A stretch of DNA of 64,000 bases, from IMG/VR virus record IMGVR_UViG_3300023184_000082, positions 15,892 through 79,891 of that record; one strand, given 5' to 3'. Below are positions 1-64,000 of this stretch, piece by piece; within the stretch, counting starts at the first letter, position 1, and each line of letters begins with the position of its first letter. The stretch is from a virus. Position numbers and translations under genes: made by a program. Under the pieces are notes generated by a model, which worked only from the letters and a program-made list of their open reading frames with translations, searched no databases and was not told the DNA's origin.

Positions 1-2
1 AT

Positions 3-818
3 GGCATAAGAACATACAAGCGTCATCCAAGCACAGATTTGGGTCAACAAATTGAGCAAATTGTTCAAGATCCATCAATGTTGCTGGAAAGTTTTGGCAT
101 AGAGCCAACAAAAGATCTTGAAAATCTTGTTGACAAATTGCGCAGGATGTGGGCAGAGCCACAAGAGTCAACAGCGCCTTCGGGCGGGTCATTCCGACAA
201 GTGTTGTTCGATGGCGTCCCTTTCCAGTCTCAATTCACGATCAATCCGTGGGGATCCCTGCCACAGGCAAACAGTGGAAATGTGCTAAATGGTCAATACG
301 CAGGAGAGACAGGCGCTGGTTCAACAGGAAATGTCACAAGGGTCAGAAACGTCCGAGGAACAGGAACGCCAGAGCCGGAAGAGACCGCAACGAGCAGGGC
401 AATGGACATACTCACGGGACGTGTAAAAGCTACGGCAACAAAAGCCCGGGTTGCTCCTGCTCCGGCGGTAAATATCATCAAGGCAATCAAGGGTTCAATC
501 CTAGATGATTGGCATGCAGTGATATCAAGCGGAGAAGAACCCGATGTTCCCGATGCAATAGATCTCATTATCAAATACCTAAGCAAAAAGCCGCGCGATC
601 AAAAAACAATCCGACAACTATTTGATCTCCCGTCATACACCATGCCAAGCGACGAAGAACTTGGTGTGGGGGAGTGGTCGACTGATAAGGAGTATTGGGA
701 CGCTGTCCTCCAAGACGCGGCCCCAAATAATAATGAGGAAATGCAAAAGAAAATCGATGAGATTATAGAACAACTCACCAAGGAGAAAGGTGAATCAGCA
801 AGCCCTCGTCTTGTGTGA
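3..818 (+). CDS. C-terminal part of a hypothetical protein (5'-truncated by window edge)
   Basis: The frame of ORF 39..818 is open back to position 3 (GIRTYKRHPSTDLGQQ...) and the called start is a TTG with no RBS. Stop TGA at 816-818. No recognisable domain. Confidence 0.7.
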   Translation, partial: GIRTYKRHPSTDLGQQIEQIVQDPSMLLESFGIEPTKDLENLVDKLRRMWAEPQESTAPSGGSFRQVLFDGVPFQSQFTINPWGSLPQANSGNVLNGQYAGETGAGSTGNVTRVRNVRGTGTPEPEETATSRAMDILTGRVKATATKARVAPAPAVNIIKAIKGSILDDWHAVISSGEEPDVPDAIDLIIKYLSKKPRDQKTIRQLFDLPSYTMPSDEELGVGEWSTDKEYWDAVLQDAAPNNNEEMQKKIDEIIEQLTKEKGESASPRLV

Positions 819-845
819 TGCAGCATGCGGCTCAATCAATCGGCA

Positions 846-854
846 TGCTATACT
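846..854 (+). promoter_or_regulatory. extended -10-type promoter motif TGCTATACT
   Basis: TGnTATACT just upstream of RBS AAGGAG (861-866) and ATG 870. No clear -35. Confidence 0.5.
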
Positions 855-869
855 TTCCACAAGGAGAAC

Positions 870-1157
870 ATGATGGCCATTACCAAGAAGAACGAAAACT
901 TTTATTACGAGTATGACGAGGATAACGAAGACGGCACGACAAATACCGTTTGGATGCCTGTTGAAAAACTCAAGGGAAGGCAGAGAAAGCAAGCCATCAA
1001 CGAGCTTCAGCGCGGTCGATCAGCAAATGTCAAGAATCGCGATCTGGAAGAAAGCGAAAATCTTCTTAAGTGGATGAAGAAAAAGAAATCATTTTCTGGC
1101 CGAGATATTGCGAAACTTGAACAACGCATCTCGGCAGAAAAAAAGCTTTTCGATTAA
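870..1157 (+). CDS. small hypothetical protein
   Basis: Start revised to ATG 870, in frame with ORF 825..1157 and directly after AAGGAG. Charged, helical-looking sequence. Confidence 0.75.
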   Translation: MMAITKKNENFYYEYDEDNEDGTTNTVWMPVEKLKGRQRKQAINELQRGRSANVKNRDLEESENLLKWMKKKKSFSGRDIAKLEQRISAEKKLFD

Positions 1158-1175
1158 AAATCCAAGGATTATGCA

Positions 1176-4100
1176 ATGATTCCGGATAAAACAGGGGAGA
1201 TTTTGTCGGCAGTCCATGCTCAAAAAACTGGCGGCATTCCAGATACCGCTGCACGTGGTGGGGGCTACATAGTTCAGCACAAACCTGACGTACCTCGTCC
1301 TGATGAACCAGGATCACTTGCATTGCCTCTTGTTGATCAGGCTCATGTGCGCAGTTCAGGAATGAGCGCTAGCGCAATAAGCAGTGATGTTGCAGATATT
1401 GGCACCATGCCGCCTTCTTCCCTGACGCATGGGTCGCCAATGATAACTGCAATGCAAACACCGCGGCAAACTGAACCAAAATGGACAGAAAATGGTCTTC
1501 AATATATCATCAATGGGCAACCTGTAAATGTGCTGTCAAATGGTCAGGATTTGTCGGTGCAGCTTCCAACGGTTACCGGCGCTCCTACTGCACCTCTAGG
1601 CAAGCCTGAGGATGTATCGTCTCACTTGCTGTTTGATCCATCAAAAATTTCACGCAATTCAGGCGGATTGGATAATCTTACATCACAGCAGCTCGACCGT
1701 ATAACTGCATCGATAGGCGCACATGAGGCCAATCAAAAACTCTTGTTCGGGATACAGCGGATCTTCCGTGACGGAGGAAGGGATCCTGCTGCTGGGGAGC
1801 TGACACAGAAACAAAAAGATGATCAGCATAAAGACAAGAAATATGCCAGTCTTGAGCGAAAATACACAAAGGATGGACGCTTGCTTCTGGATGCATTGCC
1901 CCTTACAACTCTCACATCGCTGGCAAGTACAGCCCGTGATCGCGCCAATGCTGCCTACAAGGCGTGGTACGAAAACTCAGGCCCACTTGAAGGAAAAGCA
2001 ACAAAAGCCGATATCAATCAATTGCAACAAATGCGCATGTCTCGCAAAAAACAGTTTGAGTACGGTTTTGAGCCCGGCAATGGCATCATGCGGGTATTCA
2101 CACTTGACGACGGTCGAAAATTCTCCGAGCCAGTTATTCCCGGAAAAATATCCACCTCAAGGGAATTGCCTGATTCCGTGGATCATTTTTCCGGAGTATT
2201 ATTTCCGGGAGATCTTGCTCAATCCGAAGACGAGTTGATAAAGTTTTTGGGCAATCCATCGTATCACCGCGATGCATCCGGAAAAACTGTTCTGGAAGCT
2301 CATAGCGATGCGATGAGAGGCTTCATGGACAATCATCTTGAGCAAGGCATTTTCCCAATGTTGGGAGATAACCGACCAATTTCCAGAGAAACATCGCGTA
2401 CACCTAGTCGTGCGGAAGGTATCGCCGGAGAAGAGTCTGCTGCGTCCAAGACTGCATTGGTCGAAGAGAGGGTTAAGGATGACTTTGCTCTTCTCATGGA
2501 TGAAGTTGCCGAGAAAAGGGCTTCCATGGAGATTGCCCTGCAACAAATCCTTGAGACAATTGCATCGCCTACAGAAAAGTTGGATCTTCCTGAGATCTTT
2601 AAAAAAATAGAAGCCTTGGGCGACACTAAGCTTCCTGAAGCAAAAAAGTTGGAAGAAGAATCCATAGGCGTCCTTCAGCAACGTGAACTGCAGGAAAAAA
2701 TACAGGCTATCAAGTTTTCTGATGGAAAACCATTACGATTGGAAGATCTCATTTCCCCTGCTGTCGATTCCGACGGGAATTCACTTCCGGGTTCATTGCT
2801 TGTCAATATGTCGACACATGGATTCATAGGAAAAACCGCGGCAACTCCTGGCGCGAGGCATCCACTAGCGTCTGTCGCAGCCATTGAGGCGCAAGCCTAC
2901 AACACGGGAAGGATCAGCAAGGGACTTACGACACTTGATGCAGCCAAAGCACGTATTGATCCGGACAATCTCAAGAAAGAAAAAGATTTTGCCGAAAAAA
3001 TCAAAGCCTATTTACAGCAAGCAATGGAAGCATCTCTTCTCAAGTACCGAGCTGATACTCAGCAAACAATAAAAATCCCAACGTTACGTCAAAAAGTACC
3101 CCTCCCTGTTGACGCTGCAATGAAATTTCACAAAAAGCAATTATTTTCCGCACTGCAAATACCAGTGACGACAGGCGTGGATGTAAAAAAATACGCAATG
3201 AGACTGCCTCAGGACCAAGGATCCGAAAAATTAGTTCCAGTCATACGTCTTGTAGACCTCAGACCCGACGAATTTGTCGATCAAGTATCATCCTCAATTT
3301 TCAGCCGTGATGAAGCAAATATTTTTGATACTAAATTAAGTGCTGCGTATGAAAATTTCTCAAGTGCCAAACAAAACATGCAGACGGTTTCAGGGCCCGA
3401 AAGCGAAGCGGCGGTTGCCAATGCACGACAAGGAATTGAGAATGTACTAAAAGAAAATCTTGTCTTGAATGAAACTGAAAGACAAAGCATAGAAAATATA
3501 ATCGGAAAAGATGCCAGTCCATACATAAATCTTGTGAAAAAAGCTCTTCCTAAGGCATTGTTTGACTCATGGCTTGACAAAGTGAAAAATGGCAATTTTC
3601 TAGGCGCCCTGACAATCATGCGGGATCGACTTGACGCAAGTTCCACAAAAACCGCAGCACAACAAAAAATCAAGGCAGACCTTGCGGAGTACACAAGACA
3701 ATTAAGAAATGATGTTTCCTATTATATTCGATCAGAAGGCGAACAAAGCAAAACCCCTACGGGATTATTTTCGCCGAGAATCATTCGCGAAAAGTCACAG
3801 AAATTCACGCCGTATGAAGATTCTACGAATGCCGCATTGTTCAGAAAAGCATATCGGCAATCATTGATAAATTCAGATTCAACGTTATTGGATCCGCAAT
3901 CATTCGATGACGACAAAAGTCCGGAAATGGCAAAGTTTATTGATCAATACCCTCATGTGCTGGTTGATTCCGGACAAGCAGACATCAGGAGTTGGTTTTC
4001 CGAGTCAATACTCAATGCTGCAAAAGACAGGTTTCTTTCATATGAGATTCAACCCAAGAATCCATCAAATATTATACTCCAGTCAACGAGCGCTGCGCAG

Positions 4101-7100
4101 GAGGCGAGAAGCATCATTGACCACATGAGAAAAATGATCGATTACGAAGGTGAATTCCCGTTTGGCGTCCGTACAGATGATCCGAAATCCGATCACCCTT
4201 GGCATGATGCAGAGTGGCATCGAAGGTATACAGTTCCAGGAACCGAATACAAGGAAGACTTTTCAAAAACAGGAGAGTTTGCAACCGGACCTGATGGTTC
4301 TTTTGTGCGCAAAAAAATTAACGTAAAAAAAGACAAAATGCCGGATTACAAAACTGGAGAACTGAAACTTTGGGTACCTACCAAGCAACCTACCGCTGAC
4401 GCACAAGGAAGAATGAAGTACGAAATCAGCAAGGAAGACGACATAAGTTTTCAACCTGAGAAGAGTCTTCTTACTGCGCGGGATTCTAATGGCCTCATGA
4501 TACCGGTAGGATTGCCGAATGGCCTAGATGCAACACAGCTTCAAGGGTACTTCCCCAATCCAACATGGCAAGGTCTTGCAAGAACACCGAATGCTGTTTC
4601 AAAAACTTATGCAGCGCCCATTCTTGCAGCCGTGTATGGCATCACTGGCGATTCTTCTTTTTCAAGGCACCCAGAGTCGCCAATAACCGACGCGGATCTT
4701 AAAAACAAATTACAGGAAGGCATAAATACGTTAAAAAAAGATATCGATACGTACTATGCTAAAGCAACAAAATCTTCAACTGCCGATCCATGGAGACAAG
4801 CACGAGCTGACATGATAGCCATGAGGACATCCAGAGCAGTAGGTTCAGGATCACAGGACATCCTCAAGAAAATTCTTTCTGTGCTGTCAGTAAATAATGA
4901 GGAAATCATGAAGGCCATTGAAGAAAAATATCCCAGAGCTGAACAGTGGCTACCCGAACATGTCAAAGATTTCGAGCTTCTTGCTCAGCTTAACATGCGT
5001 TTGTCTGGAAGCAAAGATGGTAGTGCACCCTCCATGGAAAATATTTTCTCGGGCGATATTCCATCGTATTTTTATCCTGGAAATGACAAGGAAGAAAACG
5101 GAAAAGATGCAGACTGGGTAAAAATGGCACTGGATGTCAAGGCGGATTTGCTGAAAAAATATGCGATACCGGAATTGCCACCCAGTTCCGAAGTGTGGCA
5201 TGAAATTTCTCTTGCTTCTGCTGGACAATTGGTGGCGGACGCCGAAAAAAGAATACAGTTTATTAATGAAATCCAAAACACACCGAGATTGCAAGGAGAA
5301 ATTGCTACTGCAATCAATGAGGCCAAATCGGAAATTGATCAAGCAACATCAAGGTCCCAGCAACAGCAAGCGGTTATGCGTCAACCATTGGATATTGCAG
5401 CGCATTCAAGAGACGTTCTGGATAGATGCATCGCTGAAAAGGTCATGCCATTTGATATATCAAGTTCCCTGTATCCTGACCAAATGAGAGGGAGCGGAAG
5501 TCCGGTGGCATTTTACGCTTTGGGCGACACTGATGCAATAGATTCCCACAACATGATCCATATCGCCTCAGACCCATTGGCGGTCAGATACAATCCTTCC
5601 GCGACATTGAATGAAGCGGGAGAAGCAATTGACTCCATATCAAGATTGCTTTTGTCAAGGAAATCAGGAAATTCACCCGCAAATGCAGGGTTGCCGCTTC
5701 GAACACGCAAGCAACATCAAAAAGATCATGTTCAATCCATGATTGCAGAAATGAAAAAAATATATGATATGACTTCAGGGGACAAGAATCCTTTGTATGA
5801 CATCATAAATGAGATAAATCCCCATGTTGCACCAATTCTCAAGTTGAGCAGCGATCATTTTGACACGCCAGATTGGGAAACCAAATTCCTGAATGCCCTT
5901 GATGCCTATTGCAAAGCGCAGGACATATCGATGATAACTCCTGCTGATGAACATTATCCATCTCGATTGCTTGCCATGCCGGAATCATGGCAGTTCAAAA
6001 CAGAACAAGGCTCCATGATTTCGCATGTTCCAAAAATGATATTTGTAAAGGGAAACATTGAAAAATTCAAACAAAAAAAATTCGATCTTGACAGGACTGT
6101 TGCATGCATTGGCACGGCAAAGTTAAAAGAAGGCGACCCTCTCGATGCAGAAGTGGCGCAGATTGCAAAAAATACCATACAGCAACTGGCAAAGGACAAC
6201 TGGATAATTGTATCTGGAATGGCGAAGGGAATTGATAGCATTTGTCACGGTCAGGCGCTGGAAAGCGGAACGGCAACCATAGGAATATTGCCTCATGGAA
6301 TCACCTCGACACCGGGCGCCTCACAAGCAGAACTCTACAAAAGGATGACGGACCCCAAAGGAATGGGGGTTGTGATGACCGAGTATCTTCCGGGGATGCA
6401 AAATTACGGATCCACAGAAGGAAGTACCGTAAAACAGAACTTGCACAGGAACAGACTTCAGGCAGGACTATCAATTGCAACAGTCATGTTTTCCTCGACA
6501 GCCAGACAAAATTGGATCAAGGAAAACATGGGTGAATACCAGATACAAGCCAATGAAAATGGACTCCTCACAGAAAGAGACATTGAAGACGCCGGTTCAA
6601 TGGCAACCCTTCGGCATTCGTTATATCAAGCAAGAAGAAATTTTGTCCTTGATCCATCCAGCATCGTTGATTCTAATAACAATCTCATTTACAAGGACAT
6701 GGATCTATCAAAAGGCGTCATGACGGGAAACTTCGAGGCAATGGAGAATCTCAACGCAACGAGTTTTAATGCATTAGAGATATCAGGATTGATCGATAAC
6801 CTGAATATCGCCTACGCAACTCGAAATGAACCCAAAAGAACATTTATTGGAGATGGAGCAAACGCTGAACGAGTCCTTACAAACCTTGGAATGACCCAAT
6901 CCCCTGATGAAACCAACGAGTCGTTTTTAGACAGGGTAACACAAGAAATAATGAAGAAGATTGCAGCAAAGGATGCTGATACCAAGGCGGTATTGAAAAA
7001 AATTTCAGACTCATACAATCCGGACGGATCCACCAAGAAATCAATTGTCATTTATGCTCCTGATGAAAATGATGCAAGCTTGAAGCAATTGATCATGGCT

Positions 7101-10100
7101 CGCGAAATGGGAATACCGACCGTTGTTGTTCCGGCAAAGGTAAACTACTCCAAGACAAAGATGGCCGACGAATATGATGAAAATGGAGAACTCACAAGAA
7201 TAAATTCACTCAAGGACTGGGCTCCATTAAAACCAGATACTGTTCACGCACAAAAGGATGAACTGACCGCCACATTGAAGGGAAGCACATACACATTTGG
7301 ATCGGCGGAAGCGCTCTATTATGCCTTTTTGTATGAGAATCCGGAAGACATAAGCAGCATTTCAGATCTTTCAAAAAGACAGCAGGGAATGAACGAAATC
7401 AGGAGAAAAGCAAAACAGGATCAAGAGGCAGGAAGAATCCTTGAACTCACTCGTGACCAGAAAGTTTCAAGGATGTATGATGCTCTCAAGATAAAATTCA
7501 GCAATAAGAATTATGCTAACGTCCTTGCAAAGACCGGAAATGCCACTATTGTGCACGAAAGTCCTGACGCATTCTGGGGCGTCATTGGGGATAGTTCACC
7601 CAAGAATCAAGCAAGCATCGGAACTGGGGCAAATGTCGTTGGTAAATTGCTCATGTTCATTCGCGATCAGCAAAGATCCAATAGCAACACATTGACTCCC
7701 AATGAAATCAGAAGCATGCACTCCACGCAGGAGAATTGTCAAATTCCTTGGAACAAGGCGCTGCCATTTTTTGGCATGTATGCCCAAGATGTGGATTCAT
7801 CAAAAATAACTTCATTGAGTAATGAGCCTCTTCGTGTGGGAATTACCGGATCAAGGGAAGGCTTGACCAGCAGCATGATAGAGGCTGCCTTGCGCGGATC
7901 ACTCAAGATGAATTCTGGCAGCCGCTTGATAACGGAAGATGCAACTGCTGCTCTAGGTCTTTCCGATTTTGAAAAACGAATGGGCATAAAAAGACAAGCG
8001 GTAAGCTCGAATTCGGCGACCAGAAAAATCACCCCTTTGTCTTTCGTGCATGGAGGCGCAAAAGGAGCGGATTCTCAGGCAATAAACTACATATTGTCAA
8101 ACGTAAAAAGATTTGCCATTGATGGAATTGAAAATTCCATAACGGAAATACCATTTGATGCCATGTCTTCAGACGAAAAGGATTTTCAAGATGGCACGGC
8201 TGGCAACAGAAGAAACTCGAAAATCGTGGCGAATTCCGATGTTCTCATTGCAATCTGGGACGGGAAAAGCAGAGGCACCATGCATGCCGTCATGACGGCA
8301 ATACAGCAAGGCAAGCCTGTTCATCTTTGGTCACCTGACGGGAGAGGAGGCATGAAACTTCAGGAGATATACCCATCCAGCAAAGGAAACATGTCCGTTA
8401 TTTCCCCTTCGGATCCATCTCCCAGGGAAAACTCCACACTAAGCATCGCCCAAGATGAACATCCATCACATATTCGCACCTCCACATTGAATCTTGCGGA
8501 AAAATTGCGCACACAGACCTTGACATTGGGAGTAAGTCATGATTCTCCATACATGAGAGGAATTCGAGGAAGCCTGGTCAACTCCGTGAGGCCAAAATCA
8601 GTAAGCATCATGTATTCTCCTGCTCCGTATTCTGCCCAAGAACCAAGTGACGATTTTGCTGTGCCTCGCGGTCATTATCGTGGAGATCATGAATTATTTC
8701 ACGGAAGAATTCACAAGGGTGCGACAAGATACGGTGATCGCGCTTTGCCGGTGGATAGTCCTGACAGTTGGGAATCATTTTCTGGTTTTGAACAGAAAAC
8801 ACCGCTTCAAAAAAGAATTGAAAAAATGGCGAAAGAACGAGCAAGACAAGAAGAAGTAGATTCGTTGTCACTCGGAGGCGCAAAAGAAAAGGTTTCGTCA
8901 ACACCGGGGATGGAAGCTATTGCCATGGCAGTAAGGGGGAACAACAGGGCTTCAAGATACGCATCGGTTGCATCGCAAAATCCCTCGGCTGAAACGTCAG
9001 CGTGGCTCGATGAGTACAACAATGAAAATCCAAAGTTCTTTTCTCCCGAATCAGACAGCGGAAAAAGAATGGCAAAATCAACCTCGCGATCAATGGTTAT
9101 AAAAAATGATCTTTTCCCGAATTTGTTCGCAAAAGTGTCGATTTCCTTTGCTGACAATGAAGCTTTGGGAAGGAGCAGGGATCAGCGCGAATTCAATCAA
9201 GCGACGGCAAAGTTCCACGTGATGTTGTTTCACAGACAACAGCAAACTGATGCATCTGGAAAACCAGCAGATCCATTGATAGTTCCTGTTGGAAGCCTCG
9301 TGTATGAAGTGCCAAGATCTCCTGCGCTTACAAGTCTTTCCGCATCAAGAACTGATTCAGGAAGAGGTGTGTTCGGCGAAGGATACATGAACTATCAACG
9401 AGTCATAAGCATGCTAGCCACAGATGTGGCTAGCAATCTCCTTGCATCCCATCAGGCAACGTCAATTCATCAGGAATTGACCAGACATGCAAGTGGGCTT
9501 TCAACCTTGCTGCAGAACAATGCAAGATATCAGGAATTGAAGAAAAAGAGGGATCGGACAGCAGAAGAAACGTCCGAAATGAAATTGCTGGACGCAAGTC
9601 GTAAAAAACTTGGCACTATTGGCATACCCTTGACTACAGCACCGCAATCTCACGGTCTTGCCACATTGAGGACAAGACAGGAAGACAATCTTGGCGACTT
9701 CATTCATACACATCTTTCATCCACAACATTGCAGCCGAGCTTGCTGCCCACAGCCAGAGGAACAGTAAGTGATCGTCTATCTAGTGCACGAGATCTTTCC
9801 CAGTACGATCCCATTAAAATACCGATAGAGCAGATCAATGAGTACATCGAGAGCCTTCGTGCACACACACAAACCATTGGCTCCCGAGAAGCGTGGCCTC
9901 CTGCGCCTGCGTTGGAAAGCATAGGGCAAACTACCAGAAGAAACAAGCAATTATCTGCAAATCCCAACATCAGATATCAAGCATCACATCAGCAGAGAGG
10001 AAGTTCCCCTCAGTCCGGAATGCTGATGTTATTCAAGGCTCTTGGTGGGGAGGTAAAAGCCGCTGCAGACCATACTCCTCTCGACAAGGATCGCGGAATA

Positions 10101-13100
10101 TATGGAGACGCAACCAGATTGACGGGATTGGCCGGTATTAATCAATTATCATCTCGAAAAATGAATGTAAACGCTGTAGCCTTGCTTTTTGGTTCGCTTC
10201 TTTGGGACAAAACACAAAGAGGACCCTTTGCCACTTTGCAAAATCCAGAAACAAGCACACTTTATCACCTTATTGCTACTCCTTCGAATTCCAGCACAAT
10301 CAAGTATGATGGCAATTTTATGAAACTCTTGCAACAGGGAAGAATTTTCAATTCGCTGAAAAATGTACAGGCCGGGACAATGTCTGCTGACAATTTTCAA
10401 GAAAATGTTGTTTTCAAGAATAACATGTCAGATGTTCAACTTTGGCATGATATTCAAATTGCTGATCTTTTATCAAGCCAAACCAACATGTCTGATGGAC
10501 TCAGAAATGTGGCAAACGACATATTGACAGAGATAGGTGGTAAAAAAACACTGCTGGATGGCAAATACACTCGTGATGGAGTAGCAACAAATCCTGTGGT
10601 GGTCTCGTTGGCCACAAGATGGGCGATGTTTCGTGACAATCTTTTCTGGATGGGAAGAGATGCAAATTTTTCTCAGGATTCATACGCATTAAAAGATGAT
10701 GTACGGAGAAGAATGGCAGAAGCGACAAAGGTCTTGGGTGGCTCGGCTCCTGCGCTTCTGCTTGCGGGACATGTTGCCGAGAATTCAGATGCGTTTTCGC
10801 ACATGAATAATTCCTTGGCGGGAAAAATGCAGGAGACTATCAAGAGAATGATGTCCCAAGGCAGCAAGGGACCAAGAAGCTTGTACGAAACGCTATCTGA
10901 TTTGAAGGATTCCATTTCCCGCGCAAAAAGCAATTTTGTTTTCTTGGAAAATATCAGACATGATGGCCAGGAAAACATGATAAAGATGCGTCCATTGGCT
11001 TCATCAAATGGAGTACAGACAGATCCGCTTGCAGTATCCATCAAGAAATCCTTGGGAATCTCAGCAGGAACTACGTTACTTACGTTACCGGCATATCTGT
11101 CGTCAGCATTTGACCTGATTGCGTCGTTGGATATTTCGTTTGGGGCGGTAAAAAGGAAAATCGGCTTTGAGTCAACGATTGCAAATATCTCAAAATCAAA
11201 TATTGTAGATCAATCAGGCATAACGGAATCCAAAGATACAAAGTTTGTCTTTGTCCCAGGATCCGTATGGCAAGCGACCAAGATGCCCTTTGATGGAATG
11301 AAAGATACACAAGGAAACCTTGTCGTTCCCAATAAACTAAATCCGACTGCCTATGCTCTGGTTGCATCTCGACATCAAGAAATAAACAGGATATTTTTTG
11401 GGCTGACAGGAGGAAAATCATCCGATCAGGAGTTGATTGACGAAAGCGCTCTTTTTTCTAGTGATCAAAAAAACGAACCTCAAGACAGAAGCGCTTCCCA
11501 TTATGTATATATCGGAACGCCGATGGGCAAACAAATTGACGAAGGTCTTGGGGTATTGAATGCCAATGAAAAAGAAAGAATGGCTGAATACCAAAAAGCG
11601 GTCGCAATTGCTATCGGGCATGCAGCAAACATAAAGGGAGCGACCAGACTGCCATCCAATGCCCAATGGTTTCTTCCAAGTGATTCATCAACATTCAAGA
11701 TTATGCAGTCGCAAAATAAGGATATCTTTGAAAAGATCGCTCTCGATGCAATATCCGGAGGAGCTCAAGGATCACTGTCCAGCGAGAAGGATTTGCGAGA
11801 TAGGCAAATACGGGCACTCGTCTGGGCAAGAATGTATATCAATGCAATCCATGAAGCCAAGAGGGACGAAGAAATCAAGACTGCGGAAAAAAATTCGCCA
11901 TCACCATATACAGTGCATGCTCCAGAGGAAGCATCGTTATTCAAGGATTTTGGCGATGAGGATAAAAAGCTTGCGCAAGATTGTTCTTTCATCAAAATAC
12001 GCGCCCTTCAAGATGCATCAATCGATTCGACATCTGAAGCATTGACGTACAGAGACGTTGTTCCAACTTCACTTTCAACACCTTCCCCAACCATTTCCGA
12101 TTCCAATAGTGTCCGCAGCATGACAACGAGGATTTTTACGCTTGAATCAGAGATTCAAAAGGTAAAGCGTGACTTGGAGATGCCCCTGCTGAGCGCAGCA
12201 ACCAAAAGAGATCTTGAAGCAAAGAAGAAGGAACTAACCGATACTCTGTCCAAGCAAGTCGATGTTCGCGCCGCAACAATACGCGCGTCAATGACCACTG
12301 AAGAACTGGCAATCGTTGCAGACAAGAAAAAAATGCTTGATTCCATGGATGAGATAATGAATGACGAAAATGAATGGGAAGCTTTTGATGATGCAGTCGA
12401 TAGCGCAGAAAAACTCAGAAACGTTGATCCTGAGAACCCTGATTTCTTTACCGAAATCACGCACAGTCCTGAGGTTCTTGACATAGATTTTGAAAATCAG
12501 GATTCCATAGATGAGGCGGCATCTGCGCTTGAACAAGGGCAATTGTATTTGCAAAAAGCACTTCCTGTTCTAGCGGCGTACAAGGACACATTAGCGCAAC
12601 TTCAATCAGATGAGGATTATCCTATTCCATCGTATTCTCTTGACAACTCACTTGCTGGAAGCGGGAAAAAGAACATTTCCTATTTCCAATGGTATGAAAA
12701 TCTTGACGACCATCAGAAATCAAGTTCTCAAAAAAATCTCATGAGAAGATATGTGGCTCTCTTGGAATCTTCATTGCTACGACAATTTTTTATCAATGAG
12801 CAACTCAAGAAGGCAACCGGAGATGGACAAAAGTTTACAGTTGCCAGAATGACCAATTATTTCGATGAGTCTTCCGCGTTGCGCAAACGAGAAAAAGATC
12901 GCAATGCATTCATTGAACAATTGACACCAAATGAGTCAATGCTATTGGGAAGTCCGCGAGTGAGCAAAGTTTTTGGTGAAAATCCTCTCAGCGAACCGAC
13001 CGTTGATACATTGTCAATAAAACAACTGAAGGGAATAAGCAGGGGTGGGACATCCATTGAAGATGCCATTTCAAAAGAGCAGGTCATTCCTGTAACTAAT

Positions 13101-13994
13101 GCGATAATAGATTTCATGACATATCATTGGAAGCCAGTCAATGTCGGACTGGATACGAATATATTGGGCGAACTGTTTTCTTGGGGATCGCCATTATTTA
13201 CGTATTTGAAGAAAAACGGCGACCAGTCGTTATTCTGCATAGACGCAACGTCAGGTTCATCTATTTCATTTTCTTCTTCACTGCTCAAGAAGAGAGATGA
13301 AATAGTTGCGGACATTGCGCTTACCAAAGAAAACGTCAGGAGTGGGAATCTGACGCCAGATGAGGAGATTGAGTCAACACTGAAGCTGGAAAGACTTGAA
13401 CAAGACAAGAAACGAATCATTGAAGCGATCAATGACGAAACCACCAAGACAAACCTCATTGAAAAAGCATTCAATGCGTTTCGCTTGGAGGCAAGGGAGG
13501 CATACCAATGCATCTCTTCCGGATCAGAAGCGTTCAACGGAAAACTTTCCTTGGACTTCTGGAGAGATCAGTTCATCGATCTCAAGGCACCAAGGGCCAT
13601 TCAAATACAGTCAGCAACGGGAGAACCAACAAAGCAATTCACAAAACACGCGTGGCCACAATCGGAACGCAGGAAAATGGCGCGATCTGCCCAGCAGAAA
13701 TCATCAACAATGACGGAGTCCATACAAATAAGAGCCGCAACGGATTTCCCGCCGCTGAAGCCAGAATCCTTCAGCGCTTGGGCGACGGAGCTGAGCGCGG
13801 GGCAGCAAGATCCCGACAGCGTTGACACGCAGATGGAGGTTTTCAAGACAAGGCTGCGAAAATCATTCGGAATCGTGTACCATGTTCCGAAGACACGGGC
13901 TCCAAAACCGCCCCCTCGGCAGGCGCAGTTGCATAAGAGCCGCAAGGTTACATTCTTTGTCCGCAAGGCAGCATTTGACAGCAAAGGCAGGTAA
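1176..13994 (+). CDS. giant (4272 aa) polyvalent protein with DprA/Smf-type SLOG, NADAR (YbiA-like) and YspA-type SLOG domains; probable virion-internal protein
   Basis: Uninterrupted 12.8-kb ORF with RBS AAGGA. DprA-like motifs at ~5925-6660: DEHYPSRL, VACIGT, IVSGMAKGIDSICH, TIGILPHGI, VMTEYLPG, RNRLQAGLS, GSMAT. NADAR motifs at ~7290-7670: FGSAEALY, MYDALKIKF, LAKTGNATIVHESPDAFWG, GANVVGKLLMFIR. Second SLOG at ~7830-8330: VGITGSR, FVHGGAKGAD, AGNRRNSKIVANSDVLIAIWDGKSRGT, GKPVHLW. Confidence 0.85.
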   Translation: MIPDKTGEILSAVHAQKTGGIPDTAARGGGYIVQHKPDVPRPDEPGSLALPLVDQAHVRSSGMSASAISSDVADIGTMPPSSLTHGSPMITAMQTPRQTEPKWTENGLQYIINGQPVNVLSNGQDLSVQLPTVTGAPTAPLGKPEDVSSHLLFDPSKISRNSGGLDNLTSQQLDRITASIGAHEANQKLLFGIQRIFRDGGRDPAAGELTQKQKDDQHKDKKYASLERKYTKDGRLLLDALPLTTLTSLASTARDRANAAYKAWYENSGPLEGKATKADINQLQQMRMSRKKQFEYGFEPGNGIMRVFTLDDGRKFSEPVIPGKISTSRELPDSVDHFSGVLFPGDLAQSEDELIKFLGNPSYHRDASGKTVLEAHSDAMRGFMDNHLEQGIFPMLGDNRPISRETSRTPSRAEGIAGEESAASKTALVEERVKDDFALLMDEVAEKRASMEIALQQILETIASPTEKLDLPEIFKKIEALGDTKLPEAKKLEEESIGVLQQRELQEKIQAIKFSDGKPLRLEDLISPAVDSDGNSLPGSLLVNMSTHGFIGKTAATPGARHPLASVAAIEAQAYNTGRISKGLTTLDAAKARIDPDNLKKEKDFAEKIKAYLQQAMEASLLKYRADTQQTIKIPTLRQKVPLPVDAAMKFHKKQLFSALQIPVTTGVDVKKYAMRLPQDQGSEKLVPVIRLVDLRPDEFVDQVSSSIFSRDEANIFDTKLSAAYENFSSAKQNMQTVSGPESEAAVANARQGIENVLKENLVLNETERQSIENIIGKDASPYINLVKKALPKALFDSWLDKVKNGNFLGALTIMRDRLDASSTKTAAQQKIKADLAEYTRQLRNDVSYYIRSEGEQSKTPTGLFSPRIIREKSQKFTPYEDSTNAALFRKAYRQSLINSDSTLLDPQSFDDDKSPEMAKFIDQYPHVLVDSGQADIRSWFSESILNAAKDRFLSYEIQPKNPSNIILQSTSAAQEARSIIDHMRKMIDYEGEFPFGVRTDDPKSDHPWHDAEWHRRYTVPGTEYKEDFSKTGEFATGPDGSFVRKKINVKKDKMPDYKTGELKLWVPTKQPTADAQGRMKYEISKEDDISFQPEKSLLTARDSNGLMIPVGLPNGLDATQLQGYFPNPTWQGLARTPNAVSKTYAAPILAAVYGITGDSSFSRHPESPITDADLKNKLQEGINTLKKDIDTYYAKATKSSTADPWRQARADMIAMRTSRAVGSGSQDILKKILSVLSVNNEEIMKAIEEKYPRAEQWLPEHVKDFELLAQLNMRLSGSKDGSAPSMENIFSGDIPSYFYPGNDKEENGKDADWVKMALDVKADLLKKYAIPELPPSSEVWHEISLASAGQLVADAEKRIQFINEIQNTPRLQGEIATAINEAKSEIDQATSRSQQQQAVMRQPLDIAAHSRDVLDRCIAEKVMPFDISSSLYPDQMRGSGSPVAFYALGDTDAIDSHNMIHIASDPLAVRYNPSATLNEAGEAIDSISRLLLSRKSGNSPANAGLPLRTRKQHQKDHVQSMIAEMKKIYDMTSGDKNPLYDIINEINPHVAPILKLSSDHFDTPDWETKFLNALDAYCKAQDISMITPADEHYPSRLLAMPESWQFKTEQGSMISHVPKMIFVKGNIEKFKQKKFDLDRTVACIGTAKLKEGDPLDAEVAQIAKNTIQQLAKDNWIIVSGMAKGIDSICHGQALESGTATIGILPHGITSTPGASQAELYKRMTDPKGMGVVMTEYLPGMQNYGSTEGSTVKQNLHRNRLQAGLSIATVMFSSTARQNWIKENMGEYQIQANENGLLTERDIEDAGSMATLRHSLYQARRNFVLDPSSIVDSNNNLIYKDMDLSKGVMTGNFEAMENLNATSFNALEISGLIDNLNIAYATRNEPKRTFIGDGANAERVLTNLGMTQSPDETNESFLDRVTQEIMKKIAAKDADTKAVLKKISDSYNPDGSTKKSIVIYAPDENDASLKQLIMAREMGIPTVVVPAKVNYSKTKMADEYDENGELTRINSLKDWAPLKPDTVHAQKDELTATLKGSTYTFGSAEALYYAFLYENPEDISSISDLSKRQQGMNEIRRKAKQDQEAGRILELTRDQKVSRMYDALKIKFSNKNYANVLAKTGNATIVHESPDAFWGVIGDSSPKNQASIGTGANVVGKLLMFIRDQQRSNSNTLTPNEIRSMHSTQENCQIPWNKALPFFGMYAQDVDSSKITSLSNEPLRVGITGSREGLTSSMIEAALRGSLKMNSGSRLITEDATAALGLSDFEKRMGIKRQAVSSNSATRKITPLSFVHGGAKGADSQAINYILSNVKRFAIDGIENSITEIPFDAMSSDEKDFQDGTAGNRRNSKIVANSDVLIAIWDGKSRGTMHAVMTAIQQGKPVHLWSPDGRGGMKLQEIYPSSKGNMSVISPSDPSPRENSTLSIAQDEHPSHIRTSTLNLAEKLRTQTLTLGVSHDSPYMRGIRGSLVNSVRPKSVSIMYSPAPYSAQEPSDDFAVPRGHYRGDHELFHGRIHKGATRYGDRALPVDSPDSWESFSGFEQKTPLQKRIEKMAKERARQEEVDSLSLGGAKEKVSSTPGMEAIAMAVRGNNRASRYASVASQNPSAETSAWLDEYNNENPKFFSPESDSGKRMAKSTSRSMVIKNDLFPNLFAKVSISFADNEALGRSRDQREFNQATAKFHVMLFHRQQQTDASGKPADPLIVPVGSLVYEVPRSPALTSLSASRTDSGRGVFGEGYMNYQRVISMLATDVASNLLASHQATSIHQELTRHASGLSTLLQNNARYQELKKKRDRTAEETSEMKLLDASRKKLGTIGIPLTTAPQSHGLATLRTRQEDNLGDFIHTHLSSTTLQPSLLPTARGTVSDRLSSARDLSQYDPIKIPIEQINEYIESLRAHTQTIGSREAWPPAPALESIGQTTRRNKQLSANPNIRYQASHQQRGSSPQSGMLMLFKALGGEVKAAADHTPLDKDRGIYGDATRLTGLAGINQLSSRKMNVNAVALLFGSLLWDKTQRGPFATLQNPETSTLYHLIATPSNSSTIKYDGNFMKLLQQGRIFNSLKNVQAGTMSADNFQENVVFKNNMSDVQLWHDIQIADLLSSQTNMSDGLRNVANDILTEIGGKKTLLDGKYTRDGVATNPVVVSLATRWAMFRDNLFWMGRDANFSQDSYALKDDVRRRMAEATKVLGGSAPALLLAGHVAENSDAFSHMNNSLAGKMQETIKRMMSQGSKGPRSLYETLSDLKDSISRAKSNFVFLENIRHDGQENMIKMRPLASSNGVQTDPLAVSIKKSLGISAGTTLLTLPAYLSSAFDLIASLDISFGAVKRKIGFESTIANISKSNIVDQSGITESKDTKFVFVPGSVWQATKMPFDGMKDTQGNLVVPNKLNPTAYALVASRHQEINRIFFGLTGGKSSDQELIDESALFSSDQKNEPQDRSASHYVYIGTPMGKQIDEGLGVLNANEKERMAEYQKAVAIAIGHAANIKGATRLPSNAQWFLPSDSSTFKIMQSQNKDIFEKIALDAISGGAQGSLSSEKDLRDRQIRALVWARMYINAIHEAKRDEEIKTAEKNSPSPYTVHAPEEASLFKDFGDEDKKLAQDCSFIKIRALQDASIDSTSEALTYRDVVPTSLSTPSPTISDSNSVRSMTTRIFTLESEIQKVKRDLEMPLLSAATKRDLEAKKKELTDTLSKQVDVRAATIRASMTTEELAIVADKKKMLDSMDEIMNDENEWEAFDDAVDSAEKLRNVDPENPDFFTEITHSPEVLDIDFENQDSIDEAASALEQGQLYLQKALPVLAAYKDTLAQLQSDEDYPIPSYSLDNSLAGSGKKNISYFQWYENLDDHQKSSSQKNLMRRYVALLESSLLRQFFINEQLKKATGDGQKFTVARMTNYFDESSALRKREKDRNAFIEQLTPNESMLLGSPRVSKVFGENPLSEPTVDTLSIKQLKGISRGGTSIEDAISKEQVIPVTNAIIDFMTYHWKPVNVGLDTNILGELFSWGSPLFTYLKKNGDQSLFCIDATSGSSISFSSSLLKKRDEIVADIALTKENVRSGNLTPDEEIESTLKLERLEQDKKRIIEAINDETTKTNLIEKAFNAFRLEAREAYQCISSGSEAFNGKLSLDFWRDQFIDLKAPRAIQIQSATGEPTKQFTKHAWPQSERRKMARSAQQKSSTMTESIQIRAATDFPPLKPESFSAWATELSAGQQDPDSVDTQMEVFKTRLRKSFGIVYHVPKTRAPKPPPRQAQLHKSRKVTFFVRKAAFDSKGR

Positions 13995-14642
13995 ATGGTG
14001 GAAACCAGCAAAAACAGCGCCAACGGATATGGGCATTGGGCCATTCAAGTCAACGGAATGCCGCTTTATGTTTCGGGAGATTTCTCTTCCCTGCATCCTC
14101 ATCATGCCCTTTCGCGTCAGAAAACAAACATCAAGGGCGCCAAGGCGACCAAAATGCACGGATTAGCCGCGCAACACGACATCAAGGATGTTATCATTAT
14201 CAACGGAGAAGATGTTCCACACAACAATGTCGGGAAGCTTTCTCAGTTGATACGAAAGATACTGAAGAAAGAATCCCGAACCGTCAGGACATCATCAAGG
14301 AAACCCAAGGAATATGACATGTCATTCCCGAACACCACATTGACGGGAACGACGCATGAGTCATCCGGCGGAATCCTGTTTGTAGTTTCTGATGCAAATA
14401 ATCATCCCGTAATGATCACAAAGAGACCTTCAAGCATCAAGGATATTGAGGGAGCATTGCTTACCGATGTGTCTGAGTATCTTGCCCATGAACAACATCG
14501 GGCTGCGTGGTTTGTGCATCATGACATGAGCAATGACATTCGACATGCTCCTGATCATATTCTCCCCGATCACTCTCCATTGGCTTGCTGGCCATGTCAC
14601 AAAGGAAAAATGATATGGCGTTATCCTTCTGCCATACGGTAG
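13995..14642 (+). CDS. hypothetical protein
   Basis: 215-aa ORF starting immediately after the giant gene's TAA (TAAATG), consistent with translational coupling. His-rich C-terminus. Confidence 0.75.
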   Translation: MVETSKNSANGYGHWAIQVNGMPLYVSGDFSSLHPHHALSRQKTNIKGAKATKMHGLAAQHDIKDVIIINGEDVPHNNVGKLSQLIRKILKKESRTVRTSSRKPKEYDMSFPNTTLTGTTHESSGGILFVVSDANNHPVMITKRPSSIKDIEGALLTDVSEYLAHEQHRAAWFVHHDMSNDIRHAPDHILPDHSPLACWPCHKGKMIWRYPSAIR

Positions 14643-14656
14643 AGAGTTTGGAGTGA

Positions 14657-17600
14657 ATGATGCAGCAAGCACTGATGAAATCCGCAATAGAAATTCCGGA
14701 TCAGTTCGAACCACAGGAAGATCATGTTCCTGAGAGAGATCATGAAGGGTTGGCAAGAAGAGCGTGGATTCTGCAATCTGCCTTGTTCATGGGTATCCCT
14801 GTTGATGACATCCTTCCTCAACCACTAATTGATAGCATGGAACTCAATCGCATATCGCAAGAATTCCAGGTTGTCATGCGAGAACTGCTTGCAAGGGGAC
14901 ACCATCATGAAAGGGCAGTGGGAAATTTCATAAAAAAATTGAATGGCTACGCAAAACTTTATTGTTATTCGGGAAAGAAAGTGATCCGATCCGATGATAT
15001 CCATACGATGCTTCAAGTGTTCTCTCCATCGATGACCAGGGAACTCATGGCATCCATTGCCAATGCCACACGAAACATGTACCGACATACAAAACTTGAA
15101 ATGGATCGATTGAGCAGAGAAAAGAAGATATCCTTGCCGTATCGACATCCTTCGTTGCTCAAGGGACTTGACAATACCTATCCGCATGGACAAGGCTCAT
15201 ACGGACAATCAAATGAATGGAGATACGGAAAACAATCCTCCGTTGAATTCACGAATGCGTCGGCAACGAGATCCGGAACGTCCGTGCATCCATTTCTTCT
15301 TGTCCCAATGCATATCGATGCGCTTCCTTCGGGGTCAAAAATCCTGAGCTGTGAACTCGTGCATGAATCCATGCTTTTTTCAAGTGATGGTTCAATCAGG
15401 AAAAACGATCACGTCAGCATGACTGATGCGTGGGCAAGGTACCTGAAGCCGTTCACGGGCAATGCCGAATTGTGGCAGCAATCATCATCAAAGAATGGCG
15501 AGCTAAACAAGCGACTGTTCATTCAGCATCCACGAAAGAAAATCACATGGTTTTTCGCATCAGTCACCGCTGGCAACTCTCCTCTTGACCAGGAGCAATC
15601 CACAAAGATTGAGATATTCCTCGGGAAGACAAAGAAGATCGGAGAGATCACTTATGATTCTCGTCCCTCTGCCATCTTGAGGACGGCACAAGCACATCTC
15701 AACATTTTTCTGGCGCGATATATTGCTTCCGAGCTGGCTGCATATGGATTTGCGGCTGCCATGGGTCTTTCGGTGCCGCAATCATGTGAGGTTCCTCCAA
15801 ATGGAAATCCGTGGCTCTCCTTCAGGATATCAGGACGGTTGTCATCAACACCGTCAATGGCAATGGGACAAGCGGCATTTCCCGAAAATTACATCATTTT
15901 TTCGCGCGACAAGGAAGATGCATACACAACTGACATCTCAAGGTTTCTTCTTTGGGCAGAGTTTGACAAGGAAGTCCGGGTAATCCATGCCAATGACGGC
16001 GTATTGAGGATCATGCATGATTCATTCAATTATCATGTGGATATCATGACGCTCCCCAAGGGGCGAGGCATGAAAGTCACGCTCTTCTCCGATTCCTTCA
16101 ATTATATCGATGAATTGCGCATACAGCCACAAAACAAGGACAGCATGGAATTCATCGGCAAGGTTGCACTTGCCCAAGCAATGGGAGTGCCGGATGGGCC
16201 TGATTACAGCGAAATAGAATGCCTTGTCAGTCATGTTCCCATGAATTTCTCATCAAGTGATGGAGTTCGATTGCGGCCTGCGTTTGAAATGGGAGACATT
16301 CTCCCCTCTGATGACTACGCGCCATTGGATAGCCTTCCGCAAAGTTCCATATCCTATCACATGAACGCAGCATCAACCGTCATATACAAAAACTCGAACA
16401 TGAGCCGGATACGTGGAGATCTCACTGGATCGCTGAAGCTCTTTGAATCCCAAACCATTGATCAAAGTCATTTCTCCGAATACGCATCATGGCGGGATGT
16501 GATTGCTTCTTGCCAGAAGCAATTCAATTCAAATTTCTTCCGTGCCAAGAAGAAGAAGGATCGTGAGGAGTTGTTCAGTCAATCGCATATCCAGTCCCTC
16601 CTCGCAAACATACACACCCAGTTGAGCGCACACGAGACAAATGAACTGCAAGTATCCATCATTACCGAAGTCAAGGAAAAGAGCGATAACACATTCTGCG
16701 CGGGTGATTTTTTCCCCTTGCTTCGTACCTCGCTGTTGAAATACGGACTCTCGTATGATGTCTATCTAATTGGAAGAATATCTCATAAATCATATTATGA
16801 ATCCATGATTGCCCAAGAAAAGACATTTTTCAATTCCCTGTTCTCATTCATGATTACATGCAAGAATGCATACGGGCAGGAAATATGCATTTACCAACCA
16901 TCATATAGCGTACAACCGGGAAACTATCCAAGATACTCCTCAATCGGTGACATCCTCTGCGGATACTTGCCAGATTTCATGCTATGGATGTGCAGGGAAG
17001 GATTACGCAACCACAAGAACGATCAGCTTTCTTCGGCGTATTTTGCACAAAGATCAGATGGATATTCTTCCCTCACCAAGGACAAGCGGGAAGATGAGAC
17101 CTTGCCATTTTCTCCGGATGCCTCCATGATCGTGTTCCAGAAAGAGATGGTCAGGCGTTGGATTTCGTATCACTTCCCCTCAATCTCTCGCACGTCCTCG
17201 GGTTATCACGGAAGCGATCTGTCCATTCTTGATCATTTGATTCTTTCCGTGCAAATGGTTGACGAGCCGCGAGGAACCGATGACTATTGCCCTTCTTCGG
17301 AGCTGGATGACGAAGACATGGCAAGATTGCTTCGCATAACAATGCTCTTGCACGACATAGGAAAAAGCAGCGTCCTTGATGGAGGAATCGGGCCACATGC
17401 GATCAATCACGAGCGCTATTCTTCAGCGCTTGCCGCCAAGTTGCTGCCTCAATTCTTCCTGAAACGCAGTGAGTGCGAGTCCATCGAGAAATGGATCTAT
17501 CATCATTCGGCATTCGAATACGCCGTCGCTGGCAAGTATGGAAATCTGGAAGACGCTTCCGCTCATATAGCCAAGCTCTGCGGATCGGTGACTGATGCCG

Positions 17601-18607
17601 CGATGCTCTATCACATCTATCGATGCGACCTTGACTCATCATCCCGCGAACCATACGACAAAACAAGCAAGGAAGAATCATTTTCTCCAGAAGAACTCCT
17701 GGAAAAGATCGAATCGTATCTTGAGTCAAGTTCGTTCAGTCCAGTTACCCCGGAAAGGATACACTGCCAGAGATCATTCGATACTGTTTCAAAATTCTGG
17801 AACAACATGTCTGGTCTTTCCGCAAATGGCGAAAAGGCAATCAGGAACGATGACCTTGAGAATTACTTGGGAGTTTCCAAGTATTCCATTTCGCGACAAA
17901 AATTCTCGATAGAATATCTTCTCAAGGCAGAATCGATGCTGCCCGAAATCATGAAGAATCCTGAACTTTCGTTTGCGCGTTCACTTGGCATGTCGTATGA
18001 AGGACCTACGGGAAGTATTGTCCGTTGCTTTCAGTGGGTCAATGTTGATTCAATACAGAACATATTCCTTGAGGGACTCATGCCCTACGCATCAATTGAC
18101 GGAAGAAGCATCTATGCATCAGTCAATGAGGCAGCGCCGTTGCCTGTTCCTCTCTATAACGAAAATTTTGTGGCACTTCTGGTTTTTGACTATCACTGCG
18201 GCAAGATGATCAAACGTCACAAGCTTGATGAGTTGGCCAAGGAATTCTCCCAGGCGAAGAAAGCGACCATGGGTAGCCCATTGTTCTCCTTGTCACTATG
18301 CGAAAATGATCTTGTGGACAATGCCCGTATAGGATTGAAATTAGGATATTCGGCATCGCTTGATGTGCACAACGACAAGAAAATTCTTTGCTGCTTTGAT
18401 CCGAGCAGGACCGCATTGATCACTGCACTGATGGTTCCCATGTCAATTGCGCGGAAAGAGCTTTCTGCGGACTTCAAGGGAGCTCCCATGGAGTTTCTTG
18501 ATCGTCAGCACACAGGGAAATTCAAGAAAGTGTCCCTTCCTGATCTTGCGTATGAGGATTTGCGAGTCAGGAACAACAATCTCCAATGGATCAGTGATGT
18601 GCAATGA
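14657..18607 (+). CDS. large multidomain protein with HD phosphohydrolase domain and C-terminal degenerate PARP/ART-like domain
   Basis: HD motifs at 17201-17632: GYHGSDLSILDH, LLHDIGK, INHE, YHHS, RCD (GlnD/CCA-type HD pattern). PARP-like pattern at ~18011-18430: FQWVNVDSIQNIFLEGL, GRSIYAS, LLVFDYHCGK, GYSAS, CCFDPSR. RBS GGAG. Confidence 0.75.
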   Translation: MMQQALMKSAIEIPDQFEPQEDHVPERDHEGLARRAWILQSALFMGIPVDDILPQPLIDSMELNRISQEFQVVMRELLARGHHHERAVGNFIKKLNGYAKLYCYSGKKVIRSDDIHTMLQVFSPSMTRELMASIANATRNMYRHTKLEMDRLSREKKISLPYRHPSLLKGLDNTYPHGQGSYGQSNEWRYGKQSSVEFTNASATRSGTSVHPFLLVPMHIDALPSGSKILSCELVHESMLFSSDGSIRKNDHVSMTDAWARYLKPFTGNAELWQQSSSKNGELNKRLFIQHPRKKITWFFASVTAGNSPLDQEQSTKIEIFLGKTKKIGEITYDSRPSAILRTAQAHLNIFLARYIASELAAYGFAAAMGLSVPQSCEVPPNGNPWLSFRISGRLSSTPSMAMGQAAFPENYIIFSRDKEDAYTTDISRFLLWAEFDKEVRVIHANDGVLRIMHDSFNYHVDIMTLPKGRGMKVTLFSDSFNYIDELRIQPQNKDSMEFIGKVALAQAMGVPDGPDYSEIECLVSHVPMNFSSSDGVRLRPAFEMGDILPSDDYAPLDSLPQSSISYHMNAASTVIYKNSNMSRIRGDLTGSLKLFESQTIDQSHFSEYASWRDVIASCQKQFNSNFFRAKKKKDREELFSQSHIQSLLANIHTQLSAHETNELQVSIITEVKEKSDNTFCAGDFFPLLRTSLLKYGLSYDVYLIGRISHKSYYESMIAQEKTFFNSLFSFMITCKNAYGQEICIYQPSYSVQPGNYPRYSSIGDILCGYLPDFMLWMCREGLRNHKNDQLSSAYFAQRSDGYSSLTKDKREDETLPFSPDASMIVFQKEMVRRWISYHFPSISRTSSGYHGSDLSILDHLILSVQMVDEPRGTDDYCPSSELDDEDMARLLRITMLLHDIGKSSVLDGGIGPHAINHERYSSALAAKLLPQFFLKRSECESIEKWIYHHSAFEYAVAGKYGNLEDASAHIAKLCGSVTDAAMLYHIYRCDLDSSSREPYDKTSKEESFSPEELLEKIESYLESSSFSPVTPERIHCQRSFDTVSKFWNNMSGLSANGEKAIRNDDLENYLGVSKYSISRQKFSIEYLLKAESMLPEIMKNPELSFARSLGMSYEGPTGSIVRCFQWVNVDSIQNIFLEGLMPYASIDGRSIYASVNEAAPLPVPLYNENFVALLVFDYHCGKMIKRHKLDELAKEFSQAKKATMGSPLFSLSLCENDLVDNARIGLKLGYSASLDVHNDKKILCCFDPSRTALITALMVPMSIARKELSADFKGAPMEFLDRQHTGKFKKVSLPDLAYEDLRVRNNNLQWISDVQ

Positions 18608-19266
18608 ACAGGCAAGTGCAGCGGTATGAGGAAAATCACAAAAGCGGAGAAATGGAGCAATACATATCCATGATTCCCGCAAACATGATGTCAAGAAGTG
18701 CGGAGGTGCTTGAATACGCTGCAATCCTTGGCGTCGAACGTGTTGACATACCAAAGATGCCATCAGGAGAAGTGACAAAATGGTGGTATTTGATACAGAT
18801 GAAAACGTGCAAGACCTGTGTATTTCTTTCACAGAAAATACCACAATTCCCGTATCGCGATTGCAGCAACCCAAAGGTATCGCCATTGTATTTTGATATT
18901 GTTTCTCGCAGCTTGTCCCTTTGTGATCTTTGGCAGGCAGGATTTGACGAAGAGCGGATCGATGATGAGATTGAATCCGGATACGCGGAGAACAAGTATG
19001 TCCTTGCGGCAATGATCAAGATGGGATTGACAGATACTCCCAAGGATATTGCTGTTCCAACCGTAGGCAGCGTGGAAATGCTGAAATTCAATCTGGAGCT
19101 TGCAAGTGCAGCGGATATTCATAATTCAATTGTCTTTTCGTATGTACAAGCAGCAACAATGATTCGATCCGGACATCCCGTTGACGAAGACTACTTGTCC
19201 CAGATATCCAAAAAGTCACTTCCCGTGGTTCAGGGAGATAAATTCAATACAAATTTGTTACTATGA
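18604..19266 (+). CDS. hypothetical protein with 4-Cys metal-binding motif
   Basis: ATGA overlap with the previous gene. Motif CKTCVF-x(n)-C-x(n)-CDLW. Confidence 0.7.
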   Translation: MNRQVQRYEENHKSGEMEQYISMIPANMMSRSAEVLEYAAILGVERVDIPKMPSGEVTKWWYLIQMKTCKTCVFLSQKIPQFPYRDCSNPKVSPLYFDIVSRSLSLCDLWQAGFDEERIDDEIESGYAENKYVLAAMIKMGLTDTPKDIAVPTVGSVEMLKFNLELASAADIHNSIVFSYVQAATMIRSGHPVDEDYLSQISKKSLPVVQGDKFNTNLLL

Positions 19267-19282
19267 AAGCATGGAGCGTAAC

Positions 19283-22200
19283 ATGAAATCGACCACAAGA
19301 AAAAGTTTGCCTGCCGATCTTTGGAAATTTCAGGAATTGGCAAGTGATTCGCAATTGAATCAAGCGCCAAGAAACTCCGTTGGATTTGTTGTGAAAAAAA
19401 TGGGCAAAATGGTCACCAGTGCAGATCTGGAGACCCTTGCTGGTCCACGCGCAACTGCCGAGGGACTCAGGGCGGCTCTTGGATACACATCAGCGCGAGA
19501 ACAAGTCGGAATGAGTGACAGCGCCCAATTGGCTGTGCTCCTGAATCGCATGAACAAGGCGCTCCGCAAAAGTCTTCCCTTTGAGGATCATCCGAATAAT
19601 TCATTTCCCGTGCGCGATGAACGGTATCGCTCTCCCGATGGAACGATTAACGATCACCAAAGTGAGCATACTGCGCGAGCCGTCAGTGACTTGAGGGTCA
19701 AGGAAGGAGATGAGGCCGCAGATGAATATCTGAATGACATCGCAGGGCAAAAAACAAATGACGCGCAGAAGAAGTATGAGAATGATGAGGTGCAGCCAGG
19801 AACAAAAGCTGCATCCGCCGAAGATGCTGATGATTGCGATCATCCCGGTGGAGATCTTGACAGTTATGTAAAGCCGTCGGCTCGTGCACGAGGATACAAT
19901 CCGCGCACAAAGCAGATTGATCCTGATTTGGTTGGCATGGACGAAAGGGAATACACCGAAAGGTTTTTTGGCGACAAGATTGCCGACGCGATCCACGGAC
20001 CCAAGGAAGGGGCAAAAGATCGTGGCGAGTATCGTGTAACACAGCGCGGAAAAATGAAGATTGGTGATTTTGAGAATTCGGCCGATGAAAATGGGGAGAA
20101 AACCGGAGGAGATGGAGAACTTTCCGATGAAGTGAAGCAAAATGGTATTTGGCCAGGTGGAGCAAGTTCAAGTCCGCCGCCACCCGAGGAATCCGGAAGG
20201 CCTCCCAGCAGGGCCGAGGAGCAGGAAGGCGGTCCTCCCGGGGGCATTGTTCCTTCCGAAAAAGACCCCACTCCCGACAAGCCGCTTTCTCCAGAATCTG
20301 CAGAACGTGATCCGCTCGCCGAAGCCAGACACAGTCCGGACGGAACAAAGGTCAGTGATCCCGCAAAGTTCAAGGCATTTATCACAAACGCGAGGAAGTA
20401 TCTGAGAAGCCAAGGGATTGGGACGAAAGTCATCAACAAGGCTGCAAGCATGGAAATTGCCCGAGGATTGCTTGCGGGAAAAAAGGGCGGTGGATTTGGT
20501 TCCAAAAGCATGGGAATGATTCATGAGCAAGCACAAAAGGAAGCAGCAAACGCCGGTGTGCGGAACAGCAAGCATCAAAGTGGCGACCCATTGCAAGGCC
20601 TTTCTCCCAAAAAACTGACAAAGTACTACGCCATGGCCATCCGATCCATCTTTGGTGCGCATAAGGAAGGCATGAAATCATCCCGTTCTCGTGCAACAGT
20701 CATGAGTGCGCCATCCGAAACTGCTCCCTCGGAGCCACCGAAGGATGCCGGGACTGTTGCCAAGGAGGCGCAGCAGCTGCTTGACCCGTCCGGATCCGCT
20801 CCGGAAACAAAGGTGTCAGACGATAGGTTGGCAAATTCGGTCAAGCTGCTTGAAGACCTCCAGCCAGACATCGAGGACGGTATGTGGAGCGACGGAAGCA
20901 ACACGGTGGATCTCAATCCATTCCTGACTGCGGACGGCCAGTTGAAGCCGGGGTATTTTCTGAGGATGGGGTCAGATAATACCCCGACGATATACAAATC
21001 ATTCAGGAAATCAACTGCGGATGGACTGCCTATTGACAGGATAACCGCAGACCCGGAGAATGCTCCGGGGGGACATCGAAATTATTATCAAGGATCACAT
21101 GAAGAAGGCAGGGGGCCGGGATTCCTCAGCCTGGATCAACCAGCATTCAAGCGAGACCAGAATCTCTCCAATGGCAGTTCTGTCATTGGAGATGCCGGAT
21201 TGCAACGCGAACAACTAAACATCTTCAATGATCGCCCCGACGGCAAACTGATGCCAGGGATTCCCAATGATCTGTCAGCTCCCAAGGATGAGCCGTGGTT
21301 GACCGTCAATCCCGAAACGGGAGACTGGGAAGGAAAGCTTACCCGATTCAAGTTGGGGGCGTTAAGTCTTCCTGTTCGCGGTGCGTATCATATTGCATCA
21401 CAGGCCTTGCGAGGATTGACTGGAATCAATTCGGATAACGTCCTGAGTAATTTGGGAGACGCAGCAAAGCTTGCCTTTCATGGAGCCAGACAGATCAACT
21501 TGGATCCAGAAGCATGGGAACATGCCCAGCATAATGGAAGACTCGTGCAATTGAACGAGCAAAATCCGTTACCAAATCCTCATGGAGGCCCCATGCGCGG
21601 AATGTTTAAAAACAACATGTCTTTTGATGATTGGGAAAAGATTGCACAAGATAATTTCCAAAACCCCGATCATGAGTACGCAAAAGCAATGCACAGGCTC
21701 TTGGCAGGGCATCCTATCACCCAAGACGCCTACAAGGCATATATGGCAAACCAAAACGATGAAAGCGCACGAGACACTCTGAAAGAGGCGTACGAAACAC
21801 TTCGCAAAGAATACTTGGCGAAAGAAGCAACTGAGCAGGTAACGGGAGTGCAGCAGGCAACAGCAGCTACATTGAATCAGTCTGTTCCGCCAACAGATCA
21901 AGCCCCGTCATTGGGTAACGGAGTAGGAAGTGTTGCCAGACAATCCACTTCGCCTGTGGCAGCAGCATTGAGAGGTGCTCAGTTGAATCCGCAGGCGGGG
22001 CAAGAATTCGAGGACGCAATTCAGAGGGCTAAGGCAAGGGCCGCCGCTCCCAGGTCCACGCCGGAGGAGCGGCGGGAACAAAGAGATGCCAGGAAACTCG
22101 CACAGGCAGCGGATGTAGCGGTTGCTCCACAAAACGAGCCACCTCCTGATTCGATAGGAGGAGAACGGTTTGGACTCGTCATGGGCATACTTAACGCTCC

Positions 22201-23125
22201 CGGAAGCAAGGAGAGTTTCTGGAATCATCTTCCTGACGAGTTCAAGCAGCTTGATTTCAAAGATCAAGTGAAACAATTCCAGTATGTTCTTGAGAATGTT
22301 CACAGCATTGACAGGGTATTTCAAGACCGCGAGGCGGCGATTTATAATGCCTCAACACAAGGGGACAGCCACGAAGTCGGCCCTCGCCTCGTAGCAGCTC
22401 AGGAAGACTTTGCTAGAAACTTACAACGCGTACTACTTCGTGTACTTGGCCAAATACAGCTTGCGCCTAAACCAGCTGCAGCACCTTTGGAAGAACCTGT
22501 ATCCCGTGAACGTCGGATCGCTCCGTTGCCTCAGCGCGAACGACCTCGTGCTTCAAGGCCAGAGCAAACCTTTTCGCCTGTGGCAGCAGCATTGAGGGGT
22601 GCTCAGTTGAATCCGCAGGCGGGGCAAGAATTCGAGGACGCCATTCAGGCCGCTAAGGCAAGGGACGCCGCCGCTCCTGCGGGAGGCCAGCGAGTCGGGC
22701 AGACCGCTGCCCGTAACGCAGAGCTTCAACGTCTGGCGCAGGATCGGGAAGCACGAGGACGATCACGTTCGCAGACAGCAGTGCAAACGGAGGAACAGCC
22801 TGAAACCAGCATGGCTGCCCAAACGATTGAACGACCCGTCAGAGTTCGTGCGCAGCCTATCCAGCGCACGGAAGAGGAAATTGACGAAACACTGCGACAG
22901 ATAGAGAGCATGCTTCGAAGAAAGGATTCCGTCCAGCGTATTTCAAGGACACTCGGAATAAAATCAGATCTTCTGAATCGTGTCATCGCAGAAGCCGGTT
23001 GGTCCGGATTGTTGCCAAAGCCTGCAAAACCCCGTCTTCGGGGAATTGACCGGTACAGAAGGTCTTACAATCAGGATGAAAGCCATTATGGCAGTCTTCT
23101 GAAATCAGTCTATAATTCATTATAA
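19283..23125 (+). CDS. large low-complexity hypothetical protein, probable internal head protein
   Basis: Start revised to ATG 19283 after GGAG (19273-19276), in frame with ORF 19181..23125. Acidic and Pro-rich tracts, an internal ~33-aa duplication, and K-S/K-A motifs at both termini. Confidence 0.75.
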   Translation: MKSTTRKSLPADLWKFQELASDSQLNQAPRNSVGFVVKKMGKMVTSADLETLAGPRATAEGLRAALGYTSAREQVGMSDSAQLAVLLNRMNKALRKSLPFEDHPNNSFPVRDERYRSPDGTINDHQSEHTARAVSDLRVKEGDEAADEYLNDIAGQKTNDAQKKYENDEVQPGTKAASAEDADDCDHPGGDLDSYVKPSARARGYNPRTKQIDPDLVGMDEREYTERFFGDKIADAIHGPKEGAKDRGEYRVTQRGKMKIGDFENSADENGEKTGGDGELSDEVKQNGIWPGGASSSPPPPEESGRPPSRAEEQEGGPPGGIVPSEKDPTPDKPLSPESAERDPLAEARHSPDGTKVSDPAKFKAFITNARKYLRSQGIGTKVINKAASMEIARGLLAGKKGGGFGSKSMGMIHEQAQKEAANAGVRNSKHQSGDPLQGLSPKKLTKYYAMAIRSIFGAHKEGMKSSRSRATVMSAPSETAPSEPPKDAGTVAKEAQQLLDPSGSAPETKVSDDRLANSVKLLEDLQPDIEDGMWSDGSNTVDLNPFLTADGQLKPGYFLRMGSDNTPTIYKSFRKSTADGLPIDRITADPENAPGGHRNYYQGSHEEGRGPGFLSLDQPAFKRDQNLSNGSSVIGDAGLQREQLNIFNDRPDGKLMPGIPNDLSAPKDEPWLTVNPETGDWEGKLTRFKLGALSLPVRGAYHIASQALRGLTGINSDNVLSNLGDAAKLAFHGARQINLDPEAWEHAQHNGRLVQLNEQNPLPNPHGGPMRGMFKNNMSFDDWEKIAQDNFQNPDHEYAKAMHRLLAGHPITQDAYKAYMANQNDESARDTLKEAYETLRKEYLAKEATEQVTGVQQATAATLNQSVPPTDQAPSLGNGVGSVARQSTSPVAAALRGAQLNPQAGQEFEDAIQRAKARAAAPRSTPEERREQRDARKLAQAADVAVAPQNEPPPDSIGGERFGLVMGILNAPGSKESFWNHLPDEFKQLDFKDQVKQFQYVLENVHSIDRVFQDREAAIYNASTQGDSHEVGPRLVAAQEDFARNLQRVLLRVLGQIQLAPKPAAAPLEEPVSRERRIAPLPQRERPRASRPEQTFSPVAAALRGAQLNPQAGQEFEDAIQAAKARDAAAPAGGQRVGQTAARNAELQRLAQDREARGRSRSQTAVQTEEQPETSMAAQTIERPVRVRAQPIQRTEEEIDETLRQIESMLRRKDSVQRISRTLGIKSDLLNRVIAEAGWSGLLPKPAKPRLRGIDRYRRSYNQDESHYGSLLKSVYNSL
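21949..22677 (+). repeat. ~100-bp direct repeat, two copies (21949-22050 and 22573-22677)
   Basis: TTCGCCTGTGGCAGCAGCATTGAG(A/G)GGTGCTCAGTTGAATCCGCAGGCGGGGCAAGAATTCGAGGACGC... occurs twice in frame, encoding SPVAAALRGAQLNPQAGQEFEDAIQxAKAR. Confidence 0.95.
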
Positions 23126-23144
23126 TTCTGCAAGGAGAAAAAAC

Positions 23145-23765
23145 ATGTCAGTGCTTGAAGGACACATAAAGAGGTTGCGAATCAAGACAGGAGGTCCTGA
23201 TAAACTAGCAGTGGATCGGGCAGCAACATCTGGAGGGCATCGATCAAAGAAATCCTATCAGGCCGTCATGGCGCCAAAGACTTCATCGCCAAGAACAAGC
23301 ATTGAAGAAAGACAGCGAAGGCTTGAGAAGTCCGTACAGAAGCAGGACGCCAAGGGCATCGGGCGGATCATGGAGCATATTGCCGATGTGATTGGGTCAT
23401 CCTTTGAGTCTCCCTTGATGATGCCAATGACTGGAGAGGGCAATCCTGATTGGGATGCTCCCGACAAGGACAGCTTTGTCATGATGCCGATCAACAACAA
23501 GAAGTCCAGTCTTCATGGACGATTTGTCATCTTGCAGAAGCTTCCAAATGGCATGTACAAGATTGCCGAGAAACCCACCAAGGAAAAGAAAAAGAAGAGC
23601 GATGATGATGATGACGGTGACGTGAACAAGGCTGGCATCACAGGCGCACGAAAAGTCAGGAGCGACACGGGCGCCACGCATCATTGGTCACCAAAGGGTG
23701 CTTCCATCCGCGGAGCAAGATCTGCCGGTCGGTCACCAAAGGGATCCAAGAGTGGTGCGCTCTGA
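23145..23765 (+). CDS. hypothetical basic protein
   Basis: Strong RBS AAGGAG, 206 aa, K/R-rich with a poly-D tract. Confidence 0.8.
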   Translation: MSVLEGHIKRLRIKTGGPDKLAVDRAATSGGHRSKKSYQAVMAPKTSSPRTSIEERQRRLEKSVQKQDAKGIGRIMEHIADVIGSSFESPLMMPMTGEGNPDWDAPDKDSFVMMPINNKKSSLHGRFVILQKLPNGMYKIAEKPTKEKKKKSDDDDDGDVNKAGITGARKVRSDTGATHHWSPKGASIRGARSAGRSPKGSKSGAL

Positions 23766-24358
23766 TGCGTACATCGCGAAAGGTGGGGGTACGGAACGCT
23801 CCCGCGTTAACGCCATCGGGGTTGCGGAGCAGCAAGCAGTCCGATCAGGGACGCAATGCAGGAAAATCGTACGGACAACCTACTGCATTGCAATCTGAAA
23901 AATCTCCCGCGTTGCAAAAAGCGACAAACATCGAGAATCAATTTCGATATGCATTGCTGAGAAAGGGTTTGAACTTCATCGAACAAGCCAACATTGGTCC
24001 TTGGTCATGCGATTTTTTTCTCCCTGAACACAAGCTGGTGATTGAAGCGGACGGGGAATACTGGCACTCGATTCCAAAAACGATGATGAAGGACAGGCGC
24101 AAGGATCTTTGGTTGCGATCACATGGCTATTCGGTCTTGCATTTTGAAGGCAAGAAGATATCTTCTGATCCAGATGGCTGTATCACCAAAGTGATACAAT
24201 TGATAGAAAATAATAAACTTTCCCTTTCTCTTGAGGTAGAAGAGGAGGAATTTTCAGAAGAGCCGGAAATAGCCATAGCAAAGGAACACGACGACGATGC
24301 AGAATACGAAGCTTGGCTCTCTTCCGGATCCATCGGACCAGGAGGAAGCGCTGGTTAA
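23765..24358 (+). CDS. DUF559/Vsr-like PD-(D/E)XK endonuclease
   Basis: Start at ATG 23765 (TGATG overlap). Motifs TNIE, FIEQANIGPWSCDF, LVIEADGEYWH, KDRRKDLWLRSHGYSVLHF. Confidence 0.85.
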   Translation: MRTSRKVGVRNAPALTPSGLRSSKQSDQGRNAGKSYGQPTALQSEKSPALQKATNIENQFRYALLRKGLNFIEQANIGPWSCDFFLPEHKLVIEADGEYWHSIPKTMMKDRRKDLWLRSHGYSVLHFEGKKISSDPDGCITKVIQLIENNKLSLSLEVEEEEFSEEPEIAIAKEHDDDAEYEAWLSSGSIGPGGSAG

Positions 24359-24599
24359 GAGGCTGAAGAAAAGTCTGCGTATTCCCCACATTTCCCACTC
24401 AGGCAATGCCGTTTGCACAAACCCAGCTTGCAGGGCAAGAATGATCAAATCAAATGCAGTCCTTGAGGCAAATTCAATCTCACATCGCGCAGTCATGATT
24501 ACTGGAAAAACAAAGATTTTCTTGATCGGCAAATCCATCATTGCCGAGTGTGTATGCGGAACAAGATACGACCTTGACGGTGCGTTAAGCGAGGAATGA
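24297..24599 (+). CDS. small zinc-ribbon protein
   Basis: CTNPAC ... CVCG cysteine pairs. The real start may be CTG 24351 after GGAGG (24341-24345). Confidence 0.65.
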   Translation: MQNTKLGSLPDPSDQEEALVKRLKKSLRIPHISHSGNAVCTNPACRARMIKSNAVLEANSISHRAVMITGKTKIFLIGKSIIAECVCGTRYDLDGALSEE

Positions 24600-24600
24600 T

Positions 24601-26061
24601 ATGCCAGTCACTGAAATGACCGTTGCAACAGACAAGACAGAATATTCAAGATACAATTTCAATACCCGGACCATTACGATTACCGGAATGGTGATTGCTG
24701 GACAGATTGCCGTAGGGGATTCCTTCGTCTTTTCCGTCAGGAGAACGCTTTCGGAAAACTGGCCGGAGGAACACTCCGCGCTGATGACCAAGACGGTTGT
24801 GGCCAATCAGGGTCATGTGACGGCACAGATGATCACGTGCCAGCTTGTTGTCGGATCAGACGACCTTGATGCGGATTTCATCGGACGGGCACTGCATTCC
24901 CAGTATCGGGTGAGGATTGCCCATGGGGCATCATACTGGCAATGCACATCGCTGATTTCCATTGCCATCATTACCACGAAGGAGATGCGGGATGAGTGGT
25001 GCTATGGAGCGCCATTGAAAGCCATGGAAGTGCTTGGCGTAAAATTCCAGCCGAGAAACATCACCGGATTCTCCATTGACGAAGTTTCAAACGGCGTGGT
25101 TCCTGGAGTGAAGGTTTTTACGCTGAACTACATCGCGCCCGTTGCTCCAGCCACCACCCATCAGTGGACGTTGCAATGGGATGGGGGAACCCCGATTTCG
25201 ATCAGTTCTCCCATCAGGCAGCAGTACCTGCTCCTTGATGAGACCAATATCAACTACATGCTTGTGGATATCAATCCTGCATACCTTCCTCGCGCAAAAG
25301 TGGTGGAATCCCTGCTTGTCTCGGAATTGGCCATGACAGACGAGATGATCCAGAGGAGGATCTCCTTTGCCATAGGATCAGCGGAGTCGCTGCTTGGCTT
25401 CCCGATGGAGCCGTACCTGATAACCACATTGCCTCGTCATCCCGGACAGCAACAGGAGTTGCAGCACCAAGTGGATCATTGGGATCGGATCGGCAGACCG
25501 GCAGACTTCATCGCTCCGGTTGACCTCATGATGTGGCCGACATTCAGGCTCCCCCAGCAATGGTGTCTCAAGCTGCATGAAATTTATGGGTACCATTCCA
25601 CCAACAAGATCGTGAAGGTGACGGAAGACTGGTTTGCCACCACGGTTGACCGGATGAGCGGACTGGTCTCCCTTGTTCCTTCATTGGGAAGTTTCGCGCA
25701 GTGGCAGGTTTACACGTATCCGCTGATATCTCCTTTTTACATGCGCCATAATATTCCTTCCTTCTGGCAGTACACAGGAATCTTCGGATTGCCTGACCTT
25801 GCCAATGATGGACGCGCCCCAGTGCGTGAGCTCATTGGCCGCATGGGTGCGACTTCCATCCTGATGGAAGCAGGGCGCGGGTACCAGGGTGGACTTTCAG
25901 GCGAATCGACTTCGCGTGACGGCATATCCAGCAGCCGGTCGTTCAATCCCGGCGGCCCCTATGCATCAACGATCCAAGCGCACCAGCAATGGATACAGGC
26001 TGAGGCACCGCGCCTGAAGAGCAAGCTCGGAGGCGTCCTCATCCAGATGATCGGGGCCTAG
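24601..26061 (+). CDS. head completion/neck (adaptor-type) protein
   Basis: The C-terminal GGLSGESTSRDGISSSRSF...YASTI pattern and the 'AIGSAESLLG' helix resemble large-myophage neck proteins. Located in the head module. Confidence 0.65.
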   Translation: MPVTEMTVATDKTEYSRYNFNTRTITITGMVIAGQIAVGDSFVFSVRRTLSENWPEEHSALMTKTVVANQGHVTAQMITCQLVVGSDDLDADFIGRALHSQYRVRIAHGASYWQCTSLISIAIITTKEMRDEWCYGAPLKAMEVLGVKFQPRNITGFSIDEVSNGVVPGVKVFTLNYIAPVAPATTHQWTLQWDGGTPISISSPIRQQYLLLDETNINYMLVDINPAYLPRAKVVESLLVSELAMTDEMIQRRISFAIGSAESLLGFPMEPYLITTLPRHPGQQQELQHQVDHWDRIGRPADFIAPVDLMMWPTFRLPQQWCLKLHEIYGYHSTNKIVKVTEDWFATTVDRMSGLVSLVPSLGSFAQWQVYTYPLISPFYMRHNIPSFWQYTGIFGLPDLANDGRAPVRELIGRMGATSILMEAGRGYQGGLSGESTSRDGISSSRSFNPGGPYASTIQAHQQWIQAEAPRLKSKLGGVLIQMIGA

Positions 26062-26062
26062 C

Positions 26063-26740
26063 ATGCCAATTGATATCCAGCAACATGTTCGCTTTATCCT
26101 TCGGCATGGTGATCGTGTCGTGCATTACAAGGGTGTGCTTTGTTCATGTTCTTCAACGGGAAGGCCGGAAGAAGCAGACCTGACGTGCCGGAAATGCAGC
26201 GGCCTTGGCGTATTCTGGATTGATCCCATCACCATTGTCGCGCTCATTCACGGACTTGATTCGGATCGGTCAGGCAGGATGTGGCTGCAAACCGGCATTG
26301 CGCTTCCCGAAGACATGTCCTGTTCCCCATTGCCAAATGCGCCGAGAAGATTCAAGGATTATGACAAGGTCATTCCAACATGGCAGAGAGGGTTTCCGTA
26401 CCCTGGGGAATTGCTTATTCGCGGCCAAAAGGATACGCTCATCTACAGGCCTGTCGGAAAGATCCTGCGTGTCTCGCAAGTCAATCCTGTCAGTGGCAAG
26501 GAAACGCTATGGGAAGAAGGTGAAGACTTCGAATTGCTTGGTGATGACAAAAAGAAGGTCGGATGGAAGGAAAACAAGGGTCCAGCGGCAAGCACGACCT
26601 ACGCGGTTCAGTATGAGCCTCGATTCGAATTTGTCGCGTGGAACCCCCCGGCTCCCAGATGGGAGCGTGGGCGCGATCTTGGGTTGCGGGTGTTGCTGCG
26701 AAAGATCCATCTCCCGTGGCCGGTGACCAACTGGGGGTAA
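26063..26740 (+). CDS. neck/head-closure protein with Cys4 motif
   Basis: CSC-x(n)-CRKCSGLG matches the CxC...CxxCxGxG motif of SPO1/Twort-like neck proteins. Confidence 0.65.
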   Translation: MPIDIQQHVRFILRHGDRVVHYKGVLCSCSSTGRPEEADLTCRKCSGLGVFWIDPITIVALIHGLDSDRSGRMWLQTGIALPEDMSCSPLPNAPRRFKDYDKVIPTWQRGFPYPGELLIRGQKDTLIYRPVGKILRVSQVNPVSGKETLWEEGEDFELLGDDKKKVGWKENKGPAASTTYAVQYEPRFEFVAWNPPAPRWERGRDLGLRVLLRKIHLPWPVTNWG

Positions 26741-26741
26741 C

Positions 26742-26782
26742 TTGTATCCCGGCTGCATTCATGGTATATTCGCGTCAGGAGG
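26742..26782 (+). promoter_or_regulatory. sigma70/SigA-type promoter plus RBS
   Basis: TTGTAT (26742-26747), 17-bp spacer, TATATT (26765-26770) with extended TG (26762-26763). RBS AGGAGG at 26777-26782. Confidence 0.65.
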
Positions 26783-26788
26783 ACCGCA

Positions 26789-27388
26789 ATGGTCGCAAAC
26801 AGAGGCGCATCGCAACCGTATCGCTCACAATCAGGCGGGAGGGACTCTGGCCCTTCCTACGATCAAGTCCTGCAGGAAGTCCGCAATGCAGGGATGATCT
26901 CCACAACCACCTCCGTTGACGTGGCACCAAATGCAGGGAATGAATATCTCTGCATTGTCCGCGCCGAATGCACGATGCCCCCACTCCGCGAAGGCGATCA
27001 ACCCCGTGTTTACTCCGGCCTTGGTGCGGCATATCCGCGCAAGAATGGACAGAATGTTGTCCATGGGGTTAGCAATCCTGCGTTCTACATGCACATTGCA
27101 GAAAGCCGCGCGAAGAAACGGGCGTGGATGGATGCAGTAGGACGTGGCGATGGCCTTGAGGAGAACATCCGTGAGGATGTCATGATGGAACGCGCTCACA
27201 CTTCTGCTGCCCGAGACGCAGCCGCACTGCCTCCGCCCCCATGGCAGATGTCTGACGAAGCGGCGCATCGCCTCGTTTCGCTTAGCACCTACACATTTGA
27301 AGAGGCGAAAGCCATGACCAAGGAAGAGGCAAAAGCAGCCGTGCAAGCCATCAATGCACAAATGGCTTCAGCCGAAAATCAAAATTGA
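26789..27388 (+). CDS. hypothetical protein, possible Rad52/Erf-like annealing-protein fold
   Basis: Motif YSGLGAA...MHIAESRAKKRAWMDAVG resembles the 'AETRAxxRAL' helix of Rad52-like families. Has its own promoter. Confidence 0.55.
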   Translation: MVANRGASQPYRSQSGGRDSGPSYDQVLQEVRNAGMISTTTSVDVAPNAGNEYLCIVRAECTMPPLREGDQPRVYSGLGAAYPRKNGQNVVHGVSNPAFYMHIAESRAKKRAWMDAVGRGDGLEENIREDVMMERAHTSAARDAAALPPPPWQMSDEAAHRLVSLSTYTFEEAKAMTKEEAKAAVQAINAQMASAENQN

Positions 27389-27460
27389 TAAGCCCCGGTC
27401 ACTACATGAATAGGGTATGATTAGTAGTGTAAAGAATTAGGGTCAACGCATTTACGCGAA

Positions 27461-27522
27461 GGGGCCGCCATTTACGCATTCTGGCTTGATATATGCAAGC
27501 CATTCTGCGCAATGGCGGCCCC
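27461..27522 (+). promoter_or_regulatory. long imperfect stem-loop in the leader of the capsid operon
   Basis: GGGGCCGCCATT...AATGGCGGCCCC outer stem, inner CGCA/TGCG and TGGCTTG/CAAGCCA stems, loop ATATATG. Confidence 0.75.
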
Positions 27523-27548
27523 TATTAATTTTGGGATAGAATTGATAT

Positions 27549-28532
27549 ATGAATCAAACAGATACCATTAGACAACATCGCAAAAGCCTAGCGGAAATGG
27601 ACGGAGTAAGTGCAACCTTTGAGGTTCCTCTCACGTATATCAAATCGTTTGTCGGAAACTACACGACATCGATGGGTGATATCAAGAAGGGAAGAATCAT
27701 CGAAGGCATTGCGTCTACCGAAGACATGGATCAGCAAGGCGAAATCGTTGTGCAAGACAAGATGGATTGTTCATACCTGCTTGAAAAAGGATATCTGAAC
27801 TGGAATCATTCCCACTCCCCTGAAGACCAGATCGGCAAGCCGCTTGAAGTGATCAAGCTTGCCGGAGGACCATCGACACCAAAGGGACTGCCGTGTACAT
27901 TCTTCCGCGCCTTGTTATTTGAAAGCATGCCTCGCGCAGAAGCCGTCTGGACATTGAGCAAGGCGCTTGAGGAATCCGCAGGGGTTGGGGAGGATCGACA
28001 TCTGGGGTTTTCGGTAGAAGGTGGCGTTCGAGTCCGGCACAACAATATCCTGATGGAGACCATGGTCAGGCACATGGCCGCTACGCATGAACCGGTAAAT
28101 GCACAAGCTGTGGCACGATGCGTCCTTGCGAAAAGCCAGGGATTCAAGGTAGATGATTCAGTACTCATCGATACCCTTGATGACAATGTTCCGCATTTTA
28201 TCTTCAAGAGTTTTTCGCAGCTTTCAAAATCACTGCTGTTCTCGAAGAACATGATGGTTGATGCAGCACCTGAGGCATCAATGAATCTTGGAGGCGCCAA
28301 GCCGCTCTTGACAGAAAACCTTTCTGGGGGGCGGCGCAAAAACAAGTCCCGGAAATCCTTTGCAGATACGCTGTATAGCGAATGCATCCACGGAAATACG
28401 TGTAAATCCGGAGATACATTCAAGAAGGGATATCAAGGAGCACTTGATCATCTGGTGTATTGCGGAGGGATGAATCCTGTGGATGCGGCAAATGCACTCT
28501 TGTCGCATATCCGTATGTTAAAATCCAATTAG
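27549..28532 (+). CDS. prohead (maturation) protease
   Basis: IIEGIASTEDMDQQGEIV, GYLNWNH (catalytic His), IGKP, LGFSVEG (catalytic Ser): HK97-family protease of SPO1/Twort type, upstream of scaffold and capsid genes. Confidence 0.9.
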   Translation: MNQTDTIRQHRKSLAEMDGVSATFEVPLTYIKSFVGNYTTSMGDIKKGRIIEGIASTEDMDQQGEIVVQDKMDCSYLLEKGYLNWNHSHSPEDQIGKPLEVIKLAGGPSTPKGLPCTFFRALLFESMPRAEAVWTLSKALEESAGVGEDRHLGFSVEGGVRVRHNNILMETMVRHMAATHEPVNAQAVARCVLAKSQGFKVDDSVLIDTLDDNVPHFIFKSFSQLSKSLLFSKNMMVDAAPEASMNLGGAKPLLTENLSGGRRKNKSRKSFADTLYSECIHGNTCKSGDTFKKGYQGALDHLVYCGGMNPVDAANALLSHIRMLKSN

Positions 28533-28551
28533 AATCTTTAAGGAGGAAATA

Positions 28552-30063
28552 ATGGTTAGTGAAATGCAGTTAGCCAGAAGACAGCTCGACAAGGAGCTTA
28601 ATCGGCATAACATCCCAGATGCGCTGCAAGTCCTTGACCGTGCTGTTGGCGGGTTGATCGACCTTGCCAAGAGCCGTGTCGGCGATGGTGTGACAAATGC
28701 CAAGGAAGTCAAGAACCCCTTTGGTGATCCGCCCGGTATTCCGGGAGCGGGGAAGGCTGATGGGAACTACCGCTTGCCGAAGTTCGCTGGCGTCTACACC
28801 AATACCCAGAGTGTGCCGAAGAAGAAGGTGAAGGCCAAGTCCGAGTCTTCGACTGCGCTGCCGACCGCAGCCGGAAGCATGCGCCTTGGCAAGGCGCAGT
28901 TCGGCGGCCAGGAAGAAGACGGATACGGCGACGGCGATGATCAGGACGATGGTCAGGGCAATGGTCCGGACGATGGTCCGGACGATGATCAGGACATGAG
29001 GCGCCAGCGCTACAAGGCCATGCGAAGGAACGAAGAGCCTGAAGAAGAAGAAGAATACGAAGACGATGATAATGATCAGGATGACGATGAGGAAGAAGGC
29101 AATCCCGACGATCCTGATGACGATGGGGACGAATACGGCGATGATGACGATGACGGGGACGGAGGAAATCCCGACGACCCTGATGACGACAACGACCCTG
29201 ATGCTGATCAGGATCCGAACGATCCCGAAAACGGCGAGTCGGACAGAAGAGCAGCCTTGGAAGCCTTGCTTTCCCGCAACAGCAAGTACGACAAGGGACC
29301 GGGCATGCGGCCTCGTCAGCCAGTAGCCCCGCCAGCCCCACCGCAGGGTGGAGCTCCGGGCATGCCTCCGGGAGCAGGACCAATGGCAGGAGGAGGTGCG
29401 CCTATGGCTCAGAGTTTCCAGCGTAGCCGCAAGGCCAAGCTTGGCGATATTCACAAGGCTCTGGTTTCTGGCCCTGATGGGGCACAGGTTGCAGAAGTTG
29501 TGGAAGCCAGCAAGGAACTTGCACAGATGGTGAATGTTTTCGGACGATTCCTCGCGGACATCTCGACACAGGTCGAGTCGGTTCGTCAGGAGCAGTATGA
29601 GAGCACCGCCATGCTGGCCAATGCGGTCAGCACAGTCGTGAAGAGTCAGGCGGCCATGGCCCTTGGTCTTGAGCGAATTGCCAAGTCGGCAACGGCATTG
29701 GCGCAGAACAGTGCCCCGATGCAGAAGTCTTTCCGTGAGGAACCTGCTTCTCGCCCGAATCCGGGAGTGCTGATGAATGGGAAGGTTCTGTCCGAAGGAG
29801 CGCAGCTCCGTCGTTCGAACACCACCGTTCTTGATGACTCGGGATACGCGATGGTGTCCGGTGCCCAGATCGAAGGGCGTCTGACAAAGTCCTTGGTTGG
29901 AACGGTTATCCAACAGTCGGTACTGGACGGGGAATACTCCCCGAAGGAAGCGCTCCGTTGGCTGACTGAAACCGATAGCCCGACAACGGGTCCGGTTGGA
30001 GTGTTCCAGCAGCTTCCCCCGAAGCTGCGTGATCGCATCATCGCGAAGACACAAGAAGTCTAA
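28552..30063 (+). CDS. capsid scaffolding protein
   Basis: Lies between protease and MCP. Long D/E-rich tract, coiled-coil segment, many K-S/K-A motifs, RBS AAGGAGG. Confidence 0.75.
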   Translation: MVSEMQLARRQLDKELNRHNIPDALQVLDRAVGGLIDLAKSRVGDGVTNAKEVKNPFGDPPGIPGAGKADGNYRLPKFAGVYTNTQSVPKKKVKAKSESSTALPTAAGSMRLGKAQFGGQEEDGYGDGDDQDDGQGNGPDDGPDDDQDMRRQRYKAMRRNEEPEEEEEYEDDDNDQDDDEEEGNPDDPDDDGDEYGDDDDDGDGGNPDDPDDDNDPDADQDPNDPENGESDRRAALEALLSRNSKYDKGPGMRPRQPVAPPAPPQGGAPGMPPGAGPMAGGGAPMAQSFQRSRKAKLGDIHKALVSGPDGAQVAEVVEASKELAQMVNVFGRFLADISTQVESVRQEQYESTAMLANAVSTVVKSQAAMALGLERIAKSATALAQNSAPMQKSFREEPASRPNPGVLMNGKVLSEGAQLRRSNTTVLDDSGYAMVSGAQIEGRLTKSLVGTVIQQSVLDGEYSPKEALRWLTETDSPTTGPVGVFQQLPPKLRDRIIAKTQEV

Positions 30064-30086
30064 GAAAGAAAGAAGGAGGATCGAAA

Positions 30087-31982
30087 ATGGCACTTTTAAC
30101 GGAATTCCCTTCGGGGTATCACAAGTCAGAGCCACTTAACAAGTCGTTTGACATGATTGTTCGCGACTGGAGTCGGCAGCAGTTCGGAGGCGACGACATC
30201 GTCGACGAGATTCGCAAGGCACTCAGCACAGGCGTTGCCTCGCAGATCGCCGCTGGTGGCGCGGTCACCGCTGGCAACAACAATCCGGGTGAGACCACTG
30301 CGTTGCGTCTTGAGAACCTCGACAACACCATGACGAGCGTTCTTGCGACTGCGGAGCATCTCAAGATTTTCCGCTGGCTTCACAAGGAGCCTAGCAAGCA
30401 GCCGTTCTATCAGTGGAACCGTCGCGAGTCGTATGGCTCGACAAGAGGGTTCTTCGGATTTCAGGAAGGCGGGTCACCCACCGGCGGCAAGGGCAATTGG
30501 TCGAGAAACGGCGCGTACGTCAAGTTCCTCGGAACGAAGGGCGGGGTAACCCATCCTGCGGTGCTGACGAATATCCTCGGTGGCATGTCGGTTGACCCGG
30601 TTGCCGAAGATCAGCTTGGCCGTACCATGGACTTCATGCAGCGCATCGAAAGAGCCGTCATGTATGGTGACGAGGATATCTGGGACAACACTAACCAAGA
30701 TGCCAACTACGACGGAATCCTGAAGCAGCTCACAATGGCCCGTGCGAAGAACATCATTGACCTTGAAGGCAAGCCGCTCACGCTCGACGTGATCGCGAAT
30801 GTCGCGTCGCGACTGGTCAGTGAGGGCAAGCTTCTTTCCTTCAATGACATCTCGCTCTTCATGAGTCCCCAGAACATCGAGGACTTCGGCAAGCTGCGGT
30901 ACTCGACCATTCTCGGCGCTGGCAACGATGTGGGTGGCGTAGGGTCGCGCGTGGACCGTGCTGACCTGACCACCTCGGCTCGTAACAACCTCATCGCCGG
31001 TCTGTCCATCGTTGGGCAGGCGACATCGTTCGGGGTCATTCCTTTCGAGTGGTCGATTTTCACTGAGCCAGTCGAAGGTGGCGAGCCACTGTCGGTCGCC
31101 GACCCCGGAGCACCCGAAGCTCCATCAAACACCGCGTATATATACGCAACCCATTCGGCGTCTGACACGCCGCTTGCTACCGCGAACGTGACAACATCAA
31201 CTAACTCCGCGACCTCTGGTGCTATTGTGTCCGTGTCCAAGCGATACAAGGGCGTAACAACTGCGGGGTCTTCCTCCTACTATTACAGGAGATCCGGGCC
31301 ACCTGGATTGGCACTTGCAATCGCGGCTCGGGATGGCTCGGGTACTACAATTCCGTCCGGACCAGGGATTACGGCGCCCTCTACTCAAAACGTAGGGAGT
31401 ACGCTTATAGATGAGTCCGTCGTTGTTCATAACATCACGCTGGCTGTAAGTGCGAGCAAGCACGATGCTGTTTCCAGTACTTCGCTTGGAACGCAGTTCT
31501 ACTGGTATCGGGTAGCTTCAGTCAATGATATCGGCGAATCCGCTGCTAGCTACGTATCGACGGGTGCGGTCAGCCCTGACAACACCGTGGTCGTGAAGTT
31601 GCTCATCCCTCATGCCGCCAATGCTCGTGCATACCGAATCTATCGGTGCACAACATATCAGGACACGTCTGTACCCGCCCTCAATGCTGCCACATGGCAG
31701 TTTGTCGGATATGTTGCTGATACCGGTGCTGACTGGCACGAGTTCACGGACTCGAACGGAGCTGCTGCTGACTACACCAACTTCCGACCGGGCACCAACA
31801 TTGCCCCATTGCTTTGCCGCAACAGTGCTGACCTGTGCATCGCGCAGATGTCGCCGCTGCTCAAGATGCCGCTTGCTCCGACAAGCACAACCTTTGAGTA
31901 TCTGCTGCTTCTGTACCATACGCTGGTTCTCAAGGCACCGGAGCGTCAGTTCATCTTCAAGAATGTCGGCAAGCTGAACTAA
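30087..31982 (+). CDS. major capsid protein
   Basis: IRKALSTG, ALRLENLDNTM, ERAVMYGD, YDGILKQ, IIDLEGKPL, YWYRVASVNDIGES, QMSPLLKMPLA, LLLYHTLVLKAP match Herelleviridae-like MCPs. Strong RBS AAGGAGG. Confidence 0.9.
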   Translation: MALLTEFPSGYHKSEPLNKSFDMIVRDWSRQQFGGDDIVDEIRKALSTGVASQIAAGGAVTAGNNNPGETTALRLENLDNTMTSVLATAEHLKIFRWLHKEPSKQPFYQWNRRESYGSTRGFFGFQEGGSPTGGKGNWSRNGAYVKFLGTKGGVTHPAVLTNILGGMSVDPVAEDQLGRTMDFMQRIERAVMYGDEDIWDNTNQDANYDGILKQLTMARAKNIIDLEGKPLTLDVIANVASRLVSEGKLLSFNDISLFMSPQNIEDFGKLRYSTILGAGNDVGGVGSRVDRADLTTSARNNLIAGLSIVGQATSFGVIPFEWSIFTEPVEGGEPLSVADPGAPEAPSNTAYIYATHSASDTPLATANVTTSTNSATSGAIVSVSKRYKGVTTAGSSSYYYRRSGPPGLALAIAARDGSGTTIPSGPGITAPSTQNVGSTLIDESVVVHNITLAVSASKHDAVSSTSLGTQFYWYRVASVNDIGESAASYVSTGAVSPDNTVVVKLLIPHAANARAYRIYRCTTYQDTSVPALNAATWQFVGYVADTGADWHEFTDSNGAAADYTNFRPGTNIAPLLCRNSADLCIAQMSPLLKMPLAPTSTTFEYLLLLYHTLVLKAPERQFIFKNVGKLN

Positions 31983-31986
31983 TACC

Positions 31987-31995
31987 TGTTATACT
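31987..31995 (+). promoter_or_regulatory. extended -10-type motif TGTTATACT
   Basis: Intergenic, immediately after the MCP stop. Same motif as at 846, 26762 and 38988. Confidence 0.45.
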
Positions 31996-32006
31996 TACAC
32001 TAATGA

Positions 32007-32063
32007 AATATTGCCGGGAACGGGGAACCATTCTGGGTTGCCAGGTTCCCGGCAATATTCTTT
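32007..32063 (+). terminator. stem-loop after MCP (probable terminator or processing site)
   Basis: Perfect 15-bp inverted repeat AATATTGCCGGGAAC (32007-32021) / GTTCCCGGCAATATT (32045-32059), followed by CTTT. Confidence 0.7.
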
Positions 32064-32087
32064 ATATCTATTAAAAGAGGTGCGAAT

Positions 32088-32522
32088 ATGCCACGAATGA
32101 ATGCCCAAGAAAAAGCAGAAGAGATGAAAGCGCGATTGGAAACTGTGCAGCGTGAGCAGCAAGCGATTGCACTGGCCGCTATCGAGGCGGTTGAAAAAGG
32201 TGCTGATCCCGAATTGGCCGTAAAACTTGCCGAAGCAGCCGCGAATGAGATCCCTAGCGTATCCCATTATCGAAATATTGATACCAATCGCCTCGGGTCA
32301 CAAGCTCCACAAGCGCCTCAACCTGTCGAAACAGTCGCCCCATTCACTGAAGGAATCCGCATTGTCCGACGCGATAGGCAAGGCGGAGTCTATCGTCTCA
32401 CGTACGAGGATGCACGAGTAGCGGTTGCATTTGACGAGAACGGGTTTGGTGTTGCCCCTGAAGGAGTGGCCATTCTTCTCTGTCGCTCAGGACAGTGCAG
32501 AATTGCACCGGATCAAGCATAA
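32088..32522 (+). CDS. hypothetical virion-associated protein
   Basis: RBS GAGGTG. Post-MCP position, C-terminal VAFDENGFG motif. Confidence 0.7.
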   Translation: MPRMNAQEKAEEMKARLETVQREQQAIALAAIEAVEKGADPELAVKLAEAAANEIPSVSHYRNIDTNRLGSQAPQAPQPVETVAPFTEGIRIVRRDRQGGVYRLTYEDARVAVAFDENGFGVAPEGVAILLCRSGQCRIAPDQA

Positions 32523-33187
32523 TGCCATACCCGACATTCTCTCCCAATGCATCTACCGTAAACATCCTGAATGATGTCAGCAGCAACAGTCTCGTTGTTC
32601 ATGATATCAATGAGGCGCAGAGACAGTATTTGATTTCTCGCGCCCCGTTTATCGTTCGTGATATTCTCCTTGCTAAAGACTATCCCCTGCGATTTGAGCT
32701 GCCCGGACGAACCTCGTTTGTTGTTGAGAAGCCTTATCGAAATCCTGCGTTGACAACAACCCTGACTGCGTCGATCTCCAACTATGGTGGCATTACCTTG
32801 TCTCCCACAACACTGGAGGCCGGATCAGCCACAGCTCCTACCGTGAATGGGTATTCGACAACGTATCCGTATCGGTTTTTTTCAGCAGCACTGTCCGCGG
32901 GATTCGGCAGTGGTTTTACGATAAACTTGACTGCAATACCCGGCAATAGCGGCTCTTCGCTCAATGACTTCACTCTTGCGATTGGAGCAGCAGGAACTGG
33001 ATGGGCTGTTGGAGATTTGATTGTTATCGGAGACCCATATTTCAACGGTGGGGTGTTGCGAGTTGCCGCTATTGCAACGGGTGTTGATACATTCATTGTC
33101 GTGAAGCCGGGAAAGGGCTATGCAGCAGGAGCGGCGCAAATTGGCGTACATGCCACGTATATCAGCCTGTCTGCGATGAGGGTATAA
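32522..33187 (+). CDS. putative virion structural/decoration protein
   Basis: ATG 32522 overlaps the previous TAA. Contains GTGWAVGD and GKGY beta-repeat motifs shared with the sheath and fibres. Confidence 0.65.
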   Translation: MPYPTFSPNASTVNILNDVSSNSLVVHDINEAQRQYLISRAPFIVRDILLAKDYPLRFELPGRTSFVVEKPYRNPALTTTLTASISNYGGITLSPTTLEAGSATAPTVNGYSTTYPYRFFSAALSAGFGSGFTINLTAIPGNSGSSLNDFTLAIGAAGTGWAVGDLIVIGDPYFNGGVLRVAAIATGVDTFIVVKPGKGYAAGAAQIGVHATYISLSAMRV

Positions 33188-33188
33188 G

Positions 33189-33851
33189 ATGTCCCTGCCC
33201 GAATTTGTATTCCACTCCCGCGTAGTGGATTTCTACGAAAGGATACGGGCAGGCAAGAACCTGCAAAAGCTCGATGAGATATTTTTTTATCTCGATGAGA
33301 AGAGCCTGTCCATGACCAAGAAGTGGATCATGGACGAGCGGTTCCCGTGGACCATCGGCAAGGGGTGGTCTCTCCTCTCCCAAACCCCTCCGTTGGTTGC
33401 CATGACCATGGACACGGATAATGATCGTCCCGGCGGACAGTTCCTCGGAGACGTGGCTGGGGAGCCATCCATTTCGTACGAGCCTGATGGCGTGACTCCG
33501 CAGTTCTACTTTGAGACCAGTGGACGATTGAAGACGGCGACGTACAGGTTTTTCCTTGTCGCGCCAAATCCCGACATGATCTCTGTCATGTATGCCATGG
33601 TCCTTCGCGCATTGATGGAAGGTGAGCAGCCTCCCATTGACGAAACGCATATCATTCCCTATGAGCAGTATGGCATCGGGGAGTTGCACTATAGTGGATC
33701 GGACATCAGCCCGAATCAGAGTTTCCTGCCAAATGTGATGTTTGCGCGAAATTTGACCGTGAATTGCACCTATCTCTCCACATGGAGAGGGAGGTCTTTT
33801 GGGAAAAACGGCTTTGTATCAAGCATAGATATAGAACAAAAAATACCGTAG
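33189..33851 (+). CDS. putative tail completion/terminator protein
   Basis: Two genes upstream of the sheath. QFLGD and SGSDI...VMFARNLTV patterns resemble tail-completion proteins of large myophages. Confidence 0.55.
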   Translation: MSLPEFVFHSRVVDFYERIRAGKNLQKLDEIFFYLDEKSLSMTKKWIMDERFPWTIGKGWSLLSQTPPLVAMTMDTDNDRPGGQFLGDVAGEPSISYEPDGVTPQFYFETSGRLKTATYRFFLVAPNPDMISVMYAMVLRALMEGEQPPIDETHIIPYEQYGIGELHYSGSDISPNQSFLPNVMFARNLTVNCTYLSTWRGRSFGKNGFVSSIDIEQKIP

Positions 33852-33871
33852 GATACATATGAGGTTGAAAA

Positions 33872-34192
33872 ATGGCCAGAACAAATAGATCTTCACCCAA
33901 CGTTTCCGAAATTCCGGAAACTACCCCAAGCGATGCTCCTCTTCCTGAAGAAGTGATTGAGGATGCTTCACCCCCACCAGCACCGTTGCCGGAACAACCA
34001 CACATGGAGTGGGAAGTTCCGGGCGAAATGGAGGATCTCACCAGCCTTGAGACATGGGGCAAGGATTGCAAGGCAATCAGCCCGGAACTCATTGGTGGAT
34101 TCACCCATCATGCCCGAGCGATTAACCTGCGGTATGACACCCCTTCCGGGTGGAAAGCCAAGGCAATTGCATGGTCAAGAAAGCCCGTATAA
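33872..34192 (+). CDS. small hypothetical protein
   Basis: RBS GAGG, P/E-rich N-terminus, directly upstream of the sheath. Confidence 0.7.
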   Translation: MARTNRSSPNVSEIPETTPSDAPLPEEVIEDASPPPAPLPEQPHMEWEVPGEMEDLTSLETWGKDCKAISPELIGGFTHHARAINLRYDTPSGWKAKAIAWSRKPV

Positions 34193-34231
34193 TAAAAAAT
34201 ATTGAGTACTGAGTGATGATAGGAGGAAACA

Positions 34232-37200
34232 ATGTCTGTTGCTTTTAATGGTGTGGTGCTCGTTGCTCCAGGAGTCGCTTCGTATATTGACGATTCAGCC
34301 TCCAGTAGTTCCCCAACGACGACTGCAAATGCTATTGCGATCTTGGGAGAGTCCGAGCGTGGAGAGACTGGGCAGCCAGTAGTCTTCACGGACTCGTCTG
34401 CCGTTCGCGCGTATTATGGCACAAGCAGTGTCGATTTGCCGCTAATCTATGGCATCACAAGAGCCATGAATGCCGGTGCTTCCCGTGTGTATGGGCTGCG
34501 CGTTGGCAATGCGACGAAGGCTTCGGTGTCCATCAAGTCCGGAAACCAGAATCTCATCAACATCCTGACGAAGGAGTGGGGGAACACTGGGAACGCATGG
34601 AATCTTGAAATTACCACCAATGCGTCCGATCCCCTTGCAAAGGATATCAAGCTGACTTTGCACGATGGAAGAGTGTACAGGCAGACGAAGATCGGCAAGA
34701 ATGTCGCGCAGATTGAATATTTCTCTCCAGTGTATTCCTTGGGCACAGGAACCATCTCGCCCAATGGTAGTATTAGTAACTCTTACGTATTGAGTGTGGC
34801 GGCGACACAGGGTGTTGAGGTGGGTTCAGTATTGTCTGCAACGGGAGCCGGTAGCGACAATGGGAGTTTCGGCTCGGGGAAATGTGTCGTTACGGCTGTG
34901 AACCCGCCCACATGGCTCAGCGGTGCCTTTGTTCCAGGAACAATCACTTTCACAAGCACAGTAACAACGAATCCTGGCGCACCGCGCGGGGCTGTGTCAG
35001 GGATCATGGCGCAGAAGACCACAGCGAAGGATGCATCGGGCGGATACACGTTCCAGCCAGCTGTCGAGATTGCCGTGTTGAATGGGGTTGCCAACCTGAG
35101 GCTTTACACACCTGGAGAACCTACACCAGTAGCCATTCCGCTGCAACCCTACGACACATTGGCGAAGTTGACCGCTCGCGTCAATCAGTATTTCGTGGTC
35201 TCAAAGGCCGGTCAGGCAGCAATTCCACAGGTTGTCGGTTCCGCGTATGGATCTCCATTGAGTGCCAACCTTCAACGATTAGGAGTGACAGAGGATTCCG
35301 GATCAGTGGTATTTGGAATTACTGACAGTGGGGGTGGGAATCGCTCTTCCGTCAGCGTTCCCTATACAAAGACGATGCTGCTTTCAGAATTCCGCAATGC
35401 AATGCAGGACAGCTTGAGAGCAGTGAATAACAATGGGCTCGTTGGTCCAGATAGTCTTGTTAGCGCAACGGTCGACTATCTGCAGAGGGCAGGCACTGCC
35501 AGCGGGAAGTCTGGCCCGTCAAACGTCACCACTCCGGGCACGGCAATTATCACCACGGCTTCTGACGGTGCAATCACTGGCGCATCTGTGAGTAGTACAG
35601 GATGGGAGACAGATGACCTTGCAACGCTTACTCAGGGCACAAGTACTGCAACCATCAAGTACAGCGGAACAGCTTGGTCGGTCATTTCGGGCGGTACCGG
35701 GTTCAAGAGGGGAACGCCGGTTAATTTTACCGGAAGTGTTTCGGGCGGCACATTGTCCTCTCCCGTTGTTACAGTCGGAGGAGGAGGATCGAATCATAGA
35801 GTCGGCGATGTCCTGTCAACAACAACAGGAACAAATCCTGCTACCGTAACCGTTGCTTCAGTGAAGGTTCTCGAAAAGACAAGTCTTACCGGCACTACAA
35901 TTGACAAAGAATCTAATGGCGCCACGCCACCAACATACACGTATACGTTCACGGGCGGCACCTTGGCTCCAGCCGATCTTGCCAACGTGGCGACGGGCGA
36001 TTCTGTTAGCGTTAGTATTGGCGGAACTTCCCTCGTGAACGCAGTGGTATTCAGCGTAACAGGGCCCACCGCGGATCCTCCTGCTACGTTCTCACTCAGG
36101 TCGTCGACCAGCGCCACCACTCTTACAGCATCAACCATCACAATCACATCAACCAGAACGAGCGTTCTCGGTGCAGCTGCCACATTGAATATGACCGCTC
36201 AAGGCACCGGACTGACGGGAACCTCTTTCGCGACGGTTGATTATTCCTCTATCCCATTGGTACCGGTCAAGCCAGTCCTGAAGATTTCTACCGGTTCTGC
36301 AGCCAAGTTTTATAGTCTGGCAGCCGATGCAAACAGCACCATTCTTAACGCAATTGGACTCGCCGGTCAATCAAGTCTTAGTTTGTCCTCGATTACCGGA
36401 GTATCCTTTGATACGCCGCTGATTACCTTCCGGGCCATGATTCCTGCGGTAAGTTCGTATGGGTGGAAGTTCGGCATCGCTCCGGGCATGGCTGACGGCA
36501 CACTTTCGAGTTCCAAGCTTGACATGTGTCCGAAGACTAATGTCTACACGACGGCTGCCATGCAAGAAGATCCCAATCTCGGCAAGACCTACTTCTCGGC
36601 AAATACCAACGCGCTCGTCGATGCCCTCAATGGGAGCATCTTTGGCGCCTTGATTGAGGCAACCAAGGTCTATAGCTCGTCGCGAATTGACAATGGAGTC
36701 TATGCTTTTGGCGGCGCAATTGAAACTCCTGTTGAGCCTTCCCATTGGGACGAGGCGTTGGCAAAGTTGCAGCAGCTTGAGGATCTGGAAATCATTGTCC
36801 CCATGACACCAAATGCCTCCATCCAGAGTGCAACACTTGCCCATTGCCTGAGCATGTCGGGTCCACTTGGGAAGCGTGAAAGATTTGCAGTGTTTGGTGG
36901 GGGATTGGGGCAGAGTACTGCTGATGTCAGCACCCTCGCTTCCCAGTTCAATGACAAGCGAGCAGTGCTGGTGTGGCCGGGAGTCAAGGATTATGACGAA
37001 TCCGGAAACGTCATCACATGGGCTCCGTATTTTGCGGCAGCCACCATTGCAGGACAGCTTGCTGCACAGGCAGACATCGCCGAGCCACTCACCAACAAGA
37101 GCGTGAGTGTCCGTGGATTGGAGACCATTCCGAGACTCAATGACATCGACGCGCTGATCAACGCTGGAGTACTGGTTATCCGGTACGATTCCAATCGCGG

Positions 37201-37546
37201 ATACAGTGTTGCGCAGTCCTTGACGACATGGAGTGGAGATACCCGCTATGTTCGACGTGAAATCTCGACCATGCGCAGTGCGGATACGGTGATGCGAAGG
37301 GTTCGCGCTTCAATTGCAAACATCGTTGGATCGAAGCTTACTCCAGATCTTCTCAACACGATCAGGGCCAGAATCACTACCCAGCTCCAGCTTGCCGAGA
37401 ACGGCCAGATCATCGTTGGTAGTGGACAGTTCCCTGCATTCAAGGACATTCTCGTCCGTGCCGTTGGGGATGCGATCTATGCGGAATTCTCAATCAGTCC
37501 TGCAATTCCAGCCAATTATCTCCTGATCACTGCGCATATCATGTAA
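34232..37546 (+). CDS. contractile tail sheath protein with large inserted domains
   Basis: N-terminal PGVASYIDDS, ILGESERGETGQP, GLRVGNAT. C-terminal HCLSMS...KRERFAVFGG, EPLTNKSV, LINAGVL, REISTMR, ISPAIPANYLLIT. RBS AGGAGG. Confidence 0.9.
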   Translation: MSVAFNGVVLVAPGVASYIDDSASSSSPTTTANAIAILGESERGETGQPVVFTDSSAVRAYYGTSSVDLPLIYGITRAMNAGASRVYGLRVGNATKASVSIKSGNQNLINILTKEWGNTGNAWNLEITTNASDPLAKDIKLTLHDGRVYRQTKIGKNVAQIEYFSPVYSLGTGTISPNGSISNSYVLSVAATQGVEVGSVLSATGAGSDNGSFGSGKCVVTAVNPPTWLSGAFVPGTITFTSTVTTNPGAPRGAVSGIMAQKTTAKDASGGYTFQPAVEIAVLNGVANLRLYTPGEPTPVAIPLQPYDTLAKLTARVNQYFVVSKAGQAAIPQVVGSAYGSPLSANLQRLGVTEDSGSVVFGITDSGGGNRSSVSVPYTKTMLLSEFRNAMQDSLRAVNNNGLVGPDSLVSATVDYLQRAGTASGKSGPSNVTTPGTAIITTASDGAITGASVSSTGWETDDLATLTQGTSTATIKYSGTAWSVISGGTGFKRGTPVNFTGSVSGGTLSSPVVTVGGGGSNHRVGDVLSTTTGTNPATVTVASVKVLEKTSLTGTTIDKESNGATPPTYTYTFTGGTLAPADLANVATGDSVSVSIGGTSLVNAVVFSVTGPTADPPATFSLRSSTSATTLTASTITITSTRTSVLGAAATLNMTAQGTGLTGTSFATVDYSSIPLVPVKPVLKISTGSAAKFYSLAADANSTILNAIGLAGQSSLSLSSITGVSFDTPLITFRAMIPAVSSYGWKFGIAPGMADGTLSSSKLDMCPKTNVYTTAAMQEDPNLGKTYFSANTNALVDALNGSIFGALIEATKVYSSSRIDNGVYAFGGAIETPVEPSHWDEALAKLQQLEDLEIIVPMTPNASIQSATLAHCLSMSGPLGKRERFAVFGGGLGQSTADVSTLASQFNDKRAVLVWPGVKDYDESGNVITWAPYFAAATIAGQLAAQADIAEPLTNKSVSVRGLETIPRLNDIDALINAGVLVIRYDSNRGYSVAQSLTTWSGDTRYVRREISTMRSADTVMRRVRASIANIVGSKLTPDLLNTIRARITTQLQLAENGQIIVGSGQFPAFKDILVRAVGDAIYAEFSISPAIPANYLLITAHIM

Positions 37547-37556
37547 AGGATCTGTA

Positions 37557-38228
37557 ATGAGTGCAAAGCTCTGGAAAACTGGTGTACGGACAGGGGGAAA
37601 AGTCCTGCTTCGTCTAGATAACAAGGTGATTGCCTTTGCGCAGTCAGCAAGATTTCGAGATGACTATGGCCTTGAACCTGTCCAGATCATCGGTCAACTG
37701 CAAGCAATTGAATATGTCCCCACACACGCAAGACATGAGATCACGATTACCATGCTGGTGGTTCGCAACACCAGCTTGGTAGCGATGGGGCTGGAGCCCG
37801 GATCGGCAGGCAGCTTCGGGTTGCTGGAATCAGCGACGGATCAAGTCGGATCCGGAGTGGTGCCAGCCTCGCCAGCACGTCAAGGCACTGATGGCGTTGC
37901 CGGTTCCGGTCAGGGAACGTGGGATCAGAGCATCAATAATCCAGATATCCCTGCATATGGATCGATGACTTGGTATCGCGTTCTTCACCAGAAGGTGTTT
38001 GACATTGAAGTGGTAGATATGGAATTTCTTGAGCCAGAAGATGCCGCTCCTGTAGATCCAAACAAAATATTCACAGGAAATGTGCTGCTGAAATATCTCA
38101 ATTGTTTCTTCGCTGGTGGAGAAGTATCGGTGGAATCCAACCGCGTCCTGATGCATAGCGCAACATTCTACGCGCAGGATAAGGATGGTAACTACGGGTT
38201 GCATTCACGGCCATCACCGCGTACGTAA
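37557..38228 (+). CDS. tail tube protein (paralog 1)
   Basis: Follows the sheath. TGGKVLLRLDNKVIAFAQS...YGLEPVQIIGQLQAIEYVP is an SPO1/Twort-like tube motif. Confidence 0.8.
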   Translation: MSAKLWKTGVRTGGKVLLRLDNKVIAFAQSARFRDDYGLEPVQIIGQLQAIEYVPTHARHEITITMLVVRNTSLVAMGLEPGSAGSFGLLESATDQVGSGVVPASPARQGTDGVAGSGQGTWDQSINNPDIPAYGSMTWYRVLHQKVFDIEVVDMEFLEPEDAAPVDPNKIFTGNVLLKYLNCFFAGGEVSVESNRVLMHSATFYAQDKDGNYGLHSRPSPRT

Positions 38229-38262
38229 TAATACGTGTCAATTTAGGAAAAGGAGAACTATC

Positions 38263-38934
38263 ATGGCAAAGATTTGGGACACAGGGGTACGGACAGGAGG
38301 TAAAGTCCTCCTCAAGATGGACAACAAGGTGATTGGTTTTGCACAGTCCGCAAGATTCCGTGATGATTACGGACTTGAGCCGGTGCATATCGTCGGACAG
38401 CTGCAGACCATTGAGTATGTACCAATGCATGCTCGACACGAAATCCAGATGTCAGTCCTCGTTGTTCGCAATACCAGCTTGGCGGCGATGGGACTGGAGC
38501 CGGGTTCGGCTGGAAGTTTTGGATTGATCCCAACGACTGATGCCGCGCAATTGGGCGGCGGAGGATCCATCGTTGGGGCAAATCCTTCCAAAAAAGGAAC
38601 TGACAACTCTTGGAATAAGATACTCGCAAATGCGGATATCACTTCTACTTCAGATGGTGCTGCTCCATACCGTGTGCTGGCGCAAAAGGTTTTCAACATT
38701 GAAGTAGTTGATGCCCAGTACACTGCGGAACAAGCCGCATTGGACAACTTTGATGGGAGTATCATTTGCCGGTATCTGAATTGCTTCTTCGCTGGTGGAG
38801 ACCTTTCGGTTGATGCCAACCGTGTCCTTATGCACAATGTCACATTCTATGCACAAGACAAGGACGGAAGATTCGGACTCAATGGGAACAATAAGATTGC
38901 CGCCACTGGAGGAAATATTCCAAGCAATCAATAA
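38263..38934 (+). CDS. tail tube protein (paralog 2)
   Basis: Start ATG 38263 after AAGGAG. N- and C-terminal segments are nearly identical to paralog 1. Confidence 0.8.
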   Translation: MAKIWDTGVRTGGKVLLKMDNKVIGFAQSARFRDDYGLEPVHIVGQLQTIEYVPMHARHEIQMSVLVVRNTSLAAMGLEPGSAGSFGLIPTTDAAQLGGGGSIVGANPSKKGTDNSWNKILANADITSTSDGAAPYRVLAQKVFNIEVVDAQYTAEQAALDNFDGSIICRYLNCFFAGGDLSVDANRVLMHNVTFYAQDKDGRFGLNGNNKIAATGGNIPSNQ

Positions 38935-38953
38935 TCTCTTTCATGCGCATTTT

Positions 38954-39001
38954 GTATACCACGGTTTTCGACTGACAAAGAAAACTGTGGTATACTTTTT
39001 T
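38954..39001 (+). terminator. rho-independent terminator after the tube genes
   Basis: 16-bp stem GTATACCACGGTTTTC / GAAAACTGTGGTATAC (one G-U pair), 10-nt loop, then TTTTTT. Confidence 0.75.
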
Positions 39002-39023
39002 CAAACACCTAAAGGGAGATCCC

Positions 39024-39461
39024 ATGAATAACGAAGAATCACCGCTCACACCAGACCCGGTGGCGACAATCGCCCAGATTGCAGCGAAGGCAACCGAACC
39101 GGCGCGACCCCTCTTTGGCGTGGATACCAAGACGTATGACCCCAACAAGCCGCATGAAATCAACGGGTCCGCTGGAACAATCGGCGTGGTGCGCGGACAC
39201 ATGAACTTGCAGCGATTGGCCGGGAAAGCCGTAGCCGTTGCCCTGCAGGGTCTCACGGTAGACAATCGCACGTATGAGATGACGTACATGAGCATCATGC
39301 TGCAGTTTGTCACGCAATCGCCAGGGTATTTGCCTTCCTATGCCAATGGGAACATTGACAAGTTCATTGAGAATATCTATGAGTTTGAAGATCTTGCGTA
39401 TTACTTCAACGAATGGGAGTCCTGGCGAAACTCGTTTCGTGTATCCGGACCCTCAAACTGA
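39024..39461 (+). CDS. tail assembly chaperone (gpG-like)
   Basis: Between tubes and tape measure, RBS GGGAG. Ends ...WESWRNSFR, as in SPO1/Twort-like chaperones. Confidence 0.75.
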   Translation: MNNEESPLTPDPVATIAQIAAKATEPARPLFGVDTKTYDPNKPHEINGSAGTIGVVRGHMNLQRLAGKAVAVALQGLTVDNRTYEMTYMSIMLQFVTQSPGYLPSYANGNIDKFIENIYEFEDLAYYFNEWESWRNSFRVSGPSN

Positions 39462-40131
39462 CAGGAAAATTCGGCGTGACGCTCTCAGTGGCGTCTATGA
39501 GTCCGACATGCTGGAGTGGTACAGGCAGCAATATAATCTCCCATTGGATGATGAAAAGTTCCTGCGCGTAACGCCAGAGGCTGCATCACTCGATTATTAT
39601 CGGCGCCAATTTTATTGGGAAGTACAATACGGTGTGCGCAAATGGGGATCGTTCGATCCGAAGTTGCAGATGCCTCCGTTGCCCATGCTCAAACCCTTTG
39701 GCGGGATCCTTCCGGTTCCCAATGGGTATGGCTATACGGATGATGACACGATTGATAATTCCCAGCTTCAAAAACAAGCTGCCGAGCGTGAGCGATCTCG
39801 TCCTCCGTCCTATCGTTCGGAGCGCCCTTCCCCCGCGCCTTCGTCTTCACGTCCGGAGAGGGAGGAGCCTGAGAGGACGCGTCCGACTGGTCCTTCGGAA
39901 TATCTGGAGGAATCACCAAATTTGCCACCGCATCTGAAACATGAGATTGTAAAAACCGGATCCAACATGGTGAAAACCGAGGATGCGGAATATGGAATGT
40001 CAGATGAAGAGTTCTGGAAATTCGTGGAGATTGTTGAAAAGATGGATGCAGCCATTGCCTTGGCTGCCAACAAGGGAGAGGAATGGGAAGTGGTTGAATC
40101 CCTTCGTCCTTCATCCAATAAAGATGAATAA
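39436..40131 (+). CDS. tail assembly chaperone extension (gpT-like), probably reached by +1 frameshift
   Basis: The +1 frame overlaps the chaperone end, and TTT-C-GT at 39435-39440 leads into FVYPDPQTDRK. Motif WYRQQYNLPLDDEKFL. No convincing RBS for an independent start. Confidence 0.65.
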   Translation, partial: FVYPDPQTDRKIRRDALSGVYESDMLEWYRQQYNLPLDDEKFLRVTPEAASLDYYRRQFYWEVQYGVRKWGSFDPKLQMPPLPMLKPFGGILPVPNGYGYTDDDTIDNSQLQKQAAERERSRPPSYRSERPSPAPSSSRPEREEPERTRPTGPSEYLEESPNLPPHLKHEIVKTGSNMVKTEDAEYGMSDEEFWKFVEIVEKMDAAIALAANKGEEWEVVESLRPSSNKDE

Positions 40132-40224
40132 TCTTCTTTCTTTGCATACCCTTTCTTGAGCATTTATCAAAACAACAAAGATGTTATCATAAGAATAGAG
40201 AGTAATGCTGAGGAATAACGAACA

Positions 40225-43200
40225 ATGAGTTGGCAGAGTCTACTTGCTACACAGGCTTTTAGAGGAGCAGGCAAGGTTACCGGTGGGGTTATGGAGCAAC
40301 TTGCTGCGTCCCAAGGCGTTGCTCCAAGCCAGTTGGCTGCACAAGCACGTGAAGGCGCAACCGGAGCTCGGCAGCAAGACTACGATATTGGCCAATTTTC
40401 ACGACAGATCAAGGATATCGGCGGATCTCTGGAACAGCTGAACCGCTCATTCATCAATGCGGCAAAGGGTCTGGCTACAACTACTCAAGAAAACCTTACC
40501 ATGATGAAGATTGCCATGCGGAATGCTGGCAGTGATCCCAATTCGACCTTCAATGCAGCACGTGCGACACAAAGCACAATGGCCACCGCGTTTTATGGGG
40601 GCATGAACCGCGGACAATACATGCAGAATATCGATGCGCTGTCAACGTCCGGTGCGCTGGGAATTGGAAACAGGGGAACGTCAGGCGCGGGGATGTCCAT
40701 TCAGGGCTATAACCAGTCATTCACGTCAGCTGGTGGTGCGTCCGGAGGGTTCGGGACACGGGTTGATCAGTACGGAATGGCGTCAGCAGCCATGATGAAT
40801 TCAATGGCCCAGCGTGGGGCGATGGGTATCAATGGCCGGGAAATCAATACGACGCTAGGGGCAGTCAACATGGCCGCCCAACGAACTGGCAATGCCATGC
40901 TGCATTCAGTTGCTCCCGGGGCATATGCCCAGCTGGAACAATCAGCCATGTCGGGAATGGCGCAATCGAATCCCGCAATGATGGCTGCGTATTCACTTGC
41001 CCGTCCGGGACTGGTGAACCAGAACGCTACCGATCTTGCGCGAGCCCAAGAAGAGGTAAAGAGCCTCAAAGACCGATTAAGCAAGACAACGGATCAGGGT
41101 CAAAAGGACAAGCTGACTGATTCTCTCTCCGTCCAGCAGGATCAGGTCTTGAAATTGACAGAACGGGGCAATATCCTTAATTCCAAGAGTGCGGGACCAA
41201 TGGGTGCTCAGGCGGTCATGGAGAGTGGCAATCAATCGGCACAAGGCCAGATGGTTGTGGCAGCCTTGCAAAGCCGGATGAAAGGTCAGGATATCTACGC
41301 AGATACCAATCGTTCCCTTATTGCGCGACAGCAAGTAGGGGCAATGTTTGGCATGTCGCAGATGCAGGTAAGCGCCATCGCATTGACGGAACGTGAGCGT
41401 CCAAAGGTGGAGGAGGCGCAAAGACAGGCAGACGAGTACAAGAAAACTGCATTTGACCGGACAGGAACCAGGAGAACCAGAGAAGATGTCGAGGCTGCAA
41501 CCTATAGGGAAATGGAATCGGCTCAAGTCGATGGATCTAGAGTGCAGGGATATGCAAGGCAAGCGGGTGGAAATCAACAGAAACTTCATGAATTGATTCG
41601 GGGCGACGCAGATTTTGACGAGAAATCGTATTTTGACGCACAAAATTTGGCCACACGGGGAGGGTCCGAAGCCCAAGTTGCTGCAGCCCTTGGGACAAAA
41701 AACATGGCTATGTTTGGCGGTGACGCATCTGCCGCATACAAACAGGTCAACTTGCGGGAGAACACAGCGAACCAAGTTCGGGCAGAAGGTGGTGGAAAAA
41801 TCCTGGGTCTGGAATGGGGCAAGCAAGGCCCAGCGCGTTCGGATCGTGCGCAGGAAAACCTTGAAGCCATGTGGAGTCCTGTCATCGACAAGTCGTTTGC
41901 CCCCGGCGCTACCGTCGGTAGTGTTCGCAAGGAAGCTCTTGCGGCCGCGACACAAAGCGGCCAGTCACAAACATGGAAAAACGCATTGGACGATCAGCTT
42001 CGGGCAATAGAAAAGGACAGCTCGCTTACTACTGACACGCAAAGGTTGGACAGAGCGAGAGAGGTCATCAAGACGGGAACCGGGAAAGGTTTCACCAACG
42101 CGATAGTCGCTTCCGGTGAGCGGGACTATGGTGGCTACGGGGCTACAATGCGTCATGAACAATACAAGGCATCAGAAGACGCGACAAATCCCTTGCAAAA
42201 ATCACAGGAATCCGCTGTGGAGCTGGACAACAGTTTCAAGATCTTGGGAAGAAGTGCAAACGAAGCTGCCTTGTATTTGGGAAATCTTCGAGGAATGGTC
42301 GCCGGAGCAAACAATCGGCTTGGGCCACAAGGAGGATCACCAAGAGCGTTTGGTGGAAGCGTTTTCGGCGGTCTCACCAACATCGTTGGTGAGCGAGGAT
42401 CCGAGGTATTCGTTCCAAAGACCGATGGGACTATCATCAGCAACAAGGACATGCATGAAGGCATCGCGTCAAAATTCACATCCTCGCTTGCATCCATCAA
42501 TCAAGCATTCACCAATGCCGTGCGCACGACAAGGACTGGCGGTTCATCGGGTGGTGGAGCAGGCGGGGCAACTGGCGGAGGTGGTGATTCGGTAAATGTC
42601 GGTGGGGACGGGGATTATTTCGGGAAAGTAGCGGCGACATTCGAGTCGGGCGGCGATCCGGGGGCGGTATCTTCCGGCAAGGGGGATGCCGGTGGCAAAA
42701 GTTTCGGGGCTTTCCAGCTCTCCAGCAAGACCGGGTCGCTTCAGGCATTCCTGAACAAGACTGGATACGGAAAACAGTTCGAGGGAATGGACCTCAAGAA
42801 TCCCGGCAAGGAAGTCGAGGCCAAGTGGAAGCAGCTCGCTTCTGATCCCGAGTTCATCAAGGCGCAATCCCAATATGCCAAGGAGAAATATTTTGATCCC
42901 CACATGGCAATGCTCAAGAAGAACGGCATTGACCTTTCGGGCAAGGGTCGGGCGGTGGACGAGCTGGTTCTCAGTACGGCCAACCAGTATGGTGCCAACT
43001 CTTCAGTCCTGATGAATGCCTTCAAGGGCAAGAACGTCTCTCAAATGGAGCCCGAAGAGATCATCCGCCTAGCACAGGAATACAAGGCCGGATCAACGGG
43101 ATCATACTTCGCCAGCAGCAGCGAAGCAGTACGCGCTGGGGTAAGAAACCGCATTGCCAAGGAACAGCAGATGTTGCTTGGCATGACAAAACGCGCGGAA

Positions 43201-43467
43201 GGAGGGGCCTTGGATGTCAACCAGCCATCACTGGTTGGTGAGAAGGGCCCCGAGATGTTTGTGCCAAACACTGGCGGTTCCGTTGTCCCTGCGTCCAAGA
43301 CCAAGGAATTGCTTGAGGGAAAAGATGGAGACGGATCAGCAAGCAAGGAAGTGTCAGGAAAGATTATTGTAGAATTTGTTGCTGATGGACAAAAAGTTGG
43401 CGAAACAGAATTGAAATTCAACGGGCCAGATCAACGCATTTCCATCAATCCACGACGCAAGCATTAA
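40225..43467 (+). CDS. tape measure protein with C-terminal lysozyme-like peptidoglycan hydrolase
   Basis: A/Q/G/M-rich helical sequence after the chaperones. FESGGDPGAVSSGKGDAGGKSFGAFQL at ~42640-42720. Two RAxGG...VGExGxExFVP motifs. Confidence 0.85.
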   Translation: MSWQSLLATQAFRGAGKVTGGVMEQLAASQGVAPSQLAAQAREGATGARQQDYDIGQFSRQIKDIGGSLEQLNRSFINAAKGLATTTQENLTMMKIAMRNAGSDPNSTFNAARATQSTMATAFYGGMNRGQYMQNIDALSTSGALGIGNRGTSGAGMSIQGYNQSFTSAGGASGGFGTRVDQYGMASAAMMNSMAQRGAMGINGREINTTLGAVNMAAQRTGNAMLHSVAPGAYAQLEQSAMSGMAQSNPAMMAAYSLARPGLVNQNATDLARAQEEVKSLKDRLSKTTDQGQKDKLTDSLSVQQDQVLKLTERGNILNSKSAGPMGAQAVMESGNQSAQGQMVVAALQSRMKGQDIYADTNRSLIARQQVGAMFGMSQMQVSAIALTERERPKVEEAQRQADEYKKTAFDRTGTRRTREDVEAATYREMESAQVDGSRVQGYARQAGGNQQKLHELIRGDADFDEKSYFDAQNLATRGGSEAQVAAALGTKNMAMFGGDASAAYKQVNLRENTANQVRAEGGGKILGLEWGKQGPARSDRAQENLEAMWSPVIDKSFAPGATVGSVRKEALAAATQSGQSQTWKNALDDQLRAIEKDSSLTTDTQRLDRAREVIKTGTGKGFTNAIVASGERDYGGYGATMRHEQYKASEDATNPLQKSQESAVELDNSFKILGRSANEAALYLGNLRGMVAGANNRLGPQGGSPRAFGGSVFGGLTNIVGERGSEVFVPKTDGTIISNKDMHEGIASKFTSSLASINQAFTNAVRTTRTGGSSGGGAGGATGGGGDSVNVGGDGDYFGKVAATFESGGDPGAVSSGKGDAGGKSFGAFQLSSKTGSLQAFLNKTGYGKQFEGMDLKNPGKEVEAKWKQLASDPEFIKAQSQYAKEKYFDPHMAMLKKNGIDLSGKGRAVDELVLSTANQYGANSSVLMNAFKGKNVSQMEPEEIIRLAQEYKAGSTGSYFASSSEAVRAGVRNRIAKEQQMLLGMTKRAEGGALDVNQPSLVGEKGPEMFVPNTGGSVVPASKTKELLEGKDGDGSASKEVSGKIIVEFVADGQKVGETELKFNGPDQRISINPRRKH

Positions 43468-43478
43468 AAGGAGAATCG

Positions 43479-46400
43479 ATGAGCAGTCAAAATGCCAGCA
43501 TATCTCCACTTCTTCAGCGAATACAAGTGGGAAAATATGACATTACCGAATACGTACTCAGTTGCCAAGTGATGAAAGCCTTGGCAGAACCTGCTGGATT
43601 CTTTTCCATTTCATTGCGGCCGGAAATTGTCAACGCCGCAATCGTGGATTTTTCAAATATCCAGATTAACGACTTTGTTGAAATCCGCGTGGGAAGAGTA
43701 CTTGTGGATACACCGGGCGGCAAGGATGCCCCGATTGTCATGCGCGGATTGGTTGATGCCATAGAGATCAGTGAGGACTATGCCCAGGATATGGATGGCA
43801 CACCGCAACGAACCGTCTCCATCAGTGGCCGGGATCTCACCAAGCTGATCATTGACAAGAGCCTGTGGGTGCCACAGGAACAGTGGTCCGACTATTCCTT
43901 GGAACGAACAAACATGATCCTTGGCCTTGATTCAGCGCTTGATGAAAAAAACTCCGAAACAAATCTGGATCAAAGCGTCTTTCAGGAAATCAAGCCGTGG
44001 ATTGAAGGAATCATGCAGAAGGTATTCAATGATCCGTTGGTCGGAATGGATTTTGGAAACAATGTGCGATTTTCCATTGATGTCAATCTGCCCAAGAATA
44101 ACAATGCCGCAGAGCGCGTGAAGGCACAGGCTGGATTCACCCTGAATGGGTTCAAGGGAACCTTGTTCAATTACATTGAAACCTACATTGCCAGACCATT
44201 CATGGAAATGTTCATTGAGGACTACGAACAGGAAACAAAACTCAAGATCCGTTGGGCACCTTTCCGAGATCGATGGGGCGATTTTCCTCGTCAGGCAACC
44301 GAGCACTTAGGCGGAAAAACAGACGACAAGAAGTGGGCATATGATGGAAATGCGCGATTCTGGTGGGACACCAAACGGGATCCCTACATGTCTGTCATCA
44401 ACTCGAACGAAATTCTCAGCAAGAACATACGTCGTCACTCAGGTGATGTCTACACCTATTTCTTCACGACATGGGGTGGATTCACTCCGATGGATCCGAG
44501 AGCAGCAGACAGGGGAATCTGGGATAGTGCGGAAAAGGAAGTGGCGGAGGAAACGGATACCTTTGTTGCTGGCCCAAGAAAATACCTGAATACCAATCCC
44601 CGGTTCAACCCGCAATATGATTTCCTTGGAATGAAGAGGTTTGGGCTGAAGCCACTTGTCGTAGCTATTCCTTTCTGGACACAAGACGATGGGAAGGCGG
44701 AAGTCAGCGAAGAACGGGTTGTCGGGGAAGTCGGCGCCCCTGACCTCAGTGGTAGCACCGCATCGGCTTCGACCACGACAACCACCGTATCCTCGCTCTA
44801 TGCATATACCATCAAGAAAGAGAAGAAAGAGATATCTGAGCTTACACTTTACCAGTCACGCACCAAGGATGAAAATAAGAAACTTAACATACACAATCAA
44901 GTGAAGACTGCAGACTCTCCTGTCATCGATGTAAAGATATGGCCCAGAACACCGAAAATAATTTTGCCGGGTCTTAACTTAACATACACAAGACAAAGTT
45001 CCAGCCGAGACAATGATGTGACCATGACCACTGATACGCCAAAACCTCACGCACGTCTTTCACATCAAACGGCATACTCAACGGATTTTCCTTTGCCAGC
45101 TGGGATAACAGGAGATCTGAAGGTGTTTGTGGGAATGTATGCGGGTTCCCAACAATATGCTACTGTTATTTTTAGTACGGTAGATAAATCTGGAAATGCA
45201 ATTCAGGATGTTTCCATACCTGTGCATTGGGAGGGATTGAGCCCTCAATCTCTCGATGGAACGACGATCACCATACCCGTTAACGCTGTTGCGGGGAGAT
45301 TTTCAATACCCGGTGTCACTACACTGGATCCACTGCACGTTGCGGCAGACAGCTTCATCGGAGATTTCTATGTCACACATACGGAGAAAAAAACCAGTAC
45401 GACTACGGCTGCGTCTGGAACCACGACCTCGACAACAGGTTCTTCCGGCATAAGAGGAAGGGACGCGGCGGTTAAGTGGGCACGAGAAGAGCTTGCAAGG
45501 AATCCGTCTGGATACCTGAGGGCTGGAATGACATATTGCGAAGAGTTCACAAGAAAAGCATTTAATAATACCACAACTTTCTACGCCGATGCCTGGGCCA
45601 ATGCATCAGCAAACACGCTGGGCAATCACCTTCAAGACGCTGTGCTTGGAGATCTTGTCTTCTTCGTCAAACACGCTGACAATAAGCAGCATGGACATGT
45701 CGCGATCATTAGCAAGATAGATGTTGGGAAAGACGGCAAAAAAAATTATTTCATGATCGGCGCATTAAATAGTGGATTAGAAGAAACATCCATTAACCAG
45801 AATGACTATTGGCGTGGCAAGTTTCATGGTTATGGCACGGGAGAGAAATCCTACGGAGATGGCGTTCGAACCAAAACGGTTTCAACGACAGTTACCGTCC
45901 CTGCATCTGGACTTTCAGTCCCCGCAGGTGGTGGCACAAAGACCGTCATCGTGGATCGCGTCATGAAGGAAGCTGTTTCCGATGAAATCAGCACCCTCCT
46001 TGATGATTGCAATCAATGGATGTACGACACATTGCGACAAATGGACAAGTGTTATGCCGGAAAAATTCGCATCATCGGAAATCCTTTCATAAAGGTCGGC
46101 ATGGAGCTGGTCATTGATGATGATGAAACGAATAATTATTCCGCGCAAAAATCATTCAAGAACAGGAATTCGGTGAACTATTCACAAAACATGGAGAAAA
46201 GCACAGACACCCTTTCCGACAAGAAAGACACTAGGGAGCGGTACTATGTCGAATCCGTTCATCATTCATGGTCTGTATTTCCTCGTCCAAATTTTGTTAC
46301 CGAGCTGGGTCTGACAAGAGGAATATTTGTCAGTGGCAAGGATGTTCCATTCGAAATCGGGGACAAGGGCGGATTTGCCGCAGCGAATACCGCATATGGT

Positions 46401-46481
46401 AACCAAGCAGTGAAAAAATTAAGCCAAGCAGAAAAAGACGCCATTAATCCGCCTCTCGTTGCCCCGATTGCCGAACCGTGA
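43479..46481 (+). CDS. baseplate hub protein with inserted CHAP/NlpC-P60 peptidase domain
   Basis: N-terminal KALAEPAGFFSISL, IVMRGLVD, ISGRDLTK. C-terminal GNPFIKVG...YYVESVHHSW...TELGLTRG. Inserted YCEEFT (Cys), GDLVFF, HGHVAII (His). Confidence 0.8.
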   Translation: MSSQNASISPLLQRIQVGKYDITEYVLSCQVMKALAEPAGFFSISLRPEIVNAAIVDFSNIQINDFVEIRVGRVLVDTPGGKDAPIVMRGLVDAIEISEDYAQDMDGTPQRTVSISGRDLTKLIIDKSLWVPQEQWSDYSLERTNMILGLDSALDEKNSETNLDQSVFQEIKPWIEGIMQKVFNDPLVGMDFGNNVRFSIDVNLPKNNNAAERVKAQAGFTLNGFKGTLFNYIETYIARPFMEMFIEDYEQETKLKIRWAPFRDRWGDFPRQATEHLGGKTDDKKWAYDGNARFWWDTKRDPYMSVINSNEILSKNIRRHSGDVYTYFFTTWGGFTPMDPRAADRGIWDSAEKEVAEETDTFVAGPRKYLNTNPRFNPQYDFLGMKRFGLKPLVVAIPFWTQDDGKAEVSEERVVGEVGAPDLSGSTASASTTTTTVSSLYAYTIKKEKKEISELTLYQSRTKDENKKLNIHNQVKTADSPVIDVKIWPRTPKIILPGLNLTYTRQSSSRDNDVTMTTDTPKPHARLSHQTAYSTDFPLPAGITGDLKVFVGMYAGSQQYATVIFSTVDKSGNAIQDVSIPVHWEGLSPQSLDGTTITIPVNAVAGRFSIPGVTTLDPLHVAADSFIGDFYVTHTEKKTSTTTAASGTTTSTTGSSGIRGRDAAVKWAREELARNPSGYLRAGMTYCEEFTRKAFNNTTTFYADAWANASANTLGNHLQDAVLGDLVFFVKHADNKQHGHVAIISKIDVGKDGKKNYFMIGALNSGLEETSINQNDYWRGKFHGYGTGEKSYGDGVRTKTVSTTVTVPASGLSVPAGGGTKTVIVDRVMKEAVSDEISTLLDDCNQWMYDTLRQMDKCYAGKIRIIGNPFIKVGMELVIDDDETNNYSAQKSFKNRNSVNYSQNMEKSTDTLSDKKDTRERYYVESVHHSWSVFPRPNFVTELGLTRGIFVSGKDVPFEIGDKGGFAAANTAYGNQAVKKLSQAEKDAINPPLVAPIAEP

Positions 46482-46504
46482 TCAAAGACTGACAGTAGGA
46501 AAAC

Positions 46505-49500
46505 ATGCCACCAAAGACGATGTCTGGAGACTCATTTGCCGATCAGGCGCTCGGTGGACAATCGGCGTTATCGGGAATTGGTCAGCGAAGTGTTCATCAT
46601 GATGCCACGCCATCCATGGTGTACGCGAGTGTCGTTGCGGTAAATTACGCAACACATTCCATTGATTGTGTCGGGATGGGATCGGTTCTCAATAACCGCT
46701 TCAACAATGTTGCCGTACTGTCCTCTTCGTTTACCAGCAAGGACGGAACGACAAATCTCCCGGTGATCAAGCGCCCAAGCGGATCGAGGGATCTCGACGC
46801 GACAAATCCTAGCAACGAGATTGACGCAATTGCCGTTCTGGTTTTTGCGCAAAATGATCCAACAAAACCTGTCTGCATAGGATTCCTGTACCCCAAGGAG
46901 CAAGGAGAAGTTCTTTTTGCGGAAGAAGGACTTTCCATAAACAGGCACAACAGCAACGTCTATGAGCGACTGGATAGCAAGGGGAACTGGGAATTCGTTT
47001 TCCCTGATTCAACCTACATGAAAATTGCCCGTACGGATGAGCTTCCCGACATTACCAATCTGACCGCCAAGAATGCAAACAATCCAAGAAGAAAATGGCA
47101 GATTGATTATGATCACGACCGCATGATCATCCTCTCCCATGCGTTCGGATCGCAGTTGCGACTAGGCAAGGACGGGCTTGGAATCATCGGGGCGCGTCGC
47201 GATGGAGTAATTGATCCCGCATCGGGTCTGCCAATCAGCACCCAGAACCTTTCATGGTCATTCAATAGCGACGGATCCATCGTTTCAAACTTCACATCAC
47301 TCTCTTGGACAACTCCGAACGGATCAACGTACAACATCGACAAGGATGGGAACATCGTTACCAACATGTCGTTGACGGTAAACAATTCCTTTACCGTCAC
47401 TGGAACAACGAATCTTCCATTTGAAACCTATGTCGATGGAAAGCGGATTGATCTGCTGATCTCCGAGATTGCAAAATGGTACACGGAAAATCATCATCAT
47501 CAATATTATGACAAGTATGGAGAAGGATCGACAGATACCCGATGGACAGATGGCGTGGAGATCACCGACACGCTGACCATTTCTCCTGCCAGCGGAGCCA
47601 CCACTGGAGGAACCACTGCCGGAGGAACCACTGCGGATACAGGAACTGGCACTGCAGGAACTGGCACTGCATCCTTGCAGCTTTCAGTTGGCATTGAACC
47701 GTCAAAGATCCTGTTTGATCTGGTAAGCAGCGAAGGAACATCGGAGTTTGCAGCGCATGCGGATCACGTGCATGGACTTGATGCCCCAGCCACTCCCACG
47801 CCTCTCACCGTCCTTGTTCCCGGTCTTGCTGGCGAAAGCTCAACTCCTGCACGAAGTGATCACAAGCACGAACTGATTGATGTCGCAGGATTGAAGGTTC
47901 CCAACATCTTCACCGCTTTCAACACATTTCAGGCGGGGATACAAGTCACATCGGCAAGCCTGTCCGTAGCATCACGCTGGATGGGAGCCACGGAGAATGG
48001 TGCTCCGGCGACGGGAACGTACAGCAAGGGTGATTTCGTCGTCGATGTAGCAGGATCGTTTTGGATCTGTACTGCCCCAGGCACACCAGGGACGTGGGTG
48101 CAGGCAGGAGGTGGATCAGGATCCGGAGTGGGATCCGTTTCCTATGGGTTGGGAGCCAACAAGATATCGCGAGTTTCAACTGGAGGATCCACGGCAACCA
48201 CAACCGTCTCCCGATCCGATCATGTGCACGAAATCGACGCAACATTTGGCGACATCTCGGGACTGCCATCGGAAATTCGTCCCGGAGCAACACAAAGCAT
48301 GGGAGGATCTCTCACAAGAACCGTTTCAAGGTCGGATCATATCCATGCATCCCCTCGCTTCTGGCCTCCAGAAGTTCATGACATTGCCGGGGAATTCCAC
48401 AGGGGAACCTTGGTTCTGCCGCAGTTCACCGATGGACTTATCACGCCCGAAAAGCTTTCCTTTGATCCGGCAACACAAGCCGAATTGGATGCTCATGCAA
48501 ATGACACGGCAAAACACGGGGGAGCTGCAGCTTCCCCCGGAATGGTGTCGTACCTACTCAAGGGAACCACGATCAATGCCACATCGCCAGTAATACTCAC
48601 AAGCGACGCGATGCCAACTCCCTCAGCAACGAACATGATTGTGATTGCCGAGAAGTCGGTATGGTCCTACAATATTGTCATCACGGCAAATTCATTTTCC
48701 GGAGTGTTTGGCGGAAGATGGACGGTCACTGGAAGCGTGAAGAGAAATGAAGCCGTAGCAACTACCACGCTCGTTGGAGATCCAAGTATTGATTCCTACT
48801 TCGATGATCAAATCAAGGATGTCTCTTTCTCGATAGGGGTCAATAACACCACACTGGGGGCGCTGCAAATCTCTGTAGTCGGACTTCCGGTCACGGAGAT
48901 AACGTGGTCAGCAATAGTAACCCTGTATGGCCTGAACTCTCCTGCGGCCATACTCGCCAATCAAACATATGATCCAGCAACACAGGCTGAATTAGACGCA
49001 CATGCAAATGATACGATAAAACATGGGGGAGTATCTGCCCCCGGCATGGCGGCGTATGCGCTCAAGGGAACCACGAACAATGGCACGTATCCGGTGATCC
49101 TCACGAGTGATTCAACTGGAGTTCCCACGTCAACAAACATGATCGTCATCACTCCGAATTCAGTGTGGTCCTACAATATCGTGATCACGGCAAATTCATT
49201 GTCCGGCCAATTTGGCGGAAGATGGACGGTTACCGGAAGCGTGAAAAGAAACTTCTTTGTGGTCACCACCGCGCTTGTCGGAGACCCGAGCATTGATTCC
49301 TACTTTGATGATCAGATAAAGGATGTTTCCTTCTCCATAGGTGTCGACAACACCACGCTGGGGGCGCTGCAAATCTCGGTGGTCGGGCTTCCGGTCACGG
49401 ACATCACATGGTCTGCAATAGTGACCCTGTATGGCCTGAACTCTCCCGCTGCAGTCATCACCAACGGAGGCGGCGGATCATTCGGTAGTGGAGGATCGCA

Positions 49501-49948
49501 AACCGGATATGGAAGATTCACGTTTGCATCCGGGAAATTTGTTACGGATGGAGATTCGCAGTATGGAATGCAAGTCCTGCGCGGGGTTACCACAACGAAC
49601 AATTCCGTCACATTGACCGCGGATGGCCTTGCCGCAACCAATCAGAACATTCCCATCATGAAAAACGCCAGTTCGTGGATGTTTGAAGCAAAGATCGTCG
49701 GAAACAGTGGCGGAACCGCATCGACAATGTGGGCGCTCACAGGCTTGGCGAGGCGCGGGATGTCGGCTGGATCAACAACTGTGGTAGGCATCCTCGACAT
49801 CAAATCAACTTCCGACGCTGCGCTAGAAGCCGTTGTCGTGTCTGTAGAAGCGGATACGATCAACGGTGGATTAGCGATGGTCGTAACCGGTGTCCTTGCA
49901 AAAGAGATCCATTGGGTAGCCGCTGTGCAAAGCGTGGAAGTTTTGTAG
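46505..49948 (+). CDS. baseplate central spike (gp5/gpV-like) fused to fibre-like domains
   Basis: N-terminal OB-fold pattern VYASVVAVNY...AVLVFAQNDPTKPVCIGFL, beta-rich stem, HHH apex motif, four DHxH repeats, and three copies of a C-terminal beta domain. Confidence 0.7.
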   Translation: MPPKTMSGDSFADQALGGQSALSGIGQRSVHHDATPSMVYASVVAVNYATHSIDCVGMGSVLNNRFNNVAVLSSSFTSKDGTTNLPVIKRPSGSRDLDATNPSNEIDAIAVLVFAQNDPTKPVCIGFLYPKEQGEVLFAEEGLSINRHNSNVYERLDSKGNWEFVFPDSTYMKIARTDELPDITNLTAKNANNPRRKWQIDYDHDRMIILSHAFGSQLRLGKDGLGIIGARRDGVIDPASGLPISTQNLSWSFNSDGSIVSNFTSLSWTTPNGSTYNIDKDGNIVTNMSLTVNNSFTVTGTTNLPFETYVDGKRIDLLISEIAKWYTENHHHQYYDKYGEGSTDTRWTDGVEITDTLTISPASGATTGGTTAGGTTADTGTGTAGTGTASLQLSVGIEPSKILFDLVSSEGTSEFAAHADHVHGLDAPATPTPLTVLVPGLAGESSTPARSDHKHELIDVAGLKVPNIFTAFNTFQAGIQVTSASLSVASRWMGATENGAPATGTYSKGDFVVDVAGSFWICTAPGTPGTWVQAGGGSGSGVGSVSYGLGANKISRVSTGGSTATTTVSRSDHVHEIDATFGDISGLPSEIRPGATQSMGGSLTRTVSRSDHIHASPRFWPPEVHDIAGEFHRGTLVLPQFTDGLITPEKLSFDPATQAELDAHANDTAKHGGAAASPGMVSYLLKGTTINATSPVILTSDAMPTPSATNMIVIAEKSVWSYNIVITANSFSGVFGGRWTVTGSVKRNEAVATTTLVGDPSIDSYFDDQIKDVSFSIGVNNTTLGALQISVVGLPVTEITWSAIVTLYGLNSPAAILANQTYDPATQAELDAHANDTIKHGGVSAPGMAAYALKGTTNNGTYPVILTSDSTGVPTSTNMIVITPNSVWSYNIVITANSLSGQFGGRWTVTGSVKRNFFVVTTALVGDPSIDSYFDDQIKDVSFSIGVDNTTLGALQISVVGLPVTDITWSAIVTLYGLNSPAAVITNGGGGSFGSGGSQTGYGRFTFASGKFVTDGDSQYGMQVLRGVTTTNNSVTLTADGLAATNQNIPIMKNASSWMFEAKIVGNSGGTASTMWALTGLARRGMSAGSTTVVGILDIKSTSDAALEAVVVSVEADTINGGLAMVVTGVLAKEIHWVAAVQSVEVL
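48464..49453 (+). repeat. tandem ~165-aa domain duplication (period 507 nt)
   Basis: DPATQAELDAHANDT...LYGLNSPAA begins at 48464 and at 48971, with high identity between copies. Confidence 0.95.
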
Positions 49949-49983
49949 AAATCTATATAATATTCTCTATAAGGGGTAGATAA

Positions 49984-50613
49984 ATGCCAACGGTATCAAC
50001 AGGCAAGGCGCAATACGTATTGTCAATCCCGCTTGGGGTAACGCAATCAGTCTTGGCAGGAAGCAATACGCCGACAAGATATGTGGGCGCGACAACATCC
50101 GGGCCTCCTGCACAAAATGGCAAGTACTCAGTCGGTGATTTCGTTATTGATCTATCAGGCAAAATACATATCTGCCACACTGCCGGATCCGATTCCAGCC
50201 CAGGATTATGGCACACACTGGCATCGAACTCCAAGAAAATTTACGGGGTCACGACAACAAATATCGAGCGAACGCTAACCCTTGATGGAACCGCAACAGC
50301 AACATCAGCCAATAGCTTGCTCATACCTCAGGCAACTGCGATGTTTACGAATATCACCGTTGTCGCATCCAATGCAGGATCATCAGCTGCTTTGTGGAAA
50401 GTTTCGGCACTTTTCAAGCGACAATCAGCGGCATCTACTTCCGCACTCGTTGGGTTATCAAATTTTGAAATCGTGGCCGATCCTGATTTTTCTTCTACCT
50501 ATGTGGACATAGATGCAGACACTACACTTGGAAGTATAAAATTGACAGTAATGGGAATCGCGAATATGTCCGTCACTTGGACTGCAATCGTAGACATTGT
50601 CGGAGGAACATAG
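49984..50613 (+). CDS. tail fibre/baseplate accessory protein
   Basis: Shares RYVGAT..GP...YSVGDFVID..G...IC with the spike, plus the common C-terminal domain ending WTAIV. Confidence 0.7.
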   Translation: MPTVSTGKAQYVLSIPLGVTQSVLAGSNTPTRYVGATTSGPPAQNGKYSVGDFVIDLSGKIHICHTAGSDSSPGLWHTLASNSKKIYGVTTTNIERTLTLDGTATATSANSLLIPQATAMFTNITVVASNAGSSAALWKVSALFKRQSAASTSALVGLSNFEIVADPDFSSTYVDIDADTTLGSIKLTVMGIANMSVTWTAIVDIVGGT

Positions 50614-50614
50614 T

Positions 50615-51190
50615 ATGGCACGGTTACCGGGAAGAACATCAGAGACAACCATTGCGAACGTATTAAGCGTAAATTCGAACGGCACCAATGCGGTATCATC
50701 AAGTAGCGGCATTGTGAAGGGGAAAGTGTCCATTGGTTCGACCATGTTTGCGTCAACTGCAGGCACCAGTCAATTTGGCATATACAATCTTGCTTGCTTT
50801 ACTGATAATAACACGGAAAAAACCATGACGACGGACTGGGTTGACACCACTATTTCCGTTCCCAGCACTGCCAACCAGATATATATTCCAGCAGGCAAAA
50901 TCTATTCATTCAATATCGTGGCAAATGCAAACATAGCAAATAATTCTACAGGAACATATTACGCAACTCAATCGGCAACATTCATTGTGTCGGGACTCGT
51001 AAAACAGTCAACATCTGGCGTTTGCGAACTCATTGGAAACCCAAAATCATCAACCAAATCAAGCGGAAGCCTTTCTGCATTGGGATTTTCCGTTGCTTTC
51101 CAAGCACAAGTGATTGCTCTTAAAGTAACAGGATTATTGAACAAGGCAATACGATGGTCTGCTACGGCAACGATAAACGAAACCGGATAA
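50615..51190 (+). CDS. tail fibre/baseplate accessory protein
   Basis: Start ATG 50615 after GGAGG. Consists mainly of the shared domain (GTSQFGIYNL...NQIYIP...IRWSAT). Confidence 0.7.
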   Translation: MARLPGRTSETTIANVLSVNSNGTNAVSSSSGIVKGKVSIGSTMFASTAGTSQFGIYNLACFTDNNTEKTMTTDWVDTTISVPSTANQIYIPAGKIYSFNIVANANIANNSTGTYYATQSATFIVSGLVKQSTSGVCELIGNPKSSTKSSGSLSALGFSVAFQAQVIALKVTGLLNKAIRWSATATINETG

Positions 51191-51211
51191 TGTACGCAAA
51201 GGAAAATAAAA

Positions 51212-54200
51212 ATGGCAAACATTCAACTTTTGGCAATCAATAGGACGACGCAAGACTCAACAGTAATCAATCCGGATAGTGATGCGTCTACAGGGCTAAA
51301 GATTTCTACATGGTCAGCCCCGGCTGGGGATGAAGCGTACGGATTGCAAGTTGCCTTGCCAACGGTAACGGGCGGCGCATCCAATGCCTATTCCATTTAT
51401 TCGGAAGGCCCCATGTCATTCAAGGATAGCCTTGGGAAGATCATCCTTTCCACTGTGGGTACGACGAACAACTCATCCTATACGTTAAGTTTGCCGAGAC
51501 AGACATCAACACTTGCGACGATAGATGATGTCATTGCCGCCAGAAACGGCCTTGATGTCCATGATTCAGTGCGGGTAGCTACAACTGCAGAAATTCCGTG
51601 GGCCACTGTAGTCAATTATGCTGGTCAATCAATACTCAGCGCTGGTGCACCATCCGTATCATCAGCATGGGATCCTTCGACGACTGGTGTCTCCCCAACT
51701 CCAAAGCCTTTTATTTTTGCCCAAAGAATGAATCCGGGCAAAAATGGGAGTGGATTGAGAATAGTTATCAGCCAAGTGGATAACTCTGGAAGAATTACAG
51801 GAGCATCAGTAGCCACTGGTAATGCGGGAAGTAACTACAAGAACGGCGACATGACCAATGTGACAGCGTTTTCTACAAACGGAAACGGTACGCTCAATGC
51901 AACAGGAACGGCTGCTAATTACGCAGCAAATCCAAATCCAACCTTTGGGACAATAGCAAATCCGCTGACTGCAACGAACGGCACACAGTGGATTGTTTTT
52001 GTAGATTCAAACACCGGAGCAGCAGCTTATAATATTCTAAGTGGATACATAATTCCGGCGGGAGTCGGGGATTTCATGAACCCGGGAGTCAACAGGGCTG
52101 GGAATGATACCGAGTATTCCGTGACTATCAGAGGAAGTTCCCTTGGCGGAACTGATGCCTCAAATGACTTGACATTTTATCCCGAGTTTCAACCATCAAT
52201 TATTCGGGTCGATCCCGTATCATCAGGAACTCCTGCGTATTTCTTGGTAACCAAAACCCTGAACGGGGCGGTTTCTGGCATTCAACTTATCCATGGTGGT
52301 TCTGGATTCACTCAGGATAGCGCTATTACTTGGGCTACAACCAACATAAACGGTCATTTGGCTGCTCACAAGACCGCAACAGCTGGAATCAACACGGTGC
52401 TGGGTATGGTTGTTGGGACCGATCCATCAGCAATCCGCAGGGTGTGGTTTATAAAAGATGCTTTCAAATCATCAAGCGTGGCGGTACTCGGTACTCCATA
52501 CTATCCAAAACCACTCAATGGGTATGGAATGTACGTCAACTACACCACAGACGCTTCCGGAATTGTAACGAACATAAGCCTTGTTAACGCGGGTACCGGA
52601 TATTTGACCAATGACCTCGTGCATACAGGTGCAGGGATACCACAGCCTATCCAGCATGGCGTTTCCACCGGAAAGATGAATTTTAGTCTAGACATGCCAG
52701 AAGGAAGAGGTGTTACCGGCTCGATCAACATTACCGGCGGCGTACCGGGTATCAGCACTACGATAGCCGTTACTACTGGTGGAACTGCGGGAAACAACGC
52801 TACTTCAAATGTTACGAGCAAGACGTTTTCGAATGTTGCTTGTACCATTGCTAATGTAACCGATACCACTGGAAGATTTACTGTTCACACAACAGCAAGC
52901 AACGCGCCATACAGCGATAGCAATACAAAAATAGTCGTTGTTGTTCCACCAACGGGTGCAGCAAGCGTTGGTGGGGGAGCAACAACCATAAAAATTCTGG
53001 GAACAGCTCTTGGGGCAAGCACTCCAGCTGGAGATTTGACTTTTACCTATACAAAAACAAATAACACAACCATCAGCGTTTTAACTGGAGGACTTGGATT
53101 CACGCCAAATACGACCACGACGACGCCTGTGTCAATTTCTCCTGGAACCGATCTGCCGATGATGTGGTATCTGCCTAGCCCAGACAGTGATACGTCTTAT
53201 CATACGATAGTGGAATGTGCTGTTTCTCCGTGGGCCAGCCCAGATATCTATTTTGAGGGGGCAACAGCTGTCTGGAAAAATGCCTCAACTATAGATCCTT
53301 TTGTGTTGTCTTCAAGATCCGCATTCCCTGGATCTGGATTGCAATTGACTGTGAATTCATCCTCCGTTGCATCTATAGTACCCGGTGGGGGTGGGGACTG
53401 GTATCGAAGTGGAGACAAGATCTATCTGCACAGGGTAGGGACGGGGCCGTGTGTTACGGTAACTCAAATAGATGATTTTCGAGGCATAGGAAAAGGTCCG
53501 GCTTTAAACGTATCACCAACGACCGGCGGCACGGTGACATCAGGGGACTTGCCTTTACCCTCTTCGTTTTCAGCGCCTTTTCTCGCAACAGGAAATCTCA
53601 ATAATACTGGTTCCTTTACCATTCCGATATCCATACCAAGCGCATATACAAATTCCGTCTCCATCATTTCCACTGTATCCGGATACAAATCAAATTATTT
53701 TTCTTCTCCAGCAGGCGTCGGCATAGCAAAAAGTGTTACTGCCGATCTGGGACATTATTTTCAGATTGCATTGCATGATGCCGCTCCAACTGATTTTGCC
53801 ACAAAGACAACATGGACTTGGACCGGCCCTCTCTCGGAAGGAATTAATCAAGCAACTGGGTTCTCAGAACGGCCAACCGCAACGTTGTCTGGTTTCATAA
53901 AACCCAGTGGACCACCAAGCGCTCAAATAGATGGTGTCACTGTACAAGAAAACAACCGCATGCTGATCAAGAATCAGGCAAATGCGGCAACGAATGGTAT
54001 TTACGTTCCAACTTACGCAAAGTTGAATCCATATGTTTTTCAATATACTCGTGCTAGCGATTTCAATTCGTCTGTTGCCACAACACTCGGGGCAGAAGTG
54101 AGTCCAAACGCTTTCGTGTTTGTTGAGGAAGGCACAGCAAACAAGGACACCGGATGGACATGCACGACCGATGCTCCGATCACGTTGGGAACCAGCGATA

Positions 54201-56515
54201 TCATCTGGGCAAAGTTTACCGGAGCCAGCGGCGTTGCGGAAGATCAAACGTCTGTAAACTGGACCGGAACCCACACCTTTTCCTCTGGCAATGGCCTTAA
54301 ATACACGTACTTTGGTGATGGAAAAAATTGGATTTATCCCACCAACACGTATCTTGAACTTCATTCGGATTTGGTACTCAAGTTGAGTGCCAACAACGCC
54401 GATCCCACCACAAGGATGAACCTAGGCAGCAACGGAGTAGACAATATTTTTGGCTCTACGACGGCGGCAAATGCATTTGAAATGAAATTCATTCGGACAA
54501 AAGGCGGGACCGCAGACACGTATGCGTCTGTTTCTGGCGGAGACACATTAGGAAAACTCAGCTTCAAGGGATATACGGGAACTTTAGTCGCAAACACATT
54601 GGAAGCAGCAAGCATCGTTGCAACAGCAAAAGGCTCTGTTGCGCCAACATTGCTAGGTGGCAGCCTTTCATTCCTTACCACTCCATCTATAGCTGGCGCC
54701 ACGTCTCAAGAAAGGCTTCGCATAGACGAAGTAGGAGCCGTAACCATATACGGCGTCAGTGCAAATGAAAATAATGTCGCTGGTATTGCAAATCTTTTAA
54801 CCAACGTTACAACAGGAAGCGTCAATCTATTCACTTCTGTTACAAATGCCGACAATGGAATAAAAATTGGAGGCACAAGTTCCCAAGTAACTATCGGCAC
54901 TACTGACGGAAACTCCTCGCTAAACATAAGGGGTTCAACTGCTGCAACCCTCACGACCAATGCGGCAACAGGGTATTTGTTTAATACATCCGCTACCTCC
55001 ATAAGTCTTGGTGGATCTGCCACGGCCATCACGATGGGATCTTCGCTTGCCCAATCTGTAGTAACAATCAACAATCCCACAGTAACAATGGCAAATGGTG
55101 GGACATTCAATATGAACGGGTCGGATCAGGTCATTGAGACGACTGGCTCTGGTGCTGCGTCCATTTTTAATGGAGCGTCACTTGCAACAGGGAATCTGTT
55201 TGGCAAAACAACTGCAATAACCATTGGGTCTGGAAAGATTCCGGGAACTACGACAAATCCGCAAAAGGTGGGCATTGGGGCAACAACACTCAATGTTGCG
55301 CCAACTGCACAATTGATTAGTACTGCCGTCACATCAACCGCACCGACAGTCTCGTTACTGTATGGGTACACCGCTGTGTACCCAGATACCTCAGAGTCCA
55401 TCATTGTTCCGATAACAAGTGCCGTGGTAACTACTGTTAGCGCCACTCCCACCACACGGTTAATTCTTCCATCTGTAGTTGGATCTGCAACTGGATATAA
55501 TTTCTATAGAAGGACGACTGGAGCATCTGATCCTTGGCTCAAACTCAACTCGACGCCACAGACCTTTCCGAATACGGCAGGAACGGGATTGACTGTCACG
55601 ACCACAGTAACGTCAGGTGGAATCGCCACGGCCACAGTAATTGCTGCAGGCTCGGGATATCTTGGCGGCCAGAGCGGAACATTGTATTTCACTGTGGCAA
55701 CTGGTGGAACTTACGCGCTTCTTTCCGTCGGTGTGACCACAAATGGTGTTCCCACTGGCGCCATTACCGTCGTGTCTGGAGGATCAGGATATACCGCCGC
55801 AGCGACGGCCACGGCAACCATCGCCTATGTGGGGTATTTTGCTGACACCATCAACTCTAGCACAACGGGTACTGTGCCCCAAGCAACACTAGCGCAACAT
55901 TCTTCTGTCATTGGTCAATCCAGTTATCAATTGGGATTTTCGGCCAACGCTTCAAACACAAGGGGAAGATTCTCTCTTGCCTCAGGTGGGTTTGCGGCAA
56001 ATGGGGCAGAAACCGTTCCCATAGCTGGATCAAGCCAAATGAGCACGTACGTGCTTTCCGCGTATACGAATGCACTAAGTCAAACGGTCACAATGACGAC
56101 CGACTGGGTTGGCACAGCTGGATCACTGCCATCAGTTTACAATCAAATCATCATCAAGCAAAACAGTACCTATGCATTCAGCATTCTGGTTTCCATTAGC
56201 GCATCCAGTGATGCGATACAAACAGGAATGGGAACTGCAGGCGCGACTATCATCACTGAAGGAGTGATATCAAGATCGACTGGCCCAGCCACCATTCAAG
56301 GTGGCTCGGTTATCTCCAGATGCCAAAGCAATCTTTTTACCACCTTAGGGTGCACTACCGCCAATGCTCCATCGATCACCCTTATTGATGGTGTTGATTC
56401 CTCGGGAATATTCGGGATACAGGCAAAATCAAATACAGGAACTACTAATACAGGAACTACTAATGCGCGTTCCTTGCGATGGACTGCAGTTGTTACAATG
56501 TCCGAGTGCGGATAG
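51212..56515 (+). CDS. long tail fibre protein (1767 aa)
   Basis: T/G/S/A-rich. GLDVHDSVRVATT...IDGVTV...RMLIKNQ...NGIY...FVEEGT fibre domain, ERLRIDEVG repeat, shared C-terminal domain. Confidence 0.8.
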   Translation: MANIQLLAINRTTQDSTVINPDSDASTGLKISTWSAPAGDEAYGLQVALPTVTGGASNAYSIYSEGPMSFKDSLGKIILSTVGTTNNSSYTLSLPRQTSTLATIDDVIAARNGLDVHDSVRVATTAEIPWATVVNYAGQSILSAGAPSVSSAWDPSTTGVSPTPKPFIFAQRMNPGKNGSGLRIVISQVDNSGRITGASVATGNAGSNYKNGDMTNVTAFSTNGNGTLNATGTAANYAANPNPTFGTIANPLTATNGTQWIVFVDSNTGAAAYNILSGYIIPAGVGDFMNPGVNRAGNDTEYSVTIRGSSLGGTDASNDLTFYPEFQPSIIRVDPVSSGTPAYFLVTKTLNGAVSGIQLIHGGSGFTQDSAITWATTNINGHLAAHKTATAGINTVLGMVVGTDPSAIRRVWFIKDAFKSSSVAVLGTPYYPKPLNGYGMYVNYTTDASGIVTNISLVNAGTGYLTNDLVHTGAGIPQPIQHGVSTGKMNFSLDMPEGRGVTGSINITGGVPGISTTIAVTTGGTAGNNATSNVTSKTFSNVACTIANVTDTTGRFTVHTTASNAPYSDSNTKIVVVVPPTGAASVGGGATTIKILGTALGASTPAGDLTFTYTKTNNTTISVLTGGLGFTPNTTTTTPVSISPGTDLPMMWYLPSPDSDTSYHTIVECAVSPWASPDIYFEGATAVWKNASTIDPFVLSSRSAFPGSGLQLTVNSSSVASIVPGGGGDWYRSGDKIYLHRVGTGPCVTVTQIDDFRGIGKGPALNVSPTTGGTVTSGDLPLPSSFSAPFLATGNLNNTGSFTIPISIPSAYTNSVSIISTVSGYKSNYFSSPAGVGIAKSVTADLGHYFQIALHDAAPTDFATKTTWTWTGPLSEGINQATGFSERPTATLSGFIKPSGPPSAQIDGVTVQENNRMLIKNQANAATNGIYVPTYAKLNPYVFQYTRASDFNSSVATTLGAEVSPNAFVFVEEGTANKDTGWTCTTDAPITLGTSDIIWAKFTGASGVAEDQTSVNWTGTHTFSSGNGLKYTYFGDGKNWIYPTNTYLELHSDLVLKLSANNADPTTRMNLGSNGVDNIFGSTTAANAFEMKFIRTKGGTADTYASVSGGDTLGKLSFKGYTGTLVANTLEAASIVATAKGSVAPTLLGGSLSFLTTPSIAGATSQERLRIDEVGAVTIYGVSANENNVAGIANLLTNVTTGSVNLFTSVTNADNGIKIGGTSSQVTIGTTDGNSSLNIRGSTAATLTTNAATGYLFNTSATSISLGGSATAITMGSSLAQSVVTINNPTVTMANGGTFNMNGSDQVIETTGSGAASIFNGASLATGNLFGKTTAITIGSGKIPGTTTNPQKVGIGATTLNVAPTAQLISTAVTSTAPTVSLLYGYTAVYPDTSESIIVPITSAVVTTVSATPTTRLILPSVVGSATGYNFYRRTTGASDPWLKLNSTPQTFPNTAGTGLTVTTTVTSGGIATATVIAAGSGYLGGQSGTLYFTVATGGTYALLSVGVTTNGVPTGAITVVSGGSGYTAAATATATIAYVGYFADTINSSTTGTVPQATLAQHSSVIGQSSYQLGFSANASNTRGRFSLASGGFAANGAETVPIAGSSQMSTYVLSAYTNALSQTVTMTTDWVGTAGSLPSVYNQIIIKQNSTYAFSILVSISASSDAIQTGMGTAGATIITEGVISRSTGPATIQGGSVISRCQSNLFTTLGCTTANAPSITLIDGVDSSGIFGIQAKSNTGTTNTGTTNARSLRWTAVVTMSECG

Positions 56516-56524
56516 GAGTAACTC

Positions 56525-59500
56525 ATGCCAGAGATTTCGGTTGTCGCAAAAAACAGATCGTCATTCAATGGAATAGACATCACTCCGGATACGACGGAGT
56601 CCACAGGATTGAAGATCAATACGTGGGCTCCGCCTGCGGGTGCTTCGTACGGATTGTCTATTTCGCCGTTGACCGGAACTGATGCCAGGTCCTTGTATCT
56701 AGGCAATAGCATCGATATCAAGAATGGAACGGGAACAATAACGTTAAGTGTGCCTCCCTCTACATCTGCCGGATATGTCGCCAATTCCGTACACACCGTT
56801 TACCTTCCCACAACAAGCGGTACACTGATCACTTCAACTCAAGCTGCAGCCTTGGTTAGCGCTGGTGGTGGTACGACAGCCACGAATCTTCTCCCCACGG
56901 ATAACCTCTGGACAAATAAGAACACGTTTAAAAGAACAGCTGCGGGATCAACAACGATAACTAGCGCAACATATAATACTCTGCAAAATACGTATGCACT
57001 AAACATGGAAATGGGAAATGATGCTACGGATTCAGCCGGTTTCACATTATCTGGAGCAAGTAATACGTATTATGTGGCCACAGCACAAATGCGACCAATG
57101 CCGCTCTCGCTTGGTGTTGCATCCGTCACTGTGACTGAAGCATCCACACTGCACATCACGGGAACCCCATCTAAAAGTGGAACAACAGGAACCGCAGTAA
57201 ACGCCTACGGACTCAAAATCAGCGACAGCAATAACGTAAACGCGCCTTCGGCGGGTGTTGCCCCAACGCTCTCGGGATTTACAAATGGCTATGGGTTATA
57301 CGTTACCCAGCCGATTGAAGCAATACAAAACTACGCGCTAGCTCTTGCTGCAGATAATAGTGGAACAAACTTTATTGCAAGATTCTATACGGACAAGAGC
57401 GTCGCCTCATTGCAATATCCAGATAGAGTTGTCGCAGAATTTGGAGGGACAGGTCTTCCAACTACACTATTCTCCTTCTTGGGAACAACGGCGAATTTTT
57501 CCATTGCGGCAGGGGGGACAGCGAATCTTTTCGCTGGAACAGGAAACAAGACGATCAACATAGGCACGGGGGCAATTGGAACAACTTCGACGAACATTCT
57601 GATTGGGTCATCAACTGGATTTGCGGGAACCACAGGTATCTATGGGGGAACAGAGGTTACCCTTAGCCCTGTGATCACCACTGCAAACACAAACACATAT
57701 ATAGCGACTAATGCAACCTATGCACCGTTTACAAAGACAATCAACATAGGCACCGGCGGTGCTGCTGGAAGCACTACAAATATACAATTTGGGTCACAAG
57801 TTCTTGGATCCGCGTCAAATTTTAGTTTTGGAACAGCTTCGGCGACGCGTTACGTATCAGGCGCAAACACGACAGCAAAAGGTGTATTTGCTTTTGGAAC
57901 ATCATCTTTTGGAACAGGCGCAGGAAGCGCTCAGTACTCACTCTACAATCTTGCTGGAGCATCAAATCATCCGTGGAAAGGTGTCAAACAAAAGGTTACC
58001 GTCAGTTCCGGAGGAACATTATTAACTTTTTGGCCTGCAAGAACCGCCCTGATTACTAACTTCTCCGGAGTAGACACAGATTATGCATATAGCATGACCA
58101 ATACTTCTGAGGCCACACAAACGGTAGTGCTCGGTGACGTTACCTCTTCAATTTATGTCGGGCAAAATACTTCTTGCGCAATGACAATTTCGGTCGTGGC
58201 AAATGCCTCATCCCGAGGAGCTTGGTGGGAGCCGATTTCTTGGACAGATATTACAACTACTGATGTTACAATGCGCGGATCCGCGCTTTTATATCCAACC
58301 TTCAAGTTGAGCAACACCCCTGGTTTCATTCAATTGCAATCCGCCGCTTTGGGATCTGCTGGAGTCATGTGGCACCACGGAACGGAAATTCTCTCATCTC
58401 AGTGGACGCCTGCAATACCATACCCAGCGGATACAGCATACACAGGAACCCCCACTCTATATCCGGGATTAGGGATAAAAACCAAGACAATCTCCGGAGC
58501 AAAGGAATTTACAGTCACCGGATCAGCTAGTAATGGTTCAAATGCGCTAACAATTTCGGCACCAAACACGAACATAGCCGGTGGTCAGTTTGTAGGTCAT
58601 GCAAGCATTCCTGTCGGAACAACAGTGGCTAGTGTATCTGGGACATTGGTGACACTTAGTGCAAACACTACCGCCGCAATATCTTCTGGGAGCATCATAT
58701 ATTTTGGATCTGATAACAGATATAGCAAAGAAAATACGATAATTGCTCCATTTGAATCCTCACAGTTTTCGACACGAGATGCAGCCTCTCCATCTTATAT
58801 AATCAAGGATAATACGGTCGTGAGAATTCCCATGTGGCCTGGAACTGTGTATCGAATCCGCAAAGACGGAGGAGGAACAGAGAGCGGAGTTGTAGCAGGG
58901 GCTGTCTCACCTCAAGGCACTACGAGCGTATATAATTCAAATTACGATGCTTACGCAAGATATCATTCTGGATTCACAACAAGTGATGCAAGCTACTTTG
59001 GGCATGCTGCTGGTCAATGGGTGTACAAGGGAAACGTATCCACATCATCAACTTTTGGCATGTCTCAGTTCACACAAGAATCATTCAATGGAAACATGAG
59101 AGAAGGGAGCACCATTGTCATTTCAAATAGTACGCCATCAACAACAACCGCAGGTTTGGTGGCAATAACCATCCAGAATAGGCAGCCCCAAAAAGTGTCG
59201 GCTTTTTTGGGCACTGGAATTATTTCGCGCGGCTCTGGCATTAACGATATATATAAAGTTGAAGTTAAGACTACTTTGACGGATGCCATACGCATGGAAG
59301 TTCCCTCTTCACTACCAGTCCCATCAAGTTTGCCAGTAACATACGGTTCTGGTGATCCCTTGCCTAGTTATGTTAACGCTTCTTCAGCCAATGTGCTGGA
59401 TGGCACTGCGGTTGCTTCTGGAAATACTTTTACTGTCACGATTTCCTCCCTATCCATTAGAAAGTTTGGAACACCAGCTGCCACAAAATCAAGGATTGTG

Positions 59501-59911
59501 GCAAAAATATCCAGAATAGCAGCTGCTGTGGGCGCATCAGTTTCCGATGTTCATACTATTAAACTCACAATAAACAATGTTGTCGGTCTGCTCACATTTT
59601 CCATGCCTGCGTTCAACTGGCTTGCCCCTGGTCAAATTCTAGAGGCTGACAACTTGCCTGACGGAGTATTGGTAAGTGGTGATTTTTCGGCATTTTTGAT
59701 TTCAGGTCTTCCAGTACAAAACTCCCAAAGTTCTTATCCATATTTTCCTACTCAATTTGCGCTTGATACGGTCGATCCTTTTTGGGGCGTTGTGGGAAAT
59801 ACAGCATCAGCAAATGCCTTAGGGACAATCCCACAGCCGATTGAGTTTGCTGCCTACAATGTTGCGGCAGTCAAATACAGTGCAATCGCGCATGTAACCG
59901 AAATGAGATGA
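56525..59911 (+). CDS. tail fibre-like protein (1128 aa)
   Basis: N-terminal domain paralogous to neighbours (GLKINTW), TINIGTG repeats, RBS AGGAG. Confidence 0.75.
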   Translation: MPEISVVAKNRSSFNGIDITPDTTESTGLKINTWAPPAGASYGLSISPLTGTDARSLYLGNSIDIKNGTGTITLSVPPSTSAGYVANSVHTVYLPTTSGTLITSTQAAALVSAGGGTTATNLLPTDNLWTNKNTFKRTAAGSTTITSATYNTLQNTYALNMEMGNDATDSAGFTLSGASNTYYVATAQMRPMPLSLGVASVTVTEASTLHITGTPSKSGTTGTAVNAYGLKISDSNNVNAPSAGVAPTLSGFTNGYGLYVTQPIEAIQNYALALAADNSGTNFIARFYTDKSVASLQYPDRVVAEFGGTGLPTTLFSFLGTTANFSIAAGGTANLFAGTGNKTINIGTGAIGTTSTNILIGSSTGFAGTTGIYGGTEVTLSPVITTANTNTYIATNATYAPFTKTINIGTGGAAGSTTNIQFGSQVLGSASNFSFGTASATRYVSGANTTAKGVFAFGTSSFGTGAGSAQYSLYNLAGASNHPWKGVKQKVTVSSGGTLLTFWPARTALITNFSGVDTDYAYSMTNTSEATQTVVLGDVTSSIYVGQNTSCAMTISVVANASSRGAWWEPISWTDITTTDVTMRGSALLYPTFKLSNTPGFIQLQSAALGSAGVMWHHGTEILSSQWTPAIPYPADTAYTGTPTLYPGLGIKTKTISGAKEFTVTGSASNGSNALTISAPNTNIAGGQFVGHASIPVGTTVASVSGTLVTLSANTTAAISSGSIIYFGSDNRYSKENTIIAPFESSQFSTRDAASPSYIIKDNTVVRIPMWPGTVYRIRKDGGGTESGVVAGAVSPQGTTSVYNSNYDAYARYHSGFTTSDASYFGHAAGQWVYKGNVSTSSTFGMSQFTQESFNGNMREGSTIVISNSTPSTTTAGLVAITIQNRQPQKVSAFLGTGIISRGSGINDIYKVEVKTTLTDAIRMEVPSSLPVPSSLPVTYGSGDPLPSYVNASSANVLDGTAVASGNTFTVTISSLSIRKFGTPAATKSRIVAKISRIAAAVGASVSDVHTIKLTINNVVGLLTFSMPAFNWLAPGQILEADNLPDGVLVSGDFSAFLISGLPVQNSQSSYPYFPTQFALDTVDPFWGVVGNTASANALGTIPQPIEFAAYNVAAVKYSAIAHVTEMR

Positions 59912-61377
59912 TGTCATGAGTGTCTCGATTGTTTCTCGCCCAATTACATCCCTGCGCGGAACAGATGTTACCGCTACTGATCTGGATCCATCAGCACTTG
60001 TAATCAATGACTGGAGCTACTCAGGAGCGAAATACGGAGTTTCGATTTCTTCCAGCACCGTAAAATCCCTATACATTGACAATCCCATCGATTTCAAAAA
60101 CGGAACTGGAAAAATAACACTCAATCGAACTGCATCCGCCGCCGGTGACTTGCAATTTTACTGGCCAACAGTAGGTGGAACACTTGCTCTAGACACAGAT
60201 GTTACCTCTGCAATTGCTGCGTCGGGAGGAGGCTCAACCTTTGGCCTTAATACCCTTAACGTGTTTACACCTGGAGCTCCCGGTTTCAGAAATGTTTTCA
60301 GAAGAACAGCAGTTCCCGTAAGTCTAACCAGCAACTCAAACAACGCAGTATCATCTACGTATGCAACAAACGTAGATATCGGGAATGCCTACACCGCTGG
60401 CTCGACTTCAATAACACTATCCGGAGATGCTGCCTATTATTATGTAGCAGCAGTGCAAATATTGCCACCTACATTAACCATAACAGTTGGAACCGGAGCA
60501 ACATTCACTATTGCGACGGGTACTAACGGAGTGATCACGAGTGCCACCGCCCAAGCAGCAGGATCAGGCTATGCGGTGAATGATCTGCTGTCCGTTATCC
60601 CACCCAGTGGAGTTGGTGGAACCCTTGGAGTGTTAAAAGTTACTGCTACTGTATCTGCTTCGACAGTAAATGGCCGCGGCCCAGTAAGCGCAGTTACTGT
60701 CGCTACTGCCGGAAGTGGCTATGTCACAAGCAACAACAACGTTGTAACGACAGAGTCGAAAATGGCAAGCACCATTGCTGAAGCTTCTACGTTCCACTTT
60801 AACAACAGGTTTGTAAATTCCCTTGTATCGACAAAATCTACCATTCCATATAAAATAAGCACCACGGGAACTGCAACAAACGCGTATGTTCTCAAGATTA
60901 GCCAAAATTCCGCAGCAGGATTTACCAATGCATATGGCGCATATGTTACCCAACCGTCGGGAGCAATAAACAACTATGCCTTGACGCTTGATCTACTTGC
61001 GTTGGTATATGTACAGGGCAATAGTATTGCGTCAGGCAATGGCGCATGGAATTATAAGTCGCAAATTGGGTTAAACATTTACAGTAAAGTTTTTACTCCT
61101 AATACTACTGCTTCCGCAGTCATTGAATTTCCTGAGTATCTCTATGCAGAAACCATGCTCAATAAAATAGCTCCGGTCAATTTGACCTTTAAAGACTCAG
61201 TTTCCTTTGTGGGGACAGAAAACTCCACAGCGAATCTTTTCACTGGAACATTATCCAAAACTATCAACATAGGCACGGGAGCAACTGGAGCGGCTTCGAC
61301 GAACATTCTGATTGGGTCGTCAACTGGCTTTGCGGGAACCACAGGCATCTATGGGGGAACAGAGGTTACGCTTAGCC
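57518..61377 (+). repeat. dispersed ~150-bp repeat shared by two fibre genes (57518-57668 and 61227-61377)
   Basis: ACAGCGAATCTTTTC...CTTCGACGAACATTCTGATTGGGTC...TATGGGGGAACAGAGGTTAC-CTTAGCC occurs in both genes. Confidence 0.9.
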
Positions 61378-62909
61378 TTTCTCGCCTCAATAGTAACACG
61401 ACGACAAATATTGCAATCCAGCAAACCTCGGCAGATTTCACAAAAACAATTGCAATAGGTTCTGGCGGATTAGCGGGAAGTGTTACGAATATAATTTTTG
61501 GCACTAATATGGAAACCGAATCGACGCACCCTACTGAAACTTTCCTATTTGGAACTTCATCAACAAACGATAGACAAGGAAAACTTTCCTTTTCATCCAC
61601 CAATTTTGGCACAACGGGATCAAGTCAATTCAGCATATATGTTCTGAGCGCCATACAGACCACTTTGGTTACCGATGCAGGAACACTTGGAAATACGATA
61701 CTTACCTCTGACGAAGGAGCTCCTAGCACAAAGAATCAAGTGTATATTCCAAGCAATTCGGTTTGTTCTTTTGAAGTAACAGCAATAGTAAGTGCTTTGG
61801 ATGGAGCCACTTTTAGAACAGCCCTTGCTGCAATTCTTGGAACCGCCAACAAGGTAGCTGCGCTCAATAACATTGGGACGATGTCCAATATTACATGGGG
61901 AACTATCAAGAAATCAGATGCAGCCTCGACATCGCCGAGTTTTGCATCTGATTATTTTAGCGCAAGTGCGTTTGTAGAAATTGCAGGAATTGCTTCTTGC
62001 GACAGTGACGGAAAAGTAACTATTCAAAAAATTACCAAGCAGTCGTGCAGTCGTGCATACTTATCGCTACTTGCCTCAACGACATCATTATCTCTTTCAA
62101 CAAGGACGAAAAACACGATTCAAATTGCAGGAAATGGAATTGGGGTTGGTTTTATTCCGGGTTCCTCTAACAGCTCTGCGTTTTCAGCATACGCGGGAAA
62201 GTACGACACAAACGGAGTCATAGTATCCGAAGGGTCTACTCAACACAACAGTTGGGCGGGATCGAATTCCTTCGAAAGGTCGACAGATGGTTCAGACACT
62301 GGATTATTGACCATTGGAGGCGCTCCATGGGTAAAGACTACTACAGGGCTTAATGCTTTTTTTGGGAAACACACGTATGCCTATGAAGATCCACTAAATC
62401 GTGATTGGGAAAGCGGATGGTCCAAGGAAATATCTACGTTGCAGCCAGCAGATTACGGCAAAACAAGTGGAATTACAACCGCAAACACCTACCCAACGGG
62501 ATTAGTTTTGGCTCTCTCTAGTACGCAAGGTTTTGGCACCGGATTGTTTCATGGCGCATATGGAGGCACCTCCAACGCAAAAACCGCGAGTCTTACAGTA
62601 AATTCATCTAATGAAACTTCTTTGAATTACGCGAACAAGTATACCGTGGGTCCTGAATCAGATCAAGTAGAAATGACGCACATTCCTTATGGATCAGGAA
62701 CGCTTGTGCGTTGTCCACAGTACGGTCTTGGTCTTGGGACTATTGTTCTTTATCAGAAAACGCTTGCTGCCGGTGAAGTTGCTGGAGGGAAGGGAAGATA
62801 TGTCATCTACCCAAAGCCATCAAGAGATTTATTTAATATAAAAATGTTTGCGTTTACTGTGCCCCATATGAAATGGACGGCAGTGGTCAAAGTCACGGAA
62901 TGCAACTGA
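59916..62909 (+). CDS. tail fibre-like protein (997 aa)
   Basis: Paralog of the 56525 protein (shared N-terminus and TNILIGSSTGFAGTTGIYGGTEVTLS block). Ends MKWTAVVKVTECN. Confidence 0.75.
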   Translation: MSVSIVSRPITSLRGTDVTATDLDPSALVINDWSYSGAKYGVSISSSTVKSLYIDNPIDFKNGTGKITLNRTASAAGDLQFYWPTVGGTLALDTDVTSAIAASGGGSTFGLNTLNVFTPGAPGFRNVFRRTAVPVSLTSNSNNAVSSTYATNVDIGNAYTAGSTSITLSGDAAYYYVAAVQILPPTLTITVGTGATFTIATGTNGVITSATAQAAGSGYAVNDLLSVIPPSGVGGTLGVLKVTATVSASTVNGRGPVSAVTVATAGSGYVTSNNNVVTTESKMASTIAEASTFHFNNRFVNSLVSTKSTIPYKISTTGTATNAYVLKISQNSAAGFTNAYGAYVTQPSGAINNYALTLDLLALVYVQGNSIASGNGAWNYKSQIGLNIYSKVFTPNTTASAVIEFPEYLYAETMLNKIAPVNLTFKDSVSFVGTENSTANLFTGTLSKTINIGTGATGAASTNILIGSSTGFAGTTGIYGGTEVTLSLSRLNSNTTTNIAIQQTSADFTKTIAIGSGGLAGSVTNIIFGTNMETESTHPTETFLFGTSSTNDRQGKLSFSSTNFGTTGSSQFSIYVLSAIQTTLVTDAGTLGNTILTSDEGAPSTKNQVYIPSNSVCSFEVTAIVSALDGATFRTALAAILGTANKVAALNNIGTMSNITWGTIKKSDAASTSPSFASDYFSASAFVEIAGIASCDSDGKVTIQKITKQSCSRAYLSLLASTTSLSLSTRTKNTIQIAGNGIGVGFIPGSSNSSAFSAYAGKYDTNGVIVSEGSTQHNSWAGSNSFERSTDGSDTGLLTIGGAPWVKTTTGLNAFFGKHTYAYEDPLNRDWESGWSKEISTLQPADYGKTSGITTANTYPTGLVLALSSTQGFGTGLFHGAYGGTSNAKTASLTVNSSNETSLNYANKYTVGPESDQVEMTHIPYGSGTLVRCPQYGLGLGTIVLYQKTLAAGEVAGGKGRYVIYPKPSRDLFNIKMFAFTVPHMKWTAVVKVTECN

Positions 62910-62939
62910 TTTTGATACAATACGATAGGAGATATTGCC

Positions 62940-63995
62940 GTGCCAGATGATTTTGAATTTCAAGCAGTAAATGGACAATCACAGCAGGCAACAATCATCC
63001 AGCCATCGCCGGATGATGCCATTGGCATAACCATCAAGACATGGCAAAGCCTGAATACAGGATCTGCTTCCGCGGCTATCCTTGCTACTCCAGCCACTGG
63101 CGGTACCGAAAACTATGGACTTCTCACGCCAAATATCGGACTGAACTCGCTCACGAATTCAGGAATACTCAAGCTTATCCCAAGTGACACTGCCACGGAT
63201 TTTACCTTGACCTTTCCGGCAATCACTGATTCCTTGCTTGCAAATACGAACACGGCAACACTTACAAACAAGACAATAAGCGCGACAAATAACACCATCT
63301 CTTCGCTGACCAATACGAACTTGAGCGGAACAGCGGGAATAACCAACGCCAATCTTGCCAACTCGACAATATCGGGAGTAGCTCTTGGAAGCAGCCTGTA
63401 TGGACTTTCCGCAACAAGTGGGTTGTCAGGCACAACCTATGACGGATCTGCAACATCCAGCTTTTCGCTGAACATGGGGAATGCAAACTCGTGGACAGCA
63501 GACCAGTCGTTTGTCAATGTCAATATCTCTGGAACATTGACAACAACCGGCACGACTGTCTACATCAATTCGACAGTTACCACCATCAAGGATCCAGTGA
63601 TCACCCTTGGCGGATTGGATGGTGGTGGAGCACTTGTTGCAAATGACAGCAAAGATAGGGGTATAGAATTCCAGTGGTATGATTCTGCGGCCAAAAAAGG
63701 ATTTTTCGGATTCCGACGCAGTAATCAACGGCTGGCATTCATCCCAGACGGAACCAATACGTCCGAAGTGTATGCAGGAACACTTGGAGATATCGAAGCA
63801 ACTACGTTCTATGGGGCGCTTTCCGGAAACGCAACCAGTGCCACAACGGCAGCAGGACTGTCGTCCACGCTAGCCATCGCAAGTGGCGGGACAAACGCCA
63901 CCACGGCGTCTGCTGCCCGGATCAGCTTGGGGCTTGCCATCGGATCGGACGTGCAGGCTTGGGATGGCGACCTCGATGCCATCGCCGCACTGTAG
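62940..63995 (+). CDS. tail fibre-like protein
   Basis: GTG start after AGGAG. Shared N-terminal domain, TLTNKTI, ITNANLANS, DRGIEFQW, LAIASGGT, VQAWDGDLDAIA fibre motifs. Confidence 0.75.
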   Translation: MPDDFEFQAVNGQSQQATIIQPSPDDAIGITIKTWQSLNTGSASAAILATPATGGTENYGLLTPNIGLNSLTNSGILKLIPSDTATDFTLTFPAITDSLLANTNTATLTNKTISATNNTISSLTNTNLSGTAGITNANLANSTISGVALGSSLYGLSATSGLSGTTYDGSATSSFSLNMGNANSWTADQSFVNVNISGTLTTTGTTVYINSTVTTIKDPVITLGGLDGGGALVANDSKDRGIEFQWYDSAAKKGFFGFRRSNQRLAFIPDGTNTSEVYAGTLGDIEATTFYGALSGNATSATTAAGLSSTLAIASGGTNATTASAARISLGLAIGSDVQAWDGDLDAIAAL

Positions 63996-64000
63996 CGAAC

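What the first reader, a model, noticed from the sequence alone, without database searches (positions are those of the whole stretch)
5925..8330. SLOG(DprA)-NADAR-SLOG(YspA) cassette embedded in the middle of a 4272-aa phage protein
Three recognisable domains sit within ~800 aa, flanked by more than 1500 aa of unassignable sequence on each side. The DprA-like domain keeps SGxAxGID and RNRxxAGLS but has GTA in place of the usual GSR/GTR. A possible degenerate third SLOG remnant (SIVIYAPDENDASLKQLIMAREMGIPTVVV, ~7041-7130) precedes the NADAR. DprA normally binds incoming ssDNA and loads RecA, so protecting the injected genome is an alternative role to nucleotide sensing (inference).
Basis: partly seen in the sequence, partly recalled or inferred. 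Interest (0 to 1): 0.8.

Follow-up and report, generated by a model that had tools for sequence, protein, structure and literature searches.

The report
Giant phage protein with ADP-ribose cassette
A 4272-residue protein of an uncultured freshwater tailed phage carries, in its best-conserved middle part, a DprA-like DNA-binding module, a NADAR ADP-ribose-removing module and a YspA-type nucleotide-binding module; it is most likely a very large anti-defence protein that protects the phage DNA, a new variant of known "polyvalent" phage proteins.

Summary
ORF 1176-13994 (+) encodes 4272 aa. Pfam, PHROG and PADLOC profiles and two structure models place three domains at the stated coordinates: a DprA/ShosA-like SLOG (aa 1579-1775), a NADAR (aa ~1992-2172) and a YspA/YAcAr-type SLOG (aa ~2217-2406). 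No profile assigns the ~1580 aa before or the ~1870 aa after.

The suggested third SLOG remnant is a real, strongly conserved helix plus beta-alpha-beta unit just before the NADAR. Nothing supports calling it a SLOG.

The cassette is the best-conserved part of a rare family of 4200-4450 aa proteins. A search of 1.84 billion representatives found the three-domain arrangement only in this family. A free-standing 275-aa NADAR+YAcAr protein also exists.

The gene lies directly upstream of the head genes. In four lineages it shares its contig with a second giant gene (4202 aa, UvrD helicase).

Best reading (0.55): a polyvalent-type, probably virion-delivered anti-defence protein. DprA would tether it to DNA, NADAR (T4 AdfN-like His type) would remove ADP-ribose from DNA bases, and the SLOG would bind or process ADP-ribose-derived nucleotides. 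Packaging and all activities are inferred.

Caveats: the DprA GSR arginine and the NADAR phosphate-binding lysine are both replaced.

Verdict: a new variant of a known kind, of moderate interest. This scan's other notes on the same genome overlap with this finding.

The parts
1176..13994 (+). Giant ORF of 4272 aa (P0001). AAGGA ribosome-binding site upstream of the ATG.
   Evidence: Full-length homologues P0002-P0005 and P0177.
5910..6500 (+). DprA/ShosA-like SLOG (Rossmann) domain, aa 1579-1775. It probably continues to about aa 1830 across an insert.
   Evidence: Pfam PF02481 E 1.9e-29. PADLOC ShosA E 9e-34. Fold: ShosA 8zva Z 12.4 (rmsd 3.5, 151 aligned) and DprA 3uqz Z 10.8. GSR arginine replaced: GTA-K.
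6915..7130 (+). Its fold class is not assigned.
   Evidence: Model mc6438e8938d5, pLDDT about 80-89 here. Conserved in P0177 and in the 4693-aa P0066. No SLOG hit.
7149..7691 (+). NADAR domain, aa ~1992-2172. E2045 and H2127 are invariant in the family; the lysine position is L2052.
   Evidence: Pfam PF08719. Profile against YbiA 2b3w, E 3.6e-15. Fold: YbiA Z 14.1 and P. nicotianae NADAR with ADP-ribose 8bau Z 13.5. Viral NADAR models.
7824..8393 (+). YspA/YAcAr-type SLOG domain, aa ~2217-2406, with a ~55-aa insert after strand 1. Motifs GITGSR, HGGAxGxD, RRN and WDGxSxGT are invariant. This is the most conserved stretch of the whole protein.
   Evidence: phrog_289 E 2.7e-17. Fold: YpsA 2nx2 Z 11.9, TM1055 Z 10.0, ThsA SLOG 7uxs Z 8.2. 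Nearest relatives are all Pfam YAcAr. Conservation.
3..818 (+). C-terminal end of the upstream giant ORF (4202 aa, P0006), which has a UvrD/PcrA-type helicase at aa 3130-3896. It is a conserved partner gene.
   Evidence: Homologues lie on contigs of the same lengths as the homologues of P0001.
27549..31982 (+). Head maturation protease (27549-28532), an acidic 503-aa protein (28552-30063, possible scaffold) and the major head protein (30087-31982). These are the context genes for the packaging inference.
   Evidence: PHROG phrog_1028 E 4e-32 and phrog_752 E 4e-40.

Best explanation
The ORF encodes a giant multidomain ('polyvalent'-type) protein of an uncultured freshwater myovirus. It is probably made with the virion proteins, packaged, and delivered with the DNA together with its conserved partner, a 4202-aa protein carrying a UvrD helicase.

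Its conserved central cassette works at the interface between DNA and ADP-ribose:
- The DprA/ShosA-like domain holds the protein on phage (single-stranded) DNA.
- The NADAR domain, which has the histidine typical of T4 AdfN/gp30.3, removes ADP-ribose that host ADP-ribosyltransferases such as DarT1 put on guanine.
- The YspA/YAcAr SLOG binds or further processes ADP-ribose or related NAD+-derived nucleotides.

Shown here: domain identities, order, conservation, gene context, and pairing with the helicase giant. Inferred: packaging and injection, DNA binding, hydrolase activity and its substrate, and the SLOG ligand.
For: Domain identities.

Conservation: the cassette is the best-conserved region between the 42%-identical homologues; aa 2341-2400 are 85% identical. 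Catalytic-type residues E2045 and H2127 and all SLOG motifs are invariant down to the 28% relative.

Related architecture: a free-standing 275-aa NADAR+YAcAr protein aligns collinearly with both domains. This matches the published observation that phages combine SLOG with NADAR/Macro and that some such genes sit among virion genes (PMC9503650).

NADAR biochemistry from the literature: NADARs hydrolyse ADP-ribosyl-guanine (PMC11543638). Phage NADARs, including the His-type AdfN of T4, defeat DarTG1, and T4 AdfN seems to need a localising factor (PMC11825919). DarT1 modifies ssDNA, and DprA and ShosA bind ssDNA (PMC11961720), so the fusion makes mechanistic sense.

Context: one co-directional block runs from the two giants through the head protease and major head protein to the sheath and tail lysins.

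Precedent: polyvalent proteins are defined as multidomain proteins encoded next to packaging or virion genes and predicted to be injected. P1 DarB and UvrD-containing giants are cited there (PMC5512222).
Against: There is no direct evidence of packaging. No MuF, portal-fusion or other known packaging domain was found. The proposed hydrophobic-x-K-S/A/G 'address' motif is not enriched: 19 observed against 18 +/- 4 expected.

The arginine of the DprA GSR motif (SpDprA R115) is replaced by alanine. The DprA motifs have decayed in the P0177 lineage, so DNA binding may not be the selected function.

The NADAR lysine that the literature calls essential for efficient hydrolysis (K50 in P. nicotianae, K95 in E. 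coli C7) is Leu in this clade, though it is Arg in the P0177 clade.

The 2022 survey favours small ADP-ribose-derived signals, not DNA adducts, as the main substrates of phage NADAR and SLOG domains.

More than 3400 aa of the protein remain unexplained.
Confidence: 0.55

Rival explanations
1. The cassette degrades or sequesters small NAD+-derived immune signals or toxins (cyclic ADP-ribose isomers, ADPr-1''-P and the like). All three domains, including the DprA-like SLOG, would act as nucleotide binders or N-glycosidases rather than on DNA.
For: [quoted passage not shown] The last SLOG resembles the ThsA SLOG that binds 3'cADPR, but only at Z 8.2. Loss of the DprA GSR arginine and of the NADAR lysine fits altered ligands.
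Against: The His-type NADAR is the type shown to act on DNA adducts in T4. DprA and ShosA relatives are DNA binders. The conserved partner is a DNA helicase.
Confidence: 0.2
2. The protein is not packaged. It is an intracellular replication, recombination or repair factor: DprA loads a recombinase on ssDNA, the UvrD partner unwinds, and NADAR and SLOG serve NAD+-dependent repair. It would be encoded next to the head genes only by gene order.
For: Jumbo phages often keep a DprA copy that has been proposed as an extra ssDNA-binding protein for recombination (PMC7824862). There is no packaging domain or enriched cleavage motif. Pieces of the sequence occur in three metatranscriptome libraries, but those libraries may contain DNA.
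Against: A size of 4272 aa with ~3400 aa of non-enzymatic sequence is unusual for a soluble repair factor. The gene sits in one co-directional block with head, sheath and tail genes. Large multidomain proteins in that context are the published signature of delivered proteins.
Confidence: 0.15
3. The DprA-like domain mimics the ShosA/PsyrA antitoxins and neutralises ShosTA- or PsyrTA-type toxin-antitoxin defences. The other two domains would be accessory.
For: The best profile score of the domain is to a PADLOC ShosA model (E 9e-34, 115 bits), with a second hit to PsyrA. The best fold match is ShosA 8zva at Z 12.4. Phages are known to carry orphan antitoxin-like enzymes.
Against: Direct sequence scores to S. 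pneumoniae DprA (31.7 bits) and ShosA (29 bits) are tied. ShosA models are themselves DprA-like, so this does not discriminate. The model used for the fold match has low confidence (pLDDT 51.7). The DprA motifs are the least conserved of the three domains in distant relatives.
Confidence: 0.05
4. The protein is mainly structural (an internal head or ejection-channel protein). The three domains would be inherited passengers without present catalytic function.
For: Most of the length has no enzymatic signature. The very distant giant P0066 keeps the backbone segments but has no Pfam-detectable domains, and it has Lys in place of the NADAR glutamate.
Against: Within this family the cassette is the most conserved region, and its motif residues are invariant. 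That pattern argues for selection on function.
Confidence: 0.05

Closest known systems
Polyvalent proteins of phages and conjugative elements (Iyer, Burroughs, Anand, de Souza, Aravind 2017, PMC5512222); prototype of a delivered giant: phage P1 DarB
   Same: Very large single polypeptide with several unrelated conflict-type domains. Encoded by a tailed phage beside virion genes. A UvrD-type helicase occurs in the same context.
   Different: That paper never mentions NADAR or SLOG, and mentions DprA only as part of a cellular system. No MuF, methylase, peptidase or ART domain is detectable here. About 80% of the length is unassigned. Here two giants form a conserved pair.
Phage NADAR anti-DarT factor AdfN (T4 gp30.3) and DarG1/NADAR antitoxins (PMC11825919, PMC11543638, PMC11125620)
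   Same: NADAR fold (Z 14.1 and 13.5). Conserved first glutamate. Histidine at the last-strand catalytic position, as in the T4-type phage NADARs.
   Different: Embedded in a 4272-aa protein instead of a ~150-200 aa free protein. The phosphate-contacting lysine is leucine. It carries a conserved N-terminal helix plus beta-alpha-beta extension. Single-sequence searches do not reach any solved NADAR.
Viral SLOG+NADAR(+Macro) architectures and neighbourhoods (Iyer, Burroughs, Anantharaman, Aravind 2022, PMC9503650); example here: P0015, 275 aa NADAR+YAcAr
   Same: Same NADAR-then-YAcAr SLOG order, with collinear similarity in both domains.
   Different: The survey describes these as typically standalone or small proteins. 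Here the dyad is joined to a DprA-like SLOG and buried in a giant protein.
DprA/Smf and the DprA-like antitoxin ShosA (PDB 3uqz, 8zva, 9vzo)
   Same: Pfam DprA above threshold. SGxAxGID and RNRxxAGLS motifs. Rossmann-type SLOG fold.
   Different: GSR/GTR arginine replaced (GTA-K). ~25-aa insert before the last beta-alpha-beta. No recognisable C-terminal DprA winged-helix domain. An N-terminal SAM-like part could not be assessed.

Membership tests
DprA/Smf (Pfam PF02481, SLOG superfamily) | Profile match above the curated threshold | tested here: met
   102.8 bits against a cut-off of 29.6, aa 1579-1775.
DprA/Smf (Pfam PF02481, SLOG superfamily) | G-S/T-R motif after strand 1, with the DNA-contacting arginine (SpDprA R115) | tested here: not met
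   GTA-K in P0001 and GTT-K in P0005. The alignment to 3uqz puts A1648 opposite R115. K1649 might substitute; this was not tested.
DprA/Smf (Pfam PF02481, SLOG superfamily) | SGxAxGID and RNRxxAGLS motifs | tested here: met
   SGMAKGID and RNRLQAGLS are conserved in the close clades and decayed in the P0177 clade.
DprA/Smf (Pfam PF02481, SLOG superfamily) | DprA Rossmann fold | tested here: met
   ShosA 8zva Z 12.4 (rmsd 3.5, 151 aligned) and 3uqz Z 10.8 (rmsd 2.3, 124 aligned). The model has only moderate confidence here.
DprA/Smf (Pfam PF02481, SLOG superfamily) | ssDNA binding and RecA loading | not testable with these tools
   Needs gel-shift and recombinase-loading assays.
NADAR (Pfam PF08719) | Profile match above the curated threshold | tested here: met
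   41.8 bits (whole protein) and 48.9 bits (domain alone) against a cut-off of 35.1.
NADAR (Pfam PF08719) | YbiA/NADAR fold | tested here: met
   2b3w Z 14.1 (rmsd 2.8, 143 aligned) and 8bau Z 13.5 (rmsd 2.8, 151 aligned). The next unrelated hit is at Z 5.0. The model has pLDDT about 90 over the core.
NADAR (Pfam PF08719) | First catalytic glutamate (E43 in P. nicotianae, E88 in E. coli C7) | tested here: met
   E2045 is invariant in all 10 family sequences.
NADAR (Pfam PF08719) | Phosphate/adenine-contacting lysine seven residues after the glutamate (K50/K95) | tested here: not met
   L2052 in the P0001-P0005 clades and Arg in the P0177 clade. YbiA has Lys at the aligned position. The paper reports that K95A loses efficient hydrolysis and that K95R is active in vitro.
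NADAR (Pfam PF08719) | Last-strand catalytic residue (Glu in YbiA type, Asp in DarT1-linked type, His in T4-type phage NADARs) | tested here: met
   H2127 aligns with the YbiA glutamate and is invariant. This is the phage AdfN/gp30.3 state.
NADAR (Pfam PF08719) | ADP-ribosyl-guanine hydrolase activity | not testable with these tools
   Needs an enzyme assay.
YspA/YAcAr SLOG (Pfam PF10686) | Direct profile match above threshold | tested here: not met
   12.8 bits against 28.2. The 66-position model spans strand 1 to GGAxGAD, which a ~55-aa insert splits here.
YspA/YAcAr SLOG (Pfam PF10686) | Nearest sequence relatives belong to the family | tested here: met
   10 of 10 closest free-standing hits carry PF10686 above threshold. 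phrog_289 E 2.7e-17.
YspA/YAcAr SLOG (Pfam PF10686) | SLOG fold and motifs (GSR after strand 1, GGxxGxD, DGxSxGT) | tested here: met
   YpsA 2nx2 Z 11.9, TM1055 Z 10.0, MCP 2iz5 Z 9.2. GITGSR, HGGAKGAD and WDGKSRGT are invariant.
Third (degenerate) SLOG at aa ~1956-1986 | Any profile or fold similarity to SLOG domains | tested here: inconclusive
   No Pfam SLOG hit at E up to 10. The model shows only a helix plus a two-strand beta-alpha-beta. No SLOG chain appears among the fold matches. The unit is too small for a firm negative.
Polyvalent proteins (Iyer et al. 2017) | Two or more unrelated conflict-type domains in one large polypeptide of a phage or conjugative element | tested here: met
   Three domains in 4272 aa on a viral contig.
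Polyvalent proteins (Iyer et al. 2017) | Gene context with packaging or virion (late) genes | tested here: met
   Same-strand block with the head protease, major head protein, sheath and tail lysins. The head genes start about 13.5 kb downstream. Terminase and portal were not identified on this partial contig.
Polyvalent proteins (Iyer et al. 2017) | Physical packaging in the virion and injection | not testable with these tools
   Needs virion proteomics or infection assays.

The most novel reading that the evidence does not exclude
The two adjacent ~4200-aa proteins form a conserved, virion-delivered 'DNA escort' machine. The UvrD motor of one and the DprA-NADAR-SLOG cassette of the other would travel with the entering genome and strip ADP-ribose (or other base adducts) from it before replication. 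The SLOG would sense the released nucleotide to control the machine. This would be a new class of injected DNA-repair counter-defence, far larger than any known anti-DarT factor.
Probability: 0.15. Interest if true: 0.8.

Novelty: new variant of a known kind. Interest (0 to 1): 0.55.

Why it matters
Phage NADARs were only recently shown to defeat DNA ADP-ribosylation defences, and T4 AdfN seems to need an unknown localising factor. Here a His-type NADAR is physically fused to a DprA-like DNA-binding module and a nucleotide-binding SLOG, inside a giant protein that has a conserved helicase-bearing partner next to the head genes. If the protein is delivered with the DNA, that would show three things:
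- how a phage can bring base-repair activity to its genome at the moment of entry;
- that the domain repertoire of polyvalent proteins extends to the NAD+/ADP-ribose system;
- that isolated domains give tractable tests of SLOG ligands.

The phage is common in lakes. Near-identical DNA occurs in freshwater or lake metagenomes of about ten studies, so the system is ecologically relevant.

Tried and rejected
Synteny was inferred only from matching contig lengths.
- Scans of viral contigs with the cassette and with the family alignment found no relative. The metagenome scan returned only an unrelated DprA locus.
- megablast against phage records found nothing. tblastn found only single-domain hits.
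- A single-sequence search of the NADAR against PDB sequences gave only chance hits. A three-sequence profile was needed.
- ESM Atlas searches of aa 3230-3600 and aa 1376-1580 gave no usable hit.
- NCBIfam and PHROG scans of the neighbouring large ORFs did not identify a portal or terminase.
- The hydrophobic-x-K-[S/A/G] 'capsid address' motif proposed in earlier notes is not enriched in either giant: 19 against 18 +/- 4, and 17 against 15 +/- 4. I do not use it as evidence.
- The most similar cultured capsid genes (Bacteroides phage DAC19) have no giant genes nearby.
- The 860-aa cassette model was poor between domains (pLDDT 25-45), so nothing can be said about aa 1740-1900.
- The fold search gave no SLOG match for the 'remnant'.
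- Pieces of the gene occur in three metatranscriptome libraries. These are contigs from libraries that may contain DNA, so transcription is not shown.

Full report
**The observation.** The window is bases 15892-79891 of a 79.9-kb IMG/VR viral contig that CheckV rates about 49% complete. ORF 1176..13994 on the + strand encodes 4272 aa. It has an AAGGA ribosome-binding site upstream of the ATG.

Three domains are detected:
- Pfam DNA_processg_A at aa 1579-1775 (E 1.9e-29) and Pfam NADAR at aa 2036-2165, both above the curated thresholds.
- phrog_289 at aa 2269-2395 (E 2.7e-17) for the third domain.

Nothing else in the protein reaches significance in Pfam or PHROGs. The coordinates 5925-8330 are right to within a few tens of bases. 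The last domain ends near 8393, and by structure the NADAR begins near 7149.

**The gene is real and under selection.** A search of 5.8 billion clustered proteins found four full-length relatives (4229-4277 aa) with the same three Pfam domains. Over the whole length they are 95, 77, 77 and 42% identical. Cluster look-up added a 4450-aa relative, P0177, which is 28% identical over aa 1376-3597.

An exhaustive HMMER search of 1.84 billion representatives with the cassette found only this family at E <= 1e-30. All other hits were single-domain proteins of 65 bits or less. So the three-domain cassette, as far as sequence can see, is confined to this family.

A sliding comparison with the 42% relative shows that the cassette is the best-conserved part of the protein. 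Identity is 43-60% across it and 85% at aa 2341-2400, against 20-40% in most of the flanks.

**Domain 1, DprA-like.**
- Besides Pfam, it matches a PADLOC ShosA model (E 9e-34) and PsyrA.
- Direct sequence scores to S. pneumoniae DprA and to the ShosA antitoxin are tied.
- The cassette model has low overall confidence (pLDDT 51.7), but this domain reaches about 65-79. Its best fold matches are ShosA 8zva (Z 12.4, rmsd 3.5, 151 aligned) and DprA 3uqz (Z 10.8).
- The alignment to 3uqz puts A1648 opposite the GSR arginine R115. A lysine follows.
- In the distant P0177 clade the SGxAxGID and RNR motifs have decayed.
- Both DprA and ShosA bind ssDNA (PMC11961720).

**Domain 2, NADAR.**
- A single-sequence search did not reach solved NADARs. 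A three-sequence profile did: YbiA 2b3w at E 3.6e-15.
- A second model, covering aa 1900-2175, has pLDDT 78.5 overall and about 90 over the NADAR core. It matches YbiA (Z 14.1, rmsd 2.8, 143 aligned) and the ADP-ribose complex of P. nicotianae NADAR 8bau (Z 13.5). The next unrelated chain is at Z 5.0. It also matches many viral NADAR models.
- E2045 aligns with the conserved catalytic glutamate. H2127 aligns with the YbiA-family glutamate. Both are invariant in ten family sequences.
- A histidine at this position is the published hallmark of T4-type phage NADARs (gp30.3 = AdfN) (PMC11125620; PMC11825919).
- The lysine seven residues after the glutamate is needed for efficient ADP-ribosyl-guanine hydrolysis in E. 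coli C7 NADAR, and arginine can replace it in vitro (PMC11543638). Here it is leucine in this clade and arginine in the P0177 clade.

**Domain 3, SLOG.**
- The direct Pfam hits are sub-threshold: LDcluster4 E 5e-4 and YAcAr E 0.1. The cause is a ~55-aa insert between GITGSR and HGGAKGAD.
- The ten nearest free-standing relatives all carry Pfam YAcAr (the YspA/cpYpsA-related SLOG) above threshold.
- The fold matches YpsA 2nx2 (Z 11.9), TM1055 (Z 10.0), the molybdenum-cofactor carrier protein (Z 9.2) and the ThsA SLOG with 3'cADPR (Z 8.2).
- All SLOG motifs are invariant down to the 28% relative.
- One near relative, P0015 (275 aa), is a NADAR+YAcAr fusion that aligns collinearly with both domains here. 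The NADAR-SLOG dyad is therefore a pre-existing module. This agrees with the survey stating that DNA viruses often combine SLOG with NADAR and Macro domains (PMC9503650).

**The 'third SLOG remnant'.** The segment is real and notably conserved, including in P0177 and in a 4693-aa giant, P0066. P0066 otherwise shares only patches with P0001 and has no Pfam-detectable domain.

In the better model it is a long helix (aa 1914-1944) followed by strand-helix-strand (aa 1957-1985), lying just before the first NADAR strand. No profile or fold search links it to SLOG domains. It may be an N-terminal extension of the NADAR, as DarT1-linked NADARs have, but I could not test packing. The SLOG reading is unsupported rather than refuted.

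**Context.** Immediately upstream lies a second giant ORF of 4202 aa, whose only recognised part is a complete UvrD/PcrA-type helicase at aa 3130-3896. The two giants show no similarity to each other.

Downstream, on the same strand, are:
- a 1316-aa protein with an HD domain;
- a 1314-aa protein;
- a Vsr-like endonuclease;
- the head maturation protease;
- an acidic 503-aa protein;
- the major head protein;
- the tail sheath;
- a VgrG3-like lysozyme protein;
- a CHAP-domain protein.

Homologues of the helicase giant exist in the same four lineages, on contigs of exactly the same lengths as the homologues of P0001: 110306, 38367, 33224 and 37678 bases. As two 12.6-kb genes fill most of a 33-38 kb contig, the pair is conserved down to about 42% identity.

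The capsid protein is only distantly related to those of SPO1-like and Bacteroides DAC phages. Near-identical DNA occurs in freshwater and lake metagenomes of about ten studies from 2013 to 2025. Pieces of it also occur in three metatranscriptome libraries, which does not prove transcription.

**Interpretation.** The architecture and context fit the published concept of polyvalent proteins: large multidomain proteins encoded beside virion genes and predicted to be packaged and injected. P1 DarB and UvrD-containing giants are cited there as relatives of the idea (PMC5512222). That paper does not list NADAR or SLOG domains in such proteins. The 2022 survey calls viral NADAR and SLOG proteins 'typically standalone'. 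So this is a new domain combination in a known kind of protein.

Mechanistically the fusion is coherent. DarT1 ADP-ribosylates guanine in ssDNA, NADARs reverse it, and His-type phage NADARs defeat DarTG1. T4 AdfN seems to need a partner that localises it. Here a DprA-like ssDNA binder is covalently attached. The SLOG could bind the released ADP-ribose or an NAD+-derived signal.

The main weaknesses are:
- no evidence of packaging;
- the lost DprA arginine and the lost NADAR lysine;
- the literature's preference for small-molecule substrates for these phage domains;
- more than 3400 unexplained residues.

The 'capsid address' motif suggested in earlier notes is at chance frequency.

**Verdict.** This is a new variant of a known kind (a polyvalent phage protein with an ADP-ribose-processing cassette and a conserved helicase-bearing giant partner), with interest 0.55. 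Other first-stage notes of this scan on the same genome cover overlapping ground. None had been followed up.

Noticed in passing
L002:4101-16709 (window 3-818 is its end): A second giant ORF of 4202 aa lies directly upstream. Its only recognised part is a complete UvrD/PcrA helicase at aa 3130-3896, which also matches GajB-type PADLOC models. Its homologues sit on contigs of exactly the same lengths as the homologues of the 4272-aa protein, so the two giants form a conserved pair.
   Followed up: partly
window 870-1157: A small 95-aa ORF, rich in charged residues and with its own AAGGAG site, lies between the two giant genes. It was not searched against any library.
   Followed up: no
window 14657-18607: A 1316-aa protein has a marginal HD phosphohydrolase hit (Pfam E 1.8e-4 at aa 886-972; weak Cas3'' HD hit). 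It lies right after the giant and a 215-aa ORF whose start abuts the giant's stop codon.
   Followed up: no
window 23684-24358: A 224-aa ORF among the head-region genes has Vsr/DUF559-like endonuclease similarity (TIGR00632 E 1.7e-5, below the family cut-off).
   Followed up: no
window 10944-11837 (aa 3257-3554 of P0001): A second well-conserved block of unknown fold is shared with the 4693-aa giant P0066 (22% over 338 aa). Part of it (aa 3304-3410) is weakly shared with P0090, a 2275-aa protein that also carries a DprA domain. It may be a backbone or assembly domain of such giants.
   Followed up: partly
P0066 (4693 aa, metagenomic), aligned to aa 1915-2080 of P0001: This distant giant keeps the helix plus beta-alpha-beta unit and the start of the NADAR, but it has Lys where the NADAR catalytic glutamate should be and gives no Pfam hit. 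It looks like a relative in which the cassette has been lost or inactivated.
   Followed up: partly
window 40225-46481: Two ~1000-aa tail-region proteins carry cell-wall lysins: a VgrG3-like C-terminal lysozyme/chitosanase domain (E 2e-51) and a marginal CHAP domain.
   Followed up: no
window 1-16000: DNA at least 99% identical occurs in lake and freshwater metagenomes of about ten studies (2013-2025), and pieces of it in three metatranscriptome libraries. One cluster member is a Global Ocean Sampling fragment. The phage is widespread in fresh water; its host is unknown.
   Followed up: partly
BFVD hits of model mc6438e8938d5: NADAR-like folds also turn up inside fragments of very large proteins of uncultured crAss-like phages (cr272_1, cr131_1). 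This suggests that NADAR domains embedded in giant phage proteins are not unique to this family.
   Followed up: no

Follow-up and report, generated by a model that had tools for sequence, protein, structure and literature searches.

An HD phosphohydrolase domain paired with a predicted PARP-like ART fold in a late protein of a large tailed phage

In PARPs, the backbone of the strand 1 glycine holds the nicotinamide amide. Mono-ART PARPs that lack the catalytic glutamate and have a hydrophobic residue instead (H-Y-hydrophobic) are active enzymes. ART domains that are injected by phages and eukaryotic pseudo-PARPs are both already known. Among the injected polyvalent proteins, ARTs are the commonest protein-modifying domains; they are often fused to MuF, with their genes close to those of the head (PMC5512222, PMC9503650). 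The ART-PolyVal and Tox-ART-HYD2 configuration consists of a histidine in strand 1, a tyrosine in strand 2 and an aspartate in strand 5 (PMC5512222). For HD enzymes encoded by jumbo phages, a role as counter-nucleotide defences has been predicted (PMC7824862).

The protein discussed here is encoded in a 64,000-nucleotide stretch of DNA (the window) from an IMG/VR contig of an uncultured large tailed phage, where its gene sits in the late structural operon. The gene (P0001, 14657..18607, plus strand) codes for 1316 residues and has full-length collinear homologs of 1312-1375 residues. A GGAG sequence lies 3 nt before the ATG, and the stop codon shares bases with the start codon (ATG) of the ORF that follows. 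The initial annotation described positions 17201-18430 as an HD phosphohydrolase fused to an apparently inactivated PARP-like domain. The motifs behind this assignment are real, but the interval comprises only residues 849-1258, the C-terminal third of the 1316-residue protein, and the larger late, probably virion-associated protein around the two domains was overlooked. The N-terminal ~839 residues (14657..17173, plus strand) are conserved among the homologs, with a mean pairwise identity of 28-30%, and contain no recognisable domain. They are followed, on the same strand, by the HD domain (residues 840-995, 17174..17641), supported by the Pfam HD match, the ligands and fold matches, by a linker (residues 996-1084, 17642..17908) that is modelled with low confidence and poorly conserved, and by the PARP-like ART-fold domain (residues 1085-1262, 17909..18442), supported by the AlphaFold (AF2) model, Foldseek and VIA matches, and conservation. 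The codon positions of ligands and motifs were checked by translating the ORF.

All surrounding genes point in one direction, and promoter-like or terminator-like sites are not in excess. Upstream lie a 4272-residue protein with DprA/SLOG and NADAR domains and a 215-residue ORF with no assigned function (13995..14642, plus strand). Downstream are a 220-residue ORF, likewise with no assigned function (18604..19266, plus strand), and the genes for the head maturation protease, the major head protein, virion proteins and the tail sheath. The gene order is kept in relatives, which have a giant ORF, an ORF of about 221 residues, the homolog itself (~1312-1363 residues), an ORF of ~223-273 residues and a large ORF. 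With an HD domain and an ART fold in one long protein, in a head/tail operon and beside the DprA/SLOG/NADAR giant, the window protein has the features of a polyvalent protein; it carries no MuF or portal fusion. The gene context suggests that the protein is probably packaged in the capsid and injected.

The lead-in of the HD domain, GYHGSDLSILDH, begins at 17201. The ligand series H...HD...H...HH...D that the initial annotation had reported is intact, with H860 (17234-36), H899-D900 (17351-56), H918 (17408-10), H949-H950 (17501-06) and D991 (17627-29). Among 10 full-length homologs, six ligands (H860, H899, D900, H918, H950 and D991) are invariant, whereas H949 varies as H/Y/N, and only the second histidine of the pair is thus constrained. 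The Pfam HD model is passed narrowly (E 1.8e-4, a score of 22.2 bits where 22 is the cut-off), and none of the HD subfamily models reaches its cut-off. The protein has an HDIGK motif; TIGR00277 remains below its cut-off in the relatives (18.5-20.5 versus 27.6 bits) and does not match P0001. In fold comparisons, the best match is 3wfo (Z 14.1, rmsd 3.1 over 158 residues), which we take to be a class-II CCA-family enzyme and which its depositors named "tRNA processing enzyme". All other chains score at most 10.3, among them PhnZ (10.2), PgpH (7.6) and TmpB, Cas3-HD and YhaM, which together with PhnZ span about 8-10. Together with weak sequence matches to GlnD and HDIG proteins, 3wfo lends some backing to the CCA/GlnD-like flavour noted earlier; sequence matches to Cas3-HD are also weak. 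The H...HD...D ligand motifs and the all-helical HD fold place the domain in the HD phosphohydrolase superfamily. Judged by its residues, it is an intact metal-dependent phosphohydrolase, possibly of the HDIG type and probably with a two-metal centre.

For the C-terminal domain, the initial annotation had claimed an ART fold of the PARP or H-Y-E clade and had proposed AlphaFold modelling with Foldseek as a check. The resulting model is confident (pLDDT 85.9, pTM 0.85) and contains the split beta-sheet of the ART superfamily, with strand 1, helix, strand 2 and paired hairpins, which bears out the claim at the fold level. A helical insert (residues ~1187-1228) is extra relative to PARP10-type domains. 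The top Foldseek rows are nearly all ART folds, led by PARP10 (prob 0.99-1.0, E 4e-3). In a structure search against 48,161 chains, 36 reached Z >= 5, nearly all from the ART superfamily and spanning PARPs, diphtheria-type toxins, RES and DarT. The highest values, confirmed in a repeat search, are those of RCD1 (7.8), PARP13 (7.6-7.7) and PARP10 (3hkv, 7.6-7.7), followed by SRO1 (7.2-7.5), TASOR (6.7) and Tpt1 structures (4.5-4.9); they are middling, and the search tool cautions that values in this range can mean a common arrangement. The BFVD viral models that matched include a MuF fusion, an IIV6 PARP-like protein and PolyVal or ART-PolyVal-like ARTs. Sequence comparison with Pfam, PHROG and PDB gave no match for the C-terminal domain. 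The Pfam PARP model PF00644 had no match at E <= 1 on P0001 or the whole contig, ART-PolyVal (PF18760) had none at E <= 1 on P0001, the distant homologs P0018 and P0020, the L016 ORF or the contig, and no ART family model was significant on the window protein. According to the model, the domain is a PARP-like ART fold from a family that no library names.

The ART-like strings of the initial annotation are all found in frame and in place, namely FQWV (1125-1128), IFLEGL (1136-1141), GRSIYA (1149-1154), YHCGK (1179-1183), GYSA (1230-1233) and LCCFD (1244-1248). Their register is borne out by relatives, which in the same columns read YHGT, IFSTGM, GHGIYV, EVHTG, GYS and ILDPSR. In strand 1, RCFQW (1123-1127, 18023..18037, plus strand), the H-G-S/T of the H-Y-E clade is replaced, with Q1126 in the histidine and W1127 in the glycine column; P0018, P0020 and L016 have H-G there. 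The strand 2 tyrosine of the clade (GxGxY) is present as Y1153 in DGRSIY (1148-1153, 18098..18115, plus strand), aligned with GHGIY or GKGIY, in a column that is unconserved in most of the phage clade. FDYHCG (1177-1182, 18185..18202, plus strand) contains a [DE]-x-H-x-G motif present in all family members. The segment from I1243 through DPSR (1248-1251) maps to 18383..18409 (plus strand), and DPSR is invariant in all members. I1243 stands where strand 5 begins, in the place of the catalytic glutamate (or Asp/Gln), in a register taken from aligned ranges (PARP1 839-1009 with model 8-190, PARP10 855-1007 with model 7-189) and not from residue-level superposition. Compared with the H/Y/D configuration of ART-PolyVal, the histidine is absent, the tyrosine is present, and an invariant aspartate (D1248) follows just after the strand.

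The earlier view that both the catalytic histidine and glutamate were lost requires modification. The histidine is indeed replaced, but column 1243 reads I/T/S/G/M/A/Y across the family and is acidic in no member, not even in relatives with intact His, Gly and Tyr. In the alignment, the column has the character found in active H-Y-hydrophobic mono-ARTs such as PARP10, and the window protein has lost nothing here that its relatives keep; the absence of the glutamate is by itself no sign of inactivation. The initial annotation had proposed a search for homologs with intact H-Y-E; distant relatives have His-Gly and GxGIY, but not the glutamate.

Rare distant relatives keep HGT and GxGIY where the window protein has FQWV and GRSIY. 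An hhalign comparison of the phage clade with the distant clade (99.2%, E 1e-19) aligns FQW to HG, and a phmmer search against 1.84 billion proteins found P0018 (E 9.5e-8) and P0020 (E 2.6e-4). P0018 is fused to the head protein MuF and also has a kinase-like region and an HD domain; a Pfam PARP match below threshold (12.3 bits, E 0.12) covers its HGT...GIY segment. The pairing of HD and ART-like domains is kept in MuF-fused, kinase-containing and 633-residue architectures. The ART-like region is the most conserved of the protein (48% mean pairwise identity, 20% invariant columns), and the HD region (43%) also exceeds the N-terminal part. In the phage clade, the glycine is fixed as tryptophan (W1127), R1123 in strand 1 is invariant and R1150 is kept in most members, while the residue varies as Q/H/V/Y/L/I/F in column 1126 and as Y/H/E/Q/F/S/I in column 1153. 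The nearest subclade (P0004/P0005) retains histidine, followed by tryptophan, and relatives at 47-54% identity have His and Tyr with Ile, the PARP10-type triad. Invariant polar residues are Y1114, T1118, N1157, D1178, H1180, Y1231, D1248 and R1251; ten polar or glycine positions are universal across both clades, and MxY[DE]GxTG, [DE]xHxG and DPxR are family-specific motifs. The NAD-binding His-Gly is gone, but a domain that is the most conserved part of its protein appears repurposed, and not decaying.

The analysis directly supports the gene and its setting in the operon, the ligands and fold of the HD domain, the ART fold as a prediction, the HGT/GIY homology and the pattern of constraint. 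With about even confidence, we interpret the protein as a late, probably capsid-packaged multi-domain effector with an active HD domain and a repurposed, non-transferase ART fold. The gene product would be expressed late, packed in the capsid and injected. On this reading, the older form of the cassette is that of the rare MuF-fused or kinase-containing phage proteins, with an NAD+-binding His-Gly in strand 1, Gly-x-Gly-x-Tyr in strand 2 and a non-acidic glutamate position. In the clade of large phages, the glycine would have become a fixed tryptophan and an arginine would have been fixed three residues upstream (R1123), while the His and Tyr columns drifted, leaving Q-Y-I in the window protein. 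It is this combination that leads us to think that ADP-ribose transfer was given up. The domain is thus probably a binding domain and not a transferase, a recognition module maintained by strong constraint, with a nucleotide or an ADP-ribose-type moiety as the probable ligand. The adjacent HD domain would supply the chemistry, phosphoester hydrolysis, early in infection.

Residual or altered catalysis in the ART-like domain may nevertheless be conceivable, because H-Y-hydrophobic PARPs are active and the nearest subclade keeps the histidine. It is possible, if unlikely, that the domain is still an enzyme, which binds NAD+ or a related dinucleotide and carries out ADP-ribosylation, NAD+ cleavage or a related transfer at a site rebuilt from R1123, R1150, D1178, H1180, D1248 and R1251, with HD as a second, independent effector. 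A new active site would also agree with the strong conservation and with the polar residues that never vary, together with the two arginines, and the relatives with a PARP10-type triad point in the same direction. However, an invariant tryptophan stands in place of the glycine that holds nicotinamide in PARPs, most of the clade shows no constraint on the His and Tyr columns, and the top structural matches include the pseudo-PARPs RCD1, PARP13, TASOR and SRO1.

The same matches to non-catalytic PARP domains, the location in a head/virion operon and the drift of the classical ligand-contacting columns would be expected if the ART-like domain were purely structural. It would then be a protein-protein interaction or capsid-targeting/assembly module, on the model of the pseudo-PARP domains of TASOR or RCD1, and HD would be the sole functional enzyme. 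We consider this doubtful, since the persistence of the HD and ART-like pairing across very different architectures points to a functional couple instead of a phage-specific assembly contact, and a conserved pocket is suggested by the polar residues that all members share.

A bolder and improbable reading has the two domains acting as one capsid-delivered enzyme of a new kind, in which the former transferase fold recognises NAD+- or ADP-ribose-derived molecules and HD cleaves them. The targets could be immune signals of the cyclic-ADPR type, or the ADP-ribose marks that host defence ARTs put on DNA, RNA or protein. If so, the protein and the NADAR domain of the giant protein next to it would complement each other in an injected counter-defence kit.

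In the E. coli CCA-adding enzyme, the HD domain has cyclic phosphodiesterase and phosphatase activities. With 3wfo well ahead among the HD matches and Tpt1 structures among the ART matches, one could imagine an RNA end-healing or repair module against host anticodon or other RNA nucleases, in which a CCA-enzyme-like HD domain removes 2',3'-cyclic or 2'/3'-phosphates and a Tpt1/KptA-like ART fold handles the 2'-phosphate. This is very unlikely, as PARP-type chains outscore Tpt1 by far (7.8 versus 4.9), the N-terminal RNA lobe and R-H-R-R tetrad of Tpt1 were not recognised, P0001 has no PF01885 match and Pfam scans of the window found no RNA ligase. Finally, it is scarcely credible that the likeness to ART folds arose by chance or by convergence of the strand arrangement in an unrelated fold family, as the Z values below 8, the Foldseek E of only about 4e-3 and the lack of a significant sequence match to any ART model might suggest. 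A confident fold, near-exclusive matches across several ART groups, and canonical HGT, GxGIY and second-Tyr residues in the right order and spacing in the distant homologs, with the P0018 PARP match exactly over them, make the ART-like strings more than chance.

In the literature and the library models, we found no account of a phage ART fold that is devoid of the NAD+-binding residues, most constrained within its protein and always accompanied by an HD hydrolase. Its members line up in a natural series, from H-G...Y in distant relatives through H-W...Y in the nearest subclade and Q-W...Y in the window protein to x-W...x in other phage-clade members, which could reveal how an ART fold gets repurposed. 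A domain left blank by Pfam, PHROGs and NCBIfam can now be named. Should HD act on signals derived from nucleotides or ADP-ribose, large freshwater phages would have in this cassette a new counter-defence activity that they inject.

With respect to the HD domain, the C-terminal part of the CCA-family enzyme 3wfo, PhnZ/TmpB, Cas3-HD, PgpH and the HD region of GlnD share the H...HD...H...H...D series and an HDIG-type motif. Partner domains such as theirs (nucleotidyltransferase, GYP, 7TM or helicase) are absent from the window protein. The ART-like domain resembles the mono-ADP-ribosylating domains of PARP10, PARP14, PARP15 and PARP12 in fold, motif order and the hydrophobic residue at the glutamate position, and the distant family members also share His-Gly and GxGxY with the H-Y-hydrophobic mono-ARTs. 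The window protein differs from PARP10-type domains in having Gln-Trp for His-Gly, in its phage setting and HD fusion, and in lacking detectable similarity to the Pfam PARP model. The pseudo-PARPs PARP13/ZAP, TASOR and RCD1/SRO1, the best or near-best structural matches, are ART folds that have lost NAD+-binding residues and are still conserved and functional. Their hosts, their partners (here HD and a phage virion operon) and the substituted residues are different, and nothing points to a specific common ancestry with them. The ARTs of polyvalent proteins from phages and conjugative elements (PF18760; Tox-ART-HYD2) have a defining histidine that the window domain lacks. Like the window domain, they are ART folds that end large multi-domain phage proteins beside head genes, and the MuF fusion is common to them and the relative P0018.

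The HD/ART-like region at 17201-18430 spans only residues 849-1258 of P0001, a protein of 1316 aa whose ORF lies at 14657..18607 on the + strand. The initial annotation had described this region as an HD phosphohydrolase fused to an apparently inactivated PARP-like domain, and all motif strings quoted in it are present at their positions, with the codons confirmed by translation. GGAG stands before the ATG of the gene, which follows the end of the upstream ORF after 14 nt, and the stop is overlapped by the ATG of the downstream ORF. Promoter-like and terminator-like sites in the P0001 region are not in excess compared with shuffles.

A word-index search identified nine further cluster representatives (1312-1375 aa) that are collinear with P0001 over the full length and share 31-97% identity with it across the C-terminal 477 residues. 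Fifteen loci came from scans of viral and metagenome data, and two of them, one on a 184-kb contig, keep the gene order (giant ORF, ~221 aa, P0001-type gene, ~223-273 aa, large ORF). No relative of the gene was found in the INPHARED phage collection (50,697 GenBank phage records; DNA and protein searches), and PHROGs gave no match to P0001 or its neighbours. Conservation by region was expressed as mean pairwise identity and share of invariant columns in a 10-sequence alignment. The values are 28-30% and 6-7% for the N-terminal parts, 43% and 15% for the HD domain, 22% and 1% for the linker, 48% and 20% for the ART-like domain, and 30% and 7% for the tail, so that the supposedly dead domain tops conservation among the regions. 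Although conserved across the homologs, the N-terminal ~840 residues match nothing in the libraries, and the ESM Atlas held no match to the N-terminal or the ART-like part. At the very N-terminus (14657-14700), residues 6-9 follow a hydrophobic-x-K-S pattern in the four closest homologs (LMKS, MMKS, LFKS, IVKS), which is absent from more distant ones.

The HD domain is recognised by Pfam on residues 886-972 with 22.2 bits, at a cut-off of 22. The ligand series that had been proposed for it holds for H860, H899-D900, H918, H950 and D991, which are invariant, but not for H949, the first residue of the 'HH' pair. With its six ligands and HDIGK motif, the domain looks, as far as sequence can tell, like an active enzyme, probably with a two-metal site. 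In a two-domain model (pLDDT 77.8), the best match of the HD part is 3wfo, over the C-terminal half of that chain (Z 14.1, rmsd 3.1, 158 residues); its depositors named it a 'tRNA processing enzyme'. GppA (10.3) and PhnZ (10.2) follow, and then TmpB, Cas3-HD, YhaM, SAMHD1 and PgpH. Weak sequence matches are to the HD regions of Cas3 and GlnD.

The C-terminal domain is not recognised by sequence libraries. Searches of the PDB with the single sequence or with profiles of the phage clade (the full-length homologs from large phages), the whole family or its distant clade gave no match, and the Pfam PARP and ART-PolyVal models were absent from the whole contig. Modelled alone from a 17-row alignment (pLDDT 85.9, pTM 0.85), the domain retrieves nearly only ART folds from the PDB in Foldseek, namely PARP10 (E 4e-3, prob 0.99-1.0), the TASOR pseudo-PARP, PARP4, PARP2, NatT, RCD1, PARP13 and MbcT, which bears out the proposed fold. 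In an independent structural alignment against 48,161 representative chains, Z reached 5 or more for 36, of which almost all belong to the ART superfamily, and 8 for no chain; a re-comparison over the first 1000 Foldseek chains agreed. The PARP-type scores (RCD1 7.8, PARP13 and PARP10 7.6, PARP2/3/1 and tankyrase 7.2-7.3, TASOR 6.7) and those of other ARTs (exotoxin A 6.8, MbcT 6.6, diphtheria toxin 6.4, DarT1 5.3, Tpt1 4.9) are middling values, of a kind about which the tool itself advises caution. The best predicted viral structures were a capsid-protease/MuF fusion, an IIV6 PARP-like protein, a 'large polyvalent protein associated domain' protein and PolyVal ARTs. Judged from the model, an ART fold of the C-terminal domain is very probable; the assignment is made because the match list is uniform and homologs bear canonical residues, and not because of the height of the Z scores. 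One chain of the cyanophage A4 pre-ejectosome (PDB 9k3a_B) also matched the model of 17879-18604 (Z 6.4, rmsd 6.1, 162 residues). It was dropped as ART evidence, an ART-like domain being absent from its paper (PMC12002296), and the match may be spurious, or the ejection protein may have an ART-like fold that went unnoticed.

The canonical residues are found in a distant clade. An exhaustive phmmer search with a 242-residue C-domain query against 1.84 billion representatives reached beyond the phage clade to P0018 (1896 aa, E 9.5e-8) and P0020 (633 aa, E 2.6e-4), with which P0021 and the metagenome locus L016 group. P0021 was the sole addition from word-index searching for more HGT-bearing members, which leaves the clade at four. 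No HGT-bearing member was found in 185,579 species genomes, and IMG/VR returned only one already known relative; two hits of the representative search, P0017 and P0019, were discarded as false positives from repeats or low complexity. The profile alignment (hhalign) of the phage clade with the distant four (99.2%, E 1e-19, 159 columns) places VYHGT of P0018 against RCFQWV of the window in strand 1, IFSTGMRPG against IFLEGLMPY in the helix, YGHGIYVSVNG against DGRSIYASVNE in strand 2, MEVHTGR against FDYHCGK at [DE]xHxG, AGYSTI against LGYSAS at GYS, and CILDPSR against CCFDPSR at DPxR. The motifs of P0020 and L016 are like those of P0018, for which the Pfam PARP model gives a sub-threshold match exactly on HGT...GIY. 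In all four, an HD domain lies upstream of the ART domain. P0018 further contains a Mu-F/SPP1-gp7 head-protein domain and a PI3/PI4-kinase-like region, with weak matches to PI3_PI4_kinase and the SCO1664 family, and L016 (1-5745, +) has an insert of ~480 residues with a kinase-like motif between the HD and ART domains. P0018 and L016 are high-GC; the window is not.

Homologs with an intact H-Y-E triad had been suggested as a check, and the distant clade supplies the His, Gly and Tyr, but in no member is the Glu column acidic. The His column (1126) is H in the distant clade (R in P0021) and in P0004 and P0005 of the phage clade, Q in the window and P0003, and V/Y/L/I/F in the rest. The neighbouring Gly (1127) is G in the distant clade (M in P0021) and W throughout the phage clade, and the Tyr column (1153) is Y in the distant clade, P0004, P0005, the window and P0003, and H/E/Q/F/S/I in the rest. 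The residue equivalent to the Glu is I1243, and PARP1 D993 has its counterpart in D1248, in a register taken from aligned ranges (PARP1 839-1009 with model 8-190, PARP10 855-1007 with model 7-189) rather than from residue-level superposition. Since column 1243 varies among I/T/S/G/M/A/Y, the ART-like family overall is, on its residues, H-Y-hydrophobic and PARP10/14/15-like. PARP10, PARP14 and PARP15 are active mono-ARTs with this triad. Of the catalytic His and Glu reported as lost, the His is thus indeed replaced by Gln in the window, but the missing Glu is no sign of inactivation.

We suggest that the C-terminal cassette derives from a pair of an HD enzyme and an active mono-ART. In the phage clade, the ART fold would most likely no longer transfer ADP-ribose, and would be retained as a constrained recognition module adjoining a predicted active HD domain. 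Loss of classical transferase activity is slightly favoured, and any named substrate would be improbable. What sets the phage clade apart is that Trp at the Gly position and R1123 are fixed, and that the His and Tyr columns are freed of constraint. Alternatively, and less probably, the active site may have been rebuilt. R1123 is fixed in strand 1, but conversion into a site of the R-S-E type was rejected, as S-x-S or E-x-E is not conserved. The role of the domain could also be purely structural, a reading to be set against the residues universal to both clades (Y1114, T1118, N1157, [DE]1178, H1180, G1182, G1230, Y1231, D1248, R1251), which are specific to the family and may line a putative pocket. 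An RNA-healing role of the HD and ART-like pair would agree with the 3wfo match; among ART folds, the PARP types score above Tpt1. ART likeness by chance would suit the middling Z scores, but not the uniform match list and the canonical residues of the homologs. The preferred reading remains that of a recognition module next to a predicted active HD enzyme.

The source, a viral contig from IMG/VR, measures 79.9 kb and is ~49% complete by CheckV; all large ORFs of the window are on the + strand. Directly upstream, an ORF of 4272 aa (1176-13994, +) encodes domains of the DprA (PF02481, E 1.9e-29), SLOG cluster 4 and NADAR (E 1.8e-10) types. Its product resembles a giant polyvalent protein, and with it a domain linked to ADP-ribose would be encoded beside the HD/ART-like gene. 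Downstream are genes for a virion structural protein, the head maturation protease (27549-28532), the major head protein (30087-31982) and the tail sheath (34232-37546), of which capsid and sheath have only distant likeness to SPO1-type and Felix-O1-type myoviruses. A VgrG3-like/GH46 protein of 1080 aa (40225-43467, +; T6SS VgrG3-like C-terminal/GH46 lysozyme-type domain, E 2.2e-51) and a 1000-aa protein with a weak CHAP match (43479-46481, +) probably serve in the tail or baseplate to degrade the cell wall. Past the giant ORFs and ahead of the head genes, there is a DUF559/Vsr-like endonuclease gene (23684-24358, +; E 2.9e-12). The 1314-aa ORF at 19181-23125 (+) is Pro/Ala/Glu-rich, contains SPVAAALRGAQLNPQAGQEFEDAIQ twice as a repeated segment, and has no family match. 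Its true start is probably further downstream than the listed TTG, because the latter overlaps the preceding 220-aa ORF by 86 nt. A hidden paralogous domain common to P0001 and the 4272-aa or 1314-aa neighbour was discarded, as BLASTP gave nothing below E 0.1.

We conclude that P0001 is a late protein of several domains that is probably packaged, with about even odds for packaging in the capsid. The ART-PolyVal family is absent from three Felix-O1-like phage records reached via sheath matches. No protein-modifying domain is commoner than the ART in injected polyvalent proteins, whose ARTs are of the H-Y-D configuration (PMC5512222). The ARTs of phages show enrichment in myoviruses; MuF fusions are frequent among them, and their genes lie near those of the head (PMC9503650). 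A role as counter-nucleotide defences has been predicted for the HD enzymes of jumbo phages (PMC7824862). The context of P0001 fits this literature on ARTs and HD enzymes.
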